A DNA stretch of 64,000 nucleotides, from IMG/VR virus record IMGVR_UViG_3300042292_001068; one strand, written 5' to 3'. Below, one piece after another: positions 1-64,000 of this stretch. A program made the position numbers and the translations under genes. The stretch's first letter is position 1; every line of letters starts with the position of its first letter. The notes beneath the pieces are model-generated. The model saw only the letters and a program-made list of their open reading frames with translations. It was not told where the DNA came from and searched no databases. The DNA comes from an uncultured virus (IMG/VR IMGVR_UViG_3300042292_001068). Lineage: Duplodnaviria; Heunggongvirae; Uroviricota; Caudoviricetes.

Positions 1-2
1 TT

Positions 3-1130
3 CAAGGTTTATTGGAAGAAGAATACGATAATGTTGAAGGCGAATTAGATTTAATCGAAGATGCCCAAATGCAGTTGTATGGTGGTGGTTCAAGTTTTGA
101 AGGTGAAGCAGAAGATACTCGTAAAGTACAATCGGGAAAAAACCTTGCTTGTAGAACAGGATGTGCAGGTAAACACCCATTCAATAAAACAAAAAGACAA
201 GCGTGTGAAGATGAATGTGATAAAAAGTTCAAATCTTCGGGAAAACAAGAACGCAGAAGGGATGAAAGAGAAGAAAGAGAAAGTGCAAGAAAAGAATTTC
301 GTGGCGATAAAAAAGATTGTAAAGCAAAATTAAAAAGTGGCGAATTACAAAAATGGCAATATAAAGAATGTCTTAAAAAAGAACGAAAAGATAAGCGTTC
401 AGATATTAAAGAAGCAGGTGGTGGTATTGGAACACGAATTTGGAGAGCAACTGCCGTTGTTAATCCATTACTTGCATTAGGTAGAGGTGGAGTATTAATT
501 TTGGTTGGGGATAATACTTGGGGATTTGCTACACGATTAGCACCTGCGTTATTGCCCGATGCCGAAGCAAAAGAATTATTTAAACCCGAAGCGATTGAAA
601 AAGCCAAAAAAGGTTGGAAAAAAGTTGCTAATGGTTATCGTAATATGGGTGGTGATGATGCTAAATTAAAAAGCAAAGTTATTCAAGGATATAAGAAAAA
701 ACCATATAAGGTTTCTAAAAAATCGGGATTTGATGGAGAAGATATTTATGAGTTTTCAGAAGTTGCAGGTGTTGATGATGCAGTAGTAATAGCAGGTGCA
801 GTTACAACAGGTCTTTCTGCATTGGCAGGATTGGTTTCAGCATTTACAAAAGCAGGTGGTGAGAAAAATCCTTACAAGGATGATAAAGCACCCGATGATT
901 ATAAAAATGCACTTGCAGAAGGAACTATTGAAGGAAGTCCTGTAACAGATGCAAAAGCACCTGTATTGAATGATAAGGGTGAGTGGACAGAACCAAGCAC
1001 AGGTAAAGTAATTGACCCAATCACAGGTAAATATAAAGACACTATTTTTGGTTTAAATAAATGGTTGGCTATTGGTATTGGAGTTGCAGGAGTTGTAGGA
1101 TTATATTATATTTTTAAAGGAAAAAAATAA
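3..1130 (+). CDS. Putative virion membrane protein, 5'-truncated at the window edge; Cys/Lys-rich domain, two F[ED]G motifs, C-terminal TM
   Basis: Frame is open from base 3 (QGLLEEEY...); SSFEG and SGFDG; C-terminal WLAIGIGVAGVVGLYYIFKGKK. Confidence 0.7.
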   Translation, partial: QGLLEEEYDNVEGELDLIEDAQMQLYGGGSSFEGEAEDTRKVQSGKNLACRTGCAGKHPFNKTKRQACEDECDKKFKSSGKQERRRDEREERESARKEFRGDKKDCKAKLKSGELQKWQYKECLKKERKDKRSDIKEAGGGIGTRIWRATAVVNPLLALGRGGVLILVGDNTWGFATRLAPALLPDAEAKELFKPEAIEKAKKGWKKVANGYRNMGGDDAKLKSKVIQGYKKKPYKVSKKSGFDGEDIYEFSEVAGVDDAVVIAGAVTTGLSALAGLVSAFTKAGGEKNPYKDDKAPDDYKNALAEGTIEGSPVTDAKAPVLNDKGEWTEPSTGKVIDPITGKYKDTIFGLNKWLAIGIGVAGVVGLYYIFKGKK

Positions 1131-1140
1131 AACATTGGAT

Positions 1141-1950
1141 ATGGAGATAGATATTCCATCTAACTACCATTCCTTTCAACTTAATATCACGCTTGACACA
1201 AAAGAATTAAGTAGAATTAGAATAGTAGCATTAGACCCAAATAAACCTGCATCGAAATATGTTGATAGGGTTGGTAAACTTATGGGGAAAAGAACTTTTG
1301 AATTAAAGTTTCCTGTTTCGCCTAAAAAGTTGAAAATCGTAATTTACAATGTTGCAAATGGTAATTTACCTTATGGGGAAGATGATACATTTTCTATTTC
1401 TGATATGAAAGTAGAACCTTTACCACAATACGATGTATGGTGGAATAAGGACACTCAAAACTTTTACAATTTCGCAGTAGAATTTAGCCAAAACGCAGGT
1501 ATTTTATCGGCAGGGGAACAAAAGCCACATATTTATCGAAGTGATGATAATAAATTCACTATTGATTATTATAACAATATCGTAGATAAAAAAACGAATA
1601 AATTATTAACTACACCTGCTCGTATTGGACACAATACAGGCATTATCGAAGTAAGTAAGAATAAGTTTATGCAATACACTATTCCGATGCGTTTAGTGAT
1701 ACTATTGCACGAATTTTCGCATAAATATCTTAATCCTAAAATTGATAAGCCAATCAGTTACGAAACAGGTGCAGATATTCAAGGACTTTATATTTATTTG
1801 GGCAAGGGTTGGTCGCCTTATGAAGCACATAAAACATTCCTACAAGTGTTTAGAAATGCAAATAATGAACCTAACCATAAAAGGTACAAGATTATTAATG
1901 ATTTCATTTCTAAATACGAAAAAGGGCAAATTTCCAAACAGAAAAAATAA
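1141..1950 (+). CDS. HExxH zinc-metallopeptidase-like protein
   Basis: ILLHEFSHKY followed by E-TGAD (zincin-like third ligand); ATG at 1141 preferred over TTG at 1135. Confidence 0.5.
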   Translation: MEIDIPSNYHSFQLNITLDTKELSRIRIVALDPNKPASKYVDRVGKLMGKRTFELKFPVSPKKLKIVIYNVANGNLPYGEDDTFSISDMKVEPLPQYDVWWNKDTQNFYNFAVEFSQNAGILSAGEQKPHIYRSDDNKFTIDYYNNIVDKKTNKLLTTPARIGHNTGIIEVSKNKFMQYTIPMRLVILLHEFSHKYLNPKIDKPISYETGADIQGLYIYLGKGWSPYEAHKTFLQVFRNANNEPNHKRYKIINDFISKYEKGQISKQKK

Positions 1951-1956
1951 TGCTCT

Positions 1957-4506
1957 ATGGAAAAAAATGTTCAAGAATTATTAAAAGATAAAAATGAAGA
2001 TGTAGTTCAATTCAATTTTGAGAACAACACTTCAAGTCCTGTTGCTATTGATTTATTCGATACTGCATCTTTATTAACTATTCCCACAAGTGGAACACAA
2101 CAAACAACTTATACCCCTTCAAACGATTTATTACCAACATTACCCCCAAGTTTATTTGCACAAAATCAAAACAACGGAACTTTTATCGCTTCCGATTTAG
2201 TTTCACCTGTTTTACGATTATTAAATACTACTACGAACACGAATGAAAGTGAATTTGATAATTCTATTGGGTTTAATTTGGGTGATGTTTATTCAATAGT
2301 GATACAACCCGATGGTAAAATACTTGTTGGTGGTTCTTTTTTCCAATATAAAGGTTTAACTGAAAATTTAATTATTCGATTAAACTCCGATGGTTCAAAA
2401 GATTTGACATTTGATAATTCTATTGGTTTTAATAGTGCAGTTTATTCAATAGCGATACAACCCGATGGTAAAATACTTATGGGTGGTTCATTTACAACAT
2501 ATAAAGGATTAACTGAAAATCGTATTATTCGATTAAATACAGATGGCACAAAAGATTTAACATTTGATAATTCAAATGCCTTTAATAATAATGTGGAACG
2601 ATTAGCATTACAACCCGATGGTAAAATAATTTGTGGTGGTGGATTTACACAATACAAAGGTATAACAGAAAATTATATTATCCGATTAAATTCAGATGGA
2701 ACAAAAGATTTAACATTCGATAATTCTATTGGATTTAATTTTCAAGTTTTTTCAATAGCGATACAACCCGATGGTAAAATACTTGTTGGTGGTGCATTTT
2801 CAACTTACAAAGGGGTAACAGAAAATTGTATTATTCGATTAAATTCAGATGGCACAAAAGATTTGACATTCGATAACTCTATTGGATTTGATAGTGCAGT
2901 TTATTCAATAGCGATACAACCCGATGGTAAAATACTTGTTGGTGGTTTTTTTACACAATATAAAGGTGTATCTGCAAATAAAATTATCCGATTAAATTCA
3001 GATGGCACAAAAGATTTGACATTTGATAATTCTATTGGGTTTAATAGTTTGGTTTATTCAATAGCGATACAACCCGATGGTAAAATACTTTGTAATGGTG
3101 ATTTTACAACATATAAAGGTATAACCGAAAATTGTATTATTCGATTAAATTCAGATGGCACAAAAGATTTGACATTTGATAATTCTATTGGATTTGATAG
3201 TGCAGTTTATTCACCAATAGCCATTCAATCCGATGGGGATATATTTTGTGGTGGAAATTTTACAACATACAAAGGATATACAAATAATGGAATAATTAAA
3301 TTAAATTCAGATGGTGGTAGTGCTTCCACTTTAAATATAGGTGGTGTAGGTGGAAATTTTAATGATATAATATATAATTCAAATAATAATGTATTCTACG
3401 GAATAAATGGTAATGATTTATATGTTATTAATTCAGATGGTCAATCAATACAAAATATATTCGCATTAGGTGGAATATCAATCACATATAATTCAAATAA
3501 CAATTATTTATACATATTACGAGGATTAACAATAAGAGTATTTGATTGTGCTACAAATTTGATAGTAACAAATATAAGTTTAGGTGGGGGTAGTTCTTCC
3601 TTTTTATCAGAAGTTACTCCTTCAAATGAAATTTACTATTTTGATAATACTTTTAATTTATTACAAAAGATTAATTGTTTAACAAATACACTTGTTCCAA
3701 TAAATATTTCCTTACCTAATATATTTACATCAAATGGATTGCCTTATTACAATGGTTATTTGTATATATATAGTAATTCAAGTAATATAATTGATATTGT
3801 TGATACCAATACAGACACATATTTTAATTCAATTACAATACCTGCTTTATATACATTTAACCCATTATATTCAGCGATAAATCCTATAACGAATCAATTA
3901 TTTATTACTGACTTTAATTTAACAAGACAATACGCAATAATTGATTTGCCAACAAACACATTAGTTTCAGTAAATTCATTAGGTGGAGTTGGTGGAACAT
4001 ACGGAGTGATATATAATTCATTAACGGATTCTATGTATATAAGTGGTTCATTATTTTCGATAGTTACATTTACGGCTACACCATTCTTTATTGGTGGTTC
4101 TACCAATTATAATACATTCGTAAATAACTTGAATTTTGAGCCGATATTTATTGATGAAATTCGTATTTTAACTCAAAACCTAACGCAGTTAAATAACCAA
4201 GTTCAGTTTACTAAAATTGATTCAAATGGTAATCAGATATTTTTTGGGGAATTTCCAATTAACAAAATTGATATAGACCAAAATAATAATATCGCAGAGT
4301 TAAAACTCAATGGTTTGGTTTTCGATGGTCGTACATACATAAATCAATATGTAATTAACCCAAATCAAATTGTTAGTTTTGAGATTTATTACAAGCAATT
4401 AGATAGGTTTAGTGCAACGCCTACTTTCCCTATATTCTTCAAGCCGAAAGTTCAGTTAAAAGAATATATTAGAAAAGATTACAATAATTACGATGTTGAA
4501 ATGTAA
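1957..4506 (+). CDS. Putative spike/receptor-binding protein with 7 delta-60 (DUF5122-type) repeats plus a second beta-propeller
   Basis: 7x (I/L)Q(P/S)DG(K/D)I..GG.F...IIRLNSDG.KDLTF; N- and C-termini shared with the next two ORFs. Confidence 0.7.
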   Translation: MEKNVQELLKDKNEDVVQFNFENNTSSPVAIDLFDTASLLTIPTSGTQQTTYTPSNDLLPTLPPSLFAQNQNNGTFIASDLVSPVLRLLNTTTNTNESEFDNSIGFNLGDVYSIVIQPDGKILVGGSFFQYKGLTENLIIRLNSDGSKDLTFDNSIGFNSAVYSIAIQPDGKILMGGSFTTYKGLTENRIIRLNTDGTKDLTFDNSNAFNNNVERLALQPDGKIICGGGFTQYKGITENYIIRLNSDGTKDLTFDNSIGFNFQVFSIAIQPDGKILVGGAFSTYKGVTENCIIRLNSDGTKDLTFDNSIGFDSAVYSIAIQPDGKILVGGFFTQYKGVSANKIIRLNSDGTKDLTFDNSIGFNSLVYSIAIQPDGKILCNGDFTTYKGITENCIIRLNSDGTKDLTFDNSIGFDSAVYSPIAIQSDGDIFCGGNFTTYKGYTNNGIIKLNSDGGSASTLNIGGVGGNFNDIIYNSNNNVFYGINGNDLYVINSDGQSIQNIFALGGISITYNSNNNYLYILRGLTIRVFDCATNLIVTNISLGGGSSSFLSEVTPSNEIYYFDNTFNLLQKINCLTNTLVPINISLPNIFTSNGLPYYNGYLYIYSNSSNIIDIVDTNTDTYFNSITIPALYTFNPLYSAINPITNQLFITDFNLTRQYAIIDLPTNTLVSVNSLGGVGGTYGVIYNSLTDSMYISGSLFSIVTFTATPFFIGGSTNYNTFVNNLNFEPIFIDEIRILTQNLTQLNNQVQFTKIDSNGNQIFFGEFPINKIDIDQNNNIAELKLNGLVFDGRTYINQYVINPNQIVSFEIYYKQLDRFSATPTFPIFFKPKVQLKEYIRKDYNNYDVEM
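2250..3315 (+). repeat. Coding tandem repeat of about 153 bp (delta-60 units)
   Basis: Recurrent cgattaaattcagatggcacaaaagatttgacatttgataattctattgg. Confidence 0.85.
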
Positions 4507-5972
4507 TGGAAGAAAATATACAGAAAATATTAAATGAAAAAGACGAAAATGTAGTTCAGTTCAATGTAACTAACACTACATCAAGTCCTGTATTTATAGA
4601 TTTATTTGATAGTGCTAATTTAAGTCCTGTTGCTAATTCTGTGGTTTATTCAAGTTTGCCTAATACACCAACTTCAAGTTTTGGAACATTAGCGTATCAA
4701 TATCTCTCAATTAATCCTAATAATGGATATTTATATGCTACTGATGGTAGTAATTTATGTCAAGTATTTGATACTAATAATGGGAATGTACTTGTTACGA
4801 ATATAATTTTTCCAACGGCAAGTGTTATTCAATCCTGCTATAATTCTATTGACAATACTTTATATTTTGTGGATAGTTTTGGTTTTATTTATGTTGTAAA
4901 TGCTAACACAAATGCAATAACCACAACTATACCCTATACAGGTGGTGCTAATGCTATACTATATATTCCGAATACTAATTCTATATATTTATCAATAACT
5001 TTAAGTACAATTCGTATTAATTGTTCTACAAACACAATATCGCCAACAACATTATTGCCATACGATGATTTTGCTTTTAATTCAACAAATGGATTAGTTT
5101 ATGCAGTTGAAAATTCTTTTGGAACATTTGTAGTAATAAATCCTTTTACTGATATAATAATACAAACGATATTCATAAGTACCGCTACTACAATAGGTAT
5201 TAATTCAAACATCAATACTCCCTATGCTTATATTTCAGATATTATAACAGGCGATATTTATATTTATAATTGGAACACAGGAAATTCATTTTTTGGCACT
5301 TTAATTCCGAGTGTTGGAAATATAGGAAGAAGCGTTTATGATTCGTTTACAAACAGGGTTTATTTTGGAACAAACACAGGTAATTTATTGATTATTAATT
5401 CAGACAATACATTTCAAACATCTTTTATTTCTTTATCCTTCTTATTGACAGAGGTAATAAATCCTAATCTAAATTTATTATATACTGCTACTCCATTTAC
5501 GAATAACATATTTCAAATTACAACATTAGGAATAACTGCAACACCTTATTATATTTCGGGTTCAGCAAATTATAATGCTTTTGTAAATAACTTGAATAAT
5601 GAACCTGTGTTTATTCAGATGATTAGATTGCTTGTTCAAAATCAAAATCAACTTACAAATGAATTACAATTAACTACGATTGATTCAAATGGTAATCAGA
5701 TATTTATGCCGAATTTCCCTATTAATGAAGTTAGTGCATATCAGCAACAAGGAAACATAGGTGAAATAACATTAAAAGATATTGTTTTCGATGGTAGAAC
5801 ATACATTAATCAATATCAATTAAACCCGAATGAATCGTTGTCATTTGAAATATATTACAAGCAATTAAATTTGCCTTCTGCAACACCTACATACCCTATA
5901 TTCTTCAAGCCGAAAGTTCAATTAAAAGAGTATATTAGAAAAGATTATTCAAATTATGATGTTGAAATGTAA
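4506..5972 (+). CDS. Paralogous spike-like protein with a YVTN/YncE-like beta-propeller and no delta-60 insert
   Basis: Shared termini (VVQFN..N.TSSPV.IDLFD; FFKPKVQLKEYIRKDY.NYDVEM); YNS..N.LY repeats; TAATG overlap with the preceding gene. Confidence 0.65.
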   Translation: MEENIQKILNEKDENVVQFNVTNTTSSPVFIDLFDSANLSPVANSVVYSSLPNTPTSSFGTLAYQYLSINPNNGYLYATDGSNLCQVFDTNNGNVLVTNIIFPTASVIQSCYNSIDNTLYFVDSFGFIYVVNANTNAITTTIPYTGGANAILYIPNTNSIYLSITLSTIRINCSTNTISPTTLLPYDDFAFNSTNGLVYAVENSFGTFVVINPFTDIIIQTIFISTATTIGINSNINTPYAYISDIITGDIYIYNWNTGNSFFGTLIPSVGNIGRSVYDSFTNRVYFGTNTGNLLIINSDNTFQTSFISLSFLLTEVINPNLNLLYTATPFTNNIFQITTLGITATPYYISGSANYNAFVNNLNNEPVFIQMIRLLVQNQNQLTNELQLTTIDSNGNQIFMPNFPINEVSAYQQQGNIGEITLKDIVFDGRTYINQYQLNPNESLSFEIYYKQLNLPSATPTYPIFFKPKVQLKEYIRKDYSNYDVEM

Positions 5973-8584
5973 TGGAAGAAAATGTTCAAGAATTATTAAA
6001 AGACAAAAATGAAGATATAGTTCAATTCAATTTTGAGAACAATACTTCAAGTCCTGTGGCGATTGATTTATTCGATACGGCATCTTTATTAACTATTCCT
6101 ACAAGTGGAAATACAACAAATACATATAGTTCATCTACCGATTTAATACCTTCTTTACCACCAAGTATTTTTTCTTTCAATCCTACAAATGGATTGATAA
6201 TATCAACAGACCCAACTACCGAAGAAATTAGATTAGTAGATACAATTAATAATACCACTCCAAATAATTTTGATAACACTCTTGGATTTGATTCAGCCGT
6301 AACAACATTGGTTATTCAACCCGATGGTAAAATGCTCGTTGGTGGTCAATTTATATTTTACAAAACATTTTCTAATAATCGTATTATTCGATTAAATTCA
6401 GATGGAACAAAAGATTTGACATTTGATAATTCTATCGGTTTTAATGGTCAATTAGCAGGAATGGTATTACAACCCGATGGAAAAATAATTTGTGGTGGTT
6501 TTTTTACAACATACAAAGGTGTATCTGAAAATAGAATAATCCGATTAAATTCAGATGGAACAAAAGATTTGACATTTGATAATTCTATTGGTTTTGATAA
6601 TGGTGTAGATATTATAGAAATACAACCCGATGGAAAAATACTTGTCGGTGGTGCATTTACAACATACAAAGGATTAGCAGAAGTTAGAATTATTCGATTA
6701 AATTCAGATGGAACAAAAGATTTAACATTTGATAATTCTATTGGATTTACAGGTGGTAATGTTCTTGAAATTAAAATACAATCAGATGGAAAAATACTTG
6801 TTGGTGGTACTTTTACATCATACAAAGGATTAACAGAAAATTATATAATTCGATTAAATTCAGATGGAACAAAAGATTTAACATTTGATAACTCTATCGG
6901 TTTTGATTTGAATGTTAATACAATTACAATTCAATCCGATGGAAAAATACTTGTTGGTGGATTATTTACAACATACAAAGGATTAACTGAAAATCGTATT
7001 ATTCGATTAAATTCAGATGGTTCAAAAGATTTGACATTTGATAATTCTATCGGTTTTGGTATTGGAGTTGTTGGATTACAAAAAGTATTATTACAACCCG
7101 ATGGTAAAATAGTATGTGGTGGTTCATTTACAACATACAAAGGATTAACATATCGAAGAATAATTCGATTAAATACAGATGGTAGTATTGACATAACATT
7201 TAATCCTGCATTTGGCTATCAAGGTGGTTCAGTTAATGATATTTCATTATTGAATGATGGAAGTTTAATTATGGTTGGTTTTTTCGATTCATTTAATAAT
7301 TTCCTAAATGCAAGAATATCAAAATTAGATTCCAACGGAAATTCACAAGCAATTTTACAAACAGGTAACAAAAATCGTGATTTAGCATATTGTTCATCAA
7401 ATAATAGATTTTACCTATCTCCAACAACTAATTATAAAGCAAATATAATTTCGGGAAATGGTGATTTTCTTATTGGCACTCCCATTACATTACCTACTTT
7501 CGATACAAGAAGTTATTCTATTGAATATAATGTGAATAATAATAATATGTATTATTTATGTAAGGATATTGTTTTATTAAATTCTTTTATCACCATTGTT
7601 GATTGTTCAATAGATACGATTATATCAACAATACCATTACCTAATTATGATATTTCTTATGCCTTATCAAATTTAACATTATTAAATACGATGTATTTTT
7701 TTGATAATACAACAGGATTTCTTCAAAAAATAGATTGTGTTAGTAATACATTGGTTTTAATTAATTTATCATTACCAAATATCACATCAAACATATCTTC
7801 ATTAAATTATAATTCAACAAATGGATTGCTTTATATAATGACTTCAAATAGTGGTGTAATTGATGTTATTGATACGAATACAGATACATATTTAACTTCA
7901 ATTACAATACCTTCTACATATTCATTTCAGTCGAATAGTTCAGCAATAAATCCTTTAACTAACGAATTATTCATTACTGATGCAAATGTCATAAATCCTA
8001 AACAATTCGCAGTAATTAATCTAAATAATAATTCGCTTGTTTCGGTAAATTCAATGGGTGGTATTGGTGCAACATACGGAGTGATATATAATTCATTGAC
8101 AAACTCAATGTATATTAGTGGTTCATTGTTCTCTGTTGTTACATTTAATGCTACCCCATTCTTTATTGGTGGTTCAACGAATTATAACACATTCGTAAAT
8201 AACCTAAATTTTGAACCTGTAATGATTCAAGAAATTAGGATATTAACTCAAAATCAAACGCAATTATACAACCAAGTTCAGTTTACAAAAATTGATTCAA
8301 ATGGTAATCAGATATTCTTTCCCGAATTTCCAATTACAAAAGTTGATTCTTTTCAAGCACAAGGTAATATCGCAGGATTAAAATTAAATGGTTTAGTTTT
8401 CGATGGTCGTACATACATAAATCAATATGTAATTAACCCAAGTCAAATTGTTAGTTTTGAAATAATATACAAGCAATTAGACAGGTTTAGTGCGACACCT
8501 ACTTTCCCTATATTCTTTAAGCCGAAAATTCAGTTAAAAGAATATATTAGAAAAGATTACAATAATTATGATGTCGAAATGTGA
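5972..8584 (+). CDS. Third paralogous spike-like protein with 7 delta-60 repeats
   Basis: Same architecture as 1957-4506. Confidence 0.7.
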   Translation: MEENVQELLKDKNEDIVQFNFENNTSSPVAIDLFDTASLLTIPTSGNTTNTYSSSTDLIPSLPPSIFSFNPTNGLIISTDPTTEEIRLVDTINNTTPNNFDNTLGFDSAVTTLVIQPDGKMLVGGQFIFYKTFSNNRIIRLNSDGTKDLTFDNSIGFNGQLAGMVLQPDGKIICGGFFTTYKGVSENRIIRLNSDGTKDLTFDNSIGFDNGVDIIEIQPDGKILVGGAFTTYKGLAEVRIIRLNSDGTKDLTFDNSIGFTGGNVLEIKIQSDGKILVGGTFTSYKGLTENYIIRLNSDGTKDLTFDNSIGFDLNVNTITIQSDGKILVGGLFTTYKGLTENRIIRLNSDGSKDLTFDNSIGFGIGVVGLQKVLLQPDGKIVCGGSFTTYKGLTYRRIIRLNTDGSIDITFNPAFGYQGGSVNDISLLNDGSLIMVGFFDSFNNFLNARISKLDSNGNSQAILQTGNKNRDLAYCSSNNRFYLSPTTNYKANIISGNGDFLIGTPITLPTFDTRSYSIEYNVNNNNMYYLCKDIVLLNSFITIVDCSIDTIISTIPLPNYDISYALSNLTLLNTMYFFDNTTGFLQKIDCVSNTLVLINLSLPNITSNISSLNYNSTNGLLYIMTSNSGVIDVIDTNTDTYLTSITIPSTYSFQSNSSAINPLTNELFITDANVINPKQFAVINLNNNSLVSVNSMGGIGATYGVIYNSLTNSMYISGSLFSVVTFNATPFFIGGSTNYNTFVNNLNFEPVMIQEIRILTQNQTQLYNQVQFTKIDSNGNQIFFPEFPITKVDSFQAQGNIAGLKLNGLVFDGRTYINQYVINPSQIVSFEIIYKQLDRFSATPTFPIFFKPKIQLKEYIRKDYNNYDVEM
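6265..7335 (+). repeat. Coding tandem repeat of about 153 bp (delta-60 units)
   Basis: Recurrent cgattaaattcagatggaacaaaagatttgacatttgataattctat. Confidence 0.85.
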
Positions 8585-8648
8585 TTGAATATTAAATAAA
8601 ATAACCAAAAAAAAAAGATTAAATAATGATTGAATTAAAAAAAAGTAT

Positions 8649-8656
8649 TATTTTTG
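8649..8656 (+). promoter_or_regulatory. Possible Bacteroidota-type -7 box
   Basis: TATTTTTG (TAnnTTTG) in the intergenic gap before 8828/8992. Confidence 0.3.
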
Positions 8657-8827
8657 ACATTGAACAAAGATATTTCTTAATTAATAAAATTAATGTAAAA
8701 TTCGGGAAAACCCTGTACTATTGGGATTTCTATACATTATTTTATTTCAATCAACAAAATTTAATTACGATTTAATTACCTTGAATAAGCGTATAATTAT
8801 TGCTTATTTAATTAATTTTTTGAATTT

Positions 8828-8950
8828 ATGAATACAAATAGAATAATTAACATATCTTTTTTCGCAACACTAATTGCAGTTGTGGGGATAATGTCTTATA
8901 CACAAGGTAAAGTAATTCGTACAGAATTAAAAAAACAATGGGATATATAA
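8828..8950 (+). CDS. Small single-TM protein (40 aa, not in ORF track)
   Basis: MNTNRIINISFFATLIAVVGIMSYTQGKVIRTELKKQWDI. Confidence 0.55.
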   Translation: MNTNRIINISFFATLIAVVGIMSYTQGKVIRTELKKQWDI

Positions 8951-8991
8951 TAACAACATATCATTAAAAACAAAAATAAAAAACAAAAATT

Positions 8992-9711
8992 ATGGCAAAG
9001 AGATTATCACACTCGACAGACAGAACTACTTTGGTAGATGGATGTGGAACAATTTTGAAAACTAACCGATTGAAAGGTGGTTATAGATTGGTAAAACGCA
9101 AAGCAGGTACAAAGTCATCTGCAACTGCAACGGCAACTGCACCAAGCAAAAGAGGTCGTAAACCATCTGTAAAAGCAACTGCAACGGCAACTGCACCAAG
9201 CACAAGAGGTCGTAAGTCATCTGCAACTGCAACGGCAACTGCACCAAGCACAAGAGGTCGTAAACCATCTGTAAAAGCACCTGTAATGGCAACCGCACCA
9301 AGCAAAAGAGGTCGTAAGCCATCTGTAAAAGCACCTGTAATGGCAACCGCACCAAGCAAAAGAGGTCGTAAGCCATCTGTAAAAGCACCTGTAATCGCAA
9401 CTGCACCAAAAGGTAAAAGAGGTCGCCCTGCATTGGCAAAAGCAACTGCACCTGTAATGGCAACTGCACCAAAAGGTAAAAGAGGTCGCCCTGCATTGGC
9501 AAAAGCAACTGCACCTGTAATGGCAACTGCACCAAAAGGTAAAAGAGGTCGCCCTGCATTGGCAAAAGTAACTGCACCTGTAATCGCACCTAAAAAGCGT
9601 AGAGGTGGTAAAAAAGCAAGTACATCTGCAAAAGCGATGAAACCATCTGCGAAAGCACCTGTAAAAGCAACTTCAAAAGGTAGAGGTCGTAGAGCAACTG
9701 CAAAAGCATAA
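8992..9711 (+). CDS. Histone H1-like K/A/P/T-rich DNA-condensing protein with AT-hook-like repeats
   Basis: 9 tandem units with (K/T)RGRK(P/S) or KRGRP cores; almost no acidic residues. Confidence 0.7.
   Translation: MAKRLSHSTDRTTLVDGCGTILKTNRLKGGYRLVKRKAGTKSSATATATAPSKRGRKPSVKATATATAPSTRGRKSSATATATAPSTRGRKPSVKAPVMATAPSKRGRKPSVKAPVMATAPSKRGRKPSVKAPVIATAPKGKRGRPALAKATAPVMATAPKGKRGRPALAKATAPVMATAPKGKRGRPALAKVTAPVIAPKKRRGGKKASTSAKAMKPSAKAPVKATSKGRGRRATAKA
9110..9595 (+). repeat. Coding tandem repeat (48-60 bp units)
   Basis: gcaactgcacc...agaggtcg repeated. Confidence 0.85.
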
Positions 9712-9737
9712 TTATTAAATTATAAAAAACAGAAGAA

Positions 9738-10721
9738 ATGACTAAAACACAGAAAATACTTATTGCTATTGGTGTTGGTGTTGGTGTTGCATATATTTAT
9801 AAGAGGTATTATAAAAAAGGCAAATCAACAACAGGAACAACTGCAACAAGCACGACAAAAGAAGCACAAGGAACATTCACATTACCCGAAGAATCCGTTG
9901 CAGATAATTTAAGCAGAGAGGAAAAGGAAGAATTTATTTTAGATAATGTTTCTGCAAATCCACAAGAAGTATCTTCGGGTTTTGAAGGTACTCGTTTTGT
10001 TTGGAATCCGACATTAGAAAGAATGTACCCTGTTGGAACAATTCAAGAAGGACAAGAACCTACTTTTGGTGAAATATATAATTCAGCAGAAGGTGATGTT
10101 GTTGCCGATATTCCTAAATCAGTAGAAAATGCAGAAGTTTCTTTGAAGGACTTAAATGACCAAGAATTAGAATTGCTTTATCGTATTGCAAAAACAATGC
10201 GTAATTCACCTTCTATTATGTCAGAAGAAGATGCCGTTAAAGAAATGGGTGTAACAAATCCTAACATAATTAAAATTGTTCGTCAAAAGTTAAAAAAACG
10301 ATTGAATGACATCAAGATTATGAAGAAGGATGCTAATTGGAACGCAAAGTGGACTGAACGAAAAGAGAAGCGTAAAAAACGCAGAAATGAGTTCAAAGAA
10401 AGAATGGGTTTTGATAAAGATAGATTTGACAAAGTAATTGCAAAAAAATGTGGTCGTAAACCACGAAAAGGTCAAGTAGCACAATATAAAAAATGTGTGG
10501 AAACTATCGCAGATGCTATGCGTTCAAAAATCAAAAGCGATATTCGTGCAGAAGTTTCAAATGCACCTGTATCTGTAAAAGATGATATTAACAATCGCAG
10601 ACAAAAATCTTTCGCTAAACAAATGACCAATCGTTCAACAGGTGGTATTTATGGTGGCAATAGATGGGATGGTGAATCTAATTCACAAATTGAAAATTTA
10701 GTTGATAAAGGTTTAGTTTAA
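9738..10721 (+). CDS. Signal-anchor membrane protein (SGFEG motif, CGRKP..C motif)
   Basis: N-terminal ILIAIGVGVGVAYIYKRYYKK. Confidence 0.7.
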   Translation: MTKTQKILIAIGVGVGVAYIYKRYYKKGKSTTGTTATSTTKEAQGTFTLPEESVADNLSREEKEEFILDNVSANPQEVSSGFEGTRFVWNPTLERMYPVGTIQEGQEPTFGEIYNSAEGDVVADIPKSVENAEVSLKDLNDQELELLYRIAKTMRNSPSIMSEEDAVKEMGVTNPNIIKIVRQKLKKRLNDIKIMKKDANWNAKWTERKEKRKKRRNEFKERMGFDKDRFDKVIAKKCGRKPRKGQVAQYKKCVETIADAMRSKIKSDIRAEVSNAPVSVKDDINNRRQKSFAKQMTNRSTGGIYGGNRWDGESNSQIENLVDKGLV

Positions 10722-10732
10722 TAATTATAACT

Positions 10733-11059
10733 ATGAAAATAAATGCTAAAACATTTGCAGGAATTGGATTAGGTTTAGTCGCAGGATATTTTTTGTTTAA
10801 AAATAAAGACAAGAAGTTCTTATATATTGGTGGAACAGGGTTAGCAGGTGGAATACTTGCTAACCTTCTTCTTAACCGAGATTCAAAGAAAAAGCAAGTA
10901 ACCTTATCTACTAAAAACTATATTCAAAGTGCAGAGGATGAATTATTGGATGATGAAACAGGTGATGTTTCTATGGTAGAAGTACCTACAATTTATCCAC
11001 TTAATGAACCTACATCTGTATCAGAGAATTTTGACATTGATTTAGGATTGCCACAATAA
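10733..11059 (+). CDS. Two-TM membrane protein with acidic tail
   Basis: Two Gly-rich hydrophobic segments; ends ENFDIDLGLPQ. Confidence 0.7.
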   Translation: MKINAKTFAGIGLGLVAGYFLFKNKDKKFLYIGGTGLAGGILANLLLNRDSKKKQVTLSTKNYIQSAEDELLDDETGDVSMVEVPTIYPLNEPTSVSENFDIDLGLPQ

Positions 11060-11067
11060 TTAAAATT

Positions 11068-11481
11068 ATGAAATTAGACCCATCAAAAACGATACCAACG
11101 GCATCTTCAAAATCTGAAAATTGGATTCAATGGCATAAGGACTTGAAAAAGATTTTTGGAAAAAAGAAAGCCAATTCAATATGGCTCTATGCTTGGGCAA
11201 AAAGAGGTGGAATAAACTCACCTGCCAATACAAGTGGATTAAGAGATTATATGGATGGTCAAGGTGTTGATATTACAACAACTTCTTTGGGTGAATTATC
11301 CGATAGTATTGGAAATGTATTGGATTTTGGTTTTGGTATTGGTAAAGTCATCATAATTGGAAGTATGAGTATTGTAGGTTTAATTTTGATTGGAATTTTA
11401 GTCAAATTATTTAGAAATCCAAATCAGCAATTAAATATAAGTGCATTACCTGTTCCACCACAAATAGGACAACCAAAATAA
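11068..11481 (+). CDS. Hypothetical protein with C-terminal TM
   Basis: VIIIGSMSIVGLILIGILVKLF. Confidence 0.65.
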   Translation: MKLDPSKTIPTASSKSENWIQWHKDLKKIFGKKKANSIWLYAWAKRGGINSPANTSGLRDYMDGQGVDITTTSLGELSDSIGNVLDFGFGIGKVIIIGSMSIVGLILIGILVKLFRNPNQQLNISALPVPPQIGQPK

Positions 11482-11486
11482 TTAAG

Positions 11487-12002
11487 ATGGCAAATACAAA
11501 AGGTAAAATAATTATTGCGAGTGGACTTGTTTTAGTTGCAGGTATTACAACTGCCGTTATTATATCTCATTATCGAAAGAAAAAATACTTGAAACAGATT
11601 TATGATGCAATAAATGACACAACTTCTGAACAAGGACAACAAGCATTATTAACAGAAGAAAATCAATTATTAGGTTCAAATGCTTTCGACCCGAATTTTT
11701 GGAGAAAAACATCGGGAACAAAACCGAATCCAAACCTTTTAATGCCTTCTAAAAATGCAAGGGAAATAGCAACCAAAATATACAATGAAATGGGTGCGAC
11801 AGATGATGAAAAGGCAATAATAAACGAGTTCAAAAAATTAAAAAGTAAAGGGCAAGTTTCACAAGTCGCTTCTGCATATCAAAATACACCTTTAAATTAT
11901 GGAGATATAGGTCGTGATGTAACAGAAGCATTAACAGGTTGGACAGACGATGATACTTATATTACTCAATTAACAACCTACATTAGTAGTTTACCTAATT
12001 AA
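11487..12002 (+). CDS. Signal-anchor protein with an annexin-like repeat
   Basis: N-terminal TM; ATKIYNEMGATDDEKAII...QVSQVASAY resembles the annexin GxGTDE repeat. Confidence 0.5.
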   Translation: MANTKGKIIIASGLVLVAGITTAVIISHYRKKKYLKQIYDAINDTTSEQGQQALLTEENQLLGSNAFDPNFWRKTSGTKPNPNLLMPSKNAREIATKIYNEMGATDDEKAIINEFKKLKSKGQVSQVASAYQNTPLNYGDIGRDVTEALTGWTDDDTYITQLTTYISSLPN

Positions 12003-12003
12003 T

Positions 12004-12723
12004 ATGAATAGAGGACTTAAAATAACATTAATTATAGTTGGTTCACTTGCAGTAGCAGGTGGAGTTACCTTTGCTATTGTAAGAAGTATTCGTAAGAAAA
12101 AAGAGGAAGAAGAAGCACAGAAGAAAGAACTTGAAGAAACTCAACAATTAGAGGAAATTAATACAAATTTAGAGAGCCAACAATCTACACAACAAAGCAA
12201 TAAAGTAATTCCTTTGCGAAATTTAGATAAGGTATTAAATAATACTTTTGCTGAAATTAGAGGGGTTAAATTATATCCTGCAAAAAAATCAAATGACCCT
12301 GCACAAGGGCATCCTTACGCAGAGGGTTTTGCAAATATCCGTGAAACTCCCGAAGTAAATAATGAATCGGCTTGGTATGACCCATTTGATAATCTTTTGG
12401 GTAAAGTAAGTGCAGGTTCAAGTATTGGAACAATATATTCCGAACAATACGATAATATGACACCAAAAATGCGTTGGTTTAAAGTTAAATTAACGAAGAA
12501 AATTGGTGGTGAACAATATGGTTGGGTACGAGGTGATAATGTTACTTTTGTTCCATTCACAAAAAAGAAATCAAGTTTCGAGGGCGACTTCGTACAAAAA
12601 TATAATAATACTTATCAATTAGGTGCAGATGTATTTCCACACTCTAATTGGATGGCAGGTTATACTACTTACGGAAACGATGTAGTTTCTGATTTTGAAG
12701 GTAATTTGGATTTAGATATTTAA
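12004..12723 (+). CDS. Signal-anchor protein with an SH3b-like domain; SSFEG and DFEGNLDLDI tail
   Basis: ANIRETP...WFKVKL...YGWVRGDNV. Confidence 0.55.
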   Translation: MNRGLKITLIIVGSLAVAGGVTFAIVRSIRKKKEEEEAQKKELEETQQLEEINTNLESQQSTQQSNKVIPLRNLDKVLNNTFAEIRGVKLYPAKKSNDPAQGHPYAEGFANIRETPEVNNESAWYDPFDNLLGKVSAGSSIGTIYSEQYDNMTPKMRWFKVKLTKKIGGEQYGWVRGDNVTFVPFTKKKSSFEGDFVQKYNNTYQLGADVFPHSNWMAGYTTYGNDVVSDFEGNLDLDI

Positions 12724-12744
12724 TAAACTACTAAATAAAAAAAA

Positions 12745-13797
12745 ATGGCAGATTTAATTACGCTTCAAGGTACGGCACAACATACAGGAAAAAAAGTTAC
12801 AGGATATAAATTCCCCGACAACTTAAATGACTTAAAATTTCCTTTTAAATTAATTTGGCATCCAAATTACACACCTATTTTGAGAGGTAGCGACAATATT
12901 AGTCAAGTAAATATACCTGCATCAAAAGAAATTGTATTTGTTAAAAAAGAGGGTGAAAAATCAAAACAAAACGAAAAATTAATCACAAAAGAAGGTTATA
13001 TTTTAAATATTTCAAAAGTTGATAAAAGTAAACTTTTAATATCTCCCGATAAAATAATTTCAGATACAATTCCTAATATACCTGTAAGTGTTACAAAAGC
13101 ACCTACATCAACATCAACATCAAATTCTACATTAGAGGAAGATTTAAACAATTCACCACTCGGTAAAACGGCACGAAAAATTCAAATTGGATTTTCAGTA
13201 GTTGGTTGGGGTGTGTTTGGTATTTTGGCTTATAAGTTTTGGAATAAATCAATGACTTGGAAAGTAATGCTTTCTGTTTTTGGTGCGTATAACCTTTATA
13301 ATACATACAAGATATTTAGTAAACCTGCATTAAAAGTTAGTGGTGGTTCTGATTCAAATACAGGAACAGGAACAACCACAGGAACAACAACACCAAAAGT
13401 AACAACAGGAACAACAAATAATTTAACGAAATCTCAAAAAATAGATTTGATAATTAAAAATCAAAGTGGTAGTGAACCTGTGGATGCTGATGAAGTTAAT
13501 AATTCAAAAGCATTTTTAAATACTCTTAATGATGCAGAATTAACTATTTGGATTCCTTTATCGAAAGCATTGAAAGATACAGAAATATCAAAAGCAGGTG
13601 AAAGTGGAGATATGCGACAATTATATGGTTTACTCAAATCAAAATATGGATTAAATCAAAAAGAAGTTGAGGAACAAATGAAAAAAATGGGTGAATTTTT
13701 AATGGGTGGTGTTGAACAAGCATTACAAGAAGGTTTTACTAATCAAAATCAAAGTGCTTTCAGTAATTTTGAAAGTAGTTTAAATTTAGATTTATAA
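12745..13797 (+). CDS. Membrane protein with two central TMs; NFESSLNLDL tail
   Basis: Hydrophobic hairpin at about aa 148-190; T/G-rich linker. Confidence 0.65.
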   Translation: MADLITLQGTAQHTGKKVTGYKFPDNLNDLKFPFKLIWHPNYTPILRGSDNISQVNIPASKEIVFVKKEGEKSKQNEKLITKEGYILNISKVDKSKLLISPDKIISDTIPNIPVSVTKAPTSTSTSNSTLEEDLNNSPLGKTARKIQIGFSVVGWGVFGILAYKFWNKSMTWKVMLSVFGAYNLYNTYKIFSKPALKVSGGSDSNTGTGTTTGTTTPKVTTGTTNNLTKSQKIDLIIKNQSGSEPVDADEVNNSKAFLNTLNDAELTIWIPLSKALKDTEISKAGESGDMRQLYGLLKSKYGLNQKEVEEQMKKMGEFLMGGVEQALQEGFTNQNQSAFSNFESSLNLDL

Positions 13798-13837
13798 TAA
13801 AAAAAAATAGTAAAAAAAAATAGTAAAAAAAAATATT

Positions 13838-14803
13838 ATGGCAACAACAGGAAAAGCAGGAAAAAAAGGTGGTTCAAAAATGATTTGGATTATTGGTGGA
13901 CTAATAGTAATTGCAGGTGGTATTGGTGCATATTTTCTATTAAGAAAACCGAAAGATGAAAGTGCAGGTGATGATAAACCGAAAGATGATGATAAGCCAA
14001 AAGACGATGACAAAAAACCTTCGGGTTCGGGTTCGGGTTCGGGTTCGGGTTCGGGTTCGGGAAGTGTGTCATATACTGCCCCTGCTGAATTAAATACAAC
14101 CGATAAGATTAAAGCGTTCCAAGATTGGATGGATAAAGAAGGTAAAGGTTGGATTAACAAAGATGGTAAATGGGTGCTTTTAAATAAAGGTGCAGGTTAC
14201 GGAACTTATGGTAAAAATACTGATGCAGTTTGGAAAGTATATGGTAAAAATTATTTGGAGAGTGTGAAAGCAGGTACAAACACAAACACGAATACAAATA
14301 CAAATACAAATACACCTACGACTGCACTATCAAAAGATATTAATACAATTATTAAATCTTCAACAGGAACGAAAGCCGATGCAACATATTTATCAAAAGT
14401 AAATGCTGATTTTGTAAGTAAATGGGCAAAAGCCGTAACAAATAAGAAAAGAGCATTTCTTTGGGCAAATCAATTTTACCGAACAAAAACAGGTGATAAA
14501 ATTTTAGAATATAATCCGATTGGAAAAGTATATTATGCTTCAAAAACAGGTGAGTTCGCAAAATATGAAGCAAATAATAAGGCGACTGCGATTAGAATAA
14601 CCAAAGGCACTAAATTAGGAAAAGCAGGTGCAGTAGATTTTGATGGTAAATATGTATTTATTTATTTCCCCGAAAGAGCAGGAAATTCTAAATGGCTTTA
14701 TTCATCTGCAATTACAAGTACAAAGCCATCATCAAGTTTTGATGGAATAACTGATGAAATAGAATTTGCAAACTTTGACAATAACCTTGACTTAAACTTA
14801 TAA
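13838..14803 (+). CDS. Signal-anchor protein with (SG)n and (TN)n linkers; SSFDG and NFDNNLDLNL tail
   Basis: N-terminal TM; IKAFQDW..YGKNT segment resembles a PG-binding domain. Confidence 0.65.
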   Translation: MATTGKAGKKGGSKMIWIIGGLIVIAGGIGAYFLLRKPKDESAGDDKPKDDDKPKDDDKKPSGSGSGSGSGSGSGSVSYTAPAELNTTDKIKAFQDWMDKEGKGWINKDGKWVLLNKGAGYGTYGKNTDAVWKVYGKNYLESVKAGTNTNTNTNTNTNTPTTALSKDINTIIKSSTGTKADATYLSKVNADFVSKWAKAVTNKKRAFLWANQFYRTKTGDKILEYNPIGKVYYASKTGEFAKYEANNKATAIRITKGTKLGKAGAVDFDGKYVFIYFPERAGNSKWLYSSAITSTKPSSSFDGITDEIEFANFDNNLDLNL

Positions 14804-14806
14804 AAA

Positions 14807-15328
14807 ATGGAAAAGAAAACAATTTATTACATAGTCGGTGGTATTGCCGTATTAGGTATCGGATATTATTTGTGGAATAAAAGCAAAAAAACTGCAACAG
14901 AAAAAGAAGCAACGGATGATACTGCTACAAAAGATGTAGAAACGGATGCTACTGCAACTGATAAATCTGCAACTGCAACTGCAACTAAACCTGCTACTGC
15001 TACTGCTACTGCTACTGCTACTCCAAATAAATCTGCAACCACACCTGCACCTAAAAAATTAACTGCACAAGAATTAGAATCTAAATTGCAAAGTGGTTGT
15101 GGTAAAAAACCTAAATTGAAAAAGAATAAAATTAAATATGAACAATGCCGTGCTGATTTGACTGCTAAATTAAAAAGTCAAGGATTGGTAGCATTTGATG
15201 GTTCTTATTATTTTGAGGGAGTAGCAGAGAAATATGCAGAAAATAACATTAGAGAACAATCATTTGCAGAACAAGTTATTAATCGTGAAGATGGTAGAAT
15301 GTTCGCAGGAAGTGTTTATAACGATTAA
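14807..15328 (+). CDS. Signal-anchor protein, T/A-rich stalk, CGKKP..C motif, AFDG/YFEG
   Basis: N-terminal IYYIVGGIAVLGIGYYLW. Confidence 0.7.
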   Translation: MEKKTIYYIVGGIAVLGIGYYLWNKSKKTATEKEATDDTATKDVETDATATDKSATATATKPATATATATATPNKSATTPAPKKLTAQELESKLQSGCGKKPKLKKNKIKYEQCRADLTAKLKSQGLVAFDGSYYFEGVAEKYAENNIREQSFAEQVINREDGRMFAGSVYND

Positions 15329-15350
15329 ATAACAATTAAAAAACGAAATA

Positions 15351-15713
15351 ATGGATAAGAAAAAAATACTTATTATAGTTGGAGTGGTTGCCGTTATTGG
15401 TATCGGTTACTATATGTATAATAAAAGTAAGAAAACTGCCGAAGGTGGTGCAGAAGGTGGTGCAGAAGCACCTGCTGATGCTACAACCAAAAGTGCAGAA
15501 GCACCTGCTGATGCAACTGCACCTACAAAAGCACCTTTGACAAATCGAAAAGAAAAGAAACAAGCGTGTGGTAGAAAACCTTTAAATAAGAAAAAGAAAG
15601 CAGAATGGCAGAAATGTGTTGATGCAGGTGGAACTGCTTCTTTTGAAGGTTCTGATTTTGACCAATGGGAAAATGATTATATGGATTTTAGTGGTTTAAA
15701 TTTAGACCTTTAA
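15351..15713 (+). CDS. Signal-anchor protein, CGRKP..C motif, ASFEG and LNLDL tail
   Basis: N-terminus paralogous to 14807. Confidence 0.7.
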   Translation: MDKKKILIIVGVVAVIGIGYYMYNKSKKTAEGGAEGGAEAPADATTKSAEAPADATAPTKAPLTNRKEKKQACGRKPLNKKKKAEWQKCVDAGGTASFEGSDFDQWENDYMDFSGLNLDL

Positions 15714-15728
15714 TAAAACCAAATAAAA

Positions 15729-15866
15729 ATGGAAAAAAAAGATAACAAAATGCTTTTTATACTTTTGGGTATTGGTTTGGGAATAGGGGTTTATTATTAT
15801 CTATGTAAAAGAAAAAATGAATCATCTACTACAAATAAAAGCGTAGAAGAAACAACTGAACAATAA
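15729..15866 (+). CDS. Small single-TM protein (45 aa, not in ORF track)
   Basis: MEKKDNKMLFILLGIGLGIGVYYYLCKRKNE...; resembles the N-terminus of 15874. Confidence 0.65.
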   Translation: MEKKDNKMLFILLGIGLGIGVYYYLCKRKNESSTTNKSVEETTEQ

Positions 15867-15873
15867 AAAGATT

Positions 15874-16377
15874 ATGAAAAATAAAAATGCTTTATATATA
15901 GTTCTTGGAATTGGTGCAGGTGTTGTTGCTTACTATCTTTTTTGTAAAAAGAAAAATGAAGAAAAGGCAAGTGGTGAACCCGATGCTAAAACAGAAGATA
16001 AACCTACCCCAAGCAAGGCAGTTGCAGGTGGTGGTGGTGTTTTTACACCTGTTATGCCAAAATATGTAACCCCTATTGCAACAACTACACCTTTGGTGGT
16101 AAATGTTACATCAGCACCAAGTACGCCTACACCTACGCCTACACCTACGCCTACGGCAACGGCAGTTACGCCAAGTAAAGTTGATGTTGGACTTGTTTCA
16201 ACGCCTGTTAGTACATCTACAACAAGACCTATTTTATCAAGTGAACTTGTATCAAAACCAATTCCTTTACCTGCACCAACTACAACAACGGCTACTGCTA
16301 CGGAACTTAAACGAAGTAGTTTTGAAGGCGTAGGGCAACAATGTTTTGAGGTAGGAGAATGTTTATACGATTTGTAA
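15874..16377 (+). CDS. Signal-anchor protein with P/T-rich mucin-like stalk; SSFEG near C-terminus
   Basis: TM plus (TP)n; ends RSSFEGVGQQCFEVGECLYDL. Confidence 0.7.
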   Translation: MKNKNALYIVLGIGAGVVAYYLFCKKKNEEKASGEPDAKTEDKPTPSKAVAGGGGVFTPVMPKYVTPIATTTPLVVNVTSAPSTPTPTPTPTPTATAVTPSKVDVGLVSTPVSTSTTRPILSSELVSKPIPLPAPTTTTATATELKRSSFEGVGQQCFEVGECLYDL

Positions 16378-16392
16378 AATAATAAATGAATT

Positions 16393-16659
16393 ATGAATAT
16401 AGCAGAAGCACAAGTTGTTACAAGTGCATTGAGTAACGAAATTGCAATTATTCCACAAGGGGCAAGAACTATTGATATTGTAAATACAGGTGGTTCAGTA
16501 ATTACTTTTTTAGGAAATACGCCACAAGGGGTATTAGCATTAAATTATGTTTCTATTGCGACAAGTGGTGCATATTCATTTGGAGATGTTGGGAAACCAT
16601 ATCCTGCAATTACTATTGATTGCACAGGTAGTAGTGCAGATATAGTAGCAGTTTATTAA
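16393..16659 (+). CDS. Small all-beta protein, possible minor capsid component
   Basis: 88 aa with alternating hydrophobic pattern; located in the structural module. Confidence 0.45.
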   Translation: MNIAEAQVVTSALSNEIAIIPQGARTIDIVNTGGSVITFLGNTPQGVLALNYVSIATSGAYSFGDVGKPYPAITIDCTGSSADIVAVY

Positions 16660-16669
16660 ATAATAAATA

Positions 16670-17368
16670 ATGGCAGGTTCACAACAAGGATGGAGAATAG
16701 CAAAAAGTATTGGTGGTGGTGGAGTTCAAAGCGTTAGTGGACTAAATACCGATAATACAGACCCAATAAACCCTATTGTAAATATTAGTGTTGATGGAAC
16801 TACAATAACAGGTTTAGGAACACCTGCAAGTCCATTACAAGCCAATTATATTCCTGCGACAAATTATGGTTTATATTCACAAACTGATATATCTCCTTTA
16901 ATCGTAAATGATAATACAATAAAAACATTAATCGGTGCAGGTGTAGGAACTCTTTCTGTTCCTGCAAATGGTTTTTCAGTCGGAGATTCTTTTGTTGCAA
17001 GATTAGGTGGCGAAATAAGTAATTTGAATAATACTAATATTACATTTCAAGTTGTTGCAAACGGAGTAATTTTAGTTGATACAGGATTATTACAATTAAA
17101 GATAGGAAATAATCAATTTTGGCAATTAATAGTTTGCTTTACTATTCGTAAAATTGGTGGTGCAGGTGTTGGTTCAATCGTTTCAAATGGTAATTTCACT
17201 CATATAAGGAATAACACATCAGCAGAGATATTTGGTTTCAATACATTGAATGATTTAACATTTAATACAACTATTCCAAACACATTAGATATTACTGCAC
17301 AATGGCAAACGGCAAGTGTATCAAATTCGATTCATACAGATTATTTTGAATTGAATAAAATATATTAA
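16670..17368 (+). CDS. Putative fibre/spike protein
   Basis: GGGVQSVSG...VDGTTITGLGT..SPL fibre-like segment followed by a beta-rich head. Confidence 0.45.
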   Translation: MAGSQQGWRIAKSIGGGGVQSVSGLNTDNTDPINPIVNISVDGTTITGLGTPASPLQANYIPATNYGLYSQTDISPLIVNDNTIKTLIGAGVGTLSVPANGFSVGDSFVARLGGEISNLNNTNITFQVVANGVILVDTGLLQLKIGNNQFWQLIVCFTIRKIGGAGVGSIVSNGNFTHIRNNTSAEIFGFNTLNDLTFNTTIPNTLDITAQWQTASVSNSIHTDYFELNKIY

Positions 17369-17409
17369 ATTTGATTAATAATTGCCGTTAGGCAAAAATA
17401 AATACGGCT

Positions 17410-17925
17410 ATGGTTTTAGATACAAAAGCGAAAATAAAAATTGGATTGGGAGTGTTTGTCATCGGCTTAACTGCCCTTACTATGAATTTTCTATTAAAAA
17501 ATATTAAGAAACTTGTTAATCTTAAATTTGATTATAAAGATACGGATGTAAACAAGATTAATTTCAAAGAGATTTCATTAACTATGAATTGGAAATGTAC
17601 CAATCCAAGTGATTTTAATTTTACAATTAAAAATCAAGTTTACGATGTGTTTCTAAACGACACTTTTATTCGTAAAGTGGGTTCATCGGCAGAAACGGAA
17701 GTATATGGTCGTGGAACTTCTATCGTGCCAACAAATATCTATATTACAACGCAAGAAGTATTGAAATTAGGAACAGACAATTTGGCAGGTTTCTTGACAG
17801 AGGAAGGAAGAAAGAAAACTAAATTAAAAGTTAGTGGAACTTTTGATGTTAAAACACCTGTATTCACTTTGAGAAAACTTCCATTCTTTTTTCAAGACAC
17901 GATTCATAACATAATGAATTATTAA
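17410..17925 (+). CDS. TM plus LEA_2/WHy-like domain protein
   Basis: N-terminal TM; TNPSDFNFTIKNQVYDVFLN pattern. Confidence 0.55.
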   Translation: MVLDTKAKIKIGLGVFVIGLTALTMNFLLKNIKKLVNLKFDYKDTDVNKINFKEISLTMNWKCTNPSDFNFTIKNQVYDVFLNDTFIRKVGSSAETEVYGRGTSIVPTNIYITTQEVLKLGTDNLAGFLTEEGRKKTKLKVSGTFDVKTPVFTLRKLPFFFQDTIHNIMNY

Positions 17926-17957
17926 TCAAAATAATTTGTTTTTATTTTTCAGTTTAC

Positions 17958-17965
17958 TATATTTG
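17958..17965 (+). promoter_or_regulatory. Bacteroidota-type -7 box
   Basis: TATATTTG 25 nt upstream of the ATG at 17991. Confidence 0.5.
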
Positions 17966-17990
17966 TTCTTGTAATTAATAAACGAGCAAA

Positions 17991-18374
17991 ATGGTAAGTG
18001 AAGAAGTCGTTGAGGGTGTAATGCGTTCTGCATTAACTTCAATCAGTAAAAAAGACAAAATATCCCTAAAAGATTTAAGAATTAAAATGGAACTGAATGA
18101 TTCTAAAAATTCAGTTGAGTGTTCTATTTTAGAAGGAAAAGAATATAAAAATGATTTAAGTTGGGCGAGAATACTTGGTATGAAAGTGATATTTGCCAAT
18201 GTAATTATTGATACTATTAAAAATTCATTAATTCGTCTTTCCACAGAAAATCAAATTGAATCCGATGATATTAACGCAAGAATATATGCGATTGATGAAA
18301 ATGGAACACCTAATATCTATATCTATAATGGCAAAAAAGCATTAAGAAAAATAGAATTGTCCGAAATACTTTAA
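17991..18374 (+). CDS. Hypothetical protein
   Basis: ORF with upstream promoter box. Confidence 0.6.
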   Translation: MVSEEVVEGVMRSALTSISKKDKISLKDLRIKMELNDSKNSVECSILEGKEYKNDLSWARILGMKVIFANVIIDTIKNSLIRLSTENQIESDDINARIYAIDENGTPNIYIYNGKKALRKIELSEIL

Positions 18375-18379
18375 TAATA

Positions 18380-18411
18380 AATAGTGAATTAATACCACTA
18401 TTATTTTTTTT
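18380..18411 (+). terminator. Possible intrinsic terminator
   Basis: aatagtg-aattaatac-cactatt followed by a T-run. Confidence 0.35.
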
Positions 18412-18464
18412 ATTGTTGATTTAATCCATATTTTTATATTTTTGTAATATAAAACAAAATTGCT

Positions 18465-18797
18465 ATGGTATTAAGTCAGTTTCTTCCATTTATTATAACT
18501 TTCGTTATTACACTATTTGGCTCATATATAACTATAAGAGTTACTATTGCCGAACTTAAAAAAGACCTTATTTATTTGAGGGATAAATTGGAAACAGAGA
18601 TAACATCAAAAGTCCAAGCCGAAACACAGGCGAAAGATGATATGAAAGAAGTTAAGGATGATTTGAAAATGATTTTTAAGTCAATTAATGAAATTCAAAT
18701 AAACTTTGCTCGTATGGAAGCAAGAAGTGAAGGTAAGGATGAAGTCATTAGCGAATTAAAAAATGCAGTTACAACAATCTTACAACAAAGACAATGA
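18465..18797 (+). CDS. TM plus coiled-coil protein (possible holin/lysis accessory)
   Basis: N-terminal TM; overlaps the endolysin start (ATGA); TATTTTTG box at 18437-18444. Confidence 0.5.
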   Translation: MVLSQFLPFIITFVITLFGSYITIRVTIAELKKDLIYLRDKLETEITSKVQAETQAKDDMKEVKDDLKMIFKSINEIQINFARMEARSEGKDEVISELKNAVTTILQQRQ

Positions 18798-19591
18798 GTT
18801 TCAAAGTAATAAAAAAAGGCGATAGAAATGATTTAGTTGGAGATTGGCAAAGTTTCCTTCGTGGAGAAGAAATATATTTAGGTGCGATTGACGATGATTT
18901 CGGAAATGCTACCGATTTAGCAACAAAACAATTTCAAAAAAAATATGGTTTAACTGACGATGGTATCGTTGGTAATTCTACATATAAAAAAGCCATTGAA
19001 TTAGGTTTTAATCAAGAACAAGTAATTATTTCTGTAACAGATAATTCAAATGTTCCACTTAAACCCAATTTCTTACCAATTACAGGTAATTCAACAAGGG
19101 AAAAATTATTCGGTAAATTCGCATATAAACCATCACCAACAAAACAAAATCCCGAAGGAATAGTAATTACGGATGATTGGGCGAAAAAAAATATAATCAA
19201 AGTAAATTTACCTGCTTTGGCATTAGCAACAAATGGTGCATCTAAATCAATGATGTGGCATAAGGAATGTGAATACCAACTTGTCAAATTATTTGAAAGG
19301 TTGGAAAAAGAAAATCTACATACAAGAATTTTATCTTATGCAGGTGCTTTTTATCCCCGATTTATTCGTGGTAGTAGAACACAATTAAGTAATCATTCTT
19401 GGGGTACTGCTTTTGATATTAATGTTCCGTACAATGGACTTGGTAAAATACCTGCTATGATTGGTCAAAAAGGTTGTGTTCGTGAATTAGTTCAGATAGC
19501 AAATGAATGTGGCTTTTATTGGGGTGGTCATTTTACAAGAAAAGATGGTATGCACTTCGAGATTGCCAAAATAATAAATAGCAATTTATAA
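18794..19591 (+). CDS. Endolysin: PG-binding domain plus M15 family peptidase
   Basis: DDDFGNAT..ATKQFQKKYGLTDDGIVG; SNHSWGTAFDIN; DGMHFE. Confidence 0.85.
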   Translation: MSFKVIKKGDRNDLVGDWQSFLRGEEIYLGAIDDDFGNATDLATKQFQKKYGLTDDGIVGNSTYKKAIELGFNQEQVIISVTDNSNVPLKPNFLPITGNSTREKLFGKFAYKPSPTKQNPEGIVITDDWAKKNIIKVNLPALALATNGASKSMMWHKECEYQLVKLFERLEKENLHTRILSYAGAFYPRFIRGSRTQLSNHSWGTAFDINVPYNGLGKIPAMIGQKGCVRELVQIANECGFYWGGHFTRKDGMHFEIAKIINSNL

Positions 19592-19595
19592 CAAA

Positions 19596-19925
19596 ATGAA
19601 TAAGACAACAAAAATAATTTTGGGTGTTGCCGTTCCATTAGCAGTATTCGGTGGATATTGGTTCATTATTAGAAATCGTGAGCCATTTCTCAATTTAGAG
19701 GAAACTGATTGGCTTGATAATATAGCCGTAATTAAGTTTGGAAGAAATAGTAAATCTGTTGCACTTGGCAATAGTGGAGAAATGAACGCAGGTTCTACTT
19801 ATTCAGATAAATATAAACTTGAATTTAAGACAGATAAGAACCTTATGTTGTTTTATGTAAAAGACAAGGATGGTAATTTGATTGATAAACAAACACTTGA
19901 TTTTGGTGCTAAAATTAGATATTGA
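19596..19925 (+). CDS. Signal-anchor hypothetical protein
   Basis: N-terminal TM. Confidence 0.6.
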   Translation: MNKTTKIILGVAVPLAVFGGYWFIIRNREPFLNLEETDWLDNIAVIKFGRNSKSVALGNSGEMNAGSTYSDKYKLEFKTDKNLMLFYVKDKDGNLIDKQTLDFGAKIRY

Positions 19926-20068
19926 TGGAAGATTTATTAAAAAAAATTAACATAAAAAAAGTAGGTAATATTAGTTTGCTTGTTTCAGCAGTTATAATTA
20001 CTTATTATGGGTTAAGTACCTACAAAACATATTTAGAAATTAAAAATATTAAAAAGGATGCTAACTAA
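19925..20068 (+). CDS. Small single-TM protein (47 aa, not in ORF track)
   Basis: MEDLLKKINIKKVGNISLLVSAVIITYYGLSTYKTYLEIKNIKKDAN; TGATG coupling to the previous gene. Confidence 0.6.
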   Translation: MEDLLKKINIKKVGNISLLVSAVIITYYGLSTYKTYLEIKNIKKDAN

Positions 20069-20378
20069 TTTAACATTTGAATATGTATTACTTGCCTTTT
20101 TAGGTATGTTCATACATATTCTTATTCACATATTAAATAGGAAAAACAAAAGTATTCCTATTTCATTCGGTTATTTTATTTCCGATGTAGATAATTGGAT
20201 TCGTCTAATTTTATCTATTGTTTCAATTTTTGCTTTACTGATGATGTCAGAAAGTTTAAGTGATATGTTCGGTATTAAGTTAAGTGATGGTTCTTCTGCA
20301 AGGGATGTATTCGCATTTATTACAGGTTATTTGAATCACTCAATAATTAAAAATGTACTACGAATTTTAAAGAAGTGA
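20058..20378 (+). CDS. Multi-TM protein, holin candidate
   Basis: 2-3 TMs in 106 aa, basic C-terminus, located among hydrolase genes. Confidence 0.5.
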   Translation: MLTNLTFEYVLLAFLGMFIHILIHILNRKNKSIPISFGYFISDVDNWIRLILSIVSIFALLMMSESLSDMFGIKLSDGSSARDVFAFITGYLNHSIIKNVLRILKK

Positions 20379-21046
20379 ATGATAAGGTAAAAGTATGGGG
20401 AATATTAGGGGGTGTAAGTTTATTAACTATATCCTTGATATACCTATTCTCAAAACCTAAAAAACAGAAAAGTAGTTCGTTTAAAAAGAAATTAGTCAAT
20501 TTAGCCAACGAAGAATTTGATGCGTGGAATAATAACGGCAGAATAAAAGAAGGAAGCCAAGATACCTTGCCGAGATTGAGAAAGTATTGGGAAGAAGGTG
20601 CAGGTGTAAAAAAGAATGATAATTACTACATAAATGAAGCGTGGTCGTCAGCATTTATATCTTATTTAATGAGAATAGCAGGTGCAGGTGATGATTTCAA
20701 ATACGCACAATCACATTCTCAATATATTGCACAAGCCGTAAAAAACCGAAAGGAAAATAATTCTAAAAAATTCAAAGCATATAAACCTAATGAAGTCGAA
20801 GTTAAAGTAGGTGATTTAGTATGCTATCCAAGACAATCGGGAGTTGGCTATGATTCGGGTGCAGGTTATAAGTCGCATTGTGATTTAATTACTTCGATTG
20901 ATGATAATATTGCCGTTGGAATTGGTGGTAATGTAAGTGATTCTGTTTCCAAAAAGAATTATCCATTGAAAGATGGTAAGATAGACAAATCAAAAGATAC
21001 AAAGGATTATGGTGGTATTTTTGTAGTTATTAAAAACGAGAAGTAA
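20375..21046 (+). CDS. TM-anchored DUF2272/CHAP-like cell-wall amidase
   Basis: AWSSAFISY, HSQYI, GDLVC, SHCD, IGGNVSDSV. Confidence 0.7.
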   Translation: MNDKVKVWGILGGVSLLTISLIYLFSKPKKQKSSSFKKKLVNLANEEFDAWNNNGRIKEGSQDTLPRLRKYWEEGAGVKKNDNYYINEAWSSAFISYLMRIAGAGDDFKYAQSHSQYIAQAVKNRKENNSKKFKAYKPNEVEVKVGDLVCYPRQSGVGYDSGAGYKSHCDLITSIDDNIAVGIGGNVSDSVSKKNYPLKDGKIDKSKDTKDYGGIFVVIKNEK

Positions 21047-21861
21047 TGGCTATAAAAGTAGATATTGATAAATTGATTTCTGAATACAAGAAAGGTGGTC
21101 ATAAAACTAATTTCCCCGATTCTTTGAAAAAAGTTTTAGAATACGCAAGAACTGATAAAAACTTAACGGATGTTTCAGATTTAGCATATTTACTTGCTAC
21201 TGCAAAAATAGAAAGTGATTATTCTTTGCAGAGGTGGGAAGCCGATTTTAGTTGTGGATTACAAGGTAAGCCATACAAAGATAAACCTTGCGATAGTGCA
21301 TTAAACTACTATCGTAGCACCAAAGATGGAAAACTCAATTACTATACATTAGGTACAGATAAAAATGGATTGCCTTATTTTGGTCGTGGATTAATTCAAT
21401 TAACAGGAAAATCAAATTATCAAAAATATGGAGATTTAATTGGAGTTGATTTGGTAAATGATGGAGATAAGGCGTTAGAGCCGAAAAATTCATATTTAAT
21501 TGCTTCATCATTTCTTTCTAATAAAAGAGGTGGTATTTATGAAAAAAATGGCGTTAAACGAAATACTTTTGATTTAGCGAGAGATAATGATTTATCACTT
21601 GCGAGAAAGAGTGTAAATGGTGGCACTAAAAAATTGAGTGAAGTAAATACGGCTTACGGATTTTGGAAAAACCTGTTAAAAAAGAATGATGCAAAAGTTG
21701 TTAGTGGAAGTGATACAGGTGGTAAAAGTAATACAAGATTATGGTTAGGTATAGGTTTATCTGTTATTACAATCGGTGTAACAGGAACGCTAATTTATAT
21801 GTATTTGAAAAAGAACAATAAATTGCCTAATTTTATCAAAAATATAAAACTAAAAAAATAG
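21046..21861 (+). CDS. GH19 lysozyme/chitinase-like protein with C-terminal TM
   Basis: AYLLATAKIES, YFGRGLIQLTGKSNY, ARKSVNGG. Confidence 0.8.
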   Translation: MAIKVDIDKLISEYKKGGHKTNFPDSLKKVLEYARTDKNLTDVSDLAYLLATAKIESDYSLQRWEADFSCGLQGKPYKDKPCDSALNYYRSTKDGKLNYYTLGTDKNGLPYFGRGLIQLTGKSNYQKYGDLIGVDLVNDGDKALEPKNSYLIASSFLSNKRGGIYEKNGVKRNTFDLARDNDLSLARKSVNGGTKKLSEVNTAYGFWKNLLKKNDAKVVSGSDTGGKSNTRLWLGIGLSVITIGVTGTLIYMYLKKNNKLPNFIKNIKLKK

Positions 21862-21865
21862 AAAT

Positions 21866-22033
21866 ATGAAAAATTTAATGACAAAAGAAAACTTGATGTT
21901 TGCAGGTATTGGATTAGCAACTGCTTATGTTGTTTATATGGTTCTTGTTAATCGTGAGAAAGCAAGTGCAACAACAAAACCTGCAACAAAATCAGCAGAC
22001 GAAACTTCTTCGTTTTGTGGATGTGGTGCATAA
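21866..22033 (+). CDS. Small single-TM protein ending SSFCGCGA (55 aa, not in ORF track)
   Basis: MKNLMTKENLMFAGIGLATAYVVYMVLVNREK...ETSSFCGCGA. Confidence 0.65.
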   Translation: MKNLMTKENLMFAGIGLATAYVVYMVLVNREKASATTKPATKSADETSSFCGCGA

Positions 22034-22042
22034 TTCAATTTT

Positions 22043-22432
22043 ATGGACATATTCGAGGATTTTTTAGGTTCAGAAAACCGAAATGTAAACAATGATTACA
22101 TTTACCCAAAAGCAGGGATAAATGCAAATCGTTATGTTAAAAAAGCAATTCAAGAATTTAGAAGATTGCCTAATAATGTGAAAGAGCAAAAACCTTTGCT
22201 TTATTGGTTACTTGGTTCGGGAACGCCACCATATAAAATGTCAAAGAAAGATAGCGATTATCAAGGTAAACCTTATCGTGGACAAAATTGTGGTAATTGT
22301 AGATTTACATTTATGCGTTGGGTAAATAAAGAGTTAATATGTTCTCAAATTCAAGGGAATATAGAACTTGACCATTGGTGTAAATTATGGGTTGGTAGTG
22401 ATAATGTTATCCCACCACCTAACAAGGATTAA
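22043..22432 (+). CDS. HiPIP-like 4-Cys domain protein
   Basis: YQGKP..GQNCGNCRF...CSQIQG.IE..HWCKLW. Confidence 0.55.
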   Translation: MDIFEDFLGSENRNVNNDYIYPKAGINANRYVKKAIQEFRRLPNNVKEQKPLLYWLLGSGTPPYKMSKKDSDYQGKPYRGQNCGNCRFTFMRWVNKELICSQIQGNIELDHWCKLWVGSDNVIPPPNKD

Positions 22433-22434
22433 TT

Positions 22435-22725
22435 ATGTATAAAATAACTGCCTATACAAAGTCAAAAGCCAAAAAAATAGGTGTCAATGTAAGACCGAGC
22501 AAAACGGCAGGTAAGAAAATTGATGTTTATAAAAATGGAACTAAATTGGCGAGTATAGGTGGTATTGGATATAATGATTACCCTACTTATTTGGAATTAG
22601 AGAAAAAAGGTAAAGTGCCAAAAGGAACTGCAAAAGAAAGAAGAAGATTATATAAGATTAGGCACACGAAAGATAGAAAACAATTATATTCAAATGGTTG
22701 GTATGCCGACCAATTATTATGGTAA
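22435..22725 (+). CDS. Basic protein, DUF5754-like
   Basis: KKIDVY...SIGGIGYNDYPTY...RRRLYKIRH.KD...GWYADQLLW. Confidence 0.55.
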   Translation: MYKITAYTKSKAKKIGVNVRPSKTAGKKIDVYKNGTKLASIGGIGYNDYPTYLELEKKGKVPKGTAKERRRLYKIRHTKDRKQLYSNGWYADQLLW

Positions 22726-22736
22726 TTATGGTAATT

Positions 22737-22889
22737 ATGGAAAATGAGGAAAAAAAATTAAGTGATAGGATTGATAACATTGATTGGAGTAAGTTATTAA
22801 CTTGGACAACGATTATTTCTATTACTGCTATTGCATACTATGGTTTAGGTGCTATAAAGCATTTTAAAGAAATTAAAAATTTGAAGTAA
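22737..22889 (+). CDS. Small single-TM protein
   Basis: ...AYYGLGAIKHFKEIKNLK, similar to 19925; start revised to MENEEK. Confidence 0.55.
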   Translation: MENEEKKLSDRIDNIDWSKLLTWTTIISITAIAYYGLGAIKHFKEIKNLK

Positions 22890-22899
22890 AAATTTAATA

Positions 22900-23445
22900 T
22901 TGAATAAAAAACAAATATATATTGTTGCAGGTATAGGTGGTGCAGTAGTAACTGCCTTGCTCATTATATTATTAATTAAAAAAAGGAGAAAGAAAATGTC
23001 AGTAATTGTTAAGGGTGGATATGTTGTTCCGAAAGGAACGCCAAATATGGGCGATGCTTTACATAGTTTTGAAAGTAGAAAATCTGATGGTTTTGGTGGT
23101 AAAATGTCCACTAAAATTAGAGAAGCATTAATGAAAATGTATAATGATGGAATTAATCCCGAAGTTACCGACTTAAAAGTAAATGTGGATTCTAAAAAAT
23201 ACGAAGTAACTTGGGAAGCGAAATTAGAGCCGAGCAAAGATGGTAAAGCATATATAGGTTTTGTTACGAGAGGTTCAGCAGGTAGTGGTGCAGATGCAAG
23301 GGCATTAGGTCAAATAGATAAGATGAAAGAACAAGTAGGTGGCGAAGATTATAAAGTTGTTCTTGATTTTAAAAATCCGACAGGTATTTATATTCGTCAA
23401 TTCTTTTATACATACACAAAACCGAAGGACTTTCCAAAGCATTAA
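22900..23445 (+). CDS. Signal-anchor hypothetical protein
   Basis: TTG start; TM followed by KKRRKK. Confidence 0.6.
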   Translation: MNKKQIYIVAGIGGAVVTALLIILLIKKRRKKMSVIVKGGYVVPKGTPNMGDALHSFESRKSDGFGGKMSTKIREALMKMYNDGINPEVTDLKVNVDSKKYEVTWEAKLEPSKDGKAYIGFVTRGSAGSGADARALGQIDKMKEQVGGEDYKVVLDFKNPTGIYIRQFFYTYTKPKDFPKH

Positions 23446-23484
23446 AAAATAAGTAAATTAATAAACAAATAAAAAATAGAAATT

Positions 23485-23613
23485 ATGGCAAATGAGTATT
23501 TTACAAAAATGAACAAGGCACGAAAAGAAGGTGCGAAATCATTTACTTACAATGGTAAAACCTATGTAGCAACAAAGACAAAAACAGGAATGATTGTCTA
23601 TAAGCAAAAATAA
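23485..23613 (+). CDS. Small basic protein (42 aa, not in ORF track)
   Basis: MANEYFTKMNKARKEGAKSFTYNGKTYVATKTKTGMIVYKQK; A-rich leader. Confidence 0.6.
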   Translation: MANEYFTKMNKARKEGAKSFTYNGKTYVATKTKTGMIVYKQK

Positions 23614-23614
23614 T

Positions 23615-23947
23615 ATGGAAGATTTACCATATAAATTAGGTACAATAAAACTCACTTGGATTGACCCAAATGATTATACCATTTTAGAATCTAAAATGTT
23701 TGATTCGGTAGAAGAAGCAATTAAAAATATACCGACAAACATTAAGAAAAATGAGTTTATGATTTTCAAATTAGTTAAGTCCGATGGATTGGCTTATGAA
23801 TGGAAATTATTGCCTTATGGAAACCATAATGATTTCGTTAGGAGTATGGAGTTTAGAGATAATAAACTTTACTACTATGGAAGTATGGGATTAGGTGTTT
23901 TAGGTGCGTTTTATTTACTTAAATTATTATTTTTTTCAAACAAATAA
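23615..23947 (+). CDS. Hypothetical protein with C-terminal TM
   Basis: Start revised to MEDLPYK; YYYGSMGLGVLGAFYLLKLLFF. Confidence 0.6.
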   Translation: MEDLPYKLGTIKLTWIDPNDYTILESKMFDSVEEAIKNIPTNIKKNEFMIFKLVKSDGLAYEWKLLPYGNHNDFVRSMEFRDNKLYYYGSMGLGVLGAFYLLKLLFFSNK

Positions 23948-23949
23948 TT

Positions 23950-24450
23950 ATGGCTTTAAGCAAAACAACAAAAATAGTATTGGTAGTCGGTGGGATAATC
24001 CTTATCGCAGGTGTTGGTGCATATATTTATATGAACCGAAGAAAACCACAAAAGGTAGAAGAAAATACCGATGAAGTTCTCGCTGATGTGTTTGATAATT
24101 TGAATTTTGAATTTGGTAAAGCCGATATTAAAAAAGATAGTTATCCCTATTTGGACAAATTAGCAGATACTTTGAATAAAGCAAAAAATTGGACTTTGGA
24201 AATTCAAGGACATACTGACGATAAAGGTGGGGATGATTTTAATATGAAATTATCACAAGGTCGTGCTGATTCAGTTAAAAACTATTTGATTACGAAAGGC
24301 GTATTGCTTGATTCAATAACGGCAAAAGGATTTGGTGAAAGTAAACCACTTGTTGCAAACGATAGCGATGCTAATAGAGAGAAGAATAGACGAGTTGAAT
24401 TTAAGATAACAAAACCAAATAATCAAGTAGTAACTACGATTGCTCAATAA
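23950..24450 (+). CDS. TM-anchored OmpA-like peptidoglycan-binding domain protein
   Basis: LNFEFGKADI, IQGHTDDKG, N.KLSQGRADSV, G.GESKPL, NRRVEF. Confidence 0.9.
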   Translation: MALSKTTKIVLVVGGIILIAGVGAYIYMNRRKPQKVEENTDEVLADVFDNLNFEFGKADIKKDSYPYLDKLADTLNKAKNWTLEIQGHTDDKGGDDFNMKLSQGRADSVKNYLITKGVLLDSITAKGFGESKPLVANDSDANREKNRRVEFKITKPNNQVVTTIAQ

Positions 24451-24482
24451 TTATTTATTGACAAATCTAAAATTGATTTTTA

Positions 24483-25106
24483 ATGAATAATATTAATCCG
24501 ATTTCAAATAAAAATCTTTGGATTGTCATATTAGTTGGTGTTAGTATATCCGTAGTAGCAGGTTTGCTTATTACCAAAAAATTAATTTTAGGTGGTTCAT
24601 CAAAAGATTATAGCAAGTATTTCAATAATAAATACAGATGGTATAAAGATGAACATACCCGAAGTATCGTAAATAAATTGCATCCAAATTATCGTGGCAA
24701 AATAGCAGAATTTTTCAGTAAGATTGAAGAAGAACTTGGTTTCACGGCATACGCTACAAGTGGTTACAGAACTTTTAAAGAACAAGAAGCGTTGTATCAA
24801 CAAAATAGCAATAATGCAAAGGCAGGTCATTCAAGTCATAATTTTGGTTATGCGATTGATATGAATGTGAAAAATAAAGATGGTAATATCTTTTTGAAGA
24901 AAGCAGATACAAGTAAGAAGTGGCGAGATAGTGGTGTAGTGCCGTTATCAGAAAAATTAGGTTTGCTTTGGGGTGGTGATGGAAACTTCGGTAGTTACCA
25001 CGACCCTGTGCATTTTTACATAAAGCCAAATGGTAAATCAACAGACCAATTAAGGGCATTAGTAAATGATGGTAAGGTTGATGATAGTGGTTATGTATTA
25101 GTTTAA
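24483..25106 (+). CDS. TM-anchored M15 family peptidase
   Basis: SGYRT..EQ.ALY, SSHNFGYAIDM, WGG, DPVHF. Confidence 0.8.
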   Translation: MNNINPISNKNLWIVILVGVSISVVAGLLITKKLILGGSSKDYSKYFNNKYRWYKDEHTRSIVNKLHPNYRGKIAEFFSKIEEELGFTAYATSGYRTFKEQEALYQQNSNNAKAGHSSHNFGYAIDMNVKNKDGNIFLKKADTSKKWRDSGVVPLSEKLGLLWGGDGNFGSYHDPVHFYIKPNGKSTDQLRALVNDGKVDDSGYVLV

Positions 25107-25111
25107 TTATT

Positions 25112-25624
25112 ATGAATAAAAAGTGGATTATTATTGGTGTTTTATCTGTGGCTATAATCGGCACATTAGGATATTTATATTATCGTAAAAATAAAAAAAC
25201 CAATAAGGACAAATCCAATTTAGAACCTGTAAAATTAGAGAAATCACCACAGGTAGATAATAAATCACAAGCAGTAAAAATTACCGAAAAAAAATTATCT
25301 CAATTTAATGAAACATTAAGTCATTATGAGTACAAGAATAATAGTTTGTACGATAAAGACACAGGTGGTAAGATAAGTGAAAATGCAGGTTGGGGAGTTT
25401 GGGGTTTGCTTAATCGAAATTACAATAGTTTGTTGAGTGGTGTAAATAATGATACAAGCATAAATAAAGAAACCAAAGAATATGCTCTTAATGTTTTGAA
25501 TGAATTAAAGAAAGTTTTGGATAAAACATTTCCACCCGAAATTTATAATACATCATCTAAATTATTTAAGAAATACAATCTTGATAAGATTAAAGAAAGT
25601 AATATATATAACGAAAAAGTATAA
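25112..25624 (+). CDS. Signal-anchor hypothetical protein
   Basis: N-terminal TM followed by YYRKNKK. Confidence 0.65.
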   Translation: MNKKWIIIGVLSVAIIGTLGYLYYRKNKKTNKDKSNLEPVKLEKSPQVDNKSQAVKITEKKLSQFNETLSHYEYKNNSLYDKDTGGKISENAGWGVWGLLNRNYNSLLSGVNNDTSINKETKEYALNVLNELKKVLDKTFPPEIYNTSSKLFKKYNLDKIKESNIYNEKV

Positions 25625-25626
25625 AA

Positions 25627-26004
25627 ATGGATTCATCAGAATTAAGGGCATTATCAAGTCGTAAAATAAGCGTAGCCGTGTTAATATGGGTTGTATTGAT
25701 ATTTCTTATGTTTTTAGTAAATCAATGCAGTAGCAACAATCAATTAAAGCGAGAAATTTCTAAAATTCGTAAAGAATTAAAAACAGATTACGAGGAACGA
25801 ATTAAAAAAAGAGAATTAATCATTCAGAGTTTACGCAAAGACAATCAATCAAAGAGAATGGAAATTGAAAGGATGAATAATAAAATTGATTCTTTGGATA
25901 AAGTAAAGAGGAAGATTCAAATTAAATATGTTGATAGAATACAGGAAATTAAAATAATGGATTCAGAAAAAATTAAAAACTATTGGAATGAAGAATTTAA
26001 TTAA
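25627..26004 (+). CDS. TM plus coiled-coil protein, spanin-like
   Basis: TM then long heptad region; overlaps the next gene. Confidence 0.45.
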   Translation: MDSSELRALSSRKISVAVLIWVVLIFLMFLVNQCSSNNQLKREISKIRKELKTDYEERIKKRELIIQSLRKDNQSKRMEIERMNNKIDSLDKVKRKIQIKYVDRIQEIKIMDSEKIKNYWNEEFN

Positions 26005-26422
26005 AACAATGATTTTTGTTTTTGCAATACAATTATGTTATGCTCAAACAATTAAGACATATCCTTCGGTTATTATACTTCAAAAAGATACTTTGGTTTG
26101 CTTTACTACTGAACAATCAAAACAAATTGCAGTTTGGAATGAGCAAAGAAAAGAGTGCGTTGAATTGAGAAAAAATGATAATCAGAAAATAAGTGAGTTA
26201 GAAAAAATAACAACTACTCAAACAGGTATTATTTCCAATTTAGAAAATGAGATTATTCAACATAAGAAAAACATCGAAGATAAAGATAAGTTAATCGGTG
26301 TCTGCGAAGATGAAAAGAAATCCTTGACAAAAGAAATCAGAAAACAAAAAAGGGGGAAATGGATTGCCATTTTAGGTGGCATAGGTGGTGTATTTATAAC
26401 CACGATGATTCTAACACTATAA
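25988..26422 (+). CDS. Signal peptide, coiled coil and C-terminal TM; possible spanin partner
   Basis: MKNLIK...CYAQ signal; C-terminal WIAILGGIGGVFITTMIL. Confidence 0.45.
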   Translation: MKNLIKTMIFVFAIQLCYAQTIKTYPSVIILQKDTLVCFTTEQSKQIAVWNEQRKECVELRKNDNQKISELEKITTTQTGIISNLENEIIQHKKNIEDKDKLIGVCEDEKKSLTKEIRKQKRGKWIAILGGIGGVFITTMILTL

Positions 26423-26455
26423 ATCTACCTTAATGCTCGTTACAGGTTAGATTAT

Positions 26456-26481
26456 CCCCCAATTCACATTGGGGGTTTTTT
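26456..26481 (+). terminator. Intrinsic terminator ending the + strand module
   Basis: cccccaat-tcac-attggggg followed by tttttt, between convergent genes. Confidence 0.75.
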
Positions 26482-26494
26482 ATTTATGGATATT

Positions 26495-26770
26495 TTACAA
26501 AGATTCAACTAACGGCATACTTTCTAATAGTGAATTGAAATTATTCACAATTTCACTTAATTCTTCATTCTTATTTTTCAAATAATCAATCTGCTCACGA
26601 AATTCAATTTTTTGTGTTTCCGAATAATCTTTGAAAAGATAAGTGGTTAGATACGATATTTTGTCTGCTAATTTCTTTCTTTCGCAAGTTATACCATTCA
26701 AAATAATCTGCACCATTTCGTAATCTAAATTCGTTATAACAAATTTGTTATCTTGAAATTGTAAATCCAT
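26495..26770 (-). CDS. Hypothetical protein
   Basis: ORF in tight operon. Confidence 0.55.
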   Translation of the reverse strand: MDLQFQDNKFVITNLDYEMVQIILNGITCERKKLADKISYLTTYLFKDYSETQKIEFREQIDYLKNKNEELSEIVNNFNSLLESMPLVESL

Positions 26771-26777
26771 AATTCAT

Positions 26778-26987
26778 TTATTTAGTTAATTCGGTTAAAT
26801 TAGTTTTCAATTCTTCACTTATTGCAATCAATAAATTAATCGTTGTATTATTTTGCTTTCCTCTCTCCAATTTACACACCCAATAATGTGTTACACCAAT
26901 TTTTTCAGCAAGTTCCTTTTGCGTAATCTTTGCTTTCAATCTATATCGTTTGATGTTTTCGCCTATTGTAATTAAATCATTTCCCAT
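26778..26987 (-). CDS. XRE/Cro-C1 HTH regulator
   Basis: IGENIKRYR...ITQKELAEKIGVT...VCKLERG. Confidence 0.85.
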   Translation of the reverse strand: MGNDLITIGENIKRYRLKAKITQKELAEKIGVTHYWVCKLERGKQNNTTINLLIAISEELKTNLTELTK

Positions 26988-27846
26988 AATGTTGTTCCAC
27001 TTTAATAATTAAATCTTTTTTAAATTCTTCCAAATTATTGCTACTGAATTTAAAATTCACAATGAATTTTTTCAGCAACAATTTTCGGTATGAAATTTCA
27101 ATCATTGTTTCTGTATCTTTTTCACCATATTCAATCTTTTCCATTAAATTATTAATGTCATTTAATTGATATGTTTTACCCTGTGCGAGAAGCGTATAGT
27201 TTTTATTCTTCATATCGCTAATCAATAATTGTCGGGCATCTTCTTTAATTGATTCTCTTTCTGTTTCAGAAATGCTATCTAAAAAACCAAATTTATTCAA
27301 GAAATTATAATGAATATTTCCAAAGTCATTAAATTCATAAATCCTATCTGTAATAAATAAATTTATAGCAGAGCAAATGTTGTCCACTTTGTCTAAATCT
27401 AATTGTTTATGGTCAATTTTGGGTTCTTCTATTTGAGCAGGTGGCAGGTATTTATACACTTCACCAATGGCTTCGGGAAGGACTTCTTCTTTGTATTTTT
27501 TCAGCCATCCATAAAGCGATACTACATTTATTCCGTAATACTCCCCTAAATTGCCCCTTACACCCATTGAGAAGCACAAACTAATGTCTTGCAAGGTAAG
27601 TGTTGGGAAATCTCTTAAAATATCGTCTGTGATGCTTCTTTTCAGATAATTCATATCTTCAATATCCATATTTATCCCTTTATCGGCAATAGACCGATTA
27701 ACAGATTGATGAATTGAACTAACCACTATGTTTTTATCTTCAACATTTTTAATCATTACTGATTTATTTGCTTGATAAACAATGCGACTTTTATTGCTGA
27801 CTTCTTTCGGTATATAGACCGATGTAGATTTAATTAAATTGCTCAT
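26977..27846 (-). CDS. Hypothetical protein downstream of the initiator (possible loader partner)
   Basis: Position after the initiator; start revised to MSNLIKS. Confidence 0.5.
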   Translation of the reverse strand: MSNLIKSTSVYIPKEVSNKSRIVYQANKSVMIKNVEDKNIVVSSIHQSVNRSIADKGINMDIEDMNYLKRSITDDILRDFPTLTLQDISLCFSMGVRGNLGEYYGINVVSLYGWLKKYKEEVLPEAIGEVYKYLPPAQIEEPKIDHKQLDLDKVDNICSAINLFITDRIYEFNDFGNIHYNFLNKFGFLDSISETERESIKEDARQLLISDMKNKNYTLLAQGKTYQLNDINNLMEKIEYGEKDTETMIEISYRKLLLKKFIVNFKFSSNNLEEFKKDLIIKVEQHYGK

Positions 27847-28606
27847 TTGTAGATTCTTTATAAACTTCGTTCCAATCAATATTTTCGTTAATTGCGTGAG
27901 ATTGCTCAATAACTTCTAATTTTGATTTTTTAGTAGTTTGGATTTTATTCCTGTCATAGAAATTAATTATCCAATTAGCAACTGCACTTTTCCAACTTTT
28001 CATAGGATTTTTACCAACCTTCCAACCTTTTGATTCAAAGAAATTAATAAATTTTTGTGATTCGATTTTAGCAAATTCAAATTCCTTTTCAACCATATAT
28101 TCAAATACTTCTTCGTTAGATGGTTTTATAAATCTTTGTGTTTTAACTATTGGCAATTCATCTGAATTAATTTCTTCCGAAACTTCTCTTTTCTTTCGAG
28201 TAATTTTTCCAACTTGTAAATCGGTAGGTAGTAAAGAATTAATTACTGCATTACCTTTAAATTTCGTTTCATCTGATAAATTATCTTGAATTAATGAAAT
28301 GATTTGTTTATGAACATTATTCGCTGAATTTAGGGGTAATTTTTTCTGATATTTCAAGAAGTTCTTAAACCATAATTTCGTTCCATCTTGGCTTTTAATA
28401 TATGATTTCTTTAATTCTGTTCCTGCATCCATTAATTGTTCTTCATTTAATCCTGTGTAGAATAACATAAACTTTTTGTTCACTTCAAAAAATCCTGCAT
28501 TATCACAATTTTCAACGAAATAAAAGAACAATAATTTTGCGTGTGGCGATAAGTTGGAGAACCATAAATCCTTCCACTTATCAATGTTTGTTATACGATA
28601 ACTCAT
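27830..28606 (-). CDS. Phage replication initiator-like protein
   Basis: N-terminal W.D.WF..LS..AKLLF.Y (wHTH-like); C-terminal KFINFFESKGWKVGKNPMKSWKSAVANW. Confidence 0.65.
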   Translation of the reverse strand: MSYRITNIDKWKDLWFSNLSPHAKLLFFYFVENCDNAGFFEVNKKFMLFYTGLNEEQLMDAGTELKKSYIKSQDGTKLWFKNFLKYQKKLPLNSANNVHKQIISLIQDNLSDETKFKGNAVINSLLPTDLQVGKITRKKREVSEEINSDELPIVKTQRFIKPSNEEVFEYMVEKEFEFAKIESQKFINFFESKGWKVGKNPMKSWKSAVANWIINFYDRNKIQTTKKSKLEVIEQSHAINENIDWNEVYKESTNEQFN

Positions 28607-29001
28607 ACCATTGTAATTTTAATGTGATAAATTGCTTCTACTAATCTTTTTTTTAGTGCAAAAACACCTGTCTTAATAAATTTATTTGACTTTTTATCTT
28701 TGCCCTTTATGTCAATGTATTCAAAAGAACCATCATTGTTTTCAATTTTAAAATCCAAATAATAATATGCAATATGAATGTTGTTTACCAAAATATCGTA
28801 TTGCACTTGCATTTTAAAATCCTTAATCAATCCTGCATTTTTTTTGATTTTCAAAGAACCATAAAATTCTGCTTCTTTATTTGAATCAAAAGTATGCCCA
28901 TCAATTTCAGATTTTACATTATTGAATTTAGATGATTTAGTTTTATTTACAACCTTACCATCTTTCAATGAAAATTTCTTTTTGAACTCATTTACATCCA
29001 T
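28603..29001 (-). CDS. DUF1064 family PD-(D/E)xK endonuclease
   Basis: SKFNNVK..IDG.TFDS.KEA.FY; Y.LDF; DIKG. Confidence 0.75.
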   Translation of the reverse strand: MDVNEFKKKFSLKDGKVVNKTKSSKFNNVKSEIDGHTFDSNKEAEFYGSLKIKKNAGLIKDFKMQVQYDILVNNIHIAYYYLDFKIENNDGSFEYIDIKGKDKKSNKFIKTGVFALKKRLVEAIYHIKITMV

Positions 29002-30086
29002 CAGAATAGCGTTGAAGGTATTTCATCATCATCTTCATCGTTATCGGGAAAATTAAAACTAATATCGTCTATGACTTCTGTATTATCATTTTCATCTACT
29101 GAATCAGTTGTTGGATTCGGTAATTCCCATTCAAAACCTTCTTGTTTAACAGGTGTATCTTCTTGCTTAATAGTTTCAACAGGTATAGTAGGATTAATTT
29201 TTGTTGTTGGAGTTGGTTCTTGCTTAACAATAATTGGTTCTTGTTTAACAGGTATTTCTTCTATTTCTTTTTCTTCTATTTCTTCAACAAAATCAAATGA
29301 AGTATCAAGTGTTCTGCTTACTATATTTCCATCTACCAATTTTGGTTCAACAATTTCATTTGGATTAGTAGGTATATCAACCAAAACTCTCGCACCACCT
29401 TCAAATTTAGAATCGTATTCTACGGCTTTTGCCATTTCAATATTATTCGATGTAGGGATTAATTTTGATAGTGATTTAATTCCTGCCTTAATTTCCATCC
29501 AATTATGAACATCTGTACCATTATTGTAAGGGGAATATTGGCTATCTATTGTTTGAGATATTTGACGAATAGCATCTAATTCTGCTCTTTCAACTACAAC
29601 GAATATTGGTTCATCATCTACCAAACAAGTAGCATAAACACATTCTAATTTACCCTTATCTTTTCTTGCAGGTTTATGCGTAAGAAATGGTTTTAGTCCA
29701 TAGCCATAATCAAATTCATCATTCTCAAATACTGCTCTTGCCGTGATTTGTTTTACTCTTGGATTACGATACATTATTTCAATCAATCCTTTATATCCAA
29801 TTTGAAACTTTGCCTGTCCTTTGTATGGAATAATAAAAGAATGTTGTAACGATGTATTTGGTTTTAAACCAACTTCTGCACTCAACAATACTGCACCGAA
29901 TAATGATTTCGGGTCGCATTGTAATAATTTAGGATTTTCTTTTACTGCACGGATGCAAGTTTCAATAAAATCTTCGGGTGTAATTCCGTATCTTGGATTA
30001 AGGAATTTACCAATACTCGAATGATAATTTACAATCGTAGATGAAAATCCACTAATTGTTTTTAAATCAAATTTTTTCTGTTCCAT
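29001..30086 (-). CDS. recT: RecT family single-strand annealing protein with acidic tail
   Basis: NPKLLQCDPKSLFGA...GLKP...IIPY...FQIGYKGLIE. Confidence 0.85.
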   Translation of the reverse strand: MEQKKFDLKTISGFSSTIVNYHSSIGKFLNPRYGITPEDFIETCIRAVKENPKLLQCDPKSLFGAVLLSAEVGLKPNTSLQHSFIIPYKGQAKFQIGYKGLIEIMYRNPRVKQITARAVFENDEFDYGYGLKPFLTHKPARKDKGKLECVYATCLVDDEPIFVVVERAELDAIRQISQTIDSQYSPYNNGTDVHNWMEIKAGIKSLSKLIPTSNNIEMAKAVEYDSKFEGGARVLVDIPTNPNEIVEPKLVDGNIVSRTLDTSFDFVEEIEEKEIEEIPVKQEPIIVKQEPTPTTKINPTIPVETIKQEDTPVKQEGFEWELPNPTTDSVDENDNTEVIDDISFNFPDNDEDDDEIPSTLF

Positions 30087-30182
30087 TTTTTTTAAAATAA
30101 AGGGGGCAAATAATTACTACCGATAATCGCTTTGTTCAATCTTATTTTTTTTCGCAATTAATTTACCCCCAATGATTATTAA

Positions 30183-30635
30183 TTATTTTCCGATGATAAA
30201 TGTTACTGCCGATGTGCTTTTGCTCATATTAAAAGAATGTGTTTCTGAATCACAATAAGATTCATTAATACGAACTTTTAGAACGCTACATTTTTTAAAT
30301 GAATCGAACATTTCGTGATTTACTAAATCACTTGTGAAAAACACAACATCATTTTTATCATTTCTCATTCCAATAATAGTGTATCTTACATTTTCACCAT
30401 TAACAACAAATACTAAATCAACAGATGGACTTTCATCACAATAATAACCACCTTGAATGTAAAAGAATATACTTCCATCAACATTCTCTAATTTAAGTAT
30501 AGCACTATTGTTTGCCGATGTGTAAGCAATTCGATATGGGTCGTCAAAATCATTTTTAATTAATTCATAACTCCATTGAGAATATGCCATTGATACTGAA
30601 AATAATACTGCAAGTGTAAAAAATAGTTTTTTCAT
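30183..30635 (-). CDS. Secreted hypothetical protein
   Basis: Bacteroidota-like signal peptide ending AYS-Q. Confidence 0.65.
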   Translation of the reverse strand: MKKLFFTLAVLFSVSMAYSQWSYELIKNDFDDPYRIAYTSANNSAILKLENVDGSIFFYIQGGYYCDESPSVDLVFVVNGENVRYTIIGMRNDKNDVVFFTSDLVNHEMFDSFKKCSVLKVRINESYCDSETHSFNMSKSTSAVTFIIGK

Positions 30636-30656
30636 TTTTTTTGTTTTAATAAATTT

Positions 30657-31169
30657 CTAATTAACGAAGTGAGTTGTTTCTGTTTTTCCATTTACGAATT
30701 TCATAGAATAATATGCTTTCATAAAAATCATATTCCCATATCCGTTTTGTGCCTTAAAAGGAAATGATATATTTATTTTACCATCCGTAATATAAACCAT
30801 ACCTTCTGAACCTTCAATCGGCAAATAGGATTGATAATTCTTCAAATCCATTTGAGCATAAATACTTGCCATATTGATATTGGAAAATAAGAATGTTTCA
30901 TAGTGTGGGTGGCTTTTATGCTTTTCAATATAATCAGCATTTTTAGGATTATTAAAAGTAATGCTATCCCAATTTTTAAAGCAATCGTGAGATTGAATTA
31001 AATTAATTGTTTCAGCAGAAACAGATAACTTAACATTTATCATTTCACCAACTCCACTTTTAAGGGTTGTAATAAAATAACCATCTTTAATTTGATAATC
31101 TTGTGAATAAGATAAAGATGTTAGTACACAGAAAATAAGTGTTGCAAGGGTTAAATTTAGATTTTTCAT
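30657..31169 (-). CDS. Secreted hypothetical protein
   Basis: Signal peptide ending SYS-Q; FKAQNGYG motif. Confidence 0.6.
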   Translation of the reverse strand: MKNLNLTLATLIFCVLTSLSYSQDYQIKDGYFITTLKSGVGEMINVKLSVSAETINLIQSHDCFKNWDSITFNNPKNADYIEKHKSHPHYETFLFSNINMASIYAQMDLKNYQSYLPIEGSEGMVYITDGKINISFPFKAQNGYGNMIFMKAYYSMKFVNGKTETTHFVN

Positions 31170-31206
31170 TTTAATTTGTTTTTTTTTGTTTTTAAATAAT
31201 TAATAA

Positions 31207-31440
31207 TTACCACGAAGTAGTATTGGTTATACAATAATGAGTGCCTACATAAGCCGACATCCAATCATTTGGGGATAGAACCCATTGTTTTACATTCCCC
31301 GAACAATCGTTCTTAATATCTACTGAATAATTAGAAGGGTTATCTGACATAATTGTTCCACAATTACAGGGTTGAGTTTCTTTTTCGCAAGAAGTCAATA
31401 ATGCAGTCGCAACTGCCATACAAAAGATTACTTTTTTCAT
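31207..31440 (-). CDS. Small lipoprotein
   Basis: Lipobox LTSC. Confidence 0.7.
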   Translation of the reverse strand: MKKVIFCMAVATALLTSCEKETQPCNCGTIMSDNPSNYSVDIKNDCSGNVKQWVLSPNDWMSAYVGTHYCITNTTSW

Positions 31441-31464
31441 TTTATTTATAATTTATTTATTTGG

Positions 31465-32514
31465 TTACTTGTTTAATAAAATTCCTACACGCTTTTTAAC
31501 TTCCGAGTAGATTAATTCTCTATGTTCAGAAAAATCTAAATTTTGAAATGCTTCTGCGTTACTCAAAAATGATTTTGTTCTTTCATCAATTAAAGAAATA
31601 ACATCATTAATAACATTTGCCGAAACATTATCAAGCATAGAAATTACATCGTCATCTGATGCCTTAATAGGTTCATTTGCAGGTACGCTTACAGGAATAG
31701 AAACTTCTTCAAAAATTCCTTCTTCGTTTTTGATTAGAACTTCTTGAACTTCTTCTGATTTATTTTCAGAAATAGAATCATTCACTTCTTCTTCAATTAC
31801 AACCTTTTTAACAGGTTCATTAGACATTTCCTTTAAATCATTTAAGAAATCATCTGTAATTGGCGTAGATTCCAATTTAGGTGCTTCCACAGGTATTTCT
31901 TCTTCATCTTTCATTAAGCGAGAAGCCATTGAGCAAGTTAATTTTAATTGATTCAAAATAAATCCTGCTTCACCCGATTTAGTACCAAATTCAGAAATTA
32001 CAATTCCATCAAGATAAATCTCAATCTCTTTTAATTCTGCTTTATTTTTTGCTGAATTAATTCTTTCAAGTTGAGAATTAAGATTTTTCAAACGAATTTC
32101 TAATTGAAGTTCTTCTTTTTGTTTTGCATCTTCAATTAATTTTCTTTCCTGTTTTAATTTTTCCTGCTTTTCTTCGTAAACTTCCATTTTCTTTTTTACG
32201 ATTTTCTCTGCATTTACCAATGGCGTATAAATTTCTTCTACCCATCTGTCTAATCGCTTTCCGTAATCAATTAATGGTTGTTTTAATTCCTTTCGTTTCT
32301 TTTCAATAGCAATATGCGTTGCTTTTACTACACGCTTTAATTCAACTGCATTATCATAACTTTGCTTGTCATCTTCAATTACACTAATCGTCAAACAATC
32401 ATTAATTAATTGTTGCATATTTTCGTGAATTGACAAAATCGCTGAATGATGACTTTGCTCAATAATAGAAATCTCACTTTCTATTTCTTCTACTTTTAAT
32501 AATTCATTTTTCAT
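31465..32514 (-). CDS. Coiled-coil protein of the recombination module (DUF1351-like)
   Basis: IEKKRKELKQPL.D.GK..D; lies between RecT and the nuclease. Confidence 0.5.
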   Translation of the reverse strand: MKNELLKVEEIESEISIIEQSHHSAILSIHENMQQLINDCLTISVIEDDKQSYDNAVELKRVVKATHIAIEKKRKELKQPLIDYGKRLDRWVEEIYTPLVNAEKIVKKKMEVYEEKQEKLKQERKLIEDAKQKEELQLEIRLKNLNSQLERINSAKNKAELKEIEIYLDGIVISEFGTKSGEAGFILNQLKLTCSMASRLMKDEEEIPVEAPKLESTPITDDFLNDLKEMSNEPVKKVVIEEEVNDSISENKSEEVQEVLIKNEEGIFEEVSIPVSVPANEPIKASDDDVISMLDNVSANVINDVISLIDERTKSFLSNAEAFQNLDFSEHRELIYSEVKKRVGILLNK

Positions 32515-32534
32515 TTTACTTTTTATTTATTTAT

Positions 32535-33359
32535 TTATTCGGGTTTAATTGTTATTACAGGGGGAGTAGTTGCTTTAAAATTGCACCAACTTGCATATTT
32601 ACATTTAATACAAGAATCGTATTTTGGTTTTGGTTCAAATCCTATTTTTAGTTGATGCTCAAAATACTTTTTGGCTTTTTCTAAAAATACTTCGTGTTGT
32701 TCTAATTCCCAATCTTCAATATCCACATTAATTACTTTTACCTTTCCGACTTCTTTTGTGTCAAAAACAAAAAATAAAAATGGTGGATTAAATCCGTATT
32801 TCTTCCAAAACAAGAACTTGTAATGTTTGGCTTGTAGCATAGTGCCTTGCTTCTTTGCAAGTGTATCGGTATTCCAACCAAACTCACTCCATTTATCGTC
32901 AAGTAATCCACTATACTTCAAATCAATAATTACTTTCTTTTCGGGATTATCTTCGCCAAATTCAAAATCAATATAATTTCCTATTGATTCCCATTGTGCT
33001 AAAATATCAAGTGTGCCTATCCATTTATCATCGGCAAGAACTTTATCACCTGCCGAAAGTAATTTAATGCCATACTTTGTCATTAATTCGTGAAAGAAAA
33101 TAGATTGCTTTCTTGCCAATTCAAAATCAGCACTTAATTCCCCTTTTTTCGTGTATTCGGGTTGTATCGGTTCACTTTCTCCTTTTGCCAATGCACCTGT
33201 GCATAGGTATTCAAAATAATGCCCTAAATTGTTTGATTTAGTTCCACCACCAAATTGTTGCAATATCCATTTATTCGTAAATACCAATCCACATAAACTA
33301 CCATTTTGATATTTGACTAAATCTTTGACTAAACTTTGATTGATATAAATTTTACTCAT
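32535..33359 (-). CDS. PD-(D/E)xK exonuclease (RecE/Cas4-like)
   Basis: GTLD, IIDLKY, QAKHY, C-terminal C..C.Y...C. Confidence 0.7.
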   Translation of the reverse strand: MSKIYINQSLVKDLVKYQNGSLCGLVFTNKWILQQFGGGTKSNNLGHYFEYLCTGALAKGESEPIQPEYTKKGELSADFELARKQSIFFHELMTKYGIKLLSAGDKVLADDKWIGTLDILAQWESIGNYIDFEFGEDNPEKKVIIDLKYSGLLDDKWSEFGWNTDTLAKKQGTMLQAKHYKFLFWKKYGFNPPFLFFVFDTKEVGKVKVINVDIEDWELEQHEVFLEKAKKYFEHQLKIGFEPKPKYDSCIKCKYASWCNFKATTPPVITIKPE

Positions 33360-33657
33360 TTTCTAATGCGTTTGATTGGCTATATTCATCTGCCCATTCC
33401 ATAAAATTGTCATAATCAAAATCCCTTGCATCCATTTCACGCTTAAACCACTCAACCATATACACGGCACTTTCTTTATCTTTCTTGTCATTGACATACA
33501 ATTCCAATCTTCCAATTATGTTATTTAATTTCATTAAATCAATAACATAATTTCGGTCTAAAACTATTTTGTTACGAGTGCTATCTATATTGGAAAATTT
33601 CAGAAGCACATAATCATTTATGTAACAAAATAAACGAAGCGTTTTTACAAGGTTCAT
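33352..33657 (-). CDS. Hypothetical protein
   Basis: ORF in operon. Confidence 0.55.
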   Translation of the reverse strand: MNLVKTLRLFCYINDYVLLKFSNIDSTRNKIVLDRNYVIDLMKLNNIIGRLELYVNDKKDKESAVYMVEWFKREMDARDFDYDNFMEWADEYSQSNALENE

Positions 33658-33669
33658 TTTTTTTAATTT

Positions 33670-33702
33670 AAAAAAGCACCCCTAATTAATAGGGATGCCT
33701 TT
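33670..33702 (-). terminator. Possible intrinsic terminator after the DUF932 gene
   Basis: Minus strand ggcatccct-attaatt-agggtgc followed by a T-run. Confidence 0.4.
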
Positions 33703-33716
33703 GGTGAATAATTCAA

Positions 33717-34925
33717 TTAATTCATACTGATAAAAGAAGGAACGACACGCTTAATTTCTGCTTTGTCAAATTCTTCAATAGAATCTAAAATCATTACTGA
33801 TTCTGTTTCTATTTCGTATCGTTCTTCGGGGGATGCGTTGTGTTGTGCAAAATAGGTCAATGCCTGTGTTACGCCAAACGCATTTGTATCGCCACTCTTA
33901 ATAAAATAATTAAGTATTGATGATTCTTTTTCTTCGCTGATTGAAAGATGTTTTGATACATTCTTAATAGTTTCAATCGGGTGATTTAATTCCTTATTCC
34001 CTTTCTCAACTAATTCGTGAATTTTCGCACCTAAAAATTCTTCTGATGCGTAATACTTAATTGCATCTTTTACCTGCGAACAAACTAACTCATAATTCTT
34101 TTGGCGTGTTTCTTCACTCCAATCAATCGTGGTATATTCTTCCATCTTTGCCCCCAAATGTGTTTTTTGGAAAGCATCATTTTTGAAAATCATTCCATTA
34201 CGACAAGCCAATACAACTGCTCTCGGTGAAATAGAGAATTTACCATTTCCTGTTTCTGAATTGCTGATAACAAATCCCGAAATAATTCCGTTGCCACCTT
34301 TACTTCCATCGGGAACTCGGTAGTTTTTCAAAATATCGGGTGCATCTAATTCAATGTCGGGGCATACGAATCGCATATAAAATTTCGTATCTGTAATATC
34401 CCCACTCTCAATTTGAACATTTATACCACTCTCACGAATTGCATCCAATGTCGCCAACATAACATCGTAATTGTCCAATACATTGTATCGGTCTGAAAGT
34501 ATTGCTCTTGCAATCCCTGTTTTTTGCTCTTTATCAATAAAAGTGCGTAGCAAGAAATTGTTTTCATTCTTTTCAGAAAACCAATTTGTAACATTATAAT
34601 CTAAAATGTGATGATACTTTTGGTTGCTCAACATTTTATCATAATACTTTTTGGGAATATCCAATCGTTGCCCAATTTGTGAATGGCAACAATCAAGGAC
34701 TGCTAATTCAATTTTCTCCAAATCATTTTCATTTACTGCGATACCTGTATCAAGCAACAACTTTGATAAACTATCAAGTTTTGATTCGTTCAAAACAATT
34801 AAATTGCTTTCATCCATCTTTAAGTATTTAGATGGAACGACAAAATCTTGTTTCAATAAATTCTGTTGTTGTAATTGCTCAACGATTTGTTGCAAGGACA
34901 GGTTTTTTAAATCTTCTGTTTTCAT
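33717..34925 (-). CDS. DUF932-like protein
   Basis: RAILSDRY..LDN; ISNSETG.G; LACRNGM; HLG. Confidence 0.7.
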   Translation of the reverse strand: MKTEDLKNLSLQQIVEQLQQQNLLKQDFVVPSKYLKMDESNLIVLNESKLDSLSKLLLDTGIAVNENDLEKIELAVLDCCHSQIGQRLDIPKKYYDKMLSNQKYHHILDYNVTNWFSEKNENNFLLRTFIDKEQKTGIARAILSDRYNVLDNYDVMLATLDAIRESGINVQIESGDITDTKFYMRFVCPDIELDAPDILKNYRVPDGSKGGNGIISGFVISNSETGNGKFSISPRAVVLACRNGMIFKNDAFQKTHLGAKMEEYTTIDWSEETRQKNYELVCSQVKDAIKYYASEEFLGAKIHELVEKGNKELNHPIETIKNVSKHLSISEEKESSILNYFIKSGDTNAFGVTQALTYFAQHNASPEERYEIETESVMILDSIEEFDKAEIKRVVPSFISMN

Positions 34926-34969
34926 AATAATTCTACTTCTTTTAATTTATACTAATTGAATTGTGGGTT

Positions 34970-34977
34970 CAAATATA
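34970..34977 (-). promoter_or_regulatory. Bacteroidota-type -7 box
   Basis: TATATTTG on the minus strand 45 nt upstream of 34925. Confidence 0.55.
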
Positions 34978-35064
34978 AAAATAATTCTTTCAAAAAAAAA
35001 TAATTGTTAAAAAAAAAATAATTAACAAATGAATGTGCGTTACCAAGTCGCACCCCTTGTTTAT

Positions 35065-35628
35065 TTAATCCAAAATGACTTCTACTATTTCTTCCGTTGC
35101 CCATTCTTTATTTCCATTTTCTGAATCATTGTGATAAACCAAGCGAAGTGTTTCCATTTCATTAGAATCAATTCGGGGATTATAACCATAACGATTACCC
35201 ATAAATTCAAATAAAGATTTTTCTTCGCCTGTTAAACACTTAATAACATCATCAACATCAATCGAAAATTCATAAGATGGGAAAATAGATACACTCTTAC
35301 CATTTTCTGTTTCTTCATCCAATTTGTAAAAACCTACTTCTGAAAAGTAATTAGCACAAAAAGGAACTCCATCATTTAATTGTGAAAAATAGAAATTCTG
35401 CTTTTCAGTTTTTCTGCCACAACATTCTTTATCAATAATAAGGGATTTAATTTCTTTGTACCCTAATTCTTTATTAAATACTGCTTCCACATCTTCAATA
35501 AATCCTTTTCCTAATCTACACTCCACTTGCTGACCAACTTTGTCGCTGATGGCTTTATTAATTGGTGTCCAATCAATAATTTTTACTTTAAGGTTTAACG
35601 CACCTTTTTTAACTTGTTTTGTTTTCAT
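35065..35628 (-). CDS. Hypothetical protein
   Basis: ORF in early gene array. Confidence 0.55.
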   Translation of the reverse strand: MKTKQVKKGALNLKVKIIDWTPINKAISDKVGQQVECRLGKGFIEDVEAVFNKELGYKEIKSLIIDKECCGRKTEKQNFYFSQLNDGVPFCANYFSEVGFYKLDEETENGKSVSIFPSYEFSIDVDDVIKCLTGEEKSLFEFMGNRYGYNPRIDSNEMETLRLVYHNDSENGNKEWATEEIVEVILD

Positions 35629-35646
35629 TTTTGTTTACATTAATAA

Positions 35647-36315
35647 TTAATACCAATAATATCTATTTCTTTTTTCTTTTTGAATTTCATACTTCAAGTG
35701 GTCTTTCATCCAATGCGTAATAAATGATTCTTTATTCTCACGATTAACACGATTTTTCCAATTCTTTGTAAGCGTTTTCATTTGCTCGTAATTATCCGTG
35801 TCAATATCAATCCAAATATCTCCGTAAATAGAATCAAATTTTCTTCCCTTTGGCATTTTATTATGAAATTCAAAACAATCCCCCTGTACGATAGTTAATT
35901 TATCTTCAAGGTCGTGTTGTTTTAAAATTGGCTCAACCAAATCAATTAAATCTTGATATAATTCAACAACCAAAATACTTGTAACATTTTCCTTTTTTAA
36001 TAAAGGAATAATTACTAATCCTAAACCTAAACCGAAAATAATTACATCACCATTTGCCTTCTGAATAAATTCTTTATTAGTATTTCGTTCCATTGGCGTA
36101 TCTGACATCATAATTCCATCACCATTCTTAATTAAACGCACATAGGGGAAATCTGCTTTTAATCCCCTTGTAAGCCAACTATTTCTGTAATTACGAATTT
36201 CTTCAAATCTGATTTTTTCTTCTGTGAGAACGAAACTATTAATCGTGTATGTTTCAGATTTTAATTCTTCTGTCGGATAAATTGTATGTAAATCCGTGTA
36301 ATCAATTCTTTCCAT
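35647..36315 (-). CDS. Class I SAM-dependent methyltransferase (spermidine-synthase-like fold)
   Basis: MMSDTPME, VIIFGLGLG, VVE, QGD, DIW. Confidence 0.7.
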   Translation of the reverse strand: MERIDYTDLHTIYPTEELKSETYTINSFVLTEEKIRFEEIRNYRNSWLTRGLKADFPYVRLIKNGDGIMMSDTPMERNTNKEFIQKANGDVIIFGLGLGLVIIPLLKKENVTSILVVELYQDLIDLVEPILKQHDLEDKLTIVQGDCFEFHNKMPKGRKFDSIYGDIWIDIDTDNYEQMKTLTKNWKNRVNRENKESFITHWMKDHLKYEIQKEKRNRYYWY

Positions 36316-36316
36316 T

Positions 36317-36661
36317 TTATTTTGAAATTAAATCGTTATTTAATAATTCTAAACCATTTTCTTCTCGAAGATAATAGTCAATATCTTCTCCCATTTCCGA
36401 ATACCAATCACACCAACCATCGTAATCATCGTCTAAATCACTAATTTCTTCTTCAAATACACTTAATCCACCTGCGTTGCAATAATCGGGTTTCACATTG
36501 TTCTCAAATTGGAACATATCGTATTTTGCCAAAGCATCTAATAAAATAAATCCTTCTTGTGGAGTAGATACAGGATATTCAAATGATTTCATTGGAACTT
36601 GTGGAATCCACCATACTTTTAAATCACCATTTTTAGGATTTTCTAAATCAACTTTTTTCAT
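36317..36661 (-). CDS. P22 gp17-like (superinfection-exclusion-related) protein
   Basis: LKVWWIPQVPM..F...LA.YD.FQ..NNVKPDYCNAGGL. Confidence 0.65.
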   Translation of the reverse strand: MKKVDLENPKNGDLKVWWIPQVPMKSFEYPVSTPQEGFILLDALAKYDMFQFENNVKPDYCNAGGLSVFEEEISDLDDDYDGWCDWYSEMGEDIDYYLREENGLELLNNDLISK

Positions 36662-36684
36662 AATTCTTACTAATTAAATAAATA

Positions 36685-36891
36685 CTATTTCTTTTCTACA
36701 AGCCACATAAATTTATCAATCATAATTCTATTGCTTTTATTTTGGCTGAAATCACATTCTTTATTTGAACAATACAATCCTGCCCAAGCGAAATGATAAA
36801 CTTTTCTTGAATAAAAACAATCGGGGCAGAAAATTAATCTGCCCTCACGACTTGCTCTCGTTGTTTTTGATACTTTAATTAAATTTTCCAT
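36685..36891 (-). CDS. Small Zn-ribbon protein
   Basis: CPDC...CSNKEC. Confidence 0.55.
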   Translation of the reverse strand: MENLIKVSKTTRASREGRLIFCPDCFYSRKVYHFAWAGLYCSNKECDFSQNKSNRIMIDKFMWLVEKK

Positions 36892-36896
36892 AACAA

Positions 36897-37085
36897 TTAA
36901 TCTTCGTCAATTATTTCTTCTTCTTCATATTGTTCTGAAATATCTTTACATAAAGCGATTAATTTATTTCTTGCTTGTTGTTCTGTTTCTGATAATTCGT
37001 AAAAAAGTGTTTCCGACATATCTTTATAACAATCTCGCAAATCCTTTAATGTATTTTCAAATCTGCAATAAGACATATTTCCCAT
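36897..37085 (-). CDS. Conserved phage hypothetical protein
   Basis: MGNMSYCRFENT..DL.DC. Confidence 0.6.
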   Translation of the reverse strand: MGNMSYCRFENTLKDLRDCYKDMSETLFYELSETEQQARNKLIALCKDISEQYEEEEIIDED

Positions 37086-37104
37086 AATTCTTTTTTTAAT
37101 TAAT

Positions 37105-37764
37105 TTATAAATCTTGATAATTAATTCCTGCGAATTTTTCTGCTTCTGATGGAAACAATTTAAAGTAAAGTGGAATCCAATAAGCCGAATAAAATGAATG
37201 ACCTGCTGACGACATAAATAGAATTAAATTAAAATCATCTAATCCATCAATAACTCCCAACCCAACTGACATACATTTTTGAATATCTTCTTCTGAATTA
37301 TAAAATGAATCACGGAACTCAAAACAAGTATTCCACATTGGGAAATTTTCTTGTTCGTGAATCCAATCGTAAATATCATTTTCGTATTCCTCGCAACAAG
37401 ATTCTTTAAATTCTTCCCATTTATCTCCAAATGCAAATTCAAATGATTCTTTAATTGTGCCATTGTGTTTTGAATATTCCGAAATCAATAAATCAACATT
37501 TAATTCATCATTATTGGTTAGCCAATATTCTTCTGTTTCTCTTATCCAACTTTTTATTTTTGTTTCGGTATCACAATCACGCAACCAATCCTCAAATGCT
37601 TCTTCTACGGATGGATTACGGATGTAATCATACAAAGTATTGTCGCACCATTTTTCAAGCACTCCTACTTGAATAAAATTAAAAGTTCGTTCTACCCAAA
37701 GGTGAATTGTTTTTTCTAATTCTCTTTTTAATTCTTCTGCTGAAATTGAAATTTGATTTTCCAT
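37105..37764 (-). CDS. Acidic hypothetical protein
   Basis: ORF; PMWNT and AG.SFY.AYWIPLY motifs. Confidence 0.55.
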   Translation of the reverse strand: MENQISISAEELKRELEKTIHLWVERTFNFIQVGVLEKWCDNTLYDYIRNPSVEEAFEDWLRDCDTETKIKSWIRETEEYWLTNNDELNVDLLISEYSKHNGTIKESFEFAFGDKWEEFKESCCEEYENDIYDWIHEQENFPMWNTCFEFRDSFYNSEEDIQKCMSVGLGVIDGLDDFNLILFMSSAGHSFYSAYWIPLYFKLFPSEAEKFAGINYQDL

Positions 37765-37783
37765 TTTATTTAATTTAATTGAT

Positions 37784-38215
37784 TTACAATGATTTAATTT
37801 TCCAATAAATACTTCTTAAAACTATTTTATCTTCTTCTGATTCTAATGATTTACCTAATGCAGTAACATCATCAAGAATTTCTTTTATTTGTTCCTTCCG
37901 TGTTAATTTCTTTTCTAATGGAATAGGCATCTTGTCTATGCAACACCATTTCATAACACTTCTTTTAGAGAACTGACATTCAACAACACCAACCTCTGCC
38001 AATACACCCATCTGAACTAATTCAGTTATCCGATTGCGTATAGTTTCTGAATGTTGCGATGTAGGGTTTTCTTTACGATAAATTTCGCTTACTTCTGCCC
38101 CTGTCAATCCTTGTGGGTTTTGATAAAATATATCAAATACCTTTAAACGCTTTTCGGAAATCAATCCCGAATTTTTAATTGCGTGATAAGTTTCAATACT
38201 TGTTGTCTGTACCAT
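37784..38215 (-). CDS. Winged-HTH-like protein
   Basis: TS.E.Y..I; GLT..E; R.RITELV..G. Confidence 0.5.
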   Translation of the reverse strand: MVQTTSIETYHAIKNSGLISEKRLKVFDIFYQNPQGLTGAEVSEIYRKENPTSQHSETIRNRITELVQMGVLAEVGVVECQFSKRSVMKWCCIDKMPIPLEKKLTRKEQIKEILDDVTALGKSLESEEDKIVLRSIYWKIKSL

Positions 38216-38216
38216 T

Positions 38217-38459
38217 TTATTTATTTAAAAAATTCAACCTACATTTTCTGAAAATAATTTCTGCTTCAAAAAAATCGTTTGGCAATTCGCAAGTAACAAT
38301 ATGCTTATGCTTAATTCCGATTTTATTATTCAATGCTATCATTAATCCATTATTTAATACGGACAATGATTTATTCCCTTTCTTCCAAATTCTATTATTG
38401 ATTTTCCAACCTGTGCTAATTAAATAATCTTCAAGTGAGAAATTAATATTACTTTCCAT
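38217..38459 (-). CDS. Hypothetical protein
   Basis: ORF in array. Confidence 0.45.
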   Translation of the reverse strand: MESNINFSLEDYLISTGWKINNRIWKKGNKSLSVLNNGLMIALNNKIGIKHKHIVTCELPNDFFEAEIIFRKCRLNFLNK

Positions 38460-38475
38460 TTTCTTTTTATTAAAA

Positions 38476-38500
38476 ATGGGGGCAAATAAATGCCCCCCAT
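38476..38500. other. GC hairpin (GGGGGCAAATAAAT class)
   Basis: atgggggc-aaataaat-gccccccat; similar at 44148-44176. Confidence 0.6.
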
Positions 38501-38502
38501 TA

Positions 38503-38847
38503 TTACCAAGTTAATTGATATTTATCCAAAATTTCTTTCGGATATAAATGCGAATTATCATTGTACCCTACAACATCTTCCCACCATCTTATTCCTGCTT
38601 GTAAGCGTGGAACTGCGAACTTTCCAATATCTTCTGCGTGAGCATAGAAAAACACATCATTTCGCCCCCCTGTATCGGGAATAGCGTTTCCGTGTTTATC
38701 TAAATCGGGAAGTGTTTTAATTTCGGTTTCATATTTAATTCTTGTGCCGAAATTATCAAACATATAATTTTCAAATTCTTGTGTGGTGAAACCATCTAAT
38801 AGAACACCTTGCCATACGCACAACTGCGTGAAATTATTATCTTTCAT
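38503..38847 (-). CDS. Conserved phage hypothetical protein
   Basis: TGGRND.FF..H.EDI.KFAVPRL..GIRWWED. Confidence 0.6.
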   Translation of the reverse strand: MKDNNFTQLCVWQGVLLDGFTTQEFENYMFDNFGTRIKYETEIKTLPDLDKHGNAIPDTGGRNDVFFYAHAEDIGKFAVPRLQAGIRWWEDVVGYNDNSHLYPKEILDKYQLTW

Positions 38848-38848
38848 T

Positions 38849-39154
38849 TTAATTGTTATTTTCAGTTTCTAATTCTTTTTCTATATCCGATATTTCTTCT
38901 TCTAATTGCACGGATGACTTGTCCAATATTTGCATAGCATCGTACAATAAATTAGAAGCATTATCTGAATTATCACGCCAATAATTATCGCCATATTTTT
39001 CCACTATCTTATTTTGGAATAGCGAATTTAATTTATCAGTAATGTTTTGTAATTCTTCTAAATCTTCACGAAGAACTTCGAGATTAATTCGAGAATTTAT
39101 TTTTAATAATTCATTCTCCAATTCATTTTTCTTTTCAATTAATTCTTTTTTCAT
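38849..39154 (-). CDS. Coiled-coil hypothetical protein
   Basis: Start revised to MKKELIE (the longer start lies inside the structured element). Confidence 0.55.
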   Translation of the reverse strand: MKKELIEKKNELENELLKINSRINLEVLREDLEELQNITDKLNSLFQNKIVEKYGDNYWRDNSDNASNLLYDAMQILDKSSVQLEEEISDIEKELETENNN

Positions 39155-39172
39155 TTTTTTGAAATTAAATAA

Positions 39173-39204
39173 TGGGGGCAACGATACCCTGCCCCCTTTG
39201 GGTT
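39173..39204 (-). ncRNA. Intergenic pseudoknot-like element, copy 1
   Basis: ACCC aaa GGGGGCA GGGT atcgt TGCCCCC. Confidence 0.6.
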
Positions 39205-39735
39205 TTATTTGCTCGGACTTAAAATCGTGTAAATCTTCTCAAAAATTAAAGGAAGAATTTCTTGATTAATTTGTTTCGCCCAATCTTCGTTCTTAATTAA
39301 TTCAGCACAAGGATTAGTTGTTACATTACAACCACCTTTACCAAACATCCCTGCACTTTCTTTAAGCATATAAAATGACTTAAATAATTCACTTAATTGC
39401 CACCCTTCTTTTTCTGTAAATGTGGTTTCAAATAAAAGTGGTGCATCAAATATGTTGTGAACATAATCTGTATTGATAGTGCATTTTTTATCGAAGTCAT
39501 ATTTTTTCATCTGCCCCATAAATGAACTATCAATATGTTGGTGAGAATTAATGTCTTTTGATAAATGTGGGTTTTTATTATTCGTGTATGTTTCAACATA
39601 ACCGAATCCCCAATACCATCCACAATCCCATCTTGATTCTTCTAACCAATAATTAGTGCCATCTTCATCACGACCTAATAAATAGATTTTTTTACCAAAT
39701 GCTTCGTTTGTTTTTTTGCTAATCTGTCTTTTCAT
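39205..39735 (-). CDS. Conserved phage hypothetical protein
   Basis: WDCGWYWGFGY motif; start revised to MKRQIS. Confidence 0.6.
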   Translation of the reverse strand: MKRQISKKTNEAFGKKIYLLGRDEDGTNYWLEESRWDCGWYWGFGYVETYTNNKNPHLSKDINSHQHIDSSFMGQMKKYDFDKKCTINTDYVHNIFDAPLLFETTFTEKEGWQLSELFKSFYMLKESAGMFGKGGCNVTTNPCAELIKNEDWAKQINQEILPLIFEKIYTILSPSK

Positions 39736-39762
39736 TTTCTGAAAATTTAAAATAAAATAATT

Positions 39763-39791
39763 AGTGCAATTCACCCTGCACAATTTGGGTT
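39763..39791 (-). ncRNA. Intergenic pseudoknot-like element, copy 2
   Basis: ACCC aaatt GTGCA GGGT gaat TGCAC. Confidence 0.6.
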
Positions 39792-40021
39792 TATAATAAT
39801 GTTACTTTGGTTAAATTAATTACTTCGGGAACACCCCTTTTACGACCTTCTCTTTTAACACTTACTTTAAGTCCGTAATAATTTTCAGTTTTTATTTTAC
39901 GCCCTAATTTAGATGCAAGGGAAGTTAAATCAATATCTAATTGTGGGGAATAAAATACTTGCCCCTCTTTTCCATTTAGAATCATATAAGATTCATACGA
40001 TGGTCTGATTGTTCCTTTCAT
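39791..40021 (-). CDS. Hypothetical protein
   Basis: ORF in array. Confidence 0.5.
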   Translation of the reverse strand: MKGTIRPSYESYMILNGKEGQVFYSPQLDIDLTSLASKLGRKIKTENYYGLKVSVKREGRKRGVPEVINLTKVTLL

Positions 40022-40047
40022 TTTATTAATTATTTAATTTAAAAAAT

Positions 40048-40073
40048 AGGGGCAATTTCCTGCCCCTTTTAGA
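40048..40073 (-). ncRNA. Intergenic pseudoknot-like element, copy 3
   Basis: TCT aaaa GGGGCA GGA aat TGCCCC. Confidence 0.55.
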
Positions 40074-41978
40074 TTATCTACTAATTGTACTTATAACATT
40101 GGTTTTAGTACCCTTAAATTCCTTGTGTGCTTTAATTGTCGCATTAAATTCAACTATGCTACCAATCTCAACTTCTGCGTGATTGCTGATTAAAAATCTT
40201 TCGGGAATATCTCCGAATTTTGAGAATAAATTACCCTTATCATCAACCATTTCAAATAGCGTGGTATCTCCGTAAGATGTATTCATTTCTTTCATCATTA
40301 CGATTGTTAATTTGGCTCTATATTTTTCACCTACAATACCAACAAATGCACCCTCTTTAATTTCAATGTCATTCTCTTTACTTTCGTGGTCTGAATAAGC
40401 ATCAAAATCTGTAACAAATCCAAGTACGCTTTTTGCTCTCGTATAAGCCACATACATTAAGTTTTTTTCCTGTGCCTGTTCCCAATCTTTTTTAGCGTGT
40501 TTAGATGGCATTAATTCCGAATGAATAATAAATACTCTATCGGCTTCTAATCCTTTGCTTTTGTGAATTGTAGATAAACAAATTCCATCTGAATCATCCG
40601 AGAAAATGATTTTTAATTTTGCAATTAAATCATCCCCTGTTAAACAACCATTAGAAAGTGTTTCAAGTGTTGAAATTTTATCAGTATAAGAAATAACCAA
40701 AGTATTTTCATTTGCTTCTTGCTCTGTGCATTTTTCTTTGTTCATTATATTTTTTACTAATTTATTTTTCTCTTTATAAATTCGTGCAAATATATTTTCA
40801 CAAGAAAATTCTTCTGTTTTTCTTCGACAACTTTCAATCATTGTAATTAATGATGCAGAAATATCTGTACCCATTACATACGCTTTAACACCCTTTGATA
40901 AATACTTCATACAAAGTGCGACAAGGGGCATTGTATTTCTACATATAACCATATCACCTTTTACGATATTTTTATAGGAAAAATTATTATCAATTAATCC
41001 TTTTTTAGCGTTAGGACTTGCTTCGATTGTAGGCATTAATTTTTTCGCAAAATCAATAATATCTGAACCACATCTATAACATACTGAAAGTGGTAATGTA
41101 ATTGTATTTTCAATATCAATTAATTTTTGGAAAGAATCTGAATCAGCACCACTAAAACCATAAATCGCTTGTGCAGGGTCGCCTACGGCAATAAATCGCC
41201 CTGTATCGGGTTTAATTGCTTTCTTCATTAATTCTCTTTGACAAGCGTTTAAATCTTGACATTCATCAATGAAAACAATATCGTATTTAGTCGTCTGCAA
41301 ATTCAAATGATTCGGTAAAAATACCATATCTGTAAAATCTGCTTTTTGCGTAAAAGAAGCACCCAAAATAATTAATAACCAAGCACGATAACATTCACCA
41401 TTAATTATTTCAACATTGTGTTTAATTGATATTTCTCTTAATTGCTCAATACCTAAATCTTGATTTTTTAAATCAATTAAATTTAATCTACCTAAATCAC
41501 ATAATTTTTGAACCCTACCAAAATATGCAATTTTATCTTCGATTAATTCTTTTTCAGAATCATCAAAAAGAAAATTATCAACTAAATTAATTTGTGATGA
41601 TTTGAAATTATATTGCTTCAAAAAATCTAAATCCGTATGTTCTGAATACGATAAAATATCTTTCAATAATTTCTTGTACTTGTTGTTGTCAATTTCTGAC
41701 TTGTGTGATTTTGTAAGGGAAAAATATCCGTATGCGTGTAATGTACGCACTTCGATATTGGTAGCACTCTTTGGTACTCTTTCAGATAGTTCCTGTGCGA
41801 TGCTTTTATTGAACGCAAGGAATAAAACATTTAACTCCGATGGAATTAAATTAAGGGCATTAATTAAGGTTGTAGTTTTACCACTTCCTGCTACGGCAGA
41901 AACTACTGCGTTGCCTTGTCCTGTGGTAATAAAATCATAAATCCCTTGTTGATAAACGGAAGGTTGAAACTTGCTCAT
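40074..41978 (-). CDS. UvrD/Rep-like SF1 helicase with C-terminal OB-fold-like extension
   Basis: AVAGSGKTT, IDECQD, VGDPAQAIYGFSGA, YRC, STIHKSKGLE, YVAYTRAK. Confidence 0.9.
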   Translation of the reverse strand: MSKFQPSVYQQGIYDFITTGQGNAVVSAVAGSGKTTTLINALNLIPSELNVLFLAFNKSIAQELSERVPKSATNIEVRTLHAYGYFSLTKSHKSEIDNNKYKKLLKDILSYSEHTDLDFLKQYNFKSSQINLVDNFLFDDSEKELIEDKIAYFGRVQKLCDLGRLNLIDLKNQDLGIEQLREISIKHNVEIINGECYRAWLLIILGASFTQKADFTDMVFLPNHLNLQTTKYDIVFIDECQDLNACQRELMKKAIKPDTGRFIAVGDPAQAIYGFSGADSDSFQKLIDIENTITLPLSVCYRCGSDIIDFAKKLMPTIEASPNAKKGLIDNNFSYKNIVKGDMVICRNTMPLVALCMKYLSKGVKAYVMGTDISASLITMIESCRRKTEEFSCENIFARIYKEKNKLVKNIMNKEKCTEQEANENTLVISYTDKISTLETLSNGCLTGDDLIAKLKIIFSDDSDGICLSTIHKSKGLEADRVFIIHSELMPSKHAKKDWEQAQEKNLMYVAYTRAKSVLGFVTDFDAYSDHESKENDIEIKEGAFVGIVGEKYRAKLTIVMMKEMNTSYGDTTLFEMVDDKGNLFSKFGDIPERFLISNHAEVEIGSIVEFNATIKAHKEFKGTKTNVISTISR

Positions 41979-42004
41979 AATTGAAACAATTTAATTTAAA
42001 ATGA

Positions 42005-42034
42005 AGGGGGCAATATCCTGCCCCCATTTAGGTT
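42005..42034 (-). ncRNA. Intergenic pseudoknot-like element, copy 4
   Basis: ACCT aaat GGGGGCA GGAT at TGCCCCC. Confidence 0.55.
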
Positions 42035-42040
42035 AGTTAT

Positions 42041-42280
42041 TTATTTTGTTGATTGCAATTTATTAATTGAATCTAATTTTGCTAATAATGTTTTTCGATA
42101 TAATTCTTCGTTGAAGTGTCCATTCCTTGTCCACCATTCCAAAGCAAATTTTTTATTCCACCATTCTGTGTCATAATAAATGGAATTAATTAAATTACTT
42201 TTTGATGAAACATATTTAATTTTTGGCATAGTCAATTCTACGCTTGGTAAACTTGGTAAAATAGTTTTAACATTCTTCAT
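42041..42280 (-). CDS. Hypothetical protein
   Basis: Start revised to MKNVKT. Confidence 0.45.
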   Translation of the reverse strand: MKNVKTILPSLPSVELTMPKIKYVSSKSNLINSIYYDTEWWNKKFALEWWTRNGHFNEELYRKTLLAKLDSINKLQSTK

Positions 42281-42689
42281 CTTCGTCTGTTTTATGATAA
42301 TCTTCCCAATAAGTAATTGCATCTTCTTCATTCACAAATAAAGTATCAGTATTATCATCGCCTTCATCTTCTTCGCATTGATGAAGTGTAAAAGAATCAA
42401 ATAAATCTTCTGTGAATATTGTTTCTTGTGTAGGTGAAGAATGTTGCCAAACAGAATAAATTTCTACATTATCCATTAATGGGCAATATCCGTGTGCATC
42501 TAAATAATCACAATCGTAATCAAAACCAACGCTATCTGTATATTCAATAGGCGTTAATTTTTCATTAGCAATTTGTTCTGCTTCGTATTCAGATTCGGCA
42601 TAAATTTCAACGCCTACTTCGACTACGAATTGTTTTCTAACGCTAAATTTTTTAAGCGTTTTAATTTCCAAAATGTTTGGCTTGTTCAT
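42267..42689 (-). CDS. Highly acidic hypothetical protein
   Basis: D/E-rich ORF. Confidence 0.55.
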   Translation of the reverse strand: MNKPNILEIKTLKKFSVRKQFVVEVGVEIYAESEYEAEQIANEKLTPIEYTDSVGFDYDCDYLDAHGYCPLMDNVEIYSVWQHSSPTQETIFTEDLFDSFTLHQCEEDEGDDNTDTLFVNEEDAITYWEDYHKTDEDEEC

Positions 42690-42710
42690 TTGATTTAAAA
42701 TTTAATTGTA

Positions 42711-42737
42711 GAGCAATTAACCCTGCTCATTTAGGTT
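42711..42737 (-). ncRNA. Intergenic pseudoknot-like element, copy 5
   Basis: ACCT aaat GAGCA GGGT taat TGCTC. Confidence 0.6.
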
Positions 42738-42749
42738 TATTTTATTTGT

Positions 42750-42792
42750 TGTAGTGGGGGGAATCGAACCCCCCATTTAAACCATTCTACAT
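42750..42792 (-). ncRNA. Minimal tRNA-like element (closing stem plus T-arm), copy A
   Basis: TGTAG AATGGTTTAAAT GGGGGG TTCGATT CCCCCC A CTACA. Confidence 0.6.
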
Positions 42793-42800
42793 AATTGATT

Positions 42801-43541
42801 TTATTCTTCGGAATTATCGTCTGAATTATCTTCGGATTTAAAATTGTGGTAATTTTTAATTATGTCCTCAATATCACTTGTATTATAATCAAACTCATTT
42901 TTAAATGTTGTACGAAATTCATCAGAATCTATCGTAACATCTGTTACCTCAATTTTTTTGTATGAATCCATTTCGCACTCAAAATCTTCAATTTGTGTAA
43001 ATGAAATAGTAGTGTCAATATTCCTTACAGATGTATCAACAATTTCTGTAATTAATTCAAACAATTCTCTTGTCATTAATTTAACTAATAATATTGTTTC
43101 TGTGGTATTTCTATTTTGGTTAATCCATTGTAAAAACCTATCGTATTCAAATGAAAAGTTAGAACAGAAATAATCGCTTATATCAAGCGTTACATTTTCT
43201 AATTCAACTTCGCAAGAATAATTAATTCTTAAATCATAATCGTCAATTTCGCCACTACCACTAAATGTTTGGGTGCGAAAATATTCAGCACCACAATCAG
43301 TAATAAATTCATCAATTAAATCAATCAATGAATCAATCATTTCTTGCGTAATTGTTTCATCTGAATTTCCTTCTTGCATTTTAATTTTAAGCAAATCAAA
43401 TTCATTAATTAATTTTTCCAATTCGGAACGCAAAGAATTAATTTCATTCGTTGAATTGTTGTTCAATGCTTCTTCCGTGTTGTTCATACGAATTACAAGT
43501 GCATTAATCTTGTCCTCTAAATTTTGAAATTGTGTGTTCAT
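42801..43541 (-). CDS. Acidic protein with N-terminal coiled coil and an internal duplication
   Basis: IDDYDLRINYSCEVELENVTLD versus IEDFECEMDSYKKIEVTDVTID. Confidence 0.55.
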   Translation of the reverse strand: MNTQFQNLEDKINALVIRMNNTEEALNNNSTNEINSLRSELEKLINEFDLLKIKMQEGNSDETITQEMIDSLIDLIDEFITDCGAEYFRTQTFSGSGEIDDYDLRINYSCEVELENVTLDISDYFCSNFSFEYDRFLQWINQNRNTTETILLVKLMTRELFELITEIVDTSVRNIDTTISFTQIEDFECEMDSYKKIEVTDVTIDSDEFRTTFKNEFDYNTSDIEDIIKNYHNFKSEDNSDDNSEE

Positions 43542-43574
43542 TTTGTTTTTTAATTTAATTTAATTTAATTTAAG

Positions 43575-43607
43575 TGGGGGCAATTAAACCCTGCCCCCTT
43601 TTAGGTG
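43575..43607 (-). ncRNA. Intergenic pseudoknot-like element, copy 6
   Basis: ACCT aaaa GGGGGCA GGGT ttaat TGCCCCC. Confidence 0.6.
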
Positions 43608-43615
43608 TATAAAAA

Positions 43616-44041
43616 TTATCCGTAAATCACTTCTTTATATAAAGCGTATTGTAATGCGTTGAAACAATCCCACGCATCGGTAGAACAATTATCATCATCA
43701 ATTAATTTTGCCAAATCAATTTTTTCTTCATCGTTTAATGAATTGAAATTAATTAGTGCATCATCTAATTTTAATTCAATTAATTCTTCGCCCTCATAAT
43801 CGGTGAAAATAATTGCATCGCCATTTTTTAGAATTTCAATGTAAACATCTTCTAAACATATAGAAGTAATTCCCCTTTCCTTTAAACGAGTTTTTGCGTT
43901 GGCATAATTAATTTCATTAGGGATATTTTCATTCGCCCAATCAATAGAAACCGAACAATTATATAGTTCGATTAATCCACCATTACAGAATGAATCGTAA
44001 AGAATCTTTTCTGCATCTTCTTTTGAAAATTCAATTTTCAT
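43616..44041 (-). CDS. Acidic hypothetical protein, first gene of the early block
   Basis: Ends DA.DC...LQYALY.EVIYG, a common phage early-gene motif. Confidence 0.6.
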   Translation of the reverse strand: MKIEFSKEDAEKILYDSFCNGGLIELYNCSVSIDWANENIPNEINYANAKTRLKERGITSICLEDVYIEILKNGDAIIFTDYEGEELIELKLDDALINFNSLNDEEKIDLAKLIDDDNCSTDAWDCFNALQYALYKEVIYG

Positions 44042-44070
44042 TTTAATTTAATTTAAGTTAAAAAAATAAT

Positions 44071-44096
44071 GAGCAAATAACCCTTGCTCGTTGGGT
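44071..44096 (-). ncRNA. Intergenic pseudoknot-like element, copy 7
   Basis: ACCC aac GAGCAA GGGT tat TTGCTC. Confidence 0.6.
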
Positions 44097-44101
44097 ATAG
44101 T

Positions 44102-44140
44102 AATGTGTAAGGAATCGAACCTTAAATAACCATTCACATT
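44102..44140 (-). ncRNA. Minimal tRNA-like element, copy B
   Basis: AATGTG AATGGTTATT TAAGG TTCGATT CCTTA CACATT. Confidence 0.6.
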
Positions 44141-44332
44141 TTAAATAAAAGGGGGCAAATAAATTCGCCCCCCTTTAATGTCTTTTTATTTCTCAATCTT
44201 TCAATGGGAAAACGACCATTATTTTTATGTATTCAAATAACTACCCATTGTCTAACTGCCTGTCGCCCTTTAACAGATATAATCAATCCAACACGCATCG
44301 CCTTTAATAATTGACTTTCGTTTAATTCTCCA

Positions 44333-44413
44333 TAAGCCATTTCACAATTTCTACTTTAAATTAAATTACTAATCTTTCAACCATTCCTATATTAAGCCAT
44401 TTCACAATTTCTA
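44333..44413. repeat. Perfect 21 bp direct repeat, 2 copies, 60 bp period
   Basis: taagccatttcacaatttcta at 44333-44353 and 44393-44413. Confidence 0.85.
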
Positions 44414-44670
44414 ATATCTGTTTGAATTTACTCACTAATTCTATTTGACCTGCGATACCTCAAAGAACATTTAAGCCGAAGCCGAGTGAATTTACCCTTG
44501 TGTTTGAATTTTCGCTTAACCATCCTACGACTTCCACATCATCGGCAATAGGTGTGCGATTTACCATATTAAAGTGCGACCTCTAATACCCTCACGCTTT
44601 CCGTTTAAGTTACTCTATCCATTCACAGGGGGGCAAGGAATCACGCCTTGTTGTACCCCTTTCAGTCCAT

Positions 44671-44679
44671 TCAAAGAAC
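44671..44679 (-). promoter_or_regulatory. boxA-like antitermination site (second copy at 44460-44468)
   Basis: GTTCTTTGA on the minus strand, about 25 nt downstream of the -7 box. Confidence 0.45.
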
Positions 44680-44703
44680 GCTTTCGTGGTTGAACTGATA
44701 GAG

Positions 44704-44711
44704 CAAATGTA
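44704..44711 (-). promoter_or_regulatory. Bacteroidota-type -7 box, likely major early promoter
   Basis: TACATTTG on the minus strand at the head of the long leader. Confidence 0.55.
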
Positions 44712-44839
44712 GGGGTATAATTGGAACTACCAAAATTATTTTTAAAGATAATCGTGTAAATGTTGTTAATAACTCAATCAAACCCAATAAAATCAAGGGT
44801 TCACATTGTTAATAACTTATATGAAATTTGTTGATTTTA

Positions 44840-45967
44840 CTAATCTTCCATCTTTCTTTTCTTCAAGATTTCGGCTTCATCGTAGGTGCGAATCTTGTAC
44901 CCTTCCTTACCTTCCAAAGATGATATTTTACCCCTTGACAACTCCCTAATTTCTTCTGAAAATTTGCGTAAAATGGTTGCGAATTTTAGTTGTTGCATTA
45001 AAGGTAATTTCATAAGATAATCATTCAATTTAGATTTATCCAATGCACTAACAAGTAGATTAATTTGAATCTTATTTAGATTGCTTTTTTCTGCAATTAA
45101 ATTTTCTCGTAACAATTTTATATTCTCTTTTAATGGTAGAGATATGGGTGTAGATTTTTCATAATTAGCAATCGCAGATTCTAAATAATTTAATTTATTT
45201 TCTGCATCTTCTTGAAGCAATAAATGAATAGGAAAATTATCTTCCGAAATTCCTGCTTCCGAAAGTATATTTTTTGTCTGTTCATTTTTCTCTGCAATTT
45301 GTTTTAATTCCTGTTCTTTATCTTTTGCTTCAATATCTTCTCTGTTTGCGTGAAAATCAACAAGTAATTCAGAATTATTTAATATCTGTTCTCTTTGTCT
45401 TGATGGAATATATTTTCCTTCAATAAATTTAGAATAGGTTTCTAACATTTTATCAAGTATTCTTACAAAATCGTGTTTATGAATATCGGTTTTTCCGTAT
45501 TTCTGAACTGCAACCCTTCCATAATCTAAAAGGTGTGAAAATTCGTGAAAAACTAATTCTGCTGAATAAACATCTTTATATCCAAATCTCCAATCACCTA
45601 ATCGTGGTAAAACAATTTCCTTTGATATATCTTTTGCGTGTCCTCTGATACTTGTTGAAAATACTAAATTTACTTTTTCAATTTTATTTGCTTTTAAGTG
45701 CATTTTGTATTTTAATGTTAAATCATCAATTAATAACATAACTTCATTTTTTGTCAATGGAATAGACATCGCCTTATTCATTAACACAGGTTGTTTCGTA
45801 ATTTGCTGAACAACACTATATTCACCCCATACTCTATCCACATCCCTGCCCGATAATAAGCAAAGCATCTCAATCTTCTTTAAATACAAAGATTCATCAA
45901 TAAATCCTTTAAGTTCACGATTTTCAATATCTATAATATTGGCTAATAATTCTTTTTTATCTAACAT
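44840..45967 (-). CDS. HExxH (SprT-like) domain protein
   Basis: VFHEFSHLLDY...H.HDF. Confidence 0.5.
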   Translation of the reverse strand: MLDKKELLANIIDIENRELKGFIDESLYLKKIEMLCLLSGRDVDRVWGEYSVVQQITKQPVLMNKAMSIPLTKNEVMLLIDDLTLKYKMHLKANKIEKVNLVFSTSIRGHAKDISKEIVLPRLGDWRFGYKDVYSAELVFHEFSHLLDYGRVAVQKYGKTDIHKHDFVRILDKMLETYSKFIEGKYIPSRQREQILNNSELLVDFHANREDIEAKDKEQELKQIAEKNEQTKNILSEAGISEDNFPIHLLLQEDAENKLNYLESAIANYEKSTPISLPLKENIKLLRENLIAEKSNLNKIQINLLVSALDKSKLNDYLMKLPLMQQLKFATILRKFSEEIRELSRGKISSLEGKEGYKIRTYDEAEILKKRKMED

Positions 45968-46064
45968 AAAATAATTTTAACAATAAAAACTTTGCTAATT
46001 TATAGATTAAAAATAATATATTTGTTTTTTAATAGATTAGAAGCGAACTTTTAAAATATATAAT

Positions 46065-46235
46065 ATGAATAAAAATGTAAAAATCGCATTAGGAATCGCA
46101 GTTGGCGTAGGACTAATTTACTTGGGTTACAAATATCTTTATAAAGGTTCAACACCCGAAGGAACTGACACATCAAAAGAAAATATCGTTCACGACAAAG
46201 CAAGTCGTGAAGTTGTTTTAGTAGAAAATAATTAA
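46065..46235 (+). CDS. Small single-TM protein (56 aa, not in ORF track)
   Basis: MNKNVKIALGIAVGVGLIYLGYKYLYK...; TATATTTG box at 46017-46024. Confidence 0.65.
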   Translation: MNKNVKIALGIAVGVGLIYLGYKYLYKGSTPEGTDTSKENIVHDKASREVVLVENN

Positions 46236-46246
46236 AACGAAATAAA

Positions 46247-46900
46247 ATGGCAGAAGTAAAATTAGTATATCCTGCAACGGGATTGACTGCACCTACATCG
46301 TGGGGTTCAAAAGAAAGTATTAAAAAGATGATGGAAAAAATTAATAAGGACTACGGAACTTATATTGATTTTGTTTCAAAAGAATCAAAACTTCCAAAAG
46401 AAATGATTTCATCTTTTATTGCCGTTGAATCGGGTGGAAATGCAAAAGCAGGTGCAAGTGGACATATTACACAAGGTCTTATGCAGTGGAACAGAACCTA
46501 TGCTCAAAGTATGTTGGAACGAGAAAAAAAGCAAGGTAGAATGACAAAAGCAGAAGAAGATAAATTGGCTTCTTTTGGAATTAAATTCGATGCTAACGGA
46601 AAGACAAGAGCAATCACAAATGCAGACCAATTAAAACCCGAATTAAATATCCTTATTGGAACAATGACATTAGGGCAATTAGTTGATACTGATTGGGGAA
46701 CTGAAAATGGTGAAATTAAATTAGACCGAGTAATTGCCGTTTACAACGCAGGTGCGTATGGTGATACAGGAAAGAAAGCAAGGTCAAAAGCATATAAAAC
46801 TCCAAAAGATTTAGCAAATGCAGTTAATACAACTACAAGTGGTTATATTAAAAAGATTTTGGGTACAGATGGTGCTTTACATTTAACTAAAATCGCCTAA
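46247..46900 (+). CDS. SLT-domain lytic transglycosylase
   Basis: IAVESGG, GLMQ, NILIGT, AVYNAG, YIKKI. Confidence 0.85.
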   Translation: MAEVKLVYPATGLTAPTSWGSKESIKKMMEKINKDYGTYIDFVSKESKLPKEMISSFIAVESGGNAKAGASGHITQGLMQWNRTYAQSMLEREKKQGRMTKAEEDKLASFGIKFDANGKTRAITNADQLKPELNILIGTMTLGQLVDTDWGTENGEIKLDRVIAVYNAGAYGDTGKKARSKAYKTPKDLANAVNTTTSGYIKKILGTDGALHLTKIA

Positions 46901-47666
46901 ATTCATTTGTAGTACAATTCATCCATTGACGATGATTTGTTTTAATACATTTGGTAATTGTATATTGTAATTTATTTCGTGTTAATGTTGCTTTTACTTT
47001 TGCAACATCATCCGACAAAACCATAATGCCATCGGTGTAATATCCGATGGTTTTTTCTTGCCCTATTTTTTCAAAACAAAGTGAACCGAATAGATTCCAC
47101 GCTTTGAAACGGATATTCTCATAAATTGTATGATAAATACCTGTATCTTCTTCTATTACATTCATTAAAATACCTTTTTCATAGTATTCAACTGACTTTG
47201 GTGCAATAATGCAGGATAAAGCCATATTTCGATATATTTTTAAATCGGGATTCTCTAAAATCTTTTTGTAATAGTTCTCGCTGATATATCCATTCAAATA
47301 AGCAATTCTCCAATAACAATGTTTTACATCTAAATAATAAAATGATGTACCTGTTTCAAGAGAATCAAATAGCAATCTATTTGTAAATGAACTATCATAT
47401 TTCTTTTCAGTCCTGTCAATATCCAACCCTCTTTGAACTAAATGTTTATTGATTGATTTTTTCACATTAGCAAACAAACTTAATATATTTCGAGTTTCAT
47501 CATTTTTAATGTGGGATATGGTATTTTTTGATTCTGCTTTTGCAATTCTTTTACCATTACTTATAAATATCACTTCATTTCTTTTCTTCTCAATCGTGAA
47601 GGATATTTTTCTTTTGAGCAAGTTCGTTTTGAACTGCTTTAAATTTTCAAAATCTAATTCTAACAT
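46887..47666 (-). CDS. Small protein with family-B DNA polymerase palm-like motifs
   Basis: YYLDVKHCYW (motif A-like), YRNMALS (B-like), GYYTDGIMV (C-like). Confidence 0.4.
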   Translation of the reverse strand: MLELDFENLKQFKTNLLKRKISFTIEKKRNEVIFISNGKRIAKAESKNTISHIKNDETRNILSLFANVKKSINKHLVQRGLDIDRTEKKYDSSFTNRLLFDSLETGTSFYYLDVKHCYWRIAYLNGYISENYYKKILENPDLKIYRNMALSCIIAPKSVEYYEKGILMNVIEEDTGIYHTIYENIRFKAWNLFGSLCFEKIGQEKTIGYYTDGIMVLSDDVAKVKATLTRNKLQYTITKCIKTNHRQWMNCTTNEFRRF

Positions 47667-47667
47667 C

Positions 47668-48768
47668 TTATATATATTTTAACATTTCCAAGAAAGTTTT
47701 ATCATCAATCTTTCCATCTAAATATTTTTCTAACAACTTGTCTTTTCTTTTACTTTTTTCTTGTTCAATTTTTATCCTTTCATCTTCCTGTTCTAATTCC
47801 TTTTCTCGTAATTTTATTTCTTCTTTTGATAAACCTGCTTTCGGTTCTTCTGTCGGTGTAATTTCTTCTGTGGTTTCCTGTTCCTTTGTTTTATTTATTA
47901 TGTCTTGAATTAAAACATCATCAAATCCTCTATCGGGTTCTTTTGGGTCAAAGTCATAATTATTTATATCTCCATTGGGTGTGCAAATTACTATTCTTAC
48001 TTCCCATCTTTTTGTAAATGGATTCCAATATACATCTACATCGTCTAATTCTTCTGATTCGCCTGTAAATCGGAAATTTGGTACAACATCACTCCCACCA
48101 ATCAATCCCTGCGATTGCATTTGATTACAATGATTTATGAACTCTTTAAACCTAACTGCTTTTCCATAAATTATGTAATCCCCTTTTTTACCATCAAACT
48201 TTCTATTTATTAATTGCCCATCCTTATCTACATATCTATCTGAACCAAGTATTCCTAAAAAATTATCGGGGTCTGTAATAAGCATTGGTGCAATAACCCA
48301 AACTCTATCATCAAAACCTGCCCACCAATCTTGCGTTTCTAATTCCCAATAATAATGTGTGTCAAAGTATTCGGGTGGTAAAACAGGTCTTTCATCTTCG
48401 GGATTTTGATTTAGAAACTGATAGTATATTTCAATAATATCCGAATCAAGACAATCTAATGATTTACATTGAGCAAATACCTGTGATACAATGCTTGTGC
48501 CTTTAATCTTATTTCCTTCTTCATCTGTTAGATTGGAAATGAAAGCACGATAGTTCGGGTAGTCATCTTTAAAATTTGCCCATAGGACTGCCCTTACCCT
48601 ATTGTATGTCAAATTTCGAGAAAAACCTTTTTTAGCGACCTTTTTTGATTTCTTTTTTGGAGTATAGTAACTTTTCTTTCTACCTCTCTTTTTAGGTCTG
48701 CCGACTTTTCTCTTTTTTACAACCTTTGTGGGTTTATTAGAATCTATTTTCTTTTTTCTTGCCATCAA
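47668..48768 (-). CDS. Hypothetical protein with basic AT-hook-like N-terminus
   Basis: KKRKVGRPKKRGRKK; C-terminal SHOCT-like YLDGKID..TF. Confidence 0.55.
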   Translation of the reverse strand: MMARKKKIDSNKPTKVVKKRKVGRPKKRGRKKSYYTPKKKSKKVAKKGFSRNLTYNRVRAVLWANFKDDYPNYRAFISNLTDEEGNKIKGTSIVSQVFAQCKSLDCLDSDIIEIYYQFLNQNPEDERPVLPPEYFDTHYYWELETQDWWAGFDDRVWVIAPMLITDPDNFLGILGSDRYVDKDGQLINRKFDGKKGDYIIYGKAVRFKEFINHCNQMQSQGLIGGSDVVPNFRFTGESEELDDVDVYWNPFTKRWEVRIVICTPNGDINNYDFDPKEPDRGFDDVLIQDIINKTKEQETTEEITPTEEPKAGLSKEEIKLREKELEQEDERIKIEQEKSKRKDKLLEKYLDGKIDDKTFLEMLKYI

Positions 48769-48962
48769 TTAAGAAGCACAGAAAATTCATCTCGTTCTAA
48801 TCCTAAATATAATCTCACAAGTTCCTTGACACTTTTAGTACCTGCACCTGTGTTTACCAATTTGTTAATGGTATTCTTGTGTAACCCTGTTTCATCTGCC
48901 AATTTTGATTGGCTAATTTCATTTTCCATTAGGTAAATTTTTAGTGGAATTATCTCTTTCAT
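48765..48962 (-). CDS. XRE-type HTH regulator
   Basis: ISQSKLADETGLHKNTINKL. Confidence 0.75.
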   Translation of the reverse strand: MKEIIPLKIYLMENEISQSKLADETGLHKNTINKLVNTGAGTKSVKELVRLYLGLERDEFSVLLN

Positions 48963-49113
48963 ACAAATATATAATTAAACATTCATTTTACATTCAAAAA
49001 TTAAAATAAATTACCTCAAAAAAATCGTTTCAAACGCTTGATAATGTTGAGATTATTGAATTTTAATAAGTGATTATTTTCTTAAATAAAATCGTCTTAT
49101 TTTATTAAATAAA

Positions 49114-49704
49114 TTACTTCGTTTTTGGCACTAATTCTTTACGCAATCCATCTAATGCAAAGTTGATTATTTGCCCTTCTCTCGTTGTAAAGGTATAGGT
49201 ATGTTCCAATACATATCTATTCAATTCTTGTAATCCAATGCCACTTAAAAACACATTTGAATTTGCACCCGAAAAAGCAATATGTCTATCTCTATTGCCA
49301 ACAACAATTCCCTGCAAGTCCGTTAATTTGTAATCAGTAAATGGGCATATATTATTTTCTTCTCTGAAAAGAACAACCTGTTGAGTTCGGTTTAAAGGAA
49401 AGAAATTGGTTATAATATGAATTATGAATTTTCTTTTTTTTTCATCCTTAAATAATGTATCAATCTTTTTATAAACATCGGGAGATTCAATATACTCTTT
49501 AAGTTGAGAAACATTATTTTCAAGAAGCCAACGCCTGTTTTTCTTTGCTATCATTTTACGATGACCATTTGTGGTTCTCACCCATTCTTCTTGGTATTCA
49601 GTTTTTTCTTCTATGAATTTCTTTTCATCTAATTCATCTTTGGAAAAAAGATTGCTTAATTCACTTAAATCATTAAAACTTTTGGTTTTCTTTTCGTTGC
49701 TCAT
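49114..49704 (-). CDS. Hypothetical protein
   Basis: ORF. Confidence 0.55.
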   Translation of the reverse strand: MSNEKKTKSFNDLSELSNLFSKDELDEKKFIEEKTEYQEEWVRTTNGHRKMIAKKNRRWLLENNVSQLKEYIESPDVYKKIDTLFKDEKKRKFIIHIITNFFPLNRTQQVVLFREENNICPFTDYKLTDLQGIVVGNRDRHIAFSGANSNVFLSGIGLQELNRYVLEHTYTFTTREGQIINFALDGLRKELVPKTK

Positions 49705-49904
49705 TTTTTAGGTTTTACAGATACATTAATTTTTTTCACACAAAACGCTTTAATTAAATCTTCATTTTTAGAAATGATAATATTGTCATCAAATTCATAA
49801 ACGATATAATGAAGTTTATTTTTATAATAAATAGGTAGTCCTTTATTAATATTGTTTGAGTTCGTTTTGTCGTTTTGAACATCATTTATAATTTTCCTTG
49901 CCAT
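49701..49904 (-). CDS. Hypothetical protein
   Basis: Overlapping ORF in operon. Confidence 0.45.
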   Translation of the reverse strand: MARKIINDVQNDKTNSNNINKGLPIYYKNKLHYIVYEFDDNIIISKNEDLIKAFCVKKINVSVKPKK

Positions 49905-50262
49905 TTTGTCGCTTTTTATTTTGTTGATTTAATTTTAACAATTCTGCCCTTGTAATTGCTTTTAGGTTGCTAATATCGTCATTGTATTTATCGCTATCAA
50001 GATGAATAATTACCATTCCTTCGGGTAAATTTCCGTGATATTGTTCCCAAACTGCTTTTGGTCTGCGTTTACGCTTATTAGCACCATCCCAAAGGTACGC
50101 ACAATCCTTTTTCATAATTTGTACCCCACCTTTCCAAGATGGATGTATTTCGCCAACTAATTCACCGACTTTAAATTCTGTTTCGGGTGAATATCTTAAA
50201 CCTTTAATTCCTTTGTTCCAAGTATTATTGCCCTTTACAAATTGACCTTTATTATTTCTCAT
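49882..50262 (-). CDS. HNH (HNH_3-type) endonuclease with NUMOD-like N-terminus
   Basis: GQFVKG...WNKG; VWEQYHG..P.GMVIIHLD.DK.ND.ISNL. Confidence 0.75.
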   Translation of the reverse strand: MRNNKGQFVKGNNTWNKGIKGLRYSPETEFKVGELVGEIHPSWKGGVQIMKKDCAYLWDGANKRKRRPKAVWEQYHGNLPEGMVIIHLDSDKYNDDISNLKAITRAELLKLNQQNKKRQNGKENYK

Positions 50263-50747
50263 ATCCATTCGGGTTTTTCTCGTTTACTCCATTGGTGTAA
50301 TTCGGTTTTACCGAACTTGTAATAATTTCGATAAGATTCTACTGAACAATCTACCTTATATTCTTCGGGCATCGCTTTTGCAAATGGTGTCATTATATCA
50401 ATTTCTAATTCGGGTAAATTATCTAACGCCCATTGAAATATAAGCATACATCTTTCGTGCTTTTGAGAATTGTATCTGAAACGATATTCTTCAATCATTT
50501 TTATTCCCAATTCGCAAGTCCAATAAAAATTAGACAAGTTTTCTTTAAGCCACAAACTACAAGGGTGTTTATCGTGTGTAGGGGAGTATTCCATTAAAAG
50601 TTGGGGGATTGGGGCATCCCATAATTCTTTGTGATGATAAACAAAAGAAACCATTTGAGCAGTTTCCAACGGCATCTTAACTATGTGTTTATCAGTATGA
50701 TAGGTAGCACAAATCGTGGTATCTCTATCGGTTGCAAATATATTCAT
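50259..50747 (-). CDS. Pyrimidine-dimer DNA glycosylase (DenV)-like family protein
   Basis: MNIF..D...A..H.DKH.VKM.LE.AQM; HPC..W; AMP..YK; YR.YY. Confidence 0.7.
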   Translation of the reverse strand: MNIFATDRDTTICATYHTDKHIVKMPLETAQMVSFVYHHKELWDAPIPQLLMEYSPTHDKHPCSLWLKENLSNFYWTCELGIKMIEEYRFRYNSQKHERCMLIFQWALDNLPELEIDIMTPFAKAMPEEYKVDCSVESYRNYYKFGKTELHQWSKREKPEWI

Positions 50748-50774
50748 CTATCTTCCTGTATATGTAATTAATCA

Positions 50775-50782
50775 CAAATATA
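50775..50782 (-). promoter_or_regulatory. Bacteroidota-type -7 box
   Basis: TATATTTG 28 nt upstream of 50747. Confidence 0.55.
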
Positions 50783-50889
50783 GGAAAAGATATAGAAACG
50801 AACCATAGTAAGCCAAATAATTTTATTAACATTGATAAGTTGAATAAAATAACTATCGAAAGAATATACCAAATTATTTTTGCCATAAA

Positions 50890-51567
50890 TTAAATCGAAA
50901 TCTTTCCTACTGAACCTTTATTAAAATAATTTTCTTCTATTTCGGGTAATAAATAATGCTTTCTCAAAGTAGCAGGTGAATGACCTATTTTTGAAGCCAC
51001 TTTTTTAAGGGATAAATTGAATATTTTGGTTCTTTCCTTTTGTTCTTTAATGTTTCCGTATTTTTTTAATTCACAAATCATCAAATGATTAGCATTAAAA
51101 CCACGAATATCTTTTGATTTAGCACCGAAGTTACTTAAATACCTGTTTACCCTGTCGGGTTTAATTCGGAAGCCATCAGAAGTGATAAATAGAAAGTTGT
51201 TATTTCTTTTCTTTAATGTTTTTAAAATTGCAAAAGAAGTTGCATCAGAAAAAGATTTAGAATGTGATACGCCACTTTTACCTACATAGATAAGATGTAT
51301 TTTACCATTCCTTAAAAATATATGAGTATTTTTTAATTGGCTAATACCAAATCTACCATTAGATGCTGAACCTTCATTTCCAACTCTTTCAGAAGTGTTC
51401 ATCATTATTCTAACAATTAAAGCAGTAAGTTTTTCTTTTTCATCCCTACCTTTCAAATCTTTTCGGACTTGTAATTTTAATCGTTTGATATTATCACGCA
51501 GGTTATAAATACTATCACGCTTATAATCCCATCGTTGTTTTAATTGTCTTTTACTTATTTGTTCCAT
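50890..51567 (-). CDS. DNA topoisomerase IB catalytic core
   Basis: RVGN, GISQL, YVGKSGV, KDIR, GHSPATLRKHY. Confidence 0.8.
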   Translation of the reverse strand: MEQISKRQLKQRWDYKRDSIYNLRDNIKRLKLQVRKDLKGRDEKEKLTALIVRIMMNTSERVGNEGSASNGRFGISQLKNTHIFLRNGKIHLIYVGKSGVSHSKSFSDATSFAILKTLKKRNNNFLFITSDGFRIKPDRVNRYLSNFGAKSKDIRGFNANHLMICELKKYGNIKEQKERTKIFNLSLKKVASKIGHSPATLRKHYLLPEIEENYFNKGSVGKISI

Positions 51568-51576
51568 AAAGTAAAT

Positions 51577-52548
51577 TTAAGATAGTTTTTTGTAATGATA
51601 ATCAACCATCTCACGAATCATTTTTTCAAAATCATATTCAAATGAAACATTTATTTTATTAAACAATTTATCGCTACAACCACGCAAGTAATTTAATTCT
51701 TCATCACGCTTGTATTTATCAGCAATAACCACGAATTTATTATAATCTAAATCCAAATGAGAAAAAGCCAATTCACATAAATACTCAACTGAATAAGTTT
51801 TTCCTGTGCAACAAATAAAATCATCGGGTTCTACTTCATTTAGCATCTGCCACATAACCTTAACATAATCCTTGCTATGCCCCCAATCTCTAAATGTAGA
51901 AATAGTTCCTAACTCTAATTTATCACGCAGACCTAATTTGATTTCTGCAACGGCTTTCGCAACCTTTCCTGTAACAAAATTAGTTCCCCTTCGTGGTGAT
52001 TCGTGATTAAATAAAATACCACAACTAATTGGCAGGTTATATGCCCTTCTTAAATGTTGTGCGTAGGTATGTGCTGATAGTTTAGATATACCATAAGGTG
52101 AAACAGGCATCAATGGTGTAGTTTCTCTTTGGAAACCATCTTCATCAACGCAGTTACCAAACATTTCTGAACTACTTGCTTGATAAATGCGTGGATTATT
52201 TTTTTGAGTTAAATTAATTGCTTCAATCAATTTAATAAAACCCAAGTAATTAGCATCTTGCGTGTAAAGTGGTTCTTTAAATGATATACCAACATTTGAC
52301 ATCGCACCAAGATTATATATTTCATCAAATTGATATTGACTTAATACTTTCAGTAAAGAAGATAAGTCCGTTAAATCCCCATAATGTAAATCAATACTAT
52401 CTCTAATATGCTCAATCCTTTCAGTTTGATTTTCTGCAACTGAATGTCGCCTAATGATTCCTACAACTTTATATCCTTTTTGTAAAAGAAATTCAGCAAG
52501 GTAAGAGCCATCCTGCCCCGAAATACCTGTAATCAATGCACACTTCAT
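51577..52548 (-). CDS. gmd: GDP-mannose 4,6-dehydratase
   Basis: ITGISGQDGSYLAE, YQASSSEMFG, SPYGISK, GILFNHESPRRG, RDWGH. Confidence 0.95.
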   Translation of the reverse strand: MKCALITGISGQDGSYLAEFLLQKGYKVVGIIRRHSVAENQTERIEHIRDSIDLHYGDLTDLSSLLKVLSQYQFDEIYNLGAMSNVGISFKEPLYTQDANYLGFIKLIEAINLTQKNNPRIYQASSSEMFGNCVDEDGFQRETTPLMPVSPYGISKLSAHTYAQHLRRAYNLPISCGILFNHESPRRGTNFVTGKVAKAVAEIKLGLRDKLELGTISTFRDWGHSKDYVKVMWQMLNEVEPDDFICCTGKTYSVEYLCELAFSHLDLDYNKFVVIADKYKRDEELNYLRGCSDKLFNKINVSFEYDFEKMIREMVDYHYKKLS

Positions 52549-53477
52549 AATTTTAATTCGTTAGGGTTGTTTTCAAATGTATTAGTAAAATAATTTATCG
52601 TTTGTTCTAATCCGATTCTCAATGGTGTTAATTCAAAATTATATTTTTCACAGAAATTTCTGAATTTCATATTATTTGTATTCTTTTGTTTCTGTCCGTT
52701 TGGTTTTGATTTGTCGTAATTATATTCGTGCATCTCTTTAAGAACAATGCTTTCAAGAATTTGAACAATGTTATTAATTGAATAGTGTTCATTTGGCGAC
52801 AAAATCATTTCATCGAACTTGAAATTATTTAATAAAATAATCTCAACAATCTTTGGAATATCACTTGCGAATATAAATTCACGGATAGGTGTACCATCAC
52901 CCCATATTTCAATTTGGTAATTTTTATCTTTCGATGCTTGATAAAACTTACGAATTAACGCAGGAATTAAATGTGATTTTTCAAGGTTATAATTATCATT
53001 CAATCCGTAAAGATTACAAGGAATTAAATTCTGATAATTAAATCCTCTCTCTCTCGCAATTTGAGATAATACCTGTGTCATTCTTTTCGCATAAGCATAG
53101 GGATAATTTGATTCGTGTGGTTCTCCGAAATGTAAATCATTTTCGGTTAGAACTTTTGTTTGAGCCAATTCATCGGGGAAAATACAGGTAGATAAAAAAG
53201 AAATCAAATTAGGAACTTCTGCTTTCATACACGCTTCAATAACATTCATATTGATTAGCATATTGTTTTTGAAGAAATCAAATTTGTAATCCATATTGGC
53301 TTTAACTCCACCAACTTGACCTGCACAATTTATTACTGCATCGGGTTTGTAATACTTAATGACTTCAAGCAATCTATCATAATTAAGCAAGTCCACCTCT
53401 TTTCTACCTAACTTTATTCCGTAGTTAAAACTACTGCCAACTAATCCGTTAGCACCAAGTATTAAAACATTATTCAT
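52545..53477 (-). CDS. fcl: GDP-L-fucose synthase
   Basis: GANGLVG, AG.VGG..AN, STCIFP, YAYAKR, P.NLYG.NDNY, SH.IPAL, WGDG.P.REF. Confidence 0.9.
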   Translation of the reverse strand: MNNVLILGANGLVGSSFNYGIKLGRKEVDLLNYDRLLEVIKYYKPDAVINCAGQVGGVKANMDYKFDFFKNNMLINMNVIEACMKAEVPNLISFLSTCIFPDELAQTKVLTENDLHFGEPHESNYPYAYAKRMTQVLSQIARERGFNYQNLIPCNLYGLNDNYNLEKSHLIPALIRKFYQASKDKNYQIEIWGDGTPIREFIFASDIPKIVEIILLNNFKFDEMILSPNEHYSINNIVQILESIVLKEMHEYNYDKSKPNGQKQKNTNNMKFRNFCEKYNFELTPLRIGLEQTINYFTNTFENNPNELKL

Positions 53478-53656
53478 CTTCTTTTATTTGTCGAATCTAA
53501 AAAAGTATTTATTCTTTTTACAAGTAAATCTATGCTTTCAAATAACTTCACAAAACCCTTTTTAACAAAGATTATTAATGCCATAAACATAAAAATAGAA
53601 CTGCAAATAAGAACACCGATTAGTATTCCTATAATGTTTGTACTAATGTTATCCAT
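53474..53656 (-). CDS. Small TM protein
   Basis: Start revised to MDNIST; ATGA overlap with fcl. Confidence 0.45.
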   Translation of the reverse strand: MDNISTNIIGILIGVLICSSIFMFMALIIFVKKGFVKLFESIDLLVKRINTFLDSTNKRR

Positions 53657-53818
53657 ATTTTGCTCGTTATTAAATATTAGCGTTGATACAATTATTAAAA
53701 AGAATAACAAAAATAAGATTTTAAATCATATAAAATATCATTTCAATTAAAATTTGCTATATGTGGGAAAAAAATAATAATTTAGTGCTTTATTGTGTAA
53801 AAAATTAATTTGGAAAAT

Positions 53819-54235
53819 ATGAAAAACAATACAACAACAATGGTTTTGGCAAGTGTAGGTGCTTTGGGTGGTTTATATTACGCTTTTAAGAAAGGAAAAG
53901 GATTTTGGGGTTATGCAGGATTCTTCGTTTTAGGTAGCATCGCAGGACATTTAGCAGGTAATGTTGTTACTGCCGTAATTCCTCAACCTAAAACAGATGG
54001 TTCAAAAGCAACTAATCCAACGGCATCTACTGAAACAAAAGAAGAAGTTTCAAACGCATCGGGGCAACAAATTGGAACTACTTCTTGTAATACTCAAAAC
54101 AATAGTGTTTGTACCCAAGCGTGTACCAATTTAGGTGGAACATTCAATTCAACCGATAGAAATTGCTACAAGAATGGTATTGCTATTTCGGGTGGAGTAT
54201 TCGGTGGTGGTGTATCAATGAAAGTAGTTCGTTAA
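53819..54235 (+). CDS. Two-TM protein with Cys-rich C-terminal domain
   Basis: Two Gly-rich TMs; SNASG; C...C...C..LGG...C. Confidence 0.65.
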   Translation: MKNNTTTMVLASVGALGGLYYAFKKGKGFWGYAGFFVLGSIAGHLAGNVVTAVIPQPKTDGSKATNPTASTETKEEVSNASGQQIGTTSCNTQNNSVCTQACTNLGGTFNSTDRNCYKNGIAISGGVFGGGVSMKVVR

Positions 54236-54250
54236 TCATTATCTAAATCA

Positions 54251-54694
54251 ATGAATTTAACCGAACAAGAAAAATATACCTTAATTGGTTCTGCGAGTGG
54301 CTTTGTATTGTCAAGGGTATTTGGTGCAGGTTTGTTTGGTAGTTTAGTCCTTGTTGGTATTGGTGGTTATGCAGGATATAATTCGGATAAAATAAAAAGT
54401 TTTGTAGCATCTAAATCTAAAAACTCATTATCACATTTAGCAGGTGGAGAAAAAGCATCGGAAGATGATGCTCAAAAAATGATTTCACTTGTTAATGAAA
54501 AGAATAATTTGAATTATTCTGATGTTCAACGAAAAAGATTTACAGAACAATATACAATTAGCGTTTCAAAAAAAGAGAATGATTATTTAATTAAACTACT
54601 GAATAAAGAACAATCTACTTTTACAAGTGATGAAAAAAAGTTGTTTTCTAAATTAGTAGATATACTCAAAGATATTGTAATTCAAAAAGAATAA
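54251..54694 (+). CDS. Membrane protein
   Basis: N-terminal Gly-rich hydrophobic hairpin. Confidence 0.6.
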   Translation: MNLTEQEKYTLIGSASGFVLSRVFGAGLFGSLVLVGIGGYAGYNSDKIKSFVASKSKNSLSHLAGGEKASEDDAQKMISLVNEKNNLNYSDVQRKRFTEQYTISVSKKENDYLIKLLNKEQSTFTSDEKKLFSKLVDILKDIVIQKE

Positions 54695-54696
54695 TT

Positions 54697-54894
54697 ATGG
54701 CATTTGATAAAGGTGATGCGTTTAAAGGTTTTATTATAGGAGTTATATCTTCTGTTACTGCCGTTATTTTATGGGATTACTATAAAAAGAAACAAGGAAC
54801 ACTTGAATATGGTGAACAAAAAGTTATTGACGAAGTTAAATCAGCAATAGAAGGTTTGAAGCAGGATATTGAATTTAAAAAATCAAATTCCTAA
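54697..54894 (+). CDS. Small single-TM protein
   Basis: GFIIGVISSVTAVILWDYYKKK. Confidence 0.6.
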   Translation: MAFDKGDAFKGFIIGVISSVTAVILWDYYKKKQGTLEYGEQKVIDEVKSAIEGLKQDIEFKKSNS

Positions 54895-55335
54895 ATCGTC
54901 TATTTCGCAACTGAAATCACATTCGGGATAACCACAACACCCTAAAAATCTGTGTCCATATTTATTTGCTCTTTGAACGAGCCAAAAATCACACGAAGGG
55001 CAAATGTATTTTGGTACTTTATTTTCTGCATCATAAACGCTAAAAGATAATTCTTCTTGCCAATTTTCATCAAAATCAATTTCCTCTATTTCACCAATAA
55101 TTATATCGGTTTCCATATCGTAAAGCAAGAAATTAAAATGGCTATTTTCGTTTAATATATATTCCTTATTATAGTTATTAAGCAATAAGGGTGAAATTAC
55201 AACCATTTGTATAGTTGGGTATGCGTATAAGTTTTTTGAGTATGAAATATTACTTAAATTTGAATTATTAATAGGCGAAATCTTTTTACAGAAATCGCCC
55301 ATCAATTCTTTTAAATATTTTTCAATTTCATTCAT
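54883..55335 (-). CDS. Protein with C-terminal topoisomerase-type C4 zinc finger
   Basis: CPSC...LV.R..KYG.RFLGC.GYPEC. Confidence 0.7.
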   Translation of the reverse strand: MNEIEKYLKELMGDFCKKISPINNSNLSNISYSKNLYAYPTIQMVVISPLLLNNYNKEYILNENSHFNFLLYDMETDIIIGEIEEIDFDENWQEELSFSVYDAENKVPKYICPSCDFWLVQRANKYGHRFLGCCGYPECDFSCEIDDLGI

Positions 55336-55757
55336 TACTGAATGACATAAATGATTTTTGTTTCAATTACTTTCTTCAATGAAAAATCAACTGAACTTTC
55401 TAATACTTTTGAAACGATTTCACTCACTTTGTCTATGTGCGAAGTTTCAACACACATATTCAATGTAATTTTCTTTTGGTTTTCACCATCATCATCTAAT
55501 GAAGAATAAGAAACAACGGCATTGAAGAAATACCCACCATCTTCATCGTTTGTCAATACATAAGAGTATTTCTCACGCTTAATACTTGTGATGTAAAATT
55601 CTTCTTTTGTACGCATCTGCATTTCTTCCGTAATCTTCGCTTCTACATCTGTGTAAGAAACAGCATTTACTAAAAATACTTCATTCATTTTTTTGTACCC
55701 TTCGCCACCTTCGACTAATTTTAGATACTTTACGCTAACTGAAAATACACTATTCAT
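55335..55757 (-). CDS. DUF4494-like protein (Bacteroidota family)
   Basis: KK..E.FLV.AVSYT.VEA.I.EEM; V.ETKI..V. Confidence 0.7.
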   Translation of the reverse strand: MNSVFSVSVKYLKLVEGGEGYKKMNEVFLVNAVSYTDVEAKITEEMQMRTKEEFYITSIKREKYSYVLTNDEDGGYFFNAVVSYSSLDDDGENQKKITLNMCVETSHIDKVSEIVSKVLESSVDFSLKKVIETKIIYVIQ

Positions 55758-55779
55758 TTTATTTTGTTTTTATTGGTTA

Positions 55780-55938
55780 CTATTTATTATCACTTACTTT
55801 TTTTTCTGCCAATTTTATTATTTCGTTAATTACAAAAATTTGGCTTTCTGTTAAATTCGGAACAGAAACGCTTTTTTTATTCTTTTCCTCAATCTGTTTT
55901 AATTCTTCGATAAATTCTTCTAAAATAGCCGTGTCCAT
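55780..55938 (-). CDS. Small hypothetical protein (52 aa, not in ORF track)
   Basis: MDTAILEEFIEELKQIEEK... fills the operon gap. Confidence 0.45.
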   Translation of the reverse strand: MDTAILEEFIEELKQIEEKNKKSVSVPNLTESQIFVINEIIKLAEKKVSDNK

Positions 55939-55939
55939 A

Positions 55940-56548
55940 CTATTTAATTATTGTTGAAGGGTAAATCGTAATTATAATTTCCGTTTCGGGCATTAAATAT
56001 GATAATCTTAATTGCAATTCATTGAAAAATTCAATTTTATTATCATCTGTCATAGGAATATCAATTATATCAGATTGTTGTTTATATGCACTAAAATAAT
56101 TACCTACTTGTAATGGTTCTGACTGCATACGCCCATTTGGGTTTGTAATAATTTTATGAAGGCAACAATTTAATTGCTTACTTCTAAATTTAGGATAATC
56201 ACACCAAACTTGAAACCTTAATAATGTAACTTGTTCTTTTGCTTCACTTAAAGCAGATAAATTTCTTAAAAACCTGTTATATTCTACCCCCATTCCACAA
56301 GAATATGCTACTTTATTTTGCTTTTCGTGTTCGTAATTGAATAAATCCACATCGTAGAGTTTTTCATCTGTTAGATTTTTAATGCGAATTTGATAAGGTA
56401 ATAAAGATTCTTTTTTTGGTATATTAAATTCGGAAACCTTAAAGTCAATAATTTCAGTTTTTTCATCTAAAATACTATCTTCTATTATTTTTGGCTGACT
56501 TGAAAATTTAGCCGTTATTTTTTCACCTTTTTTGTTTTTACTTGACAT
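55940..56548 (-). CDS. Uninterrupted paralogue of the split domain of the three spike-like proteins
   Basis: Colinear motif match to the termini of 4506-5972 (DLF, YN.F..NL, QL, NG, SAY.QQ, L.P, IY). Confidence 0.6.
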   Translation of the reverse strand: MSSKNKKGEKITAKFSSQPKIIEDSILDEKTEIIDFKVSEFNIPKKESLLPYQIRIKNLTDEKLYDVDLFNYEHEKQNKVAYSCGMGVEYNRFLRNLSALSEAKEQVTLLRFQVWCDYPKFRSKQLNCCLHKIITNPNGRMQSEPLQVGNYFSAYKQQSDIIDIPMTDDNKIEFFNELQLRLSYLMPETEIIITIYPSTIIK

Positions 56549-56560
56549 ATTGGTTTTTTA

Positions 56561-56806
56561 TTAATTAGTAATTCTAAATGTTTCATCAAACTTATTACTT
56601 ATATCATCGAAATTCATTCTCGGTGTAACTCCCATTGAAAAATGAATTACCATATCTCTTTCGTTATCGTATTCCTCTCTCAATAAGTCCAAAATTTCAA
56701 CAACAATTCTTTCTCTTTCAGTTCCGATTGTTTCGGATGTTGTTGGAAACGCATTATTAATTTTTTCTTCCAACTTGTGTAAAGTGGTTTTATTTTTACT
56801 GCTCAT
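56561..56806 (-). CDS. Hypothetical protein
   Basis: ORF. Confidence 0.5.
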   Translation of the reverse strand: MSSKNKTTLHKLEEKINNAFPTTSETIGTERERIVVEILDLLREEYDNERDMVIHFSMGVTPRMNFDDISNKFDETFRITN

Positions 56807-56811
56807 TTTTA

Positions 56812-57021
56812 TTATTTATTCGGTTTATTAAAATCAAGGGTATGATTACTTGTTATGCTTATTTGGTTGCTATCAAAATGTCTTATTTTACCATCATCAA
56901 AACTTGCACATACCCATATTGTATTTCTATGAATACCATAATCAATCAGAAACAAAACCTGTGCTTCACCGAATGGTGTATTGCAGGTAATTATTTGCTG
57001 AACTTCGTGTATGGTAGCCAT
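56812..57021 (-). CDS. Conserved phage hypothetical protein
   Basis: TP.G.A..LFLIDYG...N..WV. Confidence 0.55.
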   Translation of the reverse strand: MATIHEVQQIITCNTPFGEAQVLFLIDYGIHRNTIWVCASFDDGKIRHFDSNQISITSNHTLDFNKPNK

Positions 57022-57023
57022 AA

Positions 57024-57266
57024 TTAAAAAATATCATCAATAAAGATGAATTGGTTCTTTTTTTCTTCAATTATATCGTATCTGACAAAATTAACTGCTT
57101 CGTCAAAAGTTTTCCCATTTTGAATACAAACTTCAATTAATTTAGTAAATGAATAAGAAACCTTATTGGATTCATTTTCTATTCCTAAAATTGCTTTATC
57201 GAACCCCTGTATAACATTTATCTCTTTGTCGAAATACTTGTCATTAATCTTTTTTTGTGTTATCAT
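57024..57266 (-). CDS. Conserved phage hypothetical protein
   Basis: GFD.AILG...V.YS..K.IE...EA..F..Y; start revised. Confidence 0.5.
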   Translation of the reverse strand: MITQKKINDKYFDKEINVIQGFDKAILGIENESNKVSYSFTKLIEVCIQNGKTFDEAVNFVRYDIIEEKKNQFIFIDDIF

Positions 57267-57267
57267 A

Positions 57268-57654
57268 TTATTTGAATTTAGATAAATCAAATTTTGCGAT
57301 TTCGTCAAGTTGTTCTTTTGAGAAAAAACTTAATTGTTGTTCGTCAATAGTATTGGTAACATATTGACCACCCTGCCGTTGTCTTTCTTCCCAAGTTACA
57401 CCACGAAGATTCGGAAAATCTTCTTGAACCTTTTGCCACAATCTTTTTATTGTATGAACATTTGAGAAATTAGAATACTCGCCATCATTATTTTTCTCAT
57501 ACAATTTAGCGAAGTAATCATTTTTAGAAATACCTTTAAAAGTCATTTCAATAGTATGAATTTCCTTTATACAAAGCATCCAATCATCCCTCGTTTCAAC
57601 ATCATTAGAAAGTATGTTGTAAATCAACTGAATTAATGAAGCATTTATGTTCAT
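57268..57654 (-). CDS. Hypothetical protein
   Basis: TRDD; TI.R..QKVQE..P.LRG. Confidence 0.55.
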   Translation of the reverse strand: MNINASLIQLIYNILSNDVETRDDWMLCIKEIHTIEMTFKGISKNDYFAKLYEKNNDGEYSNFSNVHTIKRLWQKVQEDFPNLRGVTWEERQRQGGQYVTNTIDEQQLSFFSKEQLDEIAKFDLSKFK

Positions 57655-58271
57655 AGGGAATTAGTTTTGATATTACTAACTAACTTTCGGGAAACCACTT
57701 CATCTTTATCATTCTTTGTTGCTTCAATGTAGCAATTAGGAACGAATGTAACGGCATCTGTAAGGGCATACGAACCATCGGGGTTTCTTTGTTGAGTAGT
57801 TGTTTGCACAACGCATCCAATACCATTAATTTCCATCGCTTTTGTGGACTTCATCCAACCTTCATTTTCGCTTGATGCTTTACTTATAAGTTTGAAAGTA
57901 TCTCCATCGCCAAAAAAAACTATATCCTTAACATTTTTTTTTGCACCATTTGAATCAGTATTTCCAAGTGATTTTACAGGCATTTGTTTGTGTGCAAATT
58001 CGTGAAATTCTGCTTCATTAAATTCATCGTATGACTTATTGAAAATAGATTCGCCACAAGGATAAAACTCACCTTCAATACCACGCATAATATAATCTCC
58101 CACAACTGCTTTTAATTGACCTTCCCTCGTTTGAATCCAAAGGTGTTCGCCATTTTTAAAACACATTTCTATTCCGTTTTCATAGGTACAGAACGCTTTA
58201 ATTTCTTCTAAATTATCACCTGTCCATTGTAAAGCCGAAACAGGAATTGGCTTTTTTACATACTGCTTCAT
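57651..58271 (-). CDS. Two-domain phage protein (PGDYG-like N-terminus)
   Basis: YVKKP..V.A.QWTG.N; T.EG...A.VGDYI..G..GEFYPC...F...Y; GWMKSTKAM domain. Confidence 0.6.
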   Translation of the reverse strand: MKQYVKKPIPVSALQWTGDNLEEIKAFCTYENGIEMCFKNGEHLWIQTREGQLKAVVGDYIMRGIEGEFYPCGESIFNKSYDEFNEAEFHEFAHKQMPVKSLGNTDSNGAKKNVKDIVFFGDGDTFKLISKASSENEGWMKSTKAMEINGIGCVVQTTTQQRNPDGSYALTDAVTFVPNCYIEATKNDKDEVVSRKLVSNIKTNSL

Positions 58272-58286
58272 ATAATTGATTTTAAT

Positions 58287-58595
58287 TTACATTTCTAAAT
58301 GCTTCTTTATTAATCTATCTACAATGCCCAACACCTTAAATTCAGTAGGTATTTTAAGCCAACGCAGAAAAAGGATATTTTTACACAGGAAGAATAGGAA
58401 TACAATAAAAAGAAAAAAAGATACCCATATATAAATAAAATACTTCTTAAAAGTAGATATAGATTGAACATATTCTTTTGATAATATATACCCTAAAAGG
58501 TGAGAAATGTTTTCAGATTTTTCTTCAATAATTCGATTTCTTTCTTCTTCGTCTATATTGCTCATATCAATAATTTTAATCCCATTTAATTCCAC
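58287..58595 (-). CDS. Hypothetical TM protein
   Basis: Hydrophobic segment. Confidence 0.45.
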   Translation of the reverse strand: MELNGIKIIDMSNIDEEERNRIIEEKSENISHLLGYILSKEYVQSISTFKKYFIYIWVSFFLFIVFLFFLCKNILFLRWLKIPTEFKVLGIVDRLIKKHLEM

Positions 58596-58824
58596 CTATA
58601 TTCGTACCCCTTAAACCACAAATAATTGCGTTCTCAATATCACAATGATAAATAATCATTTCGTTATCTATCATCATACAGGTAGTTCCGTAAAGTGCGT
58701 TGTTATAAAACTCCCTATTCAAATTTGGAAAGTTTTTTAATACTTCTTCAATCTCGGAATTAGTGAATCCCATTTGGTATTTTGTCGGATAGTTATAAAC
58801 TATATCGTAAACAGATTTACTCAT
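58576..58824 (-). CDS. Hypothetical protein
   Basis: ORF. Confidence 0.5.
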   Translation of the reverse strand: MSKSVYDIVYNYPTKYQMGFTNSEIEEVLKNFPNLNREFYNNALYGTTCMMIDNEMIIYHCDIENAIICGLRGTNIGGIKWD

Positions 58825-59075
58825 ACTACTTCTTTTTTTAATACATTCTTTTTTATGAAACGCTTGATTATTTTATTCACATAATCCGATTGTAAAAAAT
58901 CTTTCGGATAATCAATTACTTCCATCTTACATCCATTTTCAGAAATGCTTACTTTTTTAATTTCAGCATTAGGGTATTTTGAAAGAAAGCAACGGATTAT
59001 ATTCCTACCCAACCAACTCTTTTGAGTTTTAGTCAATGTTAGTTTCTTATTCTTGATAAATGTGTTTAGAATCAT
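58821..59075 (-). CDS. Basic hypothetical protein
   Basis: ORF. Confidence 0.5.
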   Translation of the reverse strand: MILNTFIKNKKLTLTKTQKSWLGRNIIRCFLSKYPNAEIKKVSISENGCKMEVIDYPKDFLQSDYVNKIIKRFIKKNVLKKEVV

Positions 59076-59077
59076 TA

Positions 59078-59536
59078 TTATTTTATTGTGTTAAAGATTG
59101 CACGAATTTCCCTGCCCAATTCCATATCGTTTCCGTATTTCTTTACTAAACAATTAATCATAACTAATGACAATGTTTTTTCATCTTTTGTCAAATCCTC
59201 TATTCTTGTTTTATCGCCTGTTAAAGCAGATAAATTAGCAGTAGTGAAATCACTAAACATTCCGATTGAACAATTATGCTCTGAAAGAAAAATTCTTAAT
59301 TTATCTATGGTTGTTATTCCTACAACACGATGTTCTAATAATTCATTTTCCGTTTTTTGAAGCAAATGAAAGAAGTTTTCGTAAGCGTAACTAAACTTCC
59401 AAAACAGGTTGTCGTAACTAAATTCTGAATTATGGTATTCCTCATTACCTAATGAAGATTTAAGAAATTCAAGCGATATATTATTTTCAGAAATAATCTC
59501 CTTCAAACTTGAATTGTTCGGTAAGTGATTTGTCAT
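59078..59536 (-). CDS. Hypothetical protein
   Basis: C-terminal KY.NDMELGREIR. Confidence 0.55.
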   Translation of the reverse strand: MTNHLPNNSSLKEIISENNISLEFLKSSLGNEEYHNSEFSYDNLFWKFSYAYENFFHLLQKTENELLEHRVVGITTIDKLRIFLSEHNCSIGMFSDFTTANLSALTGDKTRIEDLTKDEKTLSLVMINCLVKKYGNDMELGREIRAIFNTIK

Positions 59537-59553
59537 AGCATTTATATTATTGA

Positions 59554-59589
59554 CAAATATAGAAAATAATTTGTAAATGATTACATTTG
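59554..59589. promoter_or_regulatory. Divergent Bacteroidota-type -7 boxes
   Basis: TATATTTG (minus, 59554-59561) and TACATTTG (plus, 59582-59589) between divergent genes. Confidence 0.6.
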
Positions 59590-59621
59590 CATAAATTATT
59601 TAATTAAACAACTTATTAACA

Positions 59622-60188
59622 ATGGAAATAATTTTAGAGCAATTTATTAAGGAGTATTATTCTGCTATATCGGAAAAAATAGAGCAACAACAAATTACAT
59701 ACGGCTTGTCAAGAATACATTCTCATAGACACATTTCAAGATGTATTATTTATTCAGATTGGTACGCAGACCTATTAAATATACCAAAAGATGATATTAA
59801 AAGGATGCAGTTGTATTTTGCTATTGCTTTTCACGATATTGGTAGAGAAGGAGAATTAGAAGATGTTTGGGAAGCAAAATCACGGCAAATGGGTATTGAT
59901 TATTTAATTGAGTTAAAACTTGACAAGTATCAAGTCAATAATAATCTTGTTTTATCTCATATAATTCACGATGTAGATTGTTTAGATATAATGCGAAGTG
60001 GTGCAGGTCGTGGTGGTATTTTGGGATTTGATAGAAACTACCTTATATTATTTAGGGAAAATACATTTATGCAAGATAAATTGATTTCAAACGCTTGGAA
60101 TTTAATAAATTTGACAGATAGTGATTATTTTGAAAACACAGATTGTTTGAAAAATATATACGACTTAAAATTTAACGAATGGAAATAA
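59622..60188 (+). CDS. HD-domain protein
   Basis: HS..H..R, FHDIGR, HDVDCLDIMR. Confidence 0.75.
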   Translation: MEIILEQFIKEYYSAISEKIEQQQITYGLSRIHSHRHISRCIIYSDWYADLLNIPKDDIKRMQLYFAIAFHDIGREGELEDVWEAKSRQMGIDYLIELKLDKYQVNNNLVLSHIIHDVDCLDIMRSGAGRGGILGFDRNYLILFRENTFMQDKLISNAWNLINLTDSDYFENTDCLKNIYDLKFNEWK

Positions 60189-60763
60189 CCCTATCAATAC
60201 TAATTTGTTCTGTTGAAACAGAAGAAAGACAGGAGAAATTAAAGAAATTGATTTATGAATTGCATAGACAAATATCAAAAAATTATGCCGAAGAAATTGT
60301 GGAGATAATTGTTGATACCGACAATATGAATAAATCAGTAGGAAAAAAAAGAAATGATTTAATTGAAAAATCGCAAGGGGAATTTATTTGTTTTATTGAT
60401 GATGATGATTTTGTTTCTGAAAATTATTTAAGCATAATACTACATCACTTAAATTCGGGAATTGATATTCTTTTAATTGGTATAGACCACATAAAAAATG
60501 GTGTTAATGAAATTAAAATACTACCATCGCTTTATATAGATAATTTAATAACAAATGAAGCAGTATTTAGAACAAATCATTTTCATTTATGCCCCCACAA
60601 AAAATCAATAGCAAAGAATGTATTATTTGAATGTATTAATTTCGCAGAAGATATGCTTTACTCACAGAATATGGTTAAGCACATAAATAATTCATTTATT
60701 ATATATGAACCTATTTATATTTACTTTGATAACCTTGAAAAAAGTTTAACACGAAATGTTTAG
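60179..60763 (+). CDS. Glycosyltransferase family 2
   Basis: LSILICS, G.KRN.L, FIDDDD, ED. Confidence 0.8.
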   Translation: MEITLSILICSVETEERQEKLKKLIYELHRQISKNYAEEIVEIIVDTDNMNKSVGKKRNDLIEKSQGEFICFIDDDDFVSENYLSIILHHLNSGIDILLIGIDHIKNGVNEIKILPSLYIDNLITNEAVFRTNHFHLCPHKKSIAKNVLFECINFAEDMLYSQNMVKHINNSFIIYEPIYIYFDNLEKSLTRNV

Positions 60764-61250
60764 TATTATTCCAAATCTGAATAACAATTTTTATAATTGG
60801 TTCGGTGAAAGCAAAATAGTTGATACAAATAATCAGCCAATGATAATGTATCACAAATCAAGATGCAAAGAATTATTTAATGAATTTAAGTTAGATGATA
60901 CAGAAAAAAACCCCTATAATTCTGATTATGGGGTTTTCTTTGTTAATGCTCATTATTCACATAATATATCTTATATTGGCGATGGATTAGAATATTATGT
61001 ATTCTTAAAAATATTTAATCCGTTTTATATTTACGATTTTAATGGTCAGCCATACGATATGCTTGGACAAACACTTGTTTATATTGATGTCAGTAAGTCA
61101 TATTGTGATGATTTAAAATCCAAAGGATATGATGGAATAATAATTAAATCGAATCTATATAATCAATATGTTGCATTTGAGCCACATCAGATTAAAAGCG
61201 TAAATAATGATGGGAATTATAATACTGAAACAAATAACATATTTCAGTAA
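60756..61250 (+). CDS. Stand-alone ART-PolyVal-like (ADP-ribosyltransferase-fold) protein
   Basis: F.NWFG.SKIVD...P..MYH; VFL.I.NP; GYDGII; YVAF.P.QIKS..N.G. Confidence 0.65.
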   Translation: MFSIIPNLNNNFYNWFGESKIVDTNNQPMIMYHKSRCKELFNEFKLDDTEKNPYNSDYGVFFVNAHYSHNISYIGDGLEYYVFLKIFNPFYIYDFNGQPYDMLGQTLVYIDVSKSYCDDLKSKGYDGIIIKSNLYNQYVAFEPHQIKSVNNDGNYNTETNNIFQ

Positions 61251-61429
61251 TTTTTAATTTCATTTCCTTCATCATCCACAACAACGGCATATCCTAAATC
61301 TATAATTTCTTCCTGTGTAGTAGGTGTTTTTGAATTATCTGTTTTATCTGAAAAAATTTCTAAAATTAATTTTTCGGCAAGACCATCTATTAAGTCGAAC
61401 CATACACTATTACTTCTCATACTATTCAT
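61244..61429 (-). CDS. Hypothetical protein
   Basis: ORF. Confidence 0.4.
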   Translation of the reverse strand: MNSMRSNSVWFDLIDGLAEKLILEIFSDKTDNSKTPTTQEEIIDLGYAVVVDDEGNEIKNY

Positions 61430-61871
61430 TTATTAAATTCAACATTCTTTCTACTACATCTTTGCTCGTATGACCATCAAATTCATATTTCGCTTTTTCA
61501 ACTTCGGGAATTTTAAATAAATCCCAATCTTCCATTTTATAGTGATTAGTTATTTGACCACTTGGTAAAATAGCAACTACAACAAACCAACCACCACCGA
61601 AACATAATTCTCCGTTATTATGACAAATTGATTTATGAATATCGTATTTGTATGTTCTTGATACAACTTTTGCATATAGACCACCTTTATCATTTTTTGC
61701 CCATTCTTTAATTTCAGTTATATGTTTTGCCCATTCATTAAATAATAAAGCATTGTAAACTTTGCGAAATTTATAAAGTTCATCAAATGTATGGTAGCCA
61801 TCGGAAATACTACCTCGTTCATCTTTTAATCCATAAATTAATTCTTGAACTGCCTGTAATTTATTTTCCAT
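61422..61871 (-). CDS. Conserved phage protein (WDGH-like)
   Basis: ISDGYHTFDELY; GWF.V...LP.GQI..HY...WDLF; FDGHT. Confidence 0.65.
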   Translation of the reverse strand: MENKLQAVQELIYGLKDERGSISDGYHTFDELYKFRKVYNALLFNEWAKHITEIKEWAKNDKGGLYAKVVSRTYKYDIHKSICHNNGELCFGGGWFVVVAILPSGQITNHYKMEDWDLFKIPEVEKAKYEFDGHTSKDVVERMLNLINE

Positions 61872-61873
61872 AA

Positions 61874-62398
61874 TTAAAAATGATATTCAGTATTTAATAT
61901 TTCGATTGCATTTTGACAATCAACATCTGTCAATCCTAAATTTGGATTTGTACGAATAAAATTATTTCGTTGAACATATAACATATCGAAATCATCATCC
62001 AAAATAACATATTGATAATCTACACCTTTTTCTTTACGATTAAAGTTTATACCATTATCTGAATGAATATTCGTATCAATCCATTGGTTAATTTCAACAC
62101 CTCTCGGAATAGATAAATGAATTTTCTTTGTCCTATCAATATATTGGTATGCACGAATGGTAACACCCACAATTAAATCATAAAACCAAAATCCTTCTTC
62201 TTTCATAAACTCAATAGTCGTTTCTAAATCCCATTTTCTCCACGAAGAACTTAAAACAATTTTAGCACCTGTCGAATCAATAATGTGTTTCAATAATTCC
62301 TGTTTTTCATCTTCTATTTTCCATTCGCCACCAACACCCTCAATACTTTTAGGGGTAGCCAATACACCATCAATGTCTAAAAAAATATACTTTTCCAT
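61874..62398 (-). CDS. HAD-superfamily (HAD_SAK_2-type) phosphatase
   Basis: IFLDIDGVL, IVLSSSWR, RG.EI..W, YVILDDD; start revised to MEKYIF. Confidence 0.8.
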   Translation of the reverse strand: MEKYIFLDIDGVLATPKSIEGVGGEWKIEDEKQELLKHIIDSTGAKIVLSSSWRKWDLETTIEFMKEEGFWFYDLIVGVTIRAYQYIDRTKKIHLSIPRGVEINQWIDTNIHSDNGINFNRKEKGVDYQYVILDDDFDMLYVQRNNFIRTNPNLGLTDVDCQNAIEILNTEYHF

Positions 62399-62399
62399 C

Positions 62400-62693
62400 T
62401 TAATTAATTCTTTCAAAAATATGACCAATAAATTCTCCGTTTTGATAACGATAAGAACCAACATACTTGCGTTCAACTCCCATATCATTCGGTATCGGAT
62501 GACCTGTACCAAATAATTCAAAATACCTATTTTCGTATTCTTCTTCCAAAGGATAAACTAATCCCCAAATACAAGGGAGATTATTCGCATCAATATCAAC
62601 ATAAAGTAGTTGAGTATTTATAGGCATTTTAATCTCAAATCTACCAACGAAACCCCTGTCGGTAGTGCAAAATTTCCAAACTTCTTGATTCAT
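62400..62693 (-). CDS. Conserved phage hypothetical protein
   Basis: MP....L.V...PCIW..V...FGTGHP...YVGS. Confidence 0.55.
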   Translation of the reverse strand: MNQEVWKFCTTDRGFVGRFEIKMPINTQLLYVDIDANNLPCIWGLVYPLEEEYENRYFELFGTGHPIPNDMGVERKYVGSYRYQNGEFIGHIFERIN

Positions 62694-62704
62694 ATTAAAT
62701 ATTT

Positions 62705-62917
62705 TTAAGGTGCAACGGCTAAAATCATATTCTTACTTCTTCTACTTAAAACCCTGCAATTTCTTCCTGTTGCATTATTTAAGTTTGATATTACATCTAC
62801 GGCAACTGATATACTAAATTCAGTTGTAATATAATCCCATCTCCCCCTTTCATTATTAAACATTTCGATAGCATAATTACCATCTTCTGTTTCTTCATTT
62901 ACTCTATGCGTTTCCAT
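62705..62917 (-). CDS. Hypothetical protein
   Basis: ORF. Confidence 0.45.
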   Translation of the reverse strand: METHRVNEETEDGNYAIEMFNNERGRWDYITTEFSISVAVDVISNLNNATGRNCRVLSRRSKNMILAVAP

Positions 62918-62918
62918 A

Positions 62919-63257
62919 TTAAAATAAATTAATTTTTAATGGATTTTTAATTAATTCCTTACTTCCGTTTAATCCCTGTTTGTATTTCTTCAAAGCATTT
63001 TTAGAATTTAATGCAGAAACATAAGAATAACCACTACGAGTAATAATTTCGGGATTAGGATGATTGCCACCAATGATAAATGTTTTCAACTCAAATTCAG
63101 CCAATTTAATATCTAATGTTTCTTCGTTGATTTCATAAACTTTATGACCTGCGTATGGAATTATTTTACCTACCAATTCTTTTTCTTTTTGTTGCTTTTT
63201 TTGAATGGATAATTCCATTTTGTCTTTCTCTTGAAAAACTCCTTCAAATTCTTTCAT
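62919..63257 (-). CDS. Hypothetical protein
   Basis: ORF; Y..ALN.KNA.KK. Confidence 0.5.
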   Translation of the reverse strand: MKEFEGVFQEKDKMELSIQKKQQKEKELVGKIIPYAGHKVYEINEETLDIKLAEFELKTFIIGGNHPNPEIITRSGYSYVSALNSKNALKKYKQGLNGSKELIKNPLKINLF

Positions 63258-63267
63258 CTTATTTATT

Positions 63268-63513
63268 TTAAAACCAATCTAACATTCCTAATTGCCTTTT
63301 AGCATACATAGTATCATCTTCGGGATTGCTTTTCATATTTAATGAAATACTTTCTCCGTAGCAACTACAAGTAGGGTTTCCTTCCTTGTTTATACCGAAT
63401 GAAATAAAACCTGCTGAAACAGGTTGGAAATTACGAAAATTACTATGTTGCATTATTTCGCCAAATACGATTATTTCATTATCTTTTGTTCTGATGTATT
63501 TTACCTTATTCAT
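63268..63513 (-). CDS. Conserved phage hypothetical protein
   Basis: F.E...HS.F...PVSAGF; C.CYGESISL. Confidence 0.55.
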   Translation of the reverse strand: MNKVKYIRTKDNEIIVFGEIMQHSNFRNFQPVSAGFISFGINKEGNPTCSCYGESISLNMKSNPEDDTMYAKRQLGMLDWF

Positions 63514-63824
63514 TATTGATTTGCTTTACACATTTTACAACCTTCATTTTCTCTTTCGCCACCTTCACCTTTATACTTTAACCAATTACCTTTCGGGTCG
63601 CCAATACCATCCCAATTATTTAATTCCTGTGATGCTTCTGATTGGCTTGAATAACAATATCTTCCGTAATAACCAATAGGCGTTAATCCGATAACTATTC
63701 CTGTGGTAAAAACAAAATTTTGAAGTCCACAAATTCCGTGATTAGGAACTTTCTTAAATTGATAATACCCTTCTGTTTTTAGGTATTTAATCAATTCCAA
63801 TTCTTCTTTCGTAAATTCTTCCAC
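63513..63824 (-). CDS. Conserved phage hypothetical protein
   Basis: FT.G...GL...GY.GRYCY...A...L..WDG.GDP.G.W.K.KG. Confidence 0.55.
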   Translation of the reverse strand: MEEFTKEELELIKYLKTEGYYQFKKVPNHGICGLQNFVFTTGIVIGLTPIGYYGRYCYSSQSEASQELNNWDGIGDPKGNWLKYKGEGGERENEGCKMCKANQ

Positions 63825-64000
63825 CTTAAATAATGTAATTCGTTAATAAATAAAAAAACAATATTCCTGCGATGAACCCATATATGAAGTTCTTTCTCGC
63901 AATTCTAATTTTTTGATAATTTCTCATTTTTTCCTAATTCCTAAAATCAATGTAATTAATATAAAACCTATTACACATCCAATAATTACTTTCAATATAA

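Follow-up and report, generated by a model that had tools for sequence, protein, structure and literature searches.

Nested β-propellers inserted into a split jelly-roll domain: candidate host-adhesion proteins encoded by three tandem genes of an uncultured virus

The window analysed here, meaning the whole 64,000-nucleotide stretch of DNA from an uncultured virus of the Caudoviricetes (IMG/VR record IMGVR_UViG_3300042292_001068), carries three tandem open reading frames on the plus strand, P0001 (1957..4506, 849 aa), P0002 (4506..5972, 488 aa) and P0003 (5972..8584, 870 aa); the stop of P0001 and the start of P0002 overlap by one base. The shortest product, P0002, is made up of a jelly-roll N part (residues 1–36, nt 4506–4613, with strands at 14–23 and 29–33), a seven-bladed YVTN/YncE-type β-propeller (residues ~47–342, nt 4644–5531), a jelly-roll C part (residues 348–455, nt 5547–5870) and a conserved tail modelled with low confidence (residues 456–488, nt 5871–5969). 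In P0001, the N part (residues 1–45, nt 1957–2091) and YVTN blade 1 (residues 46–98, nt 2092–2250) are followed by a delta-60/DUF5122 array of seven 51-aa units (residues ~99–455, nt 2251–3321), after which come YVTN blades 2–7 (residues ~456–705, nt 3322–4071), the C part (residues ~706–815, nt 4072–4401) and the conserved tail (residues 816–849, nt 4402–4503). P0003, which is 63% identical to P0001 overall, has the same layout, with the N part at residues 1–45 (nt 5972–6106), the delta-60 array at ~98–460 (nt 6263–7351), YVTN blades at ~461–728 (nt 7352–8155), the C part at ~729–836 (nt 8156–8479) and the tail at 837–870 (nt 8480–8581). Signal peptides and hydrophobic segments are absent from P0001 and P0002.

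A fourth gene, P0004 (55940..56548, minus strand, 202 aa), encodes an uninterrupted paralogue of the jelly-roll domain. Its core spans residues ~50–202 (nt 55943–56401), its residues 1–45 are rich in Lys and Ser and predicted to be disordered, and it is surrounded by early or replication-type genes (DUF4494, Zn-ribbon). A 246-aa open reading frame (42801..43541, minus strand) matches the C part of the jelly-roll profile weakly, at E 0.002 in the six-frame set of the window and 2e-5 in a set of five proteins, and is a possible further member of the family. Directly upstream of the propeller genes, here and in every other case, lies a 271-aa gene (1135..1950, plus strand), the most conserved of the late genes (89% mean identity over five loci). 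Its product is a putative Zn metallopeptidase, because it carries an invariant HEFxH motif; the ESM Atlas yielded no function for it. No tRNA genes were found, and a scan for promoters and terminators gave a signal no better than that of shuffled sequences.

A first-pass annotation of this DNA had proposed, from manual alignment, that the ends of P0002 form one split domain whose intact paralogue lies at 55940–56548. By plain BLASTP, the similarity of P0002 to P0004 is marginal (E 0.036, 26% over 87 aa). We therefore compared profiles using hhalign, with a 49-sequence alignment of the P0002 family and a 45-sequence alignment of the P0004 family as inputs. Untrimmed, these align P0002 residues 353–425 with P0004 residues 87–168 at a probability of 90.5–93.4% (E 1.3e-6 to 2.5e-7), and the N-terminal pair, P0002 18–35 with P0004 53–71, appears as a colinear alternative alignment with an E of 0.052 alone. 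When the columns for P0002 residues ~37–347 are cut out of the alignment, a single local alignment runs across the junction, from 18 to 113/120 against 53–167 of P0004, with a probability of 95.4–95.9% and E 5.5e-9 to 1.8e-8; global alignment gives 95.5–96.3%. In a null run with a real E of 8.6e-8, the reversed P0004 alignment gave 0.38 and the best of 20 block-shuffles 7.2e-4. A significant profile–profile match of the joined termini to P0004 had been set beforehand as the test of the proposal, and all six of the sequence pairs picked out by eye are recovered in these alignments. The halves are ~15 aa apart in P0004 and ~316 aa apart in P0002, in line with the spacing first described.

Searches using HMMER agree. 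An HMM built from uninterrupted family members finds P0002 (E 8.7e-11) and P0003 (E 1.5e-5); P0001 is absent from its matches at E ≤ 10, and matches the trimmed family profile at E 1.7e-76 because it belongs to that family. In the other direction, an HMM of the trimmed P0002 family finds P0004 at E 8.9e-4 with the junction spanned. A third subfamily of uninterrupted proteins of 253–271 aa, which we call P0204-type, bridges the two, matching the P0004 family at a probability of 96.7% (E 4.5e-10) and the trimmed P0002 family at 83.5% (E 8e-6). Uninterrupted, stand-alone copies of the domain are common (663 clusters at 50% identity and E ≤ 1e-3), and tandem double and triple jelly rolls are also present in the family. 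We conclude from the profile comparisons that the N part (~36–45 aa) and the C part (~110 aa) of the split domain are jointly homologous to the uninterrupted P0004.

AlphaFold2 models, called for in the first-pass annotation, assign the same order of strands and helices to the two domains. In P0002, strands 14–23 and 29–33 precede the propeller, and strand 348–352, a helix, strand 368–377, a second helix and strands 387–392, 398–403, 418–428, 432–439 and 444–453 follow it; in P0004, whose core has a pLDDT of ~85–93, strands 52–58, 64–68 and 80–84, a helix, strand 105–115, a helix and strands 129–135, 141–147, 161–165, 178–185 and 190–199 are predicted. Strands 1 and 2 of the P0002 base thus come from the N-terminus in the model and the remaining strands from the C-terminal ~110 aa. 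Co-folding of the N piece of P0002 (residues 1–46) with its C piece (residues 340–488) gave a score of 0.59 (0.59, 0.60 and 0.48 in separate runs), with contacts agreeing to at least 79% and a partner pLDDT of at least 59, against a best of three controls of 0.01. This passes a mark that 116 of 157 solved complexes and 2 of 215 mismatched pairs also pass, counts that apply roughly to a run that used a custom alignment. Scores of 0.60 or below were given by just 18 of the 157 solved complexes, plus both of the passing mismatches, and we count the result as weak support for joint folding of the pieces.

The structural matches of the P0004 model in Foldseek and VIA are almost all jelly rolls. They include plant and picorna-like capsid proteins, PRD1 P5, the FLiP major capsid protein (MCP), phage cement proteins and the PR772 capsid-entry chain 6q5u_O, and the list also holds carbohydrate-binding modules (CBMs), nucleoplasmins and two podophage tail-hub chains. 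The best scores (Foldseek E 7e-4 with TM 0.2–0.43; VIA Z 6.8 with rmsd 3.9 over 116 aligned residues) lie at the tools' own background level for a common fold. On the models, then, the base is a generic eight-stranded jelly-roll β-sandwich, a statement of fold class only, and structural matches at Z ≤ 6.8 single out no functional class. An uninterrupted-family profile found no match among PDB sequences at E ≤ 10; P0002, P0004, P0204 and P0205 match no capsid, penton or other family in Pfam, PHROGs or NCBIfam, and the ESM Atlas gave no usable match for P0004.

The propeller of P0002 emerges from the loop after base strand 2. In the AlphaFold2 model, 29 strands between residues 48 and 339 form seven four-stranded blades, which superimpose on YncE (3vgz_A) with Z 32.6 and rmsd 2.0 over 277 aligned residues; propellers also fill the fold searches with the whole P0002 model, which for that reason say nothing on the base. 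Profile searches match the YVTN S-layer protein 1l0q (E 2.1e-28) and YncE (E 1.3e-16), and the homologue at locus L001 scores above the Pfam cut-offs for Lactonase and YNCE. In P0001, a profile of the 488-aa type maps in two parts, with profile positions 1–94 on residues 1–94 and positions 78–488 on residues 438–843, and it maps in the same two-part manner on P0003. The delta-60 array therefore sits after YVTN blade 1. The seven units that the first-pass annotation had placed inside the propellers of both long proteins are evident as seven stretches each of PF17164 (DUF5122; cut-off 27 bits, scores 301.5 and 287.9 bits, E 8.5e-92 for the array) and in TIGR02608 (delta-60; 213.6 and 186.7 bits against 76.5). 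Anchor residues recur every 51 aa, and the DNA units are 153 nt long. By these matches, the inserted heads are genuine YVTN/YncE and delta-60/DUF5122 family members, and the long genes show three levels of nesting, from sandwich to YVTN propeller to delta-60 propeller. Known YVTN/YncE and delta-60 proteins differ in that here the two are nested in each other and inside a phage jelly roll; neither family turned up in a search of the phage literature.

Conservation is distributed unevenly along these proteins. The mean identity of 48 homologues to P0002 is 66% in the N part, 31% in the propeller, 74% in the C part and 61% in the tail, and P0001 and P0003 are 96, 42–64, 85 and 97% identical over the same regions in that order. 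At the DNA level, the propeller genes are 78–90% identical over their first 222 and last 234 nt. Within the late block the propeller genes are the least conserved, with a mean pairwise identity of 42% against 88–89% for the P0204-type and HExxH genes. Their number varies as well: one is present at L004, L005, L007, L008, L013 and, as the long type, at L012, two are present at L002 and L010, and three in the window. The first-pass annotation had cast the split domain as a capsid- or penton-like jelly roll serving as a display base. The jelly-roll fold and the conserved base under variable heads are borne out, whereas the capsid or penton likeness is not distinguishable from background.

The same base loop carries inserts of very different length in the wider family, from ~10 aa in P0205 through about 310–325 aa (for example in a 574-aa protein of G004) and about 630–660 aa with two YVTN propellers (P0312) to ~2,050 aa in a giant protein of 2433 aa at L023. 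In the close family, the only longer relatives are DUF5122 forms of 855–871 aa, so no further head type is seen there; homologues of 274–346 aa, considered as minimal forms, proved to be fragments without the N-terminus. Against 50,697 phage records, neither megablast with positions 1–20000 of the window nor tblastn with P0002, P0004 and the 271-aa and 327-aa neighbours gave a match. A single-protein scan of IMG/VR gave no match, and an alignment scan one distant locus.

The propeller genes lie within a co-oriented late block that opens with a P0204-type jelly-roll gene, 88% conserved, and ends in peptidoglycan hydrolases. Strongly hydrophobic 19-mers occur in 19 of its 36 open reading frames, 15 of them N-terminal, against 6 of 66 other open reading frames. 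PHROG and Pfam searches gave no structural matches among the late-block neighbours or at related loci, and terminase, portal, MCP, tube and sheath PHROGs are absent from the 88 open reading frames of the window. In related records, all of which are incomplete, the same hallmark PHROGs were found in none of the 108 open reading frames of at least 110 aa in G004 (97 kb, rated 84% complete), and Pfam Terminase_6N, TerL_ATPase and Phage_capsid in none of five. In G002 (146 kb), where 71 of the 108 open reading frames of at least 150 aa were searched, the sole hallmark match is a weak one of phrog_2666, 'terminase large subunit', to a 284-aa P-loop ATPase. This ATPase is encoded in the late block of the distant relatives G002 and G006; it matches the terminase-named PHROG at E 4e-6 and HerA/DUF87 at 19.5–20.7 bits, below the cut-off of 23.2, and phmmer found no match for it in the PDB. 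Tail-type matches, namely a weak 'tail collar fiber' in G002 and 'baseplate hub' and 'lytic tail protein' in G004, fall on apparent lytic or short repeat domains.

Moderately probable, in our view, is a role in host adhesion at the virion surface: each of the three tandem late genes would encode an adhesin with domains nested inside one another, carried on a conserved docking domain. A jelly-roll β-sandwich of ~150 aa would form the conserved base, which the chain would leave after strand 2 to build the seven-bladed YVTN/YncE-type propeller; in the products of the two long genes it would leave this propeller in turn after blade 1, build a second one from the delta-60/DUF5122 array, and then return to finish the base. 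The base and the conserved 33-aa C-terminal tail would dock the protein on the particle, and the exposed propellers may bind host surface structures. Since both gene ends are conserved at the DNA level, heads could be swapped or duplicated by recombination, which would explain why related phages differ in their heads and have from one to three copies. DNA and other molecules are also bound by propellers of the YncE type, so that the ligand cannot be read from the fold, and the position of P0004 among early-type genes on the other strand indicates that the domain is not confined to a structural module. Two other roles for the C-terminal region were rejected: a T9SS C-terminal sorting domain has no Pfam match here and the fold requires the N-terminus, and a C-terminal intramolecular chaperone was set aside because the C part has a homologue that stands alone as a domain.

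Precedents for both elements of the adhesion model can be found. β-Propellers are reported to serve as receptor-binding platforms in the staphylococcal phage phi11 (PMC4901313). In 'evolved' Dit (distal tail) proteins from siphophages of Gram-positive bacteria, the loops of a conserved virion sandwich of galectin type accommodate one or two modules that bind the host and add adhesion functions (PMC7291167). These inserts are BppA-type CBMs and not propellers, Dit also begins with a ring domain, and no Dit family was detected in our proteins with Pfam or PHROGs.

Among published designs, podophage nozzles or tail hubs, not pentons, come closest. In the SU10 nozzle (PMC9509320), the two ends of the chain make up the platform β-sandwich, and the seven-bladed propeller that lies between them carries extra domains between its blades 2 and 3; in Pa223 (bioRxiv 10.1101/2025.06.11.659172), residues 2–46 and 403–512 of gp59 make up one domain around a propeller. 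The nested topology is identical to ours: a sandwich from ~45 N-terminal and ~110 C-terminal residues, as formed by the N and C segments of P0002, surrounds a six- or seven-bladed propeller with extra domains between its early blades, and in the nozzles this sandwich is the particle-docking part, as we propose for the base here. Sizes are similar (488 versus 513 aa), the P0004 model aligns with the Pa223 chain 9nwi_Y (Z 5.3 over chain residues 2..511) and the VP1 chain 8zkm_E (Z 5.2 over 1..518), and a BFVD search with the whole P0002 model gives entries named P22 Gp10 at ranks 14 and 25, aligned over 553–557 columns. These Z values are, however, no better than those of dozens of unrelated jelly rolls, the Gp10 entries have TM-scores of 0.29–0.38 and rmsd of 15–18, and no hub entry ranks in the top 50 when the whole P0002 model is compared with the PDB. 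There is no significant sequence or profile similarity, and the second insert is a delta-60 propeller where nozzles have Ig-like domains. Hubs, moreover, are conserved rings encoded by a single gene copy, and our loci have between one and three copies. Variability is highest in the propeller (31% identity against 74% in the C part), although this is the part that would form the channel lining of a hub, and the propeller sequence clearly resembles cellular YVTN proteins, as expected of an acquired adhesin module. With no portal or adaptor gene recognised near the propeller genes and uninterrupted bases so common, we think it very unlikely that the proteins are diverged hubs of the P22 gp10, T7 gp12, SU10 and Pa223 gp59 kind, that is, channel-forming hexamers whose split platform binds the head-to-tail adaptor.

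The adhesion model has a special case, with a specific and very unusual location, in which the proteins would be vertex (penton-type) or capsomer-type jelly rolls in a virion that lacks a tail and has a membrane inside, and the P0204-type protein would be its capsid protein. The conserved P0204-type gene at the start of the late block, the tandem double and triple jelly rolls, the many N-terminal membrane anchors of the late block, the sub-threshold HerA/DUF87 matches of the ATPase, the capsid jelly rolls at the top of the Foldseek matches and the want of a clear HK97-lineage hallmark in the window or its larger relatives all point this way. PRD1–adenovirus-type vertex proteins (PRD1 P31/P5, adenovirus penton base, PM2 P1) likewise have a single jelly-roll base with variable, exposed host-binding insertions or extensions, the adenovirus penton base having an insertion domain, and the base has PRD1 P5 and PR772 chains in its list of matches; the vertex proteins show no sequence relation to it, however, and Z values of 5–6 only. 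Contigs bearing our proteins are 100–166 kb long, whereas bacterial PRD1–adenovirus-type members have genomes of 10–20 kb and the tailless phages known to us are, at the largest, some tenfold smaller. The ATPase also matches a terminase-named PHROG, ESM Atlas clusters of the 271-aa neighbour are mostly labelled Uroviricota (an automatic label), tail-type matches occur in G002 and G004, the related records are incomplete and no structural match rises above background, so that we hold this placement to be unlikely. That the proteins act outside the virion altogether, as late intracellular or exported products such as nucleic-acid- or envelope-binding propellers that merely share a widespread phage sandwich domain, strikes us as quite improbable. 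The early-type region around P0004, the best structural match of the propeller to E. coli YncE and the lack of structural annotation for any member (PHROG, none of 88 representatives; Pfam, none of 16 long members) would fit such a role, but conserved ends, a hypervariable middle and changing copy number are typical of host-recognition genes, the genes lie in the late block beside its most conserved members, and neither a signal peptide nor a hydrophobic segment was seen in P0001 and P0002.

These results define a β-sandwich family that had not been annotated, comprising 663 clusters, none of whose tested members matches a PHROG (88 tested), Pfam or NCBIfam model. Its genes offer a clean case of three-level domain nesting, of propeller in propeller in sandwich, and one loop that tolerates inserts of ten to about two thousand residues makes the domain a natural display scaffold. 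They also indicate which genes would serve host recognition in a group of uncultured large freshwater phages whose other structural genes are unreadable. It is an unlikely extension that these form a lineage of large (100–200 kb) freshwater phages, probably of Bacteroidota, with particles that depart from the tailed HK97 type and have a tailless membrane capsid made of this jelly-roll family, the propeller genes encoding its vertex or capsomer spikes. If the particle is tailless and contains a membrane, it would be without precedent among bacterial viruses with large genomes.

The three tandem genes for P0001 (1957-4506, +, 849 aa), P0002 (4506-5972, +, 488 aa) and P0003 (5972-8584, +, 870 aa) share one orientation, and neighbours overlap at the stop and start codons. 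Full-length identity between P0001 and P0003 is 63%; the first ~36-45 and last ~140 residues are common to these proteins and P0002, the middle region more weakly so. The proposed intact paralogue, P0004 (202 aa), is encoded at 55940-56548 on the minus strand. The window is AT-rich (G+C ~30%), densely coded and phage-like, with RecT, helicase, resolvase and HNH genes at about 26-53 kb and several peptidoglycan hydrolase genes at 18.8-25.1 kb. The latter are endolysin/peptidoglycan-hydrolase matches (18794-19591, 20375-21046, 21046-21861 and 24483-25106) in one late block of plus-strand genes (1-26422), and several of the four have N-terminal hydrophobic segments. The ORF just 3' of the propeller genes (8992-9711, +) contains a 63-nt unit at least three times (~9423-9565), and its homologues differ between loci, from 125 to 239 aa. 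Since the closest cultured relatives of the helicase (40074-41978, -) are Bacteroides phages DAC19/20/22/23 and SJC03, at 42% identity, and a DUF4494 gene is present (55335-55757), gene content points to a probable host among the Bacteroidota. Two nucleotide-sugar epimerase and several glycosyltransferase genes (51577-53477, -; 60179-60763, +; and L004:526-3054 in a related metagenome locus), the glycosyltransferases lying directly upstream of the late block in related loci, may serve to modify either the virion or the surface of the host.

In pairwise BLASTP the match between P0002 and P0004 was marginal (E 0.036), and family profiles were therefore built. For P0004, 80 relatives were found, each about 200 aa long and all without a Pfam domain; P0002 has 122, either of ~485 aa or of ~845 aa with DUF5122. 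Profile-profile comparison of the P0004-family alignment (A1) with an alignment of 49 of the ~485-aa P0002 relatives (A2) matched the C-terminal parts with a probability of 90.5-93.4%. With the insert columns removed by script, a single local alignment spans the junction at a probability of 95-96% and E 5.5e-9 to 1.8e-8, as against E 0.38 for a reversed profile and 7.2e-4 for the best of 20 block-shuffles. The two termini are thus homologous to P0004, as the first-pass annotation had claimed, and the N-terminal sequence pair on which it drew was recovered as a colinear alternative alignment. Reciprocal HMMER matches between the split and uninterrupted families were obtained in the six-frame translation of the window, where the HMM of uninterrupted members (A3) missed P0001. 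A 246-aa ORF (42801-43541, -) with a coiled-coil-like N-terminal part and an acidic tail weakly matches the C part of the jelly-roll profile (E 0.002, window set).

The AlphaFold models of P0002 (pLDDT 83.9, pTM 0.72) and P0004 (core pLDDT ~85-93) have the same order of elements: two strands, the insert in P0002, then strand, helix, strand, helix and five strands. We consider the split domain established as regards homology and secondary-structure topology. Co-folding of the isolated N- and C-terminal pieces of P0002 gave a score of 0.59 (runs 0.59, 0.60 and 0.48), compared with 0.01 for the highest of three controls, with at least 79% contact agreement between runs and partner pLDDT of at least 59. 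In calibration, 116 of 157 solved complexes reached this mark, as did 2 of 215 mismatched pairs; these counts hold only roughly here because our own alignment was used. Only 18 of the 157 complexes scored 0.60 or below, along with both passing mismatches, and the result is graded as weak support. It is likely that the pieces fold together as proposed.

The insert of P0002 is a seven-bladed propeller, modelled with 29 strands over residues 48-339. Its top structural match is Escherichia coli YncE (Z 32.6, rmsd 2.0 over 277 residues), and profile searches match it to the YVTN S-layer protein 1l0q (E 2e-28) and to YncE (E 1e-16). The profile of the 488-aa type maps to P0001 in two pieces, positions 1-94 onto residues 1-94 and 78-488 onto residues 438-843, and to P0003 likewise, which places the extra ~345 residues after blade 1 of the YVTN propeller. 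These residues comprise seven 51-aa delta-60/DUF5122 units; the corresponding 153-nt DNA repeats share 81-87% identity within P0001. The nesting described earlier, of a delta-60 array within a propeller within a sandwich, is therefore correct.

Gene order is kept in related metagenome loci and the number of propeller genes differs: one of ~485-495 aa in L004, L005, L007, L008 and L013, one of 847 aa in L012, two in L002 and L010, and three in the window. A third subfamily, typified by P0204 (253-271 aa), is an uninterrupted jelly roll whose N-terminus is acidic and whose C-terminal tail is basic, encoded ~6 kb upstream in related loci, just beyond the window edge. Its match to the P0004 family has a probability of 96.7% (E 4.5e-10), that to the trimmed P0002 family one of 83.5% (E 8e-6). 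In phage contig L023, the domain halves of a 2433-aa protein (2175-9473) are its first 32 residues and residues 2088-2205, with YVTN and DUF5122 propellers filling the ~2,050 residues between them, and an uninterrupted 254-aa copy, P0205, follows directly (9476-10237); the arrangement recurs at L024:3797-11098 and 11098-11862. In the 1064-aa representative P0312 the loop accommodates two YVTN propellers, and a 574-aa protein of IMG/VR record G004 has one insert of ~325 residues. Among 1.84 billion representatives, the profile of uninterrupted members found 663 clusters at E<=1e-3, the majority single domains of 150-250 aa. Complete jelly-roll domains also occur as six tandem doubles (P0207, P0270, P0278, P0293, P0326 and P0334) and one triple (P0338), of 361-574 aa. 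PHROGs matched none of 88 family representatives, and Pfam families none of 16 long members.

The first-pass annotation took the base for a capsid- or penton-like jelly roll. Foldseek and VIA matches of the P0004 model include capsid proteins of satellite, picorna-like and nepo-type viruses, PRD1 P5, the PR772 capsid-entry chain 6q5u_O, the FLiP MCP and the phage cement proteins KHP40, Pam1 and GP4, and also CBMs and nucleoplasmins. Because the best scores (Foldseek E 7e-4, VIA Z 6.8) are at the tools' background level for a common fold and the base profile has no sequence match in the PDB, the models support the jelly-roll class but not the capsid or penton identity. That identity, which we judge unlikely, is kept alive by other observations. 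Terminase, portal, HK97 capsid, tube, sheath and tape-measure families were found neither in the 88 window ORFs (PHROGs) nor in upstream genes of related loci. Structural hallmarks were likewise lacking in the 71 ORFs analysed, out of 108 of at least 150 aa, of G002 (146 kb; L036-L043), save a weak terminase-named PHROG match, and in all 108 ORFs of at least 110 aa of G004 (97 kb; L046-L051); three Pfam hallmark models gave no match in six frames of five related records. Strongly hydrophobic 19-mers (KD>=1.9) occur in 19 of 36 late ORFs against 6 of 66 others, 15 of the 19 being N-terminal, within the first ~40 residues, which is unusual for a tailed-phage structural module; the trend is weaker in G004 (21/61 against 11/101) and G002 (21/75 against 21/188). 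The late block of two distant relatives also encodes a 284-aa P-loop ATPase (G002 106295-107146, Walker A GLQGVGKT) with sub-threshold HerA/DUF87 matches and a weak match to a terminase-named PHROG. Against the capsid or penton reading, the genome size would be without precedent, ESM Atlas clusters of the 271-aa protein encoded next to the propeller genes mostly carry Uroviricota labels, albeit automatically assigned, and every related record examined is incomplete, G004 being rated 84% complete.

The closest known design is the podophage nozzle or tail hub, in which, as in P0002, a sandwich of both termini surrounds a propeller. The platform β-sandwich of the SU10 nozzle is described as formed from N- and C-terminal parts that enclose a seven-bladed propeller, which itself carries additional domains between its blades 2 and 3 (PMC9509320), and residues 2-46 and 403-512 of Pa223 gp59 as one adaptor-binding domain flanking a propeller (bioRxiv 10.1101/2025.06.11.659172). 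Two of 50 VIA matches of P0004 are podophage tail-hub chains (9nwi_Y and 8zkm_E), aligned from first to last residues, and BFVD entries named P22 Gp10 align to the full length of the P0002 model with low TM-scores. We have not filed P0001-P0003 as hubs because their copy number varies between loci, the propeller is their most variable part and it resembles an acquired cellular YVTN module.

Mean identity to P0002 among 48 homologues is 66% in the N part, 31% in the propeller, 74% in the C part and 61% in the tail; between P0001 and P0003 it is 96%, 42-64% (middle), 85% and 97%. In a comparison of five loci, conservation within the late block is lowest for the propeller genes (42%) and highest for the P0204-type gene and the adjoining HExxH gene (88-89%). 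The HExxH gene (1135-1950, +, 271 aa), which immediately precedes the propeller genes, exceeds all other late genes in conservation (89%), and its HEFxH motif is invariant in seven of seven aligned homologues. Its ESM Atlas neighbours, with scores below 0.9, include DUF4344 and M48 metallopeptidases, and the product may be a virion-associated Zn peptidase. Conserved ends around a variable middle are characteristic of host-recognition proteins built on an invariant docking module, and evolved Dit proteins similarly are described as carrying binding modules in the loops of sandwich domains (PMC7291167). We therefore favour, with some reserve, the view that P0001-P0003 are virion-surface adhesins, in which the base would anchor the protein on the virion and the exposed propellers would act as binding heads for a putative ligand.

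Follow-up and report, generated by a model that had tools for sequence, protein, structure and literature searches.

What is the small repeated structure that lies between the early genes of this uncultured lake phage, and what might it do there? Within the window (the whole 64-kb stretch of DNA that was analysed, from a phage apparently of the Bacteroidota type), the minus strand carries, from 39174 to 44096, seven copies of the pattern ACCY-AAA-[5-8 bp stem]-GGGU-N(2-5)-[stem], each preceding a different early gene. All seven copies named in the original prediction were present. Each element is an H-type structure of 26 to 31 nt with two helices, S1 and S2. S2 is a G+C-rich hairpin of 5 to 8 bp that folds at -7 to -17 kcal/mol, the 5-bp stems reaching only about -7 kcal/mol. 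S1 comprises 4 bp formed by the first four loop bases (GGGU) with an ACCY tetrad 9 to 11 nt upstream. The connector L1 between the helices is A-rich, usually AAA, and L3 comprises 2 to 5 nt of which the last is always U. When both strands of the 64 kb were searched with the loose expression GCA(A)GGR..TGC, nine matches were obtained, seven of them the element copies; the other two, at 59115 (minus) and 22112 (plus), possess no stem. The evidence below supports the view that this is a previously uncatalogued small folded RNA, a repeated and covarying H-type pseudoknot on the coding strand.

The copies are described here from the start of S1 to the end of S2, in plus-strand coordinates, and all are on the minus strand. 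The first, c1 (44071-44096; ACCC AAC GAGCAA GGGU UAU UUGCUC), is preceded by a non-coding leader, has a tRNA-like minihelix directly 5' and stands 29 nt from the ATG at 44041; it carries an extra A-U pair. Copy c2 (43576-43606; ACCU AAAA GGGGGCA GGGU UUAAU UGCCCCC) stands 34 nt from the ATG at 43541, with five UUAAA repeats in the leader between. Copy c3 (42711-42736; ACCU AAAU GAGCA GGGU UAAU UGCUC) lies directly 3' of a second tRNA-like minihelix, and c4 (42006-42033; ACCU AAAU GGGGGCA GGAU AU UGCCCCC) is found upstream of the helicase gene. In c5 (40048-40074; AUCU AAA AGGGGCA GGAA AU UGCCCCU) S1 overlaps the helicase stop codon. The remaining copies are c6 (39764-39790; ACCC AAAUU GUGCA GGGU GAAU UGCAC) and c7 (39174-39203; ACCC AAA GGGGGCA GGGU AUCGU UGCCCCC).

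The main stem S2 covaries strongly, as had been claimed, with 97.9% of its alignment cells paired and double changes at six of seven pairs. For the ACCY:GGGU pairing the support is moderate. S1 was paired in 92.9% of cells in the model alignment and in 146 of 152 cells in a curated parse of 38 distinct sequences, and when the 3' tetrads were permuted, with the register re-optimised at each trial, 27 of 20000 trials reached the observed S1 value. Compensated versions of the helix occur in relatives as AUCC/GGAU (L021:3617), ACUU/GAGU (L022:7910), GCCU/AGGC (L028:774), ACUCU/GGAGU (L030:5062-5080) and UACC/GGUU (L023), and single changes compatible with wobble pairing opposite GGGU include ACUC, AUCC and GCCC. 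At position 4 of S1, C is found in 20 of the 38 sequences, U in 18 and a purine in none. Since G·U pairs outnumber A·C combinations (19 against 3 in S1; 6 against 1 in S2), the element is read as an RNA of the sense strand.

Because S1 is short and mostly conserved, its covariation rests on about six variant lineages, and there are exceptions to the proposed complementarity. The most prominent is ACCU/GGAU, with an internal C·A mismatch, which is shared by three orthologous copies (c4, L021:1657 and L033:1903). The outer pair is lost in UCCC/GGGU and also in AUCU/GGAA of c5, the copy at 40048 for which a compensatory UCU/GGA version had been proposed; there the U:A pair is retained. In nested folding, the first loop base can form an additional G·U pair with the invariant last U, in competition with S1. 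Such modelling suggests that the copies with 6-nt loops (c4 and c5) may be plain hairpins, the alternative fold of c5 being a GAAA tetraloop hairpin. An extension of the hairpin is likewise possible as an alternative to S1 at L022:7910.

We assessed the extent of the family with covariance models. Model R1, built from eight copies of which just one came from the window, recovered six of the seven window copies at E values from 4e-9 (c7, the best-scoring copy) to 5e-4, c2 being found at 2e-6; c1 reached only E 0.34, with model R2. Across 12 related lake-metagenome phage contigs (193 kb, comprising the window and close relatives) there were 35 strong copies at E ≤ 0.06. In distant relatives, which served as a chance control (1,147,164 bases, 80 loci), a single weak match at E 0.65 was obtained. 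A lineage-specific family of 26 to 31 nt H-type RNA pseudoknots, carried on one long early mRNA, is thus well supported. Rfam 15 gave no match at gathering score anywhere in the window; at E ≤ 5, the interval 38400-44900 yielded seven matches, all of which scored far under their gathering thresholds and none of which was to the motif itself. This agrees with the original prediction, in which the element was not recognised as a known family.

The placement of the elements is regular with respect to the gene downstream. All 39 elements considered end 17 to 34 nt (median 26) upstream of an ORF starting with ATG; for the seven window copies the distance is 19 to 34 nt, close to the 20 to 35 nt first proposed. 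The statement that most copies begin within about 10 nt of the upstream stop also held: among the six window copies with an upstream gene, S1 begins -1 to 9 nt from the stop codon in c2, c5, c6 and c7 and 7 nt from it in c4, while in c3 this distance is 64 nt and takes in a tRNA-like element. Over the wider set, the distance is -1 to 12 nt in 25 of 36 elements. Where a terminator or minihelix separates the element from the upstream stop, the element keeps with the A/U-rich leader of the downstream gene, and any canonical terminator (L030, L078, L024 and upstream of c1) or tRNA-like minihelix sharing the gap is always upstream of it. The 17 to 34 nt leader that follows the element contains no second hairpin and no evident Shine-Dalgarno sequence. 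UUAAA occurs 15 times in the 181 nt of the seven element leaders (one to five times in six of them) against 22 times in the 1107 nt of the 41 other leaders of the window, and the A+T content is 94% against 82%.

Bacteroidota-style promoters follow the consensus TTTG..TAnnTTTG. Scanning the minus strand from 33 to 46 kb for this consensus revealed a single host-type match, at 44704-44734, with none from 39 to 44.1 kb. The match at 44704-44734 is presumed to be the start of a transcript bearing all seven copies. Relatives at 55% helicase identity instead possess a terminator and a host promoter before each gene.

Several other structures share these junctions. The minihelices directly 5' of c1 (44105-44137, minus strand; T-arm loop UUCGAUU) and c3 (42750-42791, minus strand) both contain a T-arm, which covaries, and such minihelices are found directly upstream of elements at two to three sites per phage. 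A canonical terminator-like hairpin with a U run (44143-44173, minus strand) ends the non-coding leader upstream of c1. The divergent candidate suggested at 35035-35060 proved to be real, occupying 35035-35059 on the minus strand (CAAG GG GUGCG A CUUG GUAA CGCAC) with the topology of the element and a different sequence; this type-B pseudoknot has copies in L022 and L027 and an S1 variant in L028 and L024. Together with a knot located before the helicase gene in L027 and L181, it places sequence-unrelated pseudoknots of the same topology at equivalent leader positions, and it seems that the fold rather than the sequence matters. At 38472-38498 (minus strand) the GGGGGCA/UGCCCCC stem recurs in a plain hairpin that has an A/U loop and lacks ACCY, a non-pseudoknot counterpart in the same operon, and a plain hairpin stands in place of the element at the orthologous pre-helicase site of L022. 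Since plain hairpins replace it at orthologous sites, the knot is not indispensable.

This context favours a putative role as a boundary or stabiliser for the downstream cistron. We tentatively propose that the element could be a barrier and insulator pseudoknot at the cistron boundaries of a single early transcript, a reading that we regard as plausible rather than established. Each copy would serve as a module that bounds the following gene's leader on its 5' side, the compact knot some 17 to 34 nt before the start codon acting as a physical barrier and insulator. The long transcript might be cut upstream, for example at the tRNA-like minihelices, which are often located ahead of the element, whereupon the knot would bury the new 5' end and shield the downstream cistron from 5'-end-dependent decay. 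The A/U-rich leader would at the same time be kept clear of upstream pairing, permitting initiation without a Shine-Dalgarno sequence. Weak attenuation of transcription, or 3' protection of the upstream cistron, could be a secondary effect. Antitermination, which had also been suggested, received no specific support.

The nature of the decay enzymes bears on this proposal. Bacteroidetes have been reported to possess neither RNase J nor RNase E (bioRxiv 10.1101/2021.04.08.439066). Should the host be a member of that phylum, this reported absence makes a block of a 5'-to-3' exonuclease in the manner of viral xrRNAs unlikely. A bolder version, which we consider rather unlikely, is that the early operon is punctuated by RNA structure and not by promoters: the minihelices would recruit host tRNA-processing enzymes to cut the message, and the pseudoknot would tuck each new 5' end beyond the entry of decay enzymes, so that it would parallel in prokaryotes the nuclease-resistant RNAs that eukaryotic viruses possess, and would do so in a host phylum reported to have no RNase J.

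The alternative that survives best, albeit as a doubtful one, is that the elements are leaky intrinsic terminators or attenuators, each halting a fraction of polymerases and so creating a gradient of early-gene expression, with ACCY:GGGU merely tuning the speed or stability of hairpin formation. The G+C-rich stems have an A tract upstream and a U-rich tail downstream: the U content is about 70% over positions +2 to +8 past the stem and about 48% at +9 to +10, the first 8 nt contain on average 5.05 U (38 copies), and a run of at least four U begins within 3 nt of the stem in 14 of the 38. A loose terminator scan flagged five of the seven window copies, most elements begin close to the upstream stop (25 of 36, as above), and the same operon contains terminator-like plain hairpins built on this stem, which replace the element at an orthologous site. 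However, termination cannot be efficient, because no copy has a promoter match after it and yet seven genes, the helicase among them, are located downstream. Furthermore, 24 of the 38 copies contain no run of four or more U, the 5-bp stems are weak, and in L030, L078 and L024 a canonical terminator lies directly 5' of the element, whose own terminator function would then be redundant. Neither the covariation of ACCY with GGGU nor the unrelated pseudoknots at the same sites would be explained.

We judge it unlikely that the elements constitute the operator of a translational regulon, whereby a phage protein (SSB-like, as T4 gp32, or RegA-like) would bind the knot, spread over the UUAAA-rich leader and shut the early genes together. 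The architecture matches that described for the T4 gene 32 operator (PMC535899), UUAAA is enriched in the element leaders, and the single-stranded AAA and the GCA/UGC stem top, both conserved, resemble sequence-specific contacts, as does the invariant U at the end of the loop. Yet UUAAA is common in other leaders too, the element leaders being simply more A+T-rich. No match to an SSB family was found in the window, nor was any RNA-binding protein recognised there, and seven different genes lie downstream rather than a single autoregulated one. That unrelated pseudoknots or plain hairpins take the element's place at these sites also argues against a sequence-specific protein.

Still less probable is mimicry of a tRNA acceptor/T-arm as a processing signal, in which S1 stacked on S2 would give a quasi-continuous helix of 9 to 12 bp with an unpaired A, and the AAA linker would be cleaved by RNase P or a different enzyme of tRNA processing, just as the neighbouring tRNA-like minihelices would be. 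That linker is conserved, 26 of 38 copies carry an A right after S2, and true T-arm minihelices lie directly upstream at some sites; however, S2 ranges from 5 to 8 bp, so that the stack does not keep to 12 bp, and the element possesses neither CCA nor a T-loop. An element acting as DNA (a recombination site, the border of a cassette, or a hairpin promoter used by a phage polymerase, the RNA fold being incidental) is scarcely credible. Copies do flank every small early gene, and lake-metagenome contigs (run X7) join elements 39195 to 40068 and 39782 to 44091, skipping the intervening genes; but those joints were observed in assembled contigs at a likeness of 80% and may be due to repeats, every copy is strand-specific, a G·U pair becomes an A·C mismatch on the other strand, S1 covaries, no RNA polymerase gene was seen in the window, and the loops are of 6 to 10 nt against 3 nt in N4-type hairpin promoters.

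Should the fold and the barrier and insulator role be confirmed, the element would be a new family of cis-acting RNA in phages infecting Bacteroidota-type hosts, in which translation is mostly free of Shine-Dalgarno sequences and mRNA biology is poorly known. Many early genes could then be run from one promoter, each with its own protected and defined leader; tRNA-like processing signals would be linked to pseudoknot caps, and compact insulator or stabiliser parts would become available for engineering such bacteria. The same junctions are variously occupied in relatives, by a terminator with a promoter, by a plain hairpin or by any of three unrelated pseudoknots, and because of these alternatives the lineage is a natural experiment on knot versus hairpin.

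Among known systems, intrinsic terminators and intercistronic stabiliser hairpins comprise a G+C hairpin that follows the stop codon between an A tract and a U-rich tail, and can protect flanking mRNA. The element resembles them in being a G+C-rich hairpin near a stop, A tract 5' and U-rich 3', but differs in the conserved, covarying pairing of its loop with upstream bases and in its fixed distance to the next start codon. The elements are, moreover, internal to a transcription unit, no promoter following them by consensus scan, and lie downstream of the canonical terminator wherever both occur.

The coremin/xrRNA-C family and its Watson-Crick variant (from plant and other RNA viruses) offer a further parallel. 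These too are tiny H-type knots with a 4-bp first helix and zero nucleotides between helices, intergenic and with a proposed mechanical block. Coremin comprises a 4-bp hp1 with a YGAD/YGNNAD loop (4 to 8 nt) and a second helix of 3 bp, has a conserved spacer after hp1 and requires a second hairpin, hp2 (PMC10520033; PMC10321173). In our element, by contrast, S1 encloses 9 to 11 nt (AAA plus the 5' strand of S2), S2 comprises 5 to 8 bp, a conserved spacer and hp2 are both absent, and the likely host phylum is reported to have no RNase J. On loop type, spacer and hp2, membership of coremin was rejected.

The PeSL cassettes of T4-type phages, which consist of an early promoter and a stem-loop (PMC2839356; PMC4122927), are likewise repeated intergenic regulatory modules beside variable early genes, the gene content at the module varying among relatives. 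Our element is, however, a pseudoknot with no adjoining match to a promoter consensus.

The gene 32 operator of T4 and RB69 is described as a 5' pseudoknot of about 28 nt followed by an unstructured UUAAA/UAAA stretch reaching the ribosome-binding site (PMC535899). The two share no sequence likeness; the element occurs as seven copies before seven genes including a helicase, against one autoregulated SSB gene in T4, and its leader is of 17 to 34 nt with no evident Shine-Dalgarno sequence, against more than 40 nt. Both nonetheless place a small H-type knot (26 to 31 against about 28 nt) at the 5' edge of the leader, and in both the unstructured A/U-rich stretch that comes next contains UUAAA/UAAA and extends up to the start codon.

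The pseudoknot-like element proposed from the sequence, in which ACCY is followed by an A-rich linker, a stem, GGGU and the closing stem, was confirmed by reading and parsing in all seven predicted copies on the minus strand of the window: c1 (44071-44096), c2 (43576-43606), c3 (42711-42736), c4 (42006-42033), c5 (40048-40074), c6 (39764-39790) and c7 (39174-39203). As the original prediction had described, every copy ends shortly before an ATG (19-34 nt upstream) and most lie close to the preceding gene, with five of the six copies that have an upstream gene beginning at most 9 nt from the stop. Copy c5 overlaps the stop codon by a single base, since the motif opens with the codon's final A. 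The element had not been recognised as a known family and, consistent with this, Rfam 15 gave no match at gathering score in the window and only chance-level matches at E≤5 in 38400-44900. A look-alike on the plus strand (22104-22129; ACCC AAAA GCA GGGAUAAA UGC) has only a 3-bp stem, lies inside an ORF (22043-22432) and scored E 0.8-1.1 with our covariance models; it is most likely a chance occurrence.

Covariation of the main hairpin stem (S2), also predicted, was borne out. In a model-made alignment (A5; 39 rows, 36 distinct), 97.9% of S2 cells were paired and six of the seven pairs showed two-sided changes. Across the whole structure 96.1% of cells were paired, compared with 83.7±0.9% after shuffling (0 of 500 reached 96.1%) and 34-54% when the partners were slid. 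Because A5 was fitted to the hairpin, these counts are biased in its favour. Variation in the stem can nevertheless be seen directly in the raw sequences, where GGGGGCA, GAAAGCA, GGGAGCA, GUGCA, GAGCA, UAGACA and GGGGGUA each occur with their complement.

The small ACCY:GGGU helix (S1) was assessed in two ways. In the model alignment, which is blind to S1, 92.9% of its cells were paired, with one pair double-changed and two varying on a single side only. Elements were also parsed by script: the best hairpin was taken as S2, the four bases that open its loop as the 3' strand of S1, and four bases at a distance of 2-5 nt upstream of S2, in whichever register paired best, as the 5' strand. Five rows that the script had parsed wrongly were repartitioned by hand. 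In this curated set of 42 elements (38 distinct sequences), 146 of 152 S1 cells were paired. Permutation of the 3' tetrads with the register re-optimised gave a mean of 141.3±1.2, and 27 of 20000 permutations reached 146, a fraction that is not a true probability because the permutation ignores relatedness.

Compensated variants of S1 (5'/3' strand) comprise AUCC/GGAU (L021:3617; L numbers denote loci of relatives), ACUU/GAGU (L022:7910), GCCU/AGGC (L028:774), UACC/GGUU (L023 and L051) and ACUCU/GGAGU (L030:5062-5080, located by context rather than by the model). One-base changes in which pairing persists as a wobble give ACUC/GGGU (L024:7911), AUCC/GGGU (L021:3904) and GCCC/GGGU (at a loose end of metagenome run X19). 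At the orthologous site following the helicase, different phages carry ACCC/GGGU, ACUC/GGGU, ACUU/GAGU, AUCC/GGAU and AUCU/GGAA, a series that looks like stepwise compensation. At position 4 of S1, the 38 sequences divide into 20 with C and 18 with U, and none has a purine. Cells of the G·U type outnumber those of the A·C type (19 to 3 in S1, 6 to 1 in S2), an excess that fits an RNA of the sense strand and not DNA or the opposite strand.

Several observations count against S1. In c4, as in its orthologues L021:1657 and L033:1903, the combination ACCU/GGAU leaves a C·A inside the helix; the outer pair is lost in c5 and two other copies, and a longer hairpin is available in place of S1 at L022:7910. 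All 38 of the 38 sequences end the loop with a U able to pair with loop base 1, the very pair that nested folding predicts. With loops of 6 nt, c4 and c5 have only 2 nt left for crossing S1, and a GAAA tetraloop is an alternative fold for c5. S1 alone is weak, with duplex energies of -4.2 to -0.5 kcal/mol including initiation. Under the usual loop-length rules for H-type pseudoknots the geometry is feasible, with a linker of 2-5 nt, an S2 of 5-8 bp, no bases between the helices and mostly 4-5 nt of loop after GGGU. The compensatory version claimed at 40048 (c5) reads AUCU/GGAA and is one of the copies that lose the outer pair. Judged from sequence, we consider it quite likely that the pseudoknot forms in copies with loops of 8-9 nt, and less so in those with short loops.

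The window is A+T-rich and phage-like (30% G+C) and encodes a RecT-like protein, exonucleases, a superfamily-I helicase, a methyltransferase and many small unassigned ORFs; no near-identical DNA was found among GenBank phages. By tblastn, the helicase gene (40074-41978, minus strand) is closest to Bacteroides phages (42%) and to Chryseobacterium and Flavobacterium phages. This kinship, the presence of the window stretch in lake-water metagenome runs and a match to the Bacteroidota-style promoter consensus TTTG..TAnnTTTG together point to an uncultured freshwater phage with a Bacteroidota-type host. Genes with Pfam matches to ART-PolyVal (ADP-ribosyltransferase; 60756-61250, plus strand), the HAD domain of 'Swiss Army Knife' RNA repair proteins (61874-62521, minus strand) and the WDGH domain (61422-61871, minus strand) hint at RNA repair or modification functions. 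Metagenomic homologues of the helicase are numerous (96% down to 50% identity), and a single-protein search of IMG/VR with the helicase returned no match. Two homologues of ~990 aa (P0032 and P0050) have Pfam domains of the intein and homing-endonuclease type (PF14890, PF07591, PF03161); an intein appears to interrupt the helicase in some relatives.

From an alignment of helicase relatives (A1), loci were fetched from metagenomes (80), IMG/VR (80) and genomes (76). A covariance model of eight copies with the hairpin as sole structure (R1) matched 45 times at E≤1 over 0.84 Mb; in the window and close relatives it gave 35 matches at E≤0.06. These, in L021-L026, L030, L033, L051 and L078, are all on the gene strand. 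A second model (R2) added weak copies supported by context, namely c1, two in L028 (helicase 56%), L033:347 and L024:5954. On the 80 IMG/VR loci (1.15 Mb; helicases at most 52% identical), R1 produced a single weak match (E 0.65). Given matches in close relatives against one weak match in 1.15 Mb, we conclude that the family is real and confined to one phage lineage. An alignment-based scan of IMG/VR found only relatives at ≤52% identity, without elements; that of GTDB genomes found one close contig (L181) without the element, and R2 found no match in the L181 genome. The best GenBank relatives of the helicase, in Bacteroides phage DAC19 and Chryseobacterium phage MA9V-3, are without the element, and blastn of one element against phages gave only a chance-level match. 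Pattern scans of IMG/VR DNA returned 5 and 13 loci, about the number expected by chance on a rough estimate. Most of the 13 have no extended stem, and none of the 18 shares proteins with the early region of the window; these loci were rejected as family members and left out of the covariation counts. In lake-metagenome run X7, assembled contigs join 39195 to 40068 and 39782 to 44091 (80% likeness), from element to element with the intervening genes skipped, a faint hint that the elements are points of gain or loss of gene cassettes.

Across the relatives, all 39 elements examined end 17-34 nt (median 26) upstream of an ATG-started ORF. The start is more variable, falling -1 to 12 nt past a stop codon in 25 of 36 cases; the other 11 have an insert, always on the upstream side of the element. 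The insert is a canonical terminator of hairpin and U-run at L030:5954, L078:3786, L024:5954 and before c1 (44143-44173), and a tRNA-like minihelix in others. Because such inserts always fall upstream, the element travels with the downstream leader and not with the end of the preceding gene. The minihelices, found directly upstream of pseudoknots at 44105-44137 and 42750-42791 (minus strand) and also in L021, L022, L023/L051, L024, L027, L030, L033 and L181, combine a short stem resembling a tRNA acceptor with a conserved AAUGGUUA stretch and a T-arm, the loop of which is invariably UUCGAUU. Three of the five pairs in the T stem show double changes (12 copies). They directly precede pseudoknots or a gene leader, and ARAGORN called no tRNA at them.

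Other structures occupy this position in related phages. In L031, L060 and L029 (helicase ~55% identical), nearly every early gene has a terminator hairpin and then a host-type promoter (TTTG..TAnnTTTG), a module that takes the place of the pseudoknots of the window's lineage. In L027 and L181 (62-68% helicase identity), another well-formed H-type pseudoknot, AUCGG-AA-GUUGAU-A-CCGAU-(6-7 nt)-AUCAAC (L027:1021-1084; L181:2523-2583), stands about 22 nt before the helicase ATG. The divergent candidate put forward earlier, with the same topology and another sequence (CAAG-GG-GUGCG-A-CUUG-GUAA-CGCAC; 35035-35059, minus strand), is a third type. It recurs in L022 and also in L027, in the latter directly behind a tRNA-like minihelix with an ATG 21 nt further on, and in L028 and L024 with its first helix altered to GGG/UCC. 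Plain hairpins with the same GGGGGCA/UGCCCCC-type stem and an A/U loop, without ACCY, occur at 38472-38498 (minus strand) in the window and at ~5940-5975 in L022, where the hairpin replaces the pseudoknot at the pre-helicase site.

A consensus scan for host-type promoters gave a single minus-strand match in 33-46 kb, TTTG..TAnnTTTG at 44704-44734, and none on that strand in 39-44.1 kb. As this is the sole match in that range, all seven copies should lie in one transcript starting there, which would first cross a conserved non-coding leader of 0.5 kb. The promoter and the terminator-like hairpin at 44143-44173 both lie in a non-coding stretch of 798 nt (44042-44839, minus strand) that heads the early operon and has a more G+C-rich body. 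It is 69-78% conserved in L022, L023 and L051 and partly so in L030, L078 and L024, has no Rfam match, and may represent a long leader with a regulatory role or else an ncRNA of a new kind.

We favour a role for the element as a structural boundary, given its fixed tie to the downstream leader, its upstream partners (a terminator or a tRNA-like processing signal), the unrelated knots with its topology that can stand in its place and its location within a single transcription unit. The long early message would be cut upstream of the element, whose four 5'-most bases would be tucked into the hairpin loop; the folded element would then shield or insulate the downstream cistron. This comes close to the 'nuclease block' of the original prediction. 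RNase G is a 5'-end-dependent endonuclease. Bacteroidetes are reported to be without RNase J and RNase E and to possess RNase Y, RNase G and PNPase (bioRxiv 10.1101/2021.04.08.439066). With RNase J and RNase E reported absent, the enzyme held off would be a 5'-end-dependent endonuclease or a 3' exonuclease, and not Xrn1-like.

The main rival to such a boundary is a leaky terminator at each element, for which the flanking sequence offers some encouragement: U makes up ~70% of positions +2 to +8 after the stem, 14 of 38 copies have a run of at least four U, and a loose scan flags five of the seven window copies. If termination were efficient, however, the helicase and the other genes further along would be silenced. 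A third reading, drawn by analogy, would make the elements translational operators like that of T4 gene 32, described as a pseudoknot of roughly 28 nt plus an unstructured UUAAA/UAAA-rich stretch (PMC535899); the window elements are similar in joining a small pseudoknot to a UUAAA-bearing leader. UUAAA is found 15 times in the 181 nt of the seven leaders, as compared with 22 times in 41 other leaders totalling 1107 nt. Against this reading, the element leaders are richer in A+T as well, they serve diverse genes and no SSB was recognised in the window. Three further candidates were rejected: mimicry of SD and anti-SD (ACCU resembling the 16S 3' tail, loop GGGU/AGGA the SD) because the compensated variants GAGU and AGGC are less SD-like and the loop lies ~30-45 nt from the ATG, an N4-type DNA hairpin promoter on account of the G·U pairs and the loop size, and a stimulator of stop-codon read-through or frameshifting in view of the stops that crowd the leaders in all frames.

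A boundary element of the kind we favour invites comparison with coremin (xrRNA-C). As published, coremin consists of a hairpin of 4 bp whose loop, YGAD/YGNNAD, pairs through three of its bases with a conserved spacer; it also requires a second hairpin (PMC10520033; PMC10321173). Our element shares the topology and the 4-bp first helix but has neither the coremin loop nor its spacer nor its second hairpin. It is not a coremin member, but may work like a mechanical block. No printed description of a multi-copy pseudoknot of such type in phage early operons was found in open-access text. Among known kinds, the element belongs with the structured intergenic cis-RNAs and the leader pseudoknots of phages, to which it adds this new, multi-copy form.
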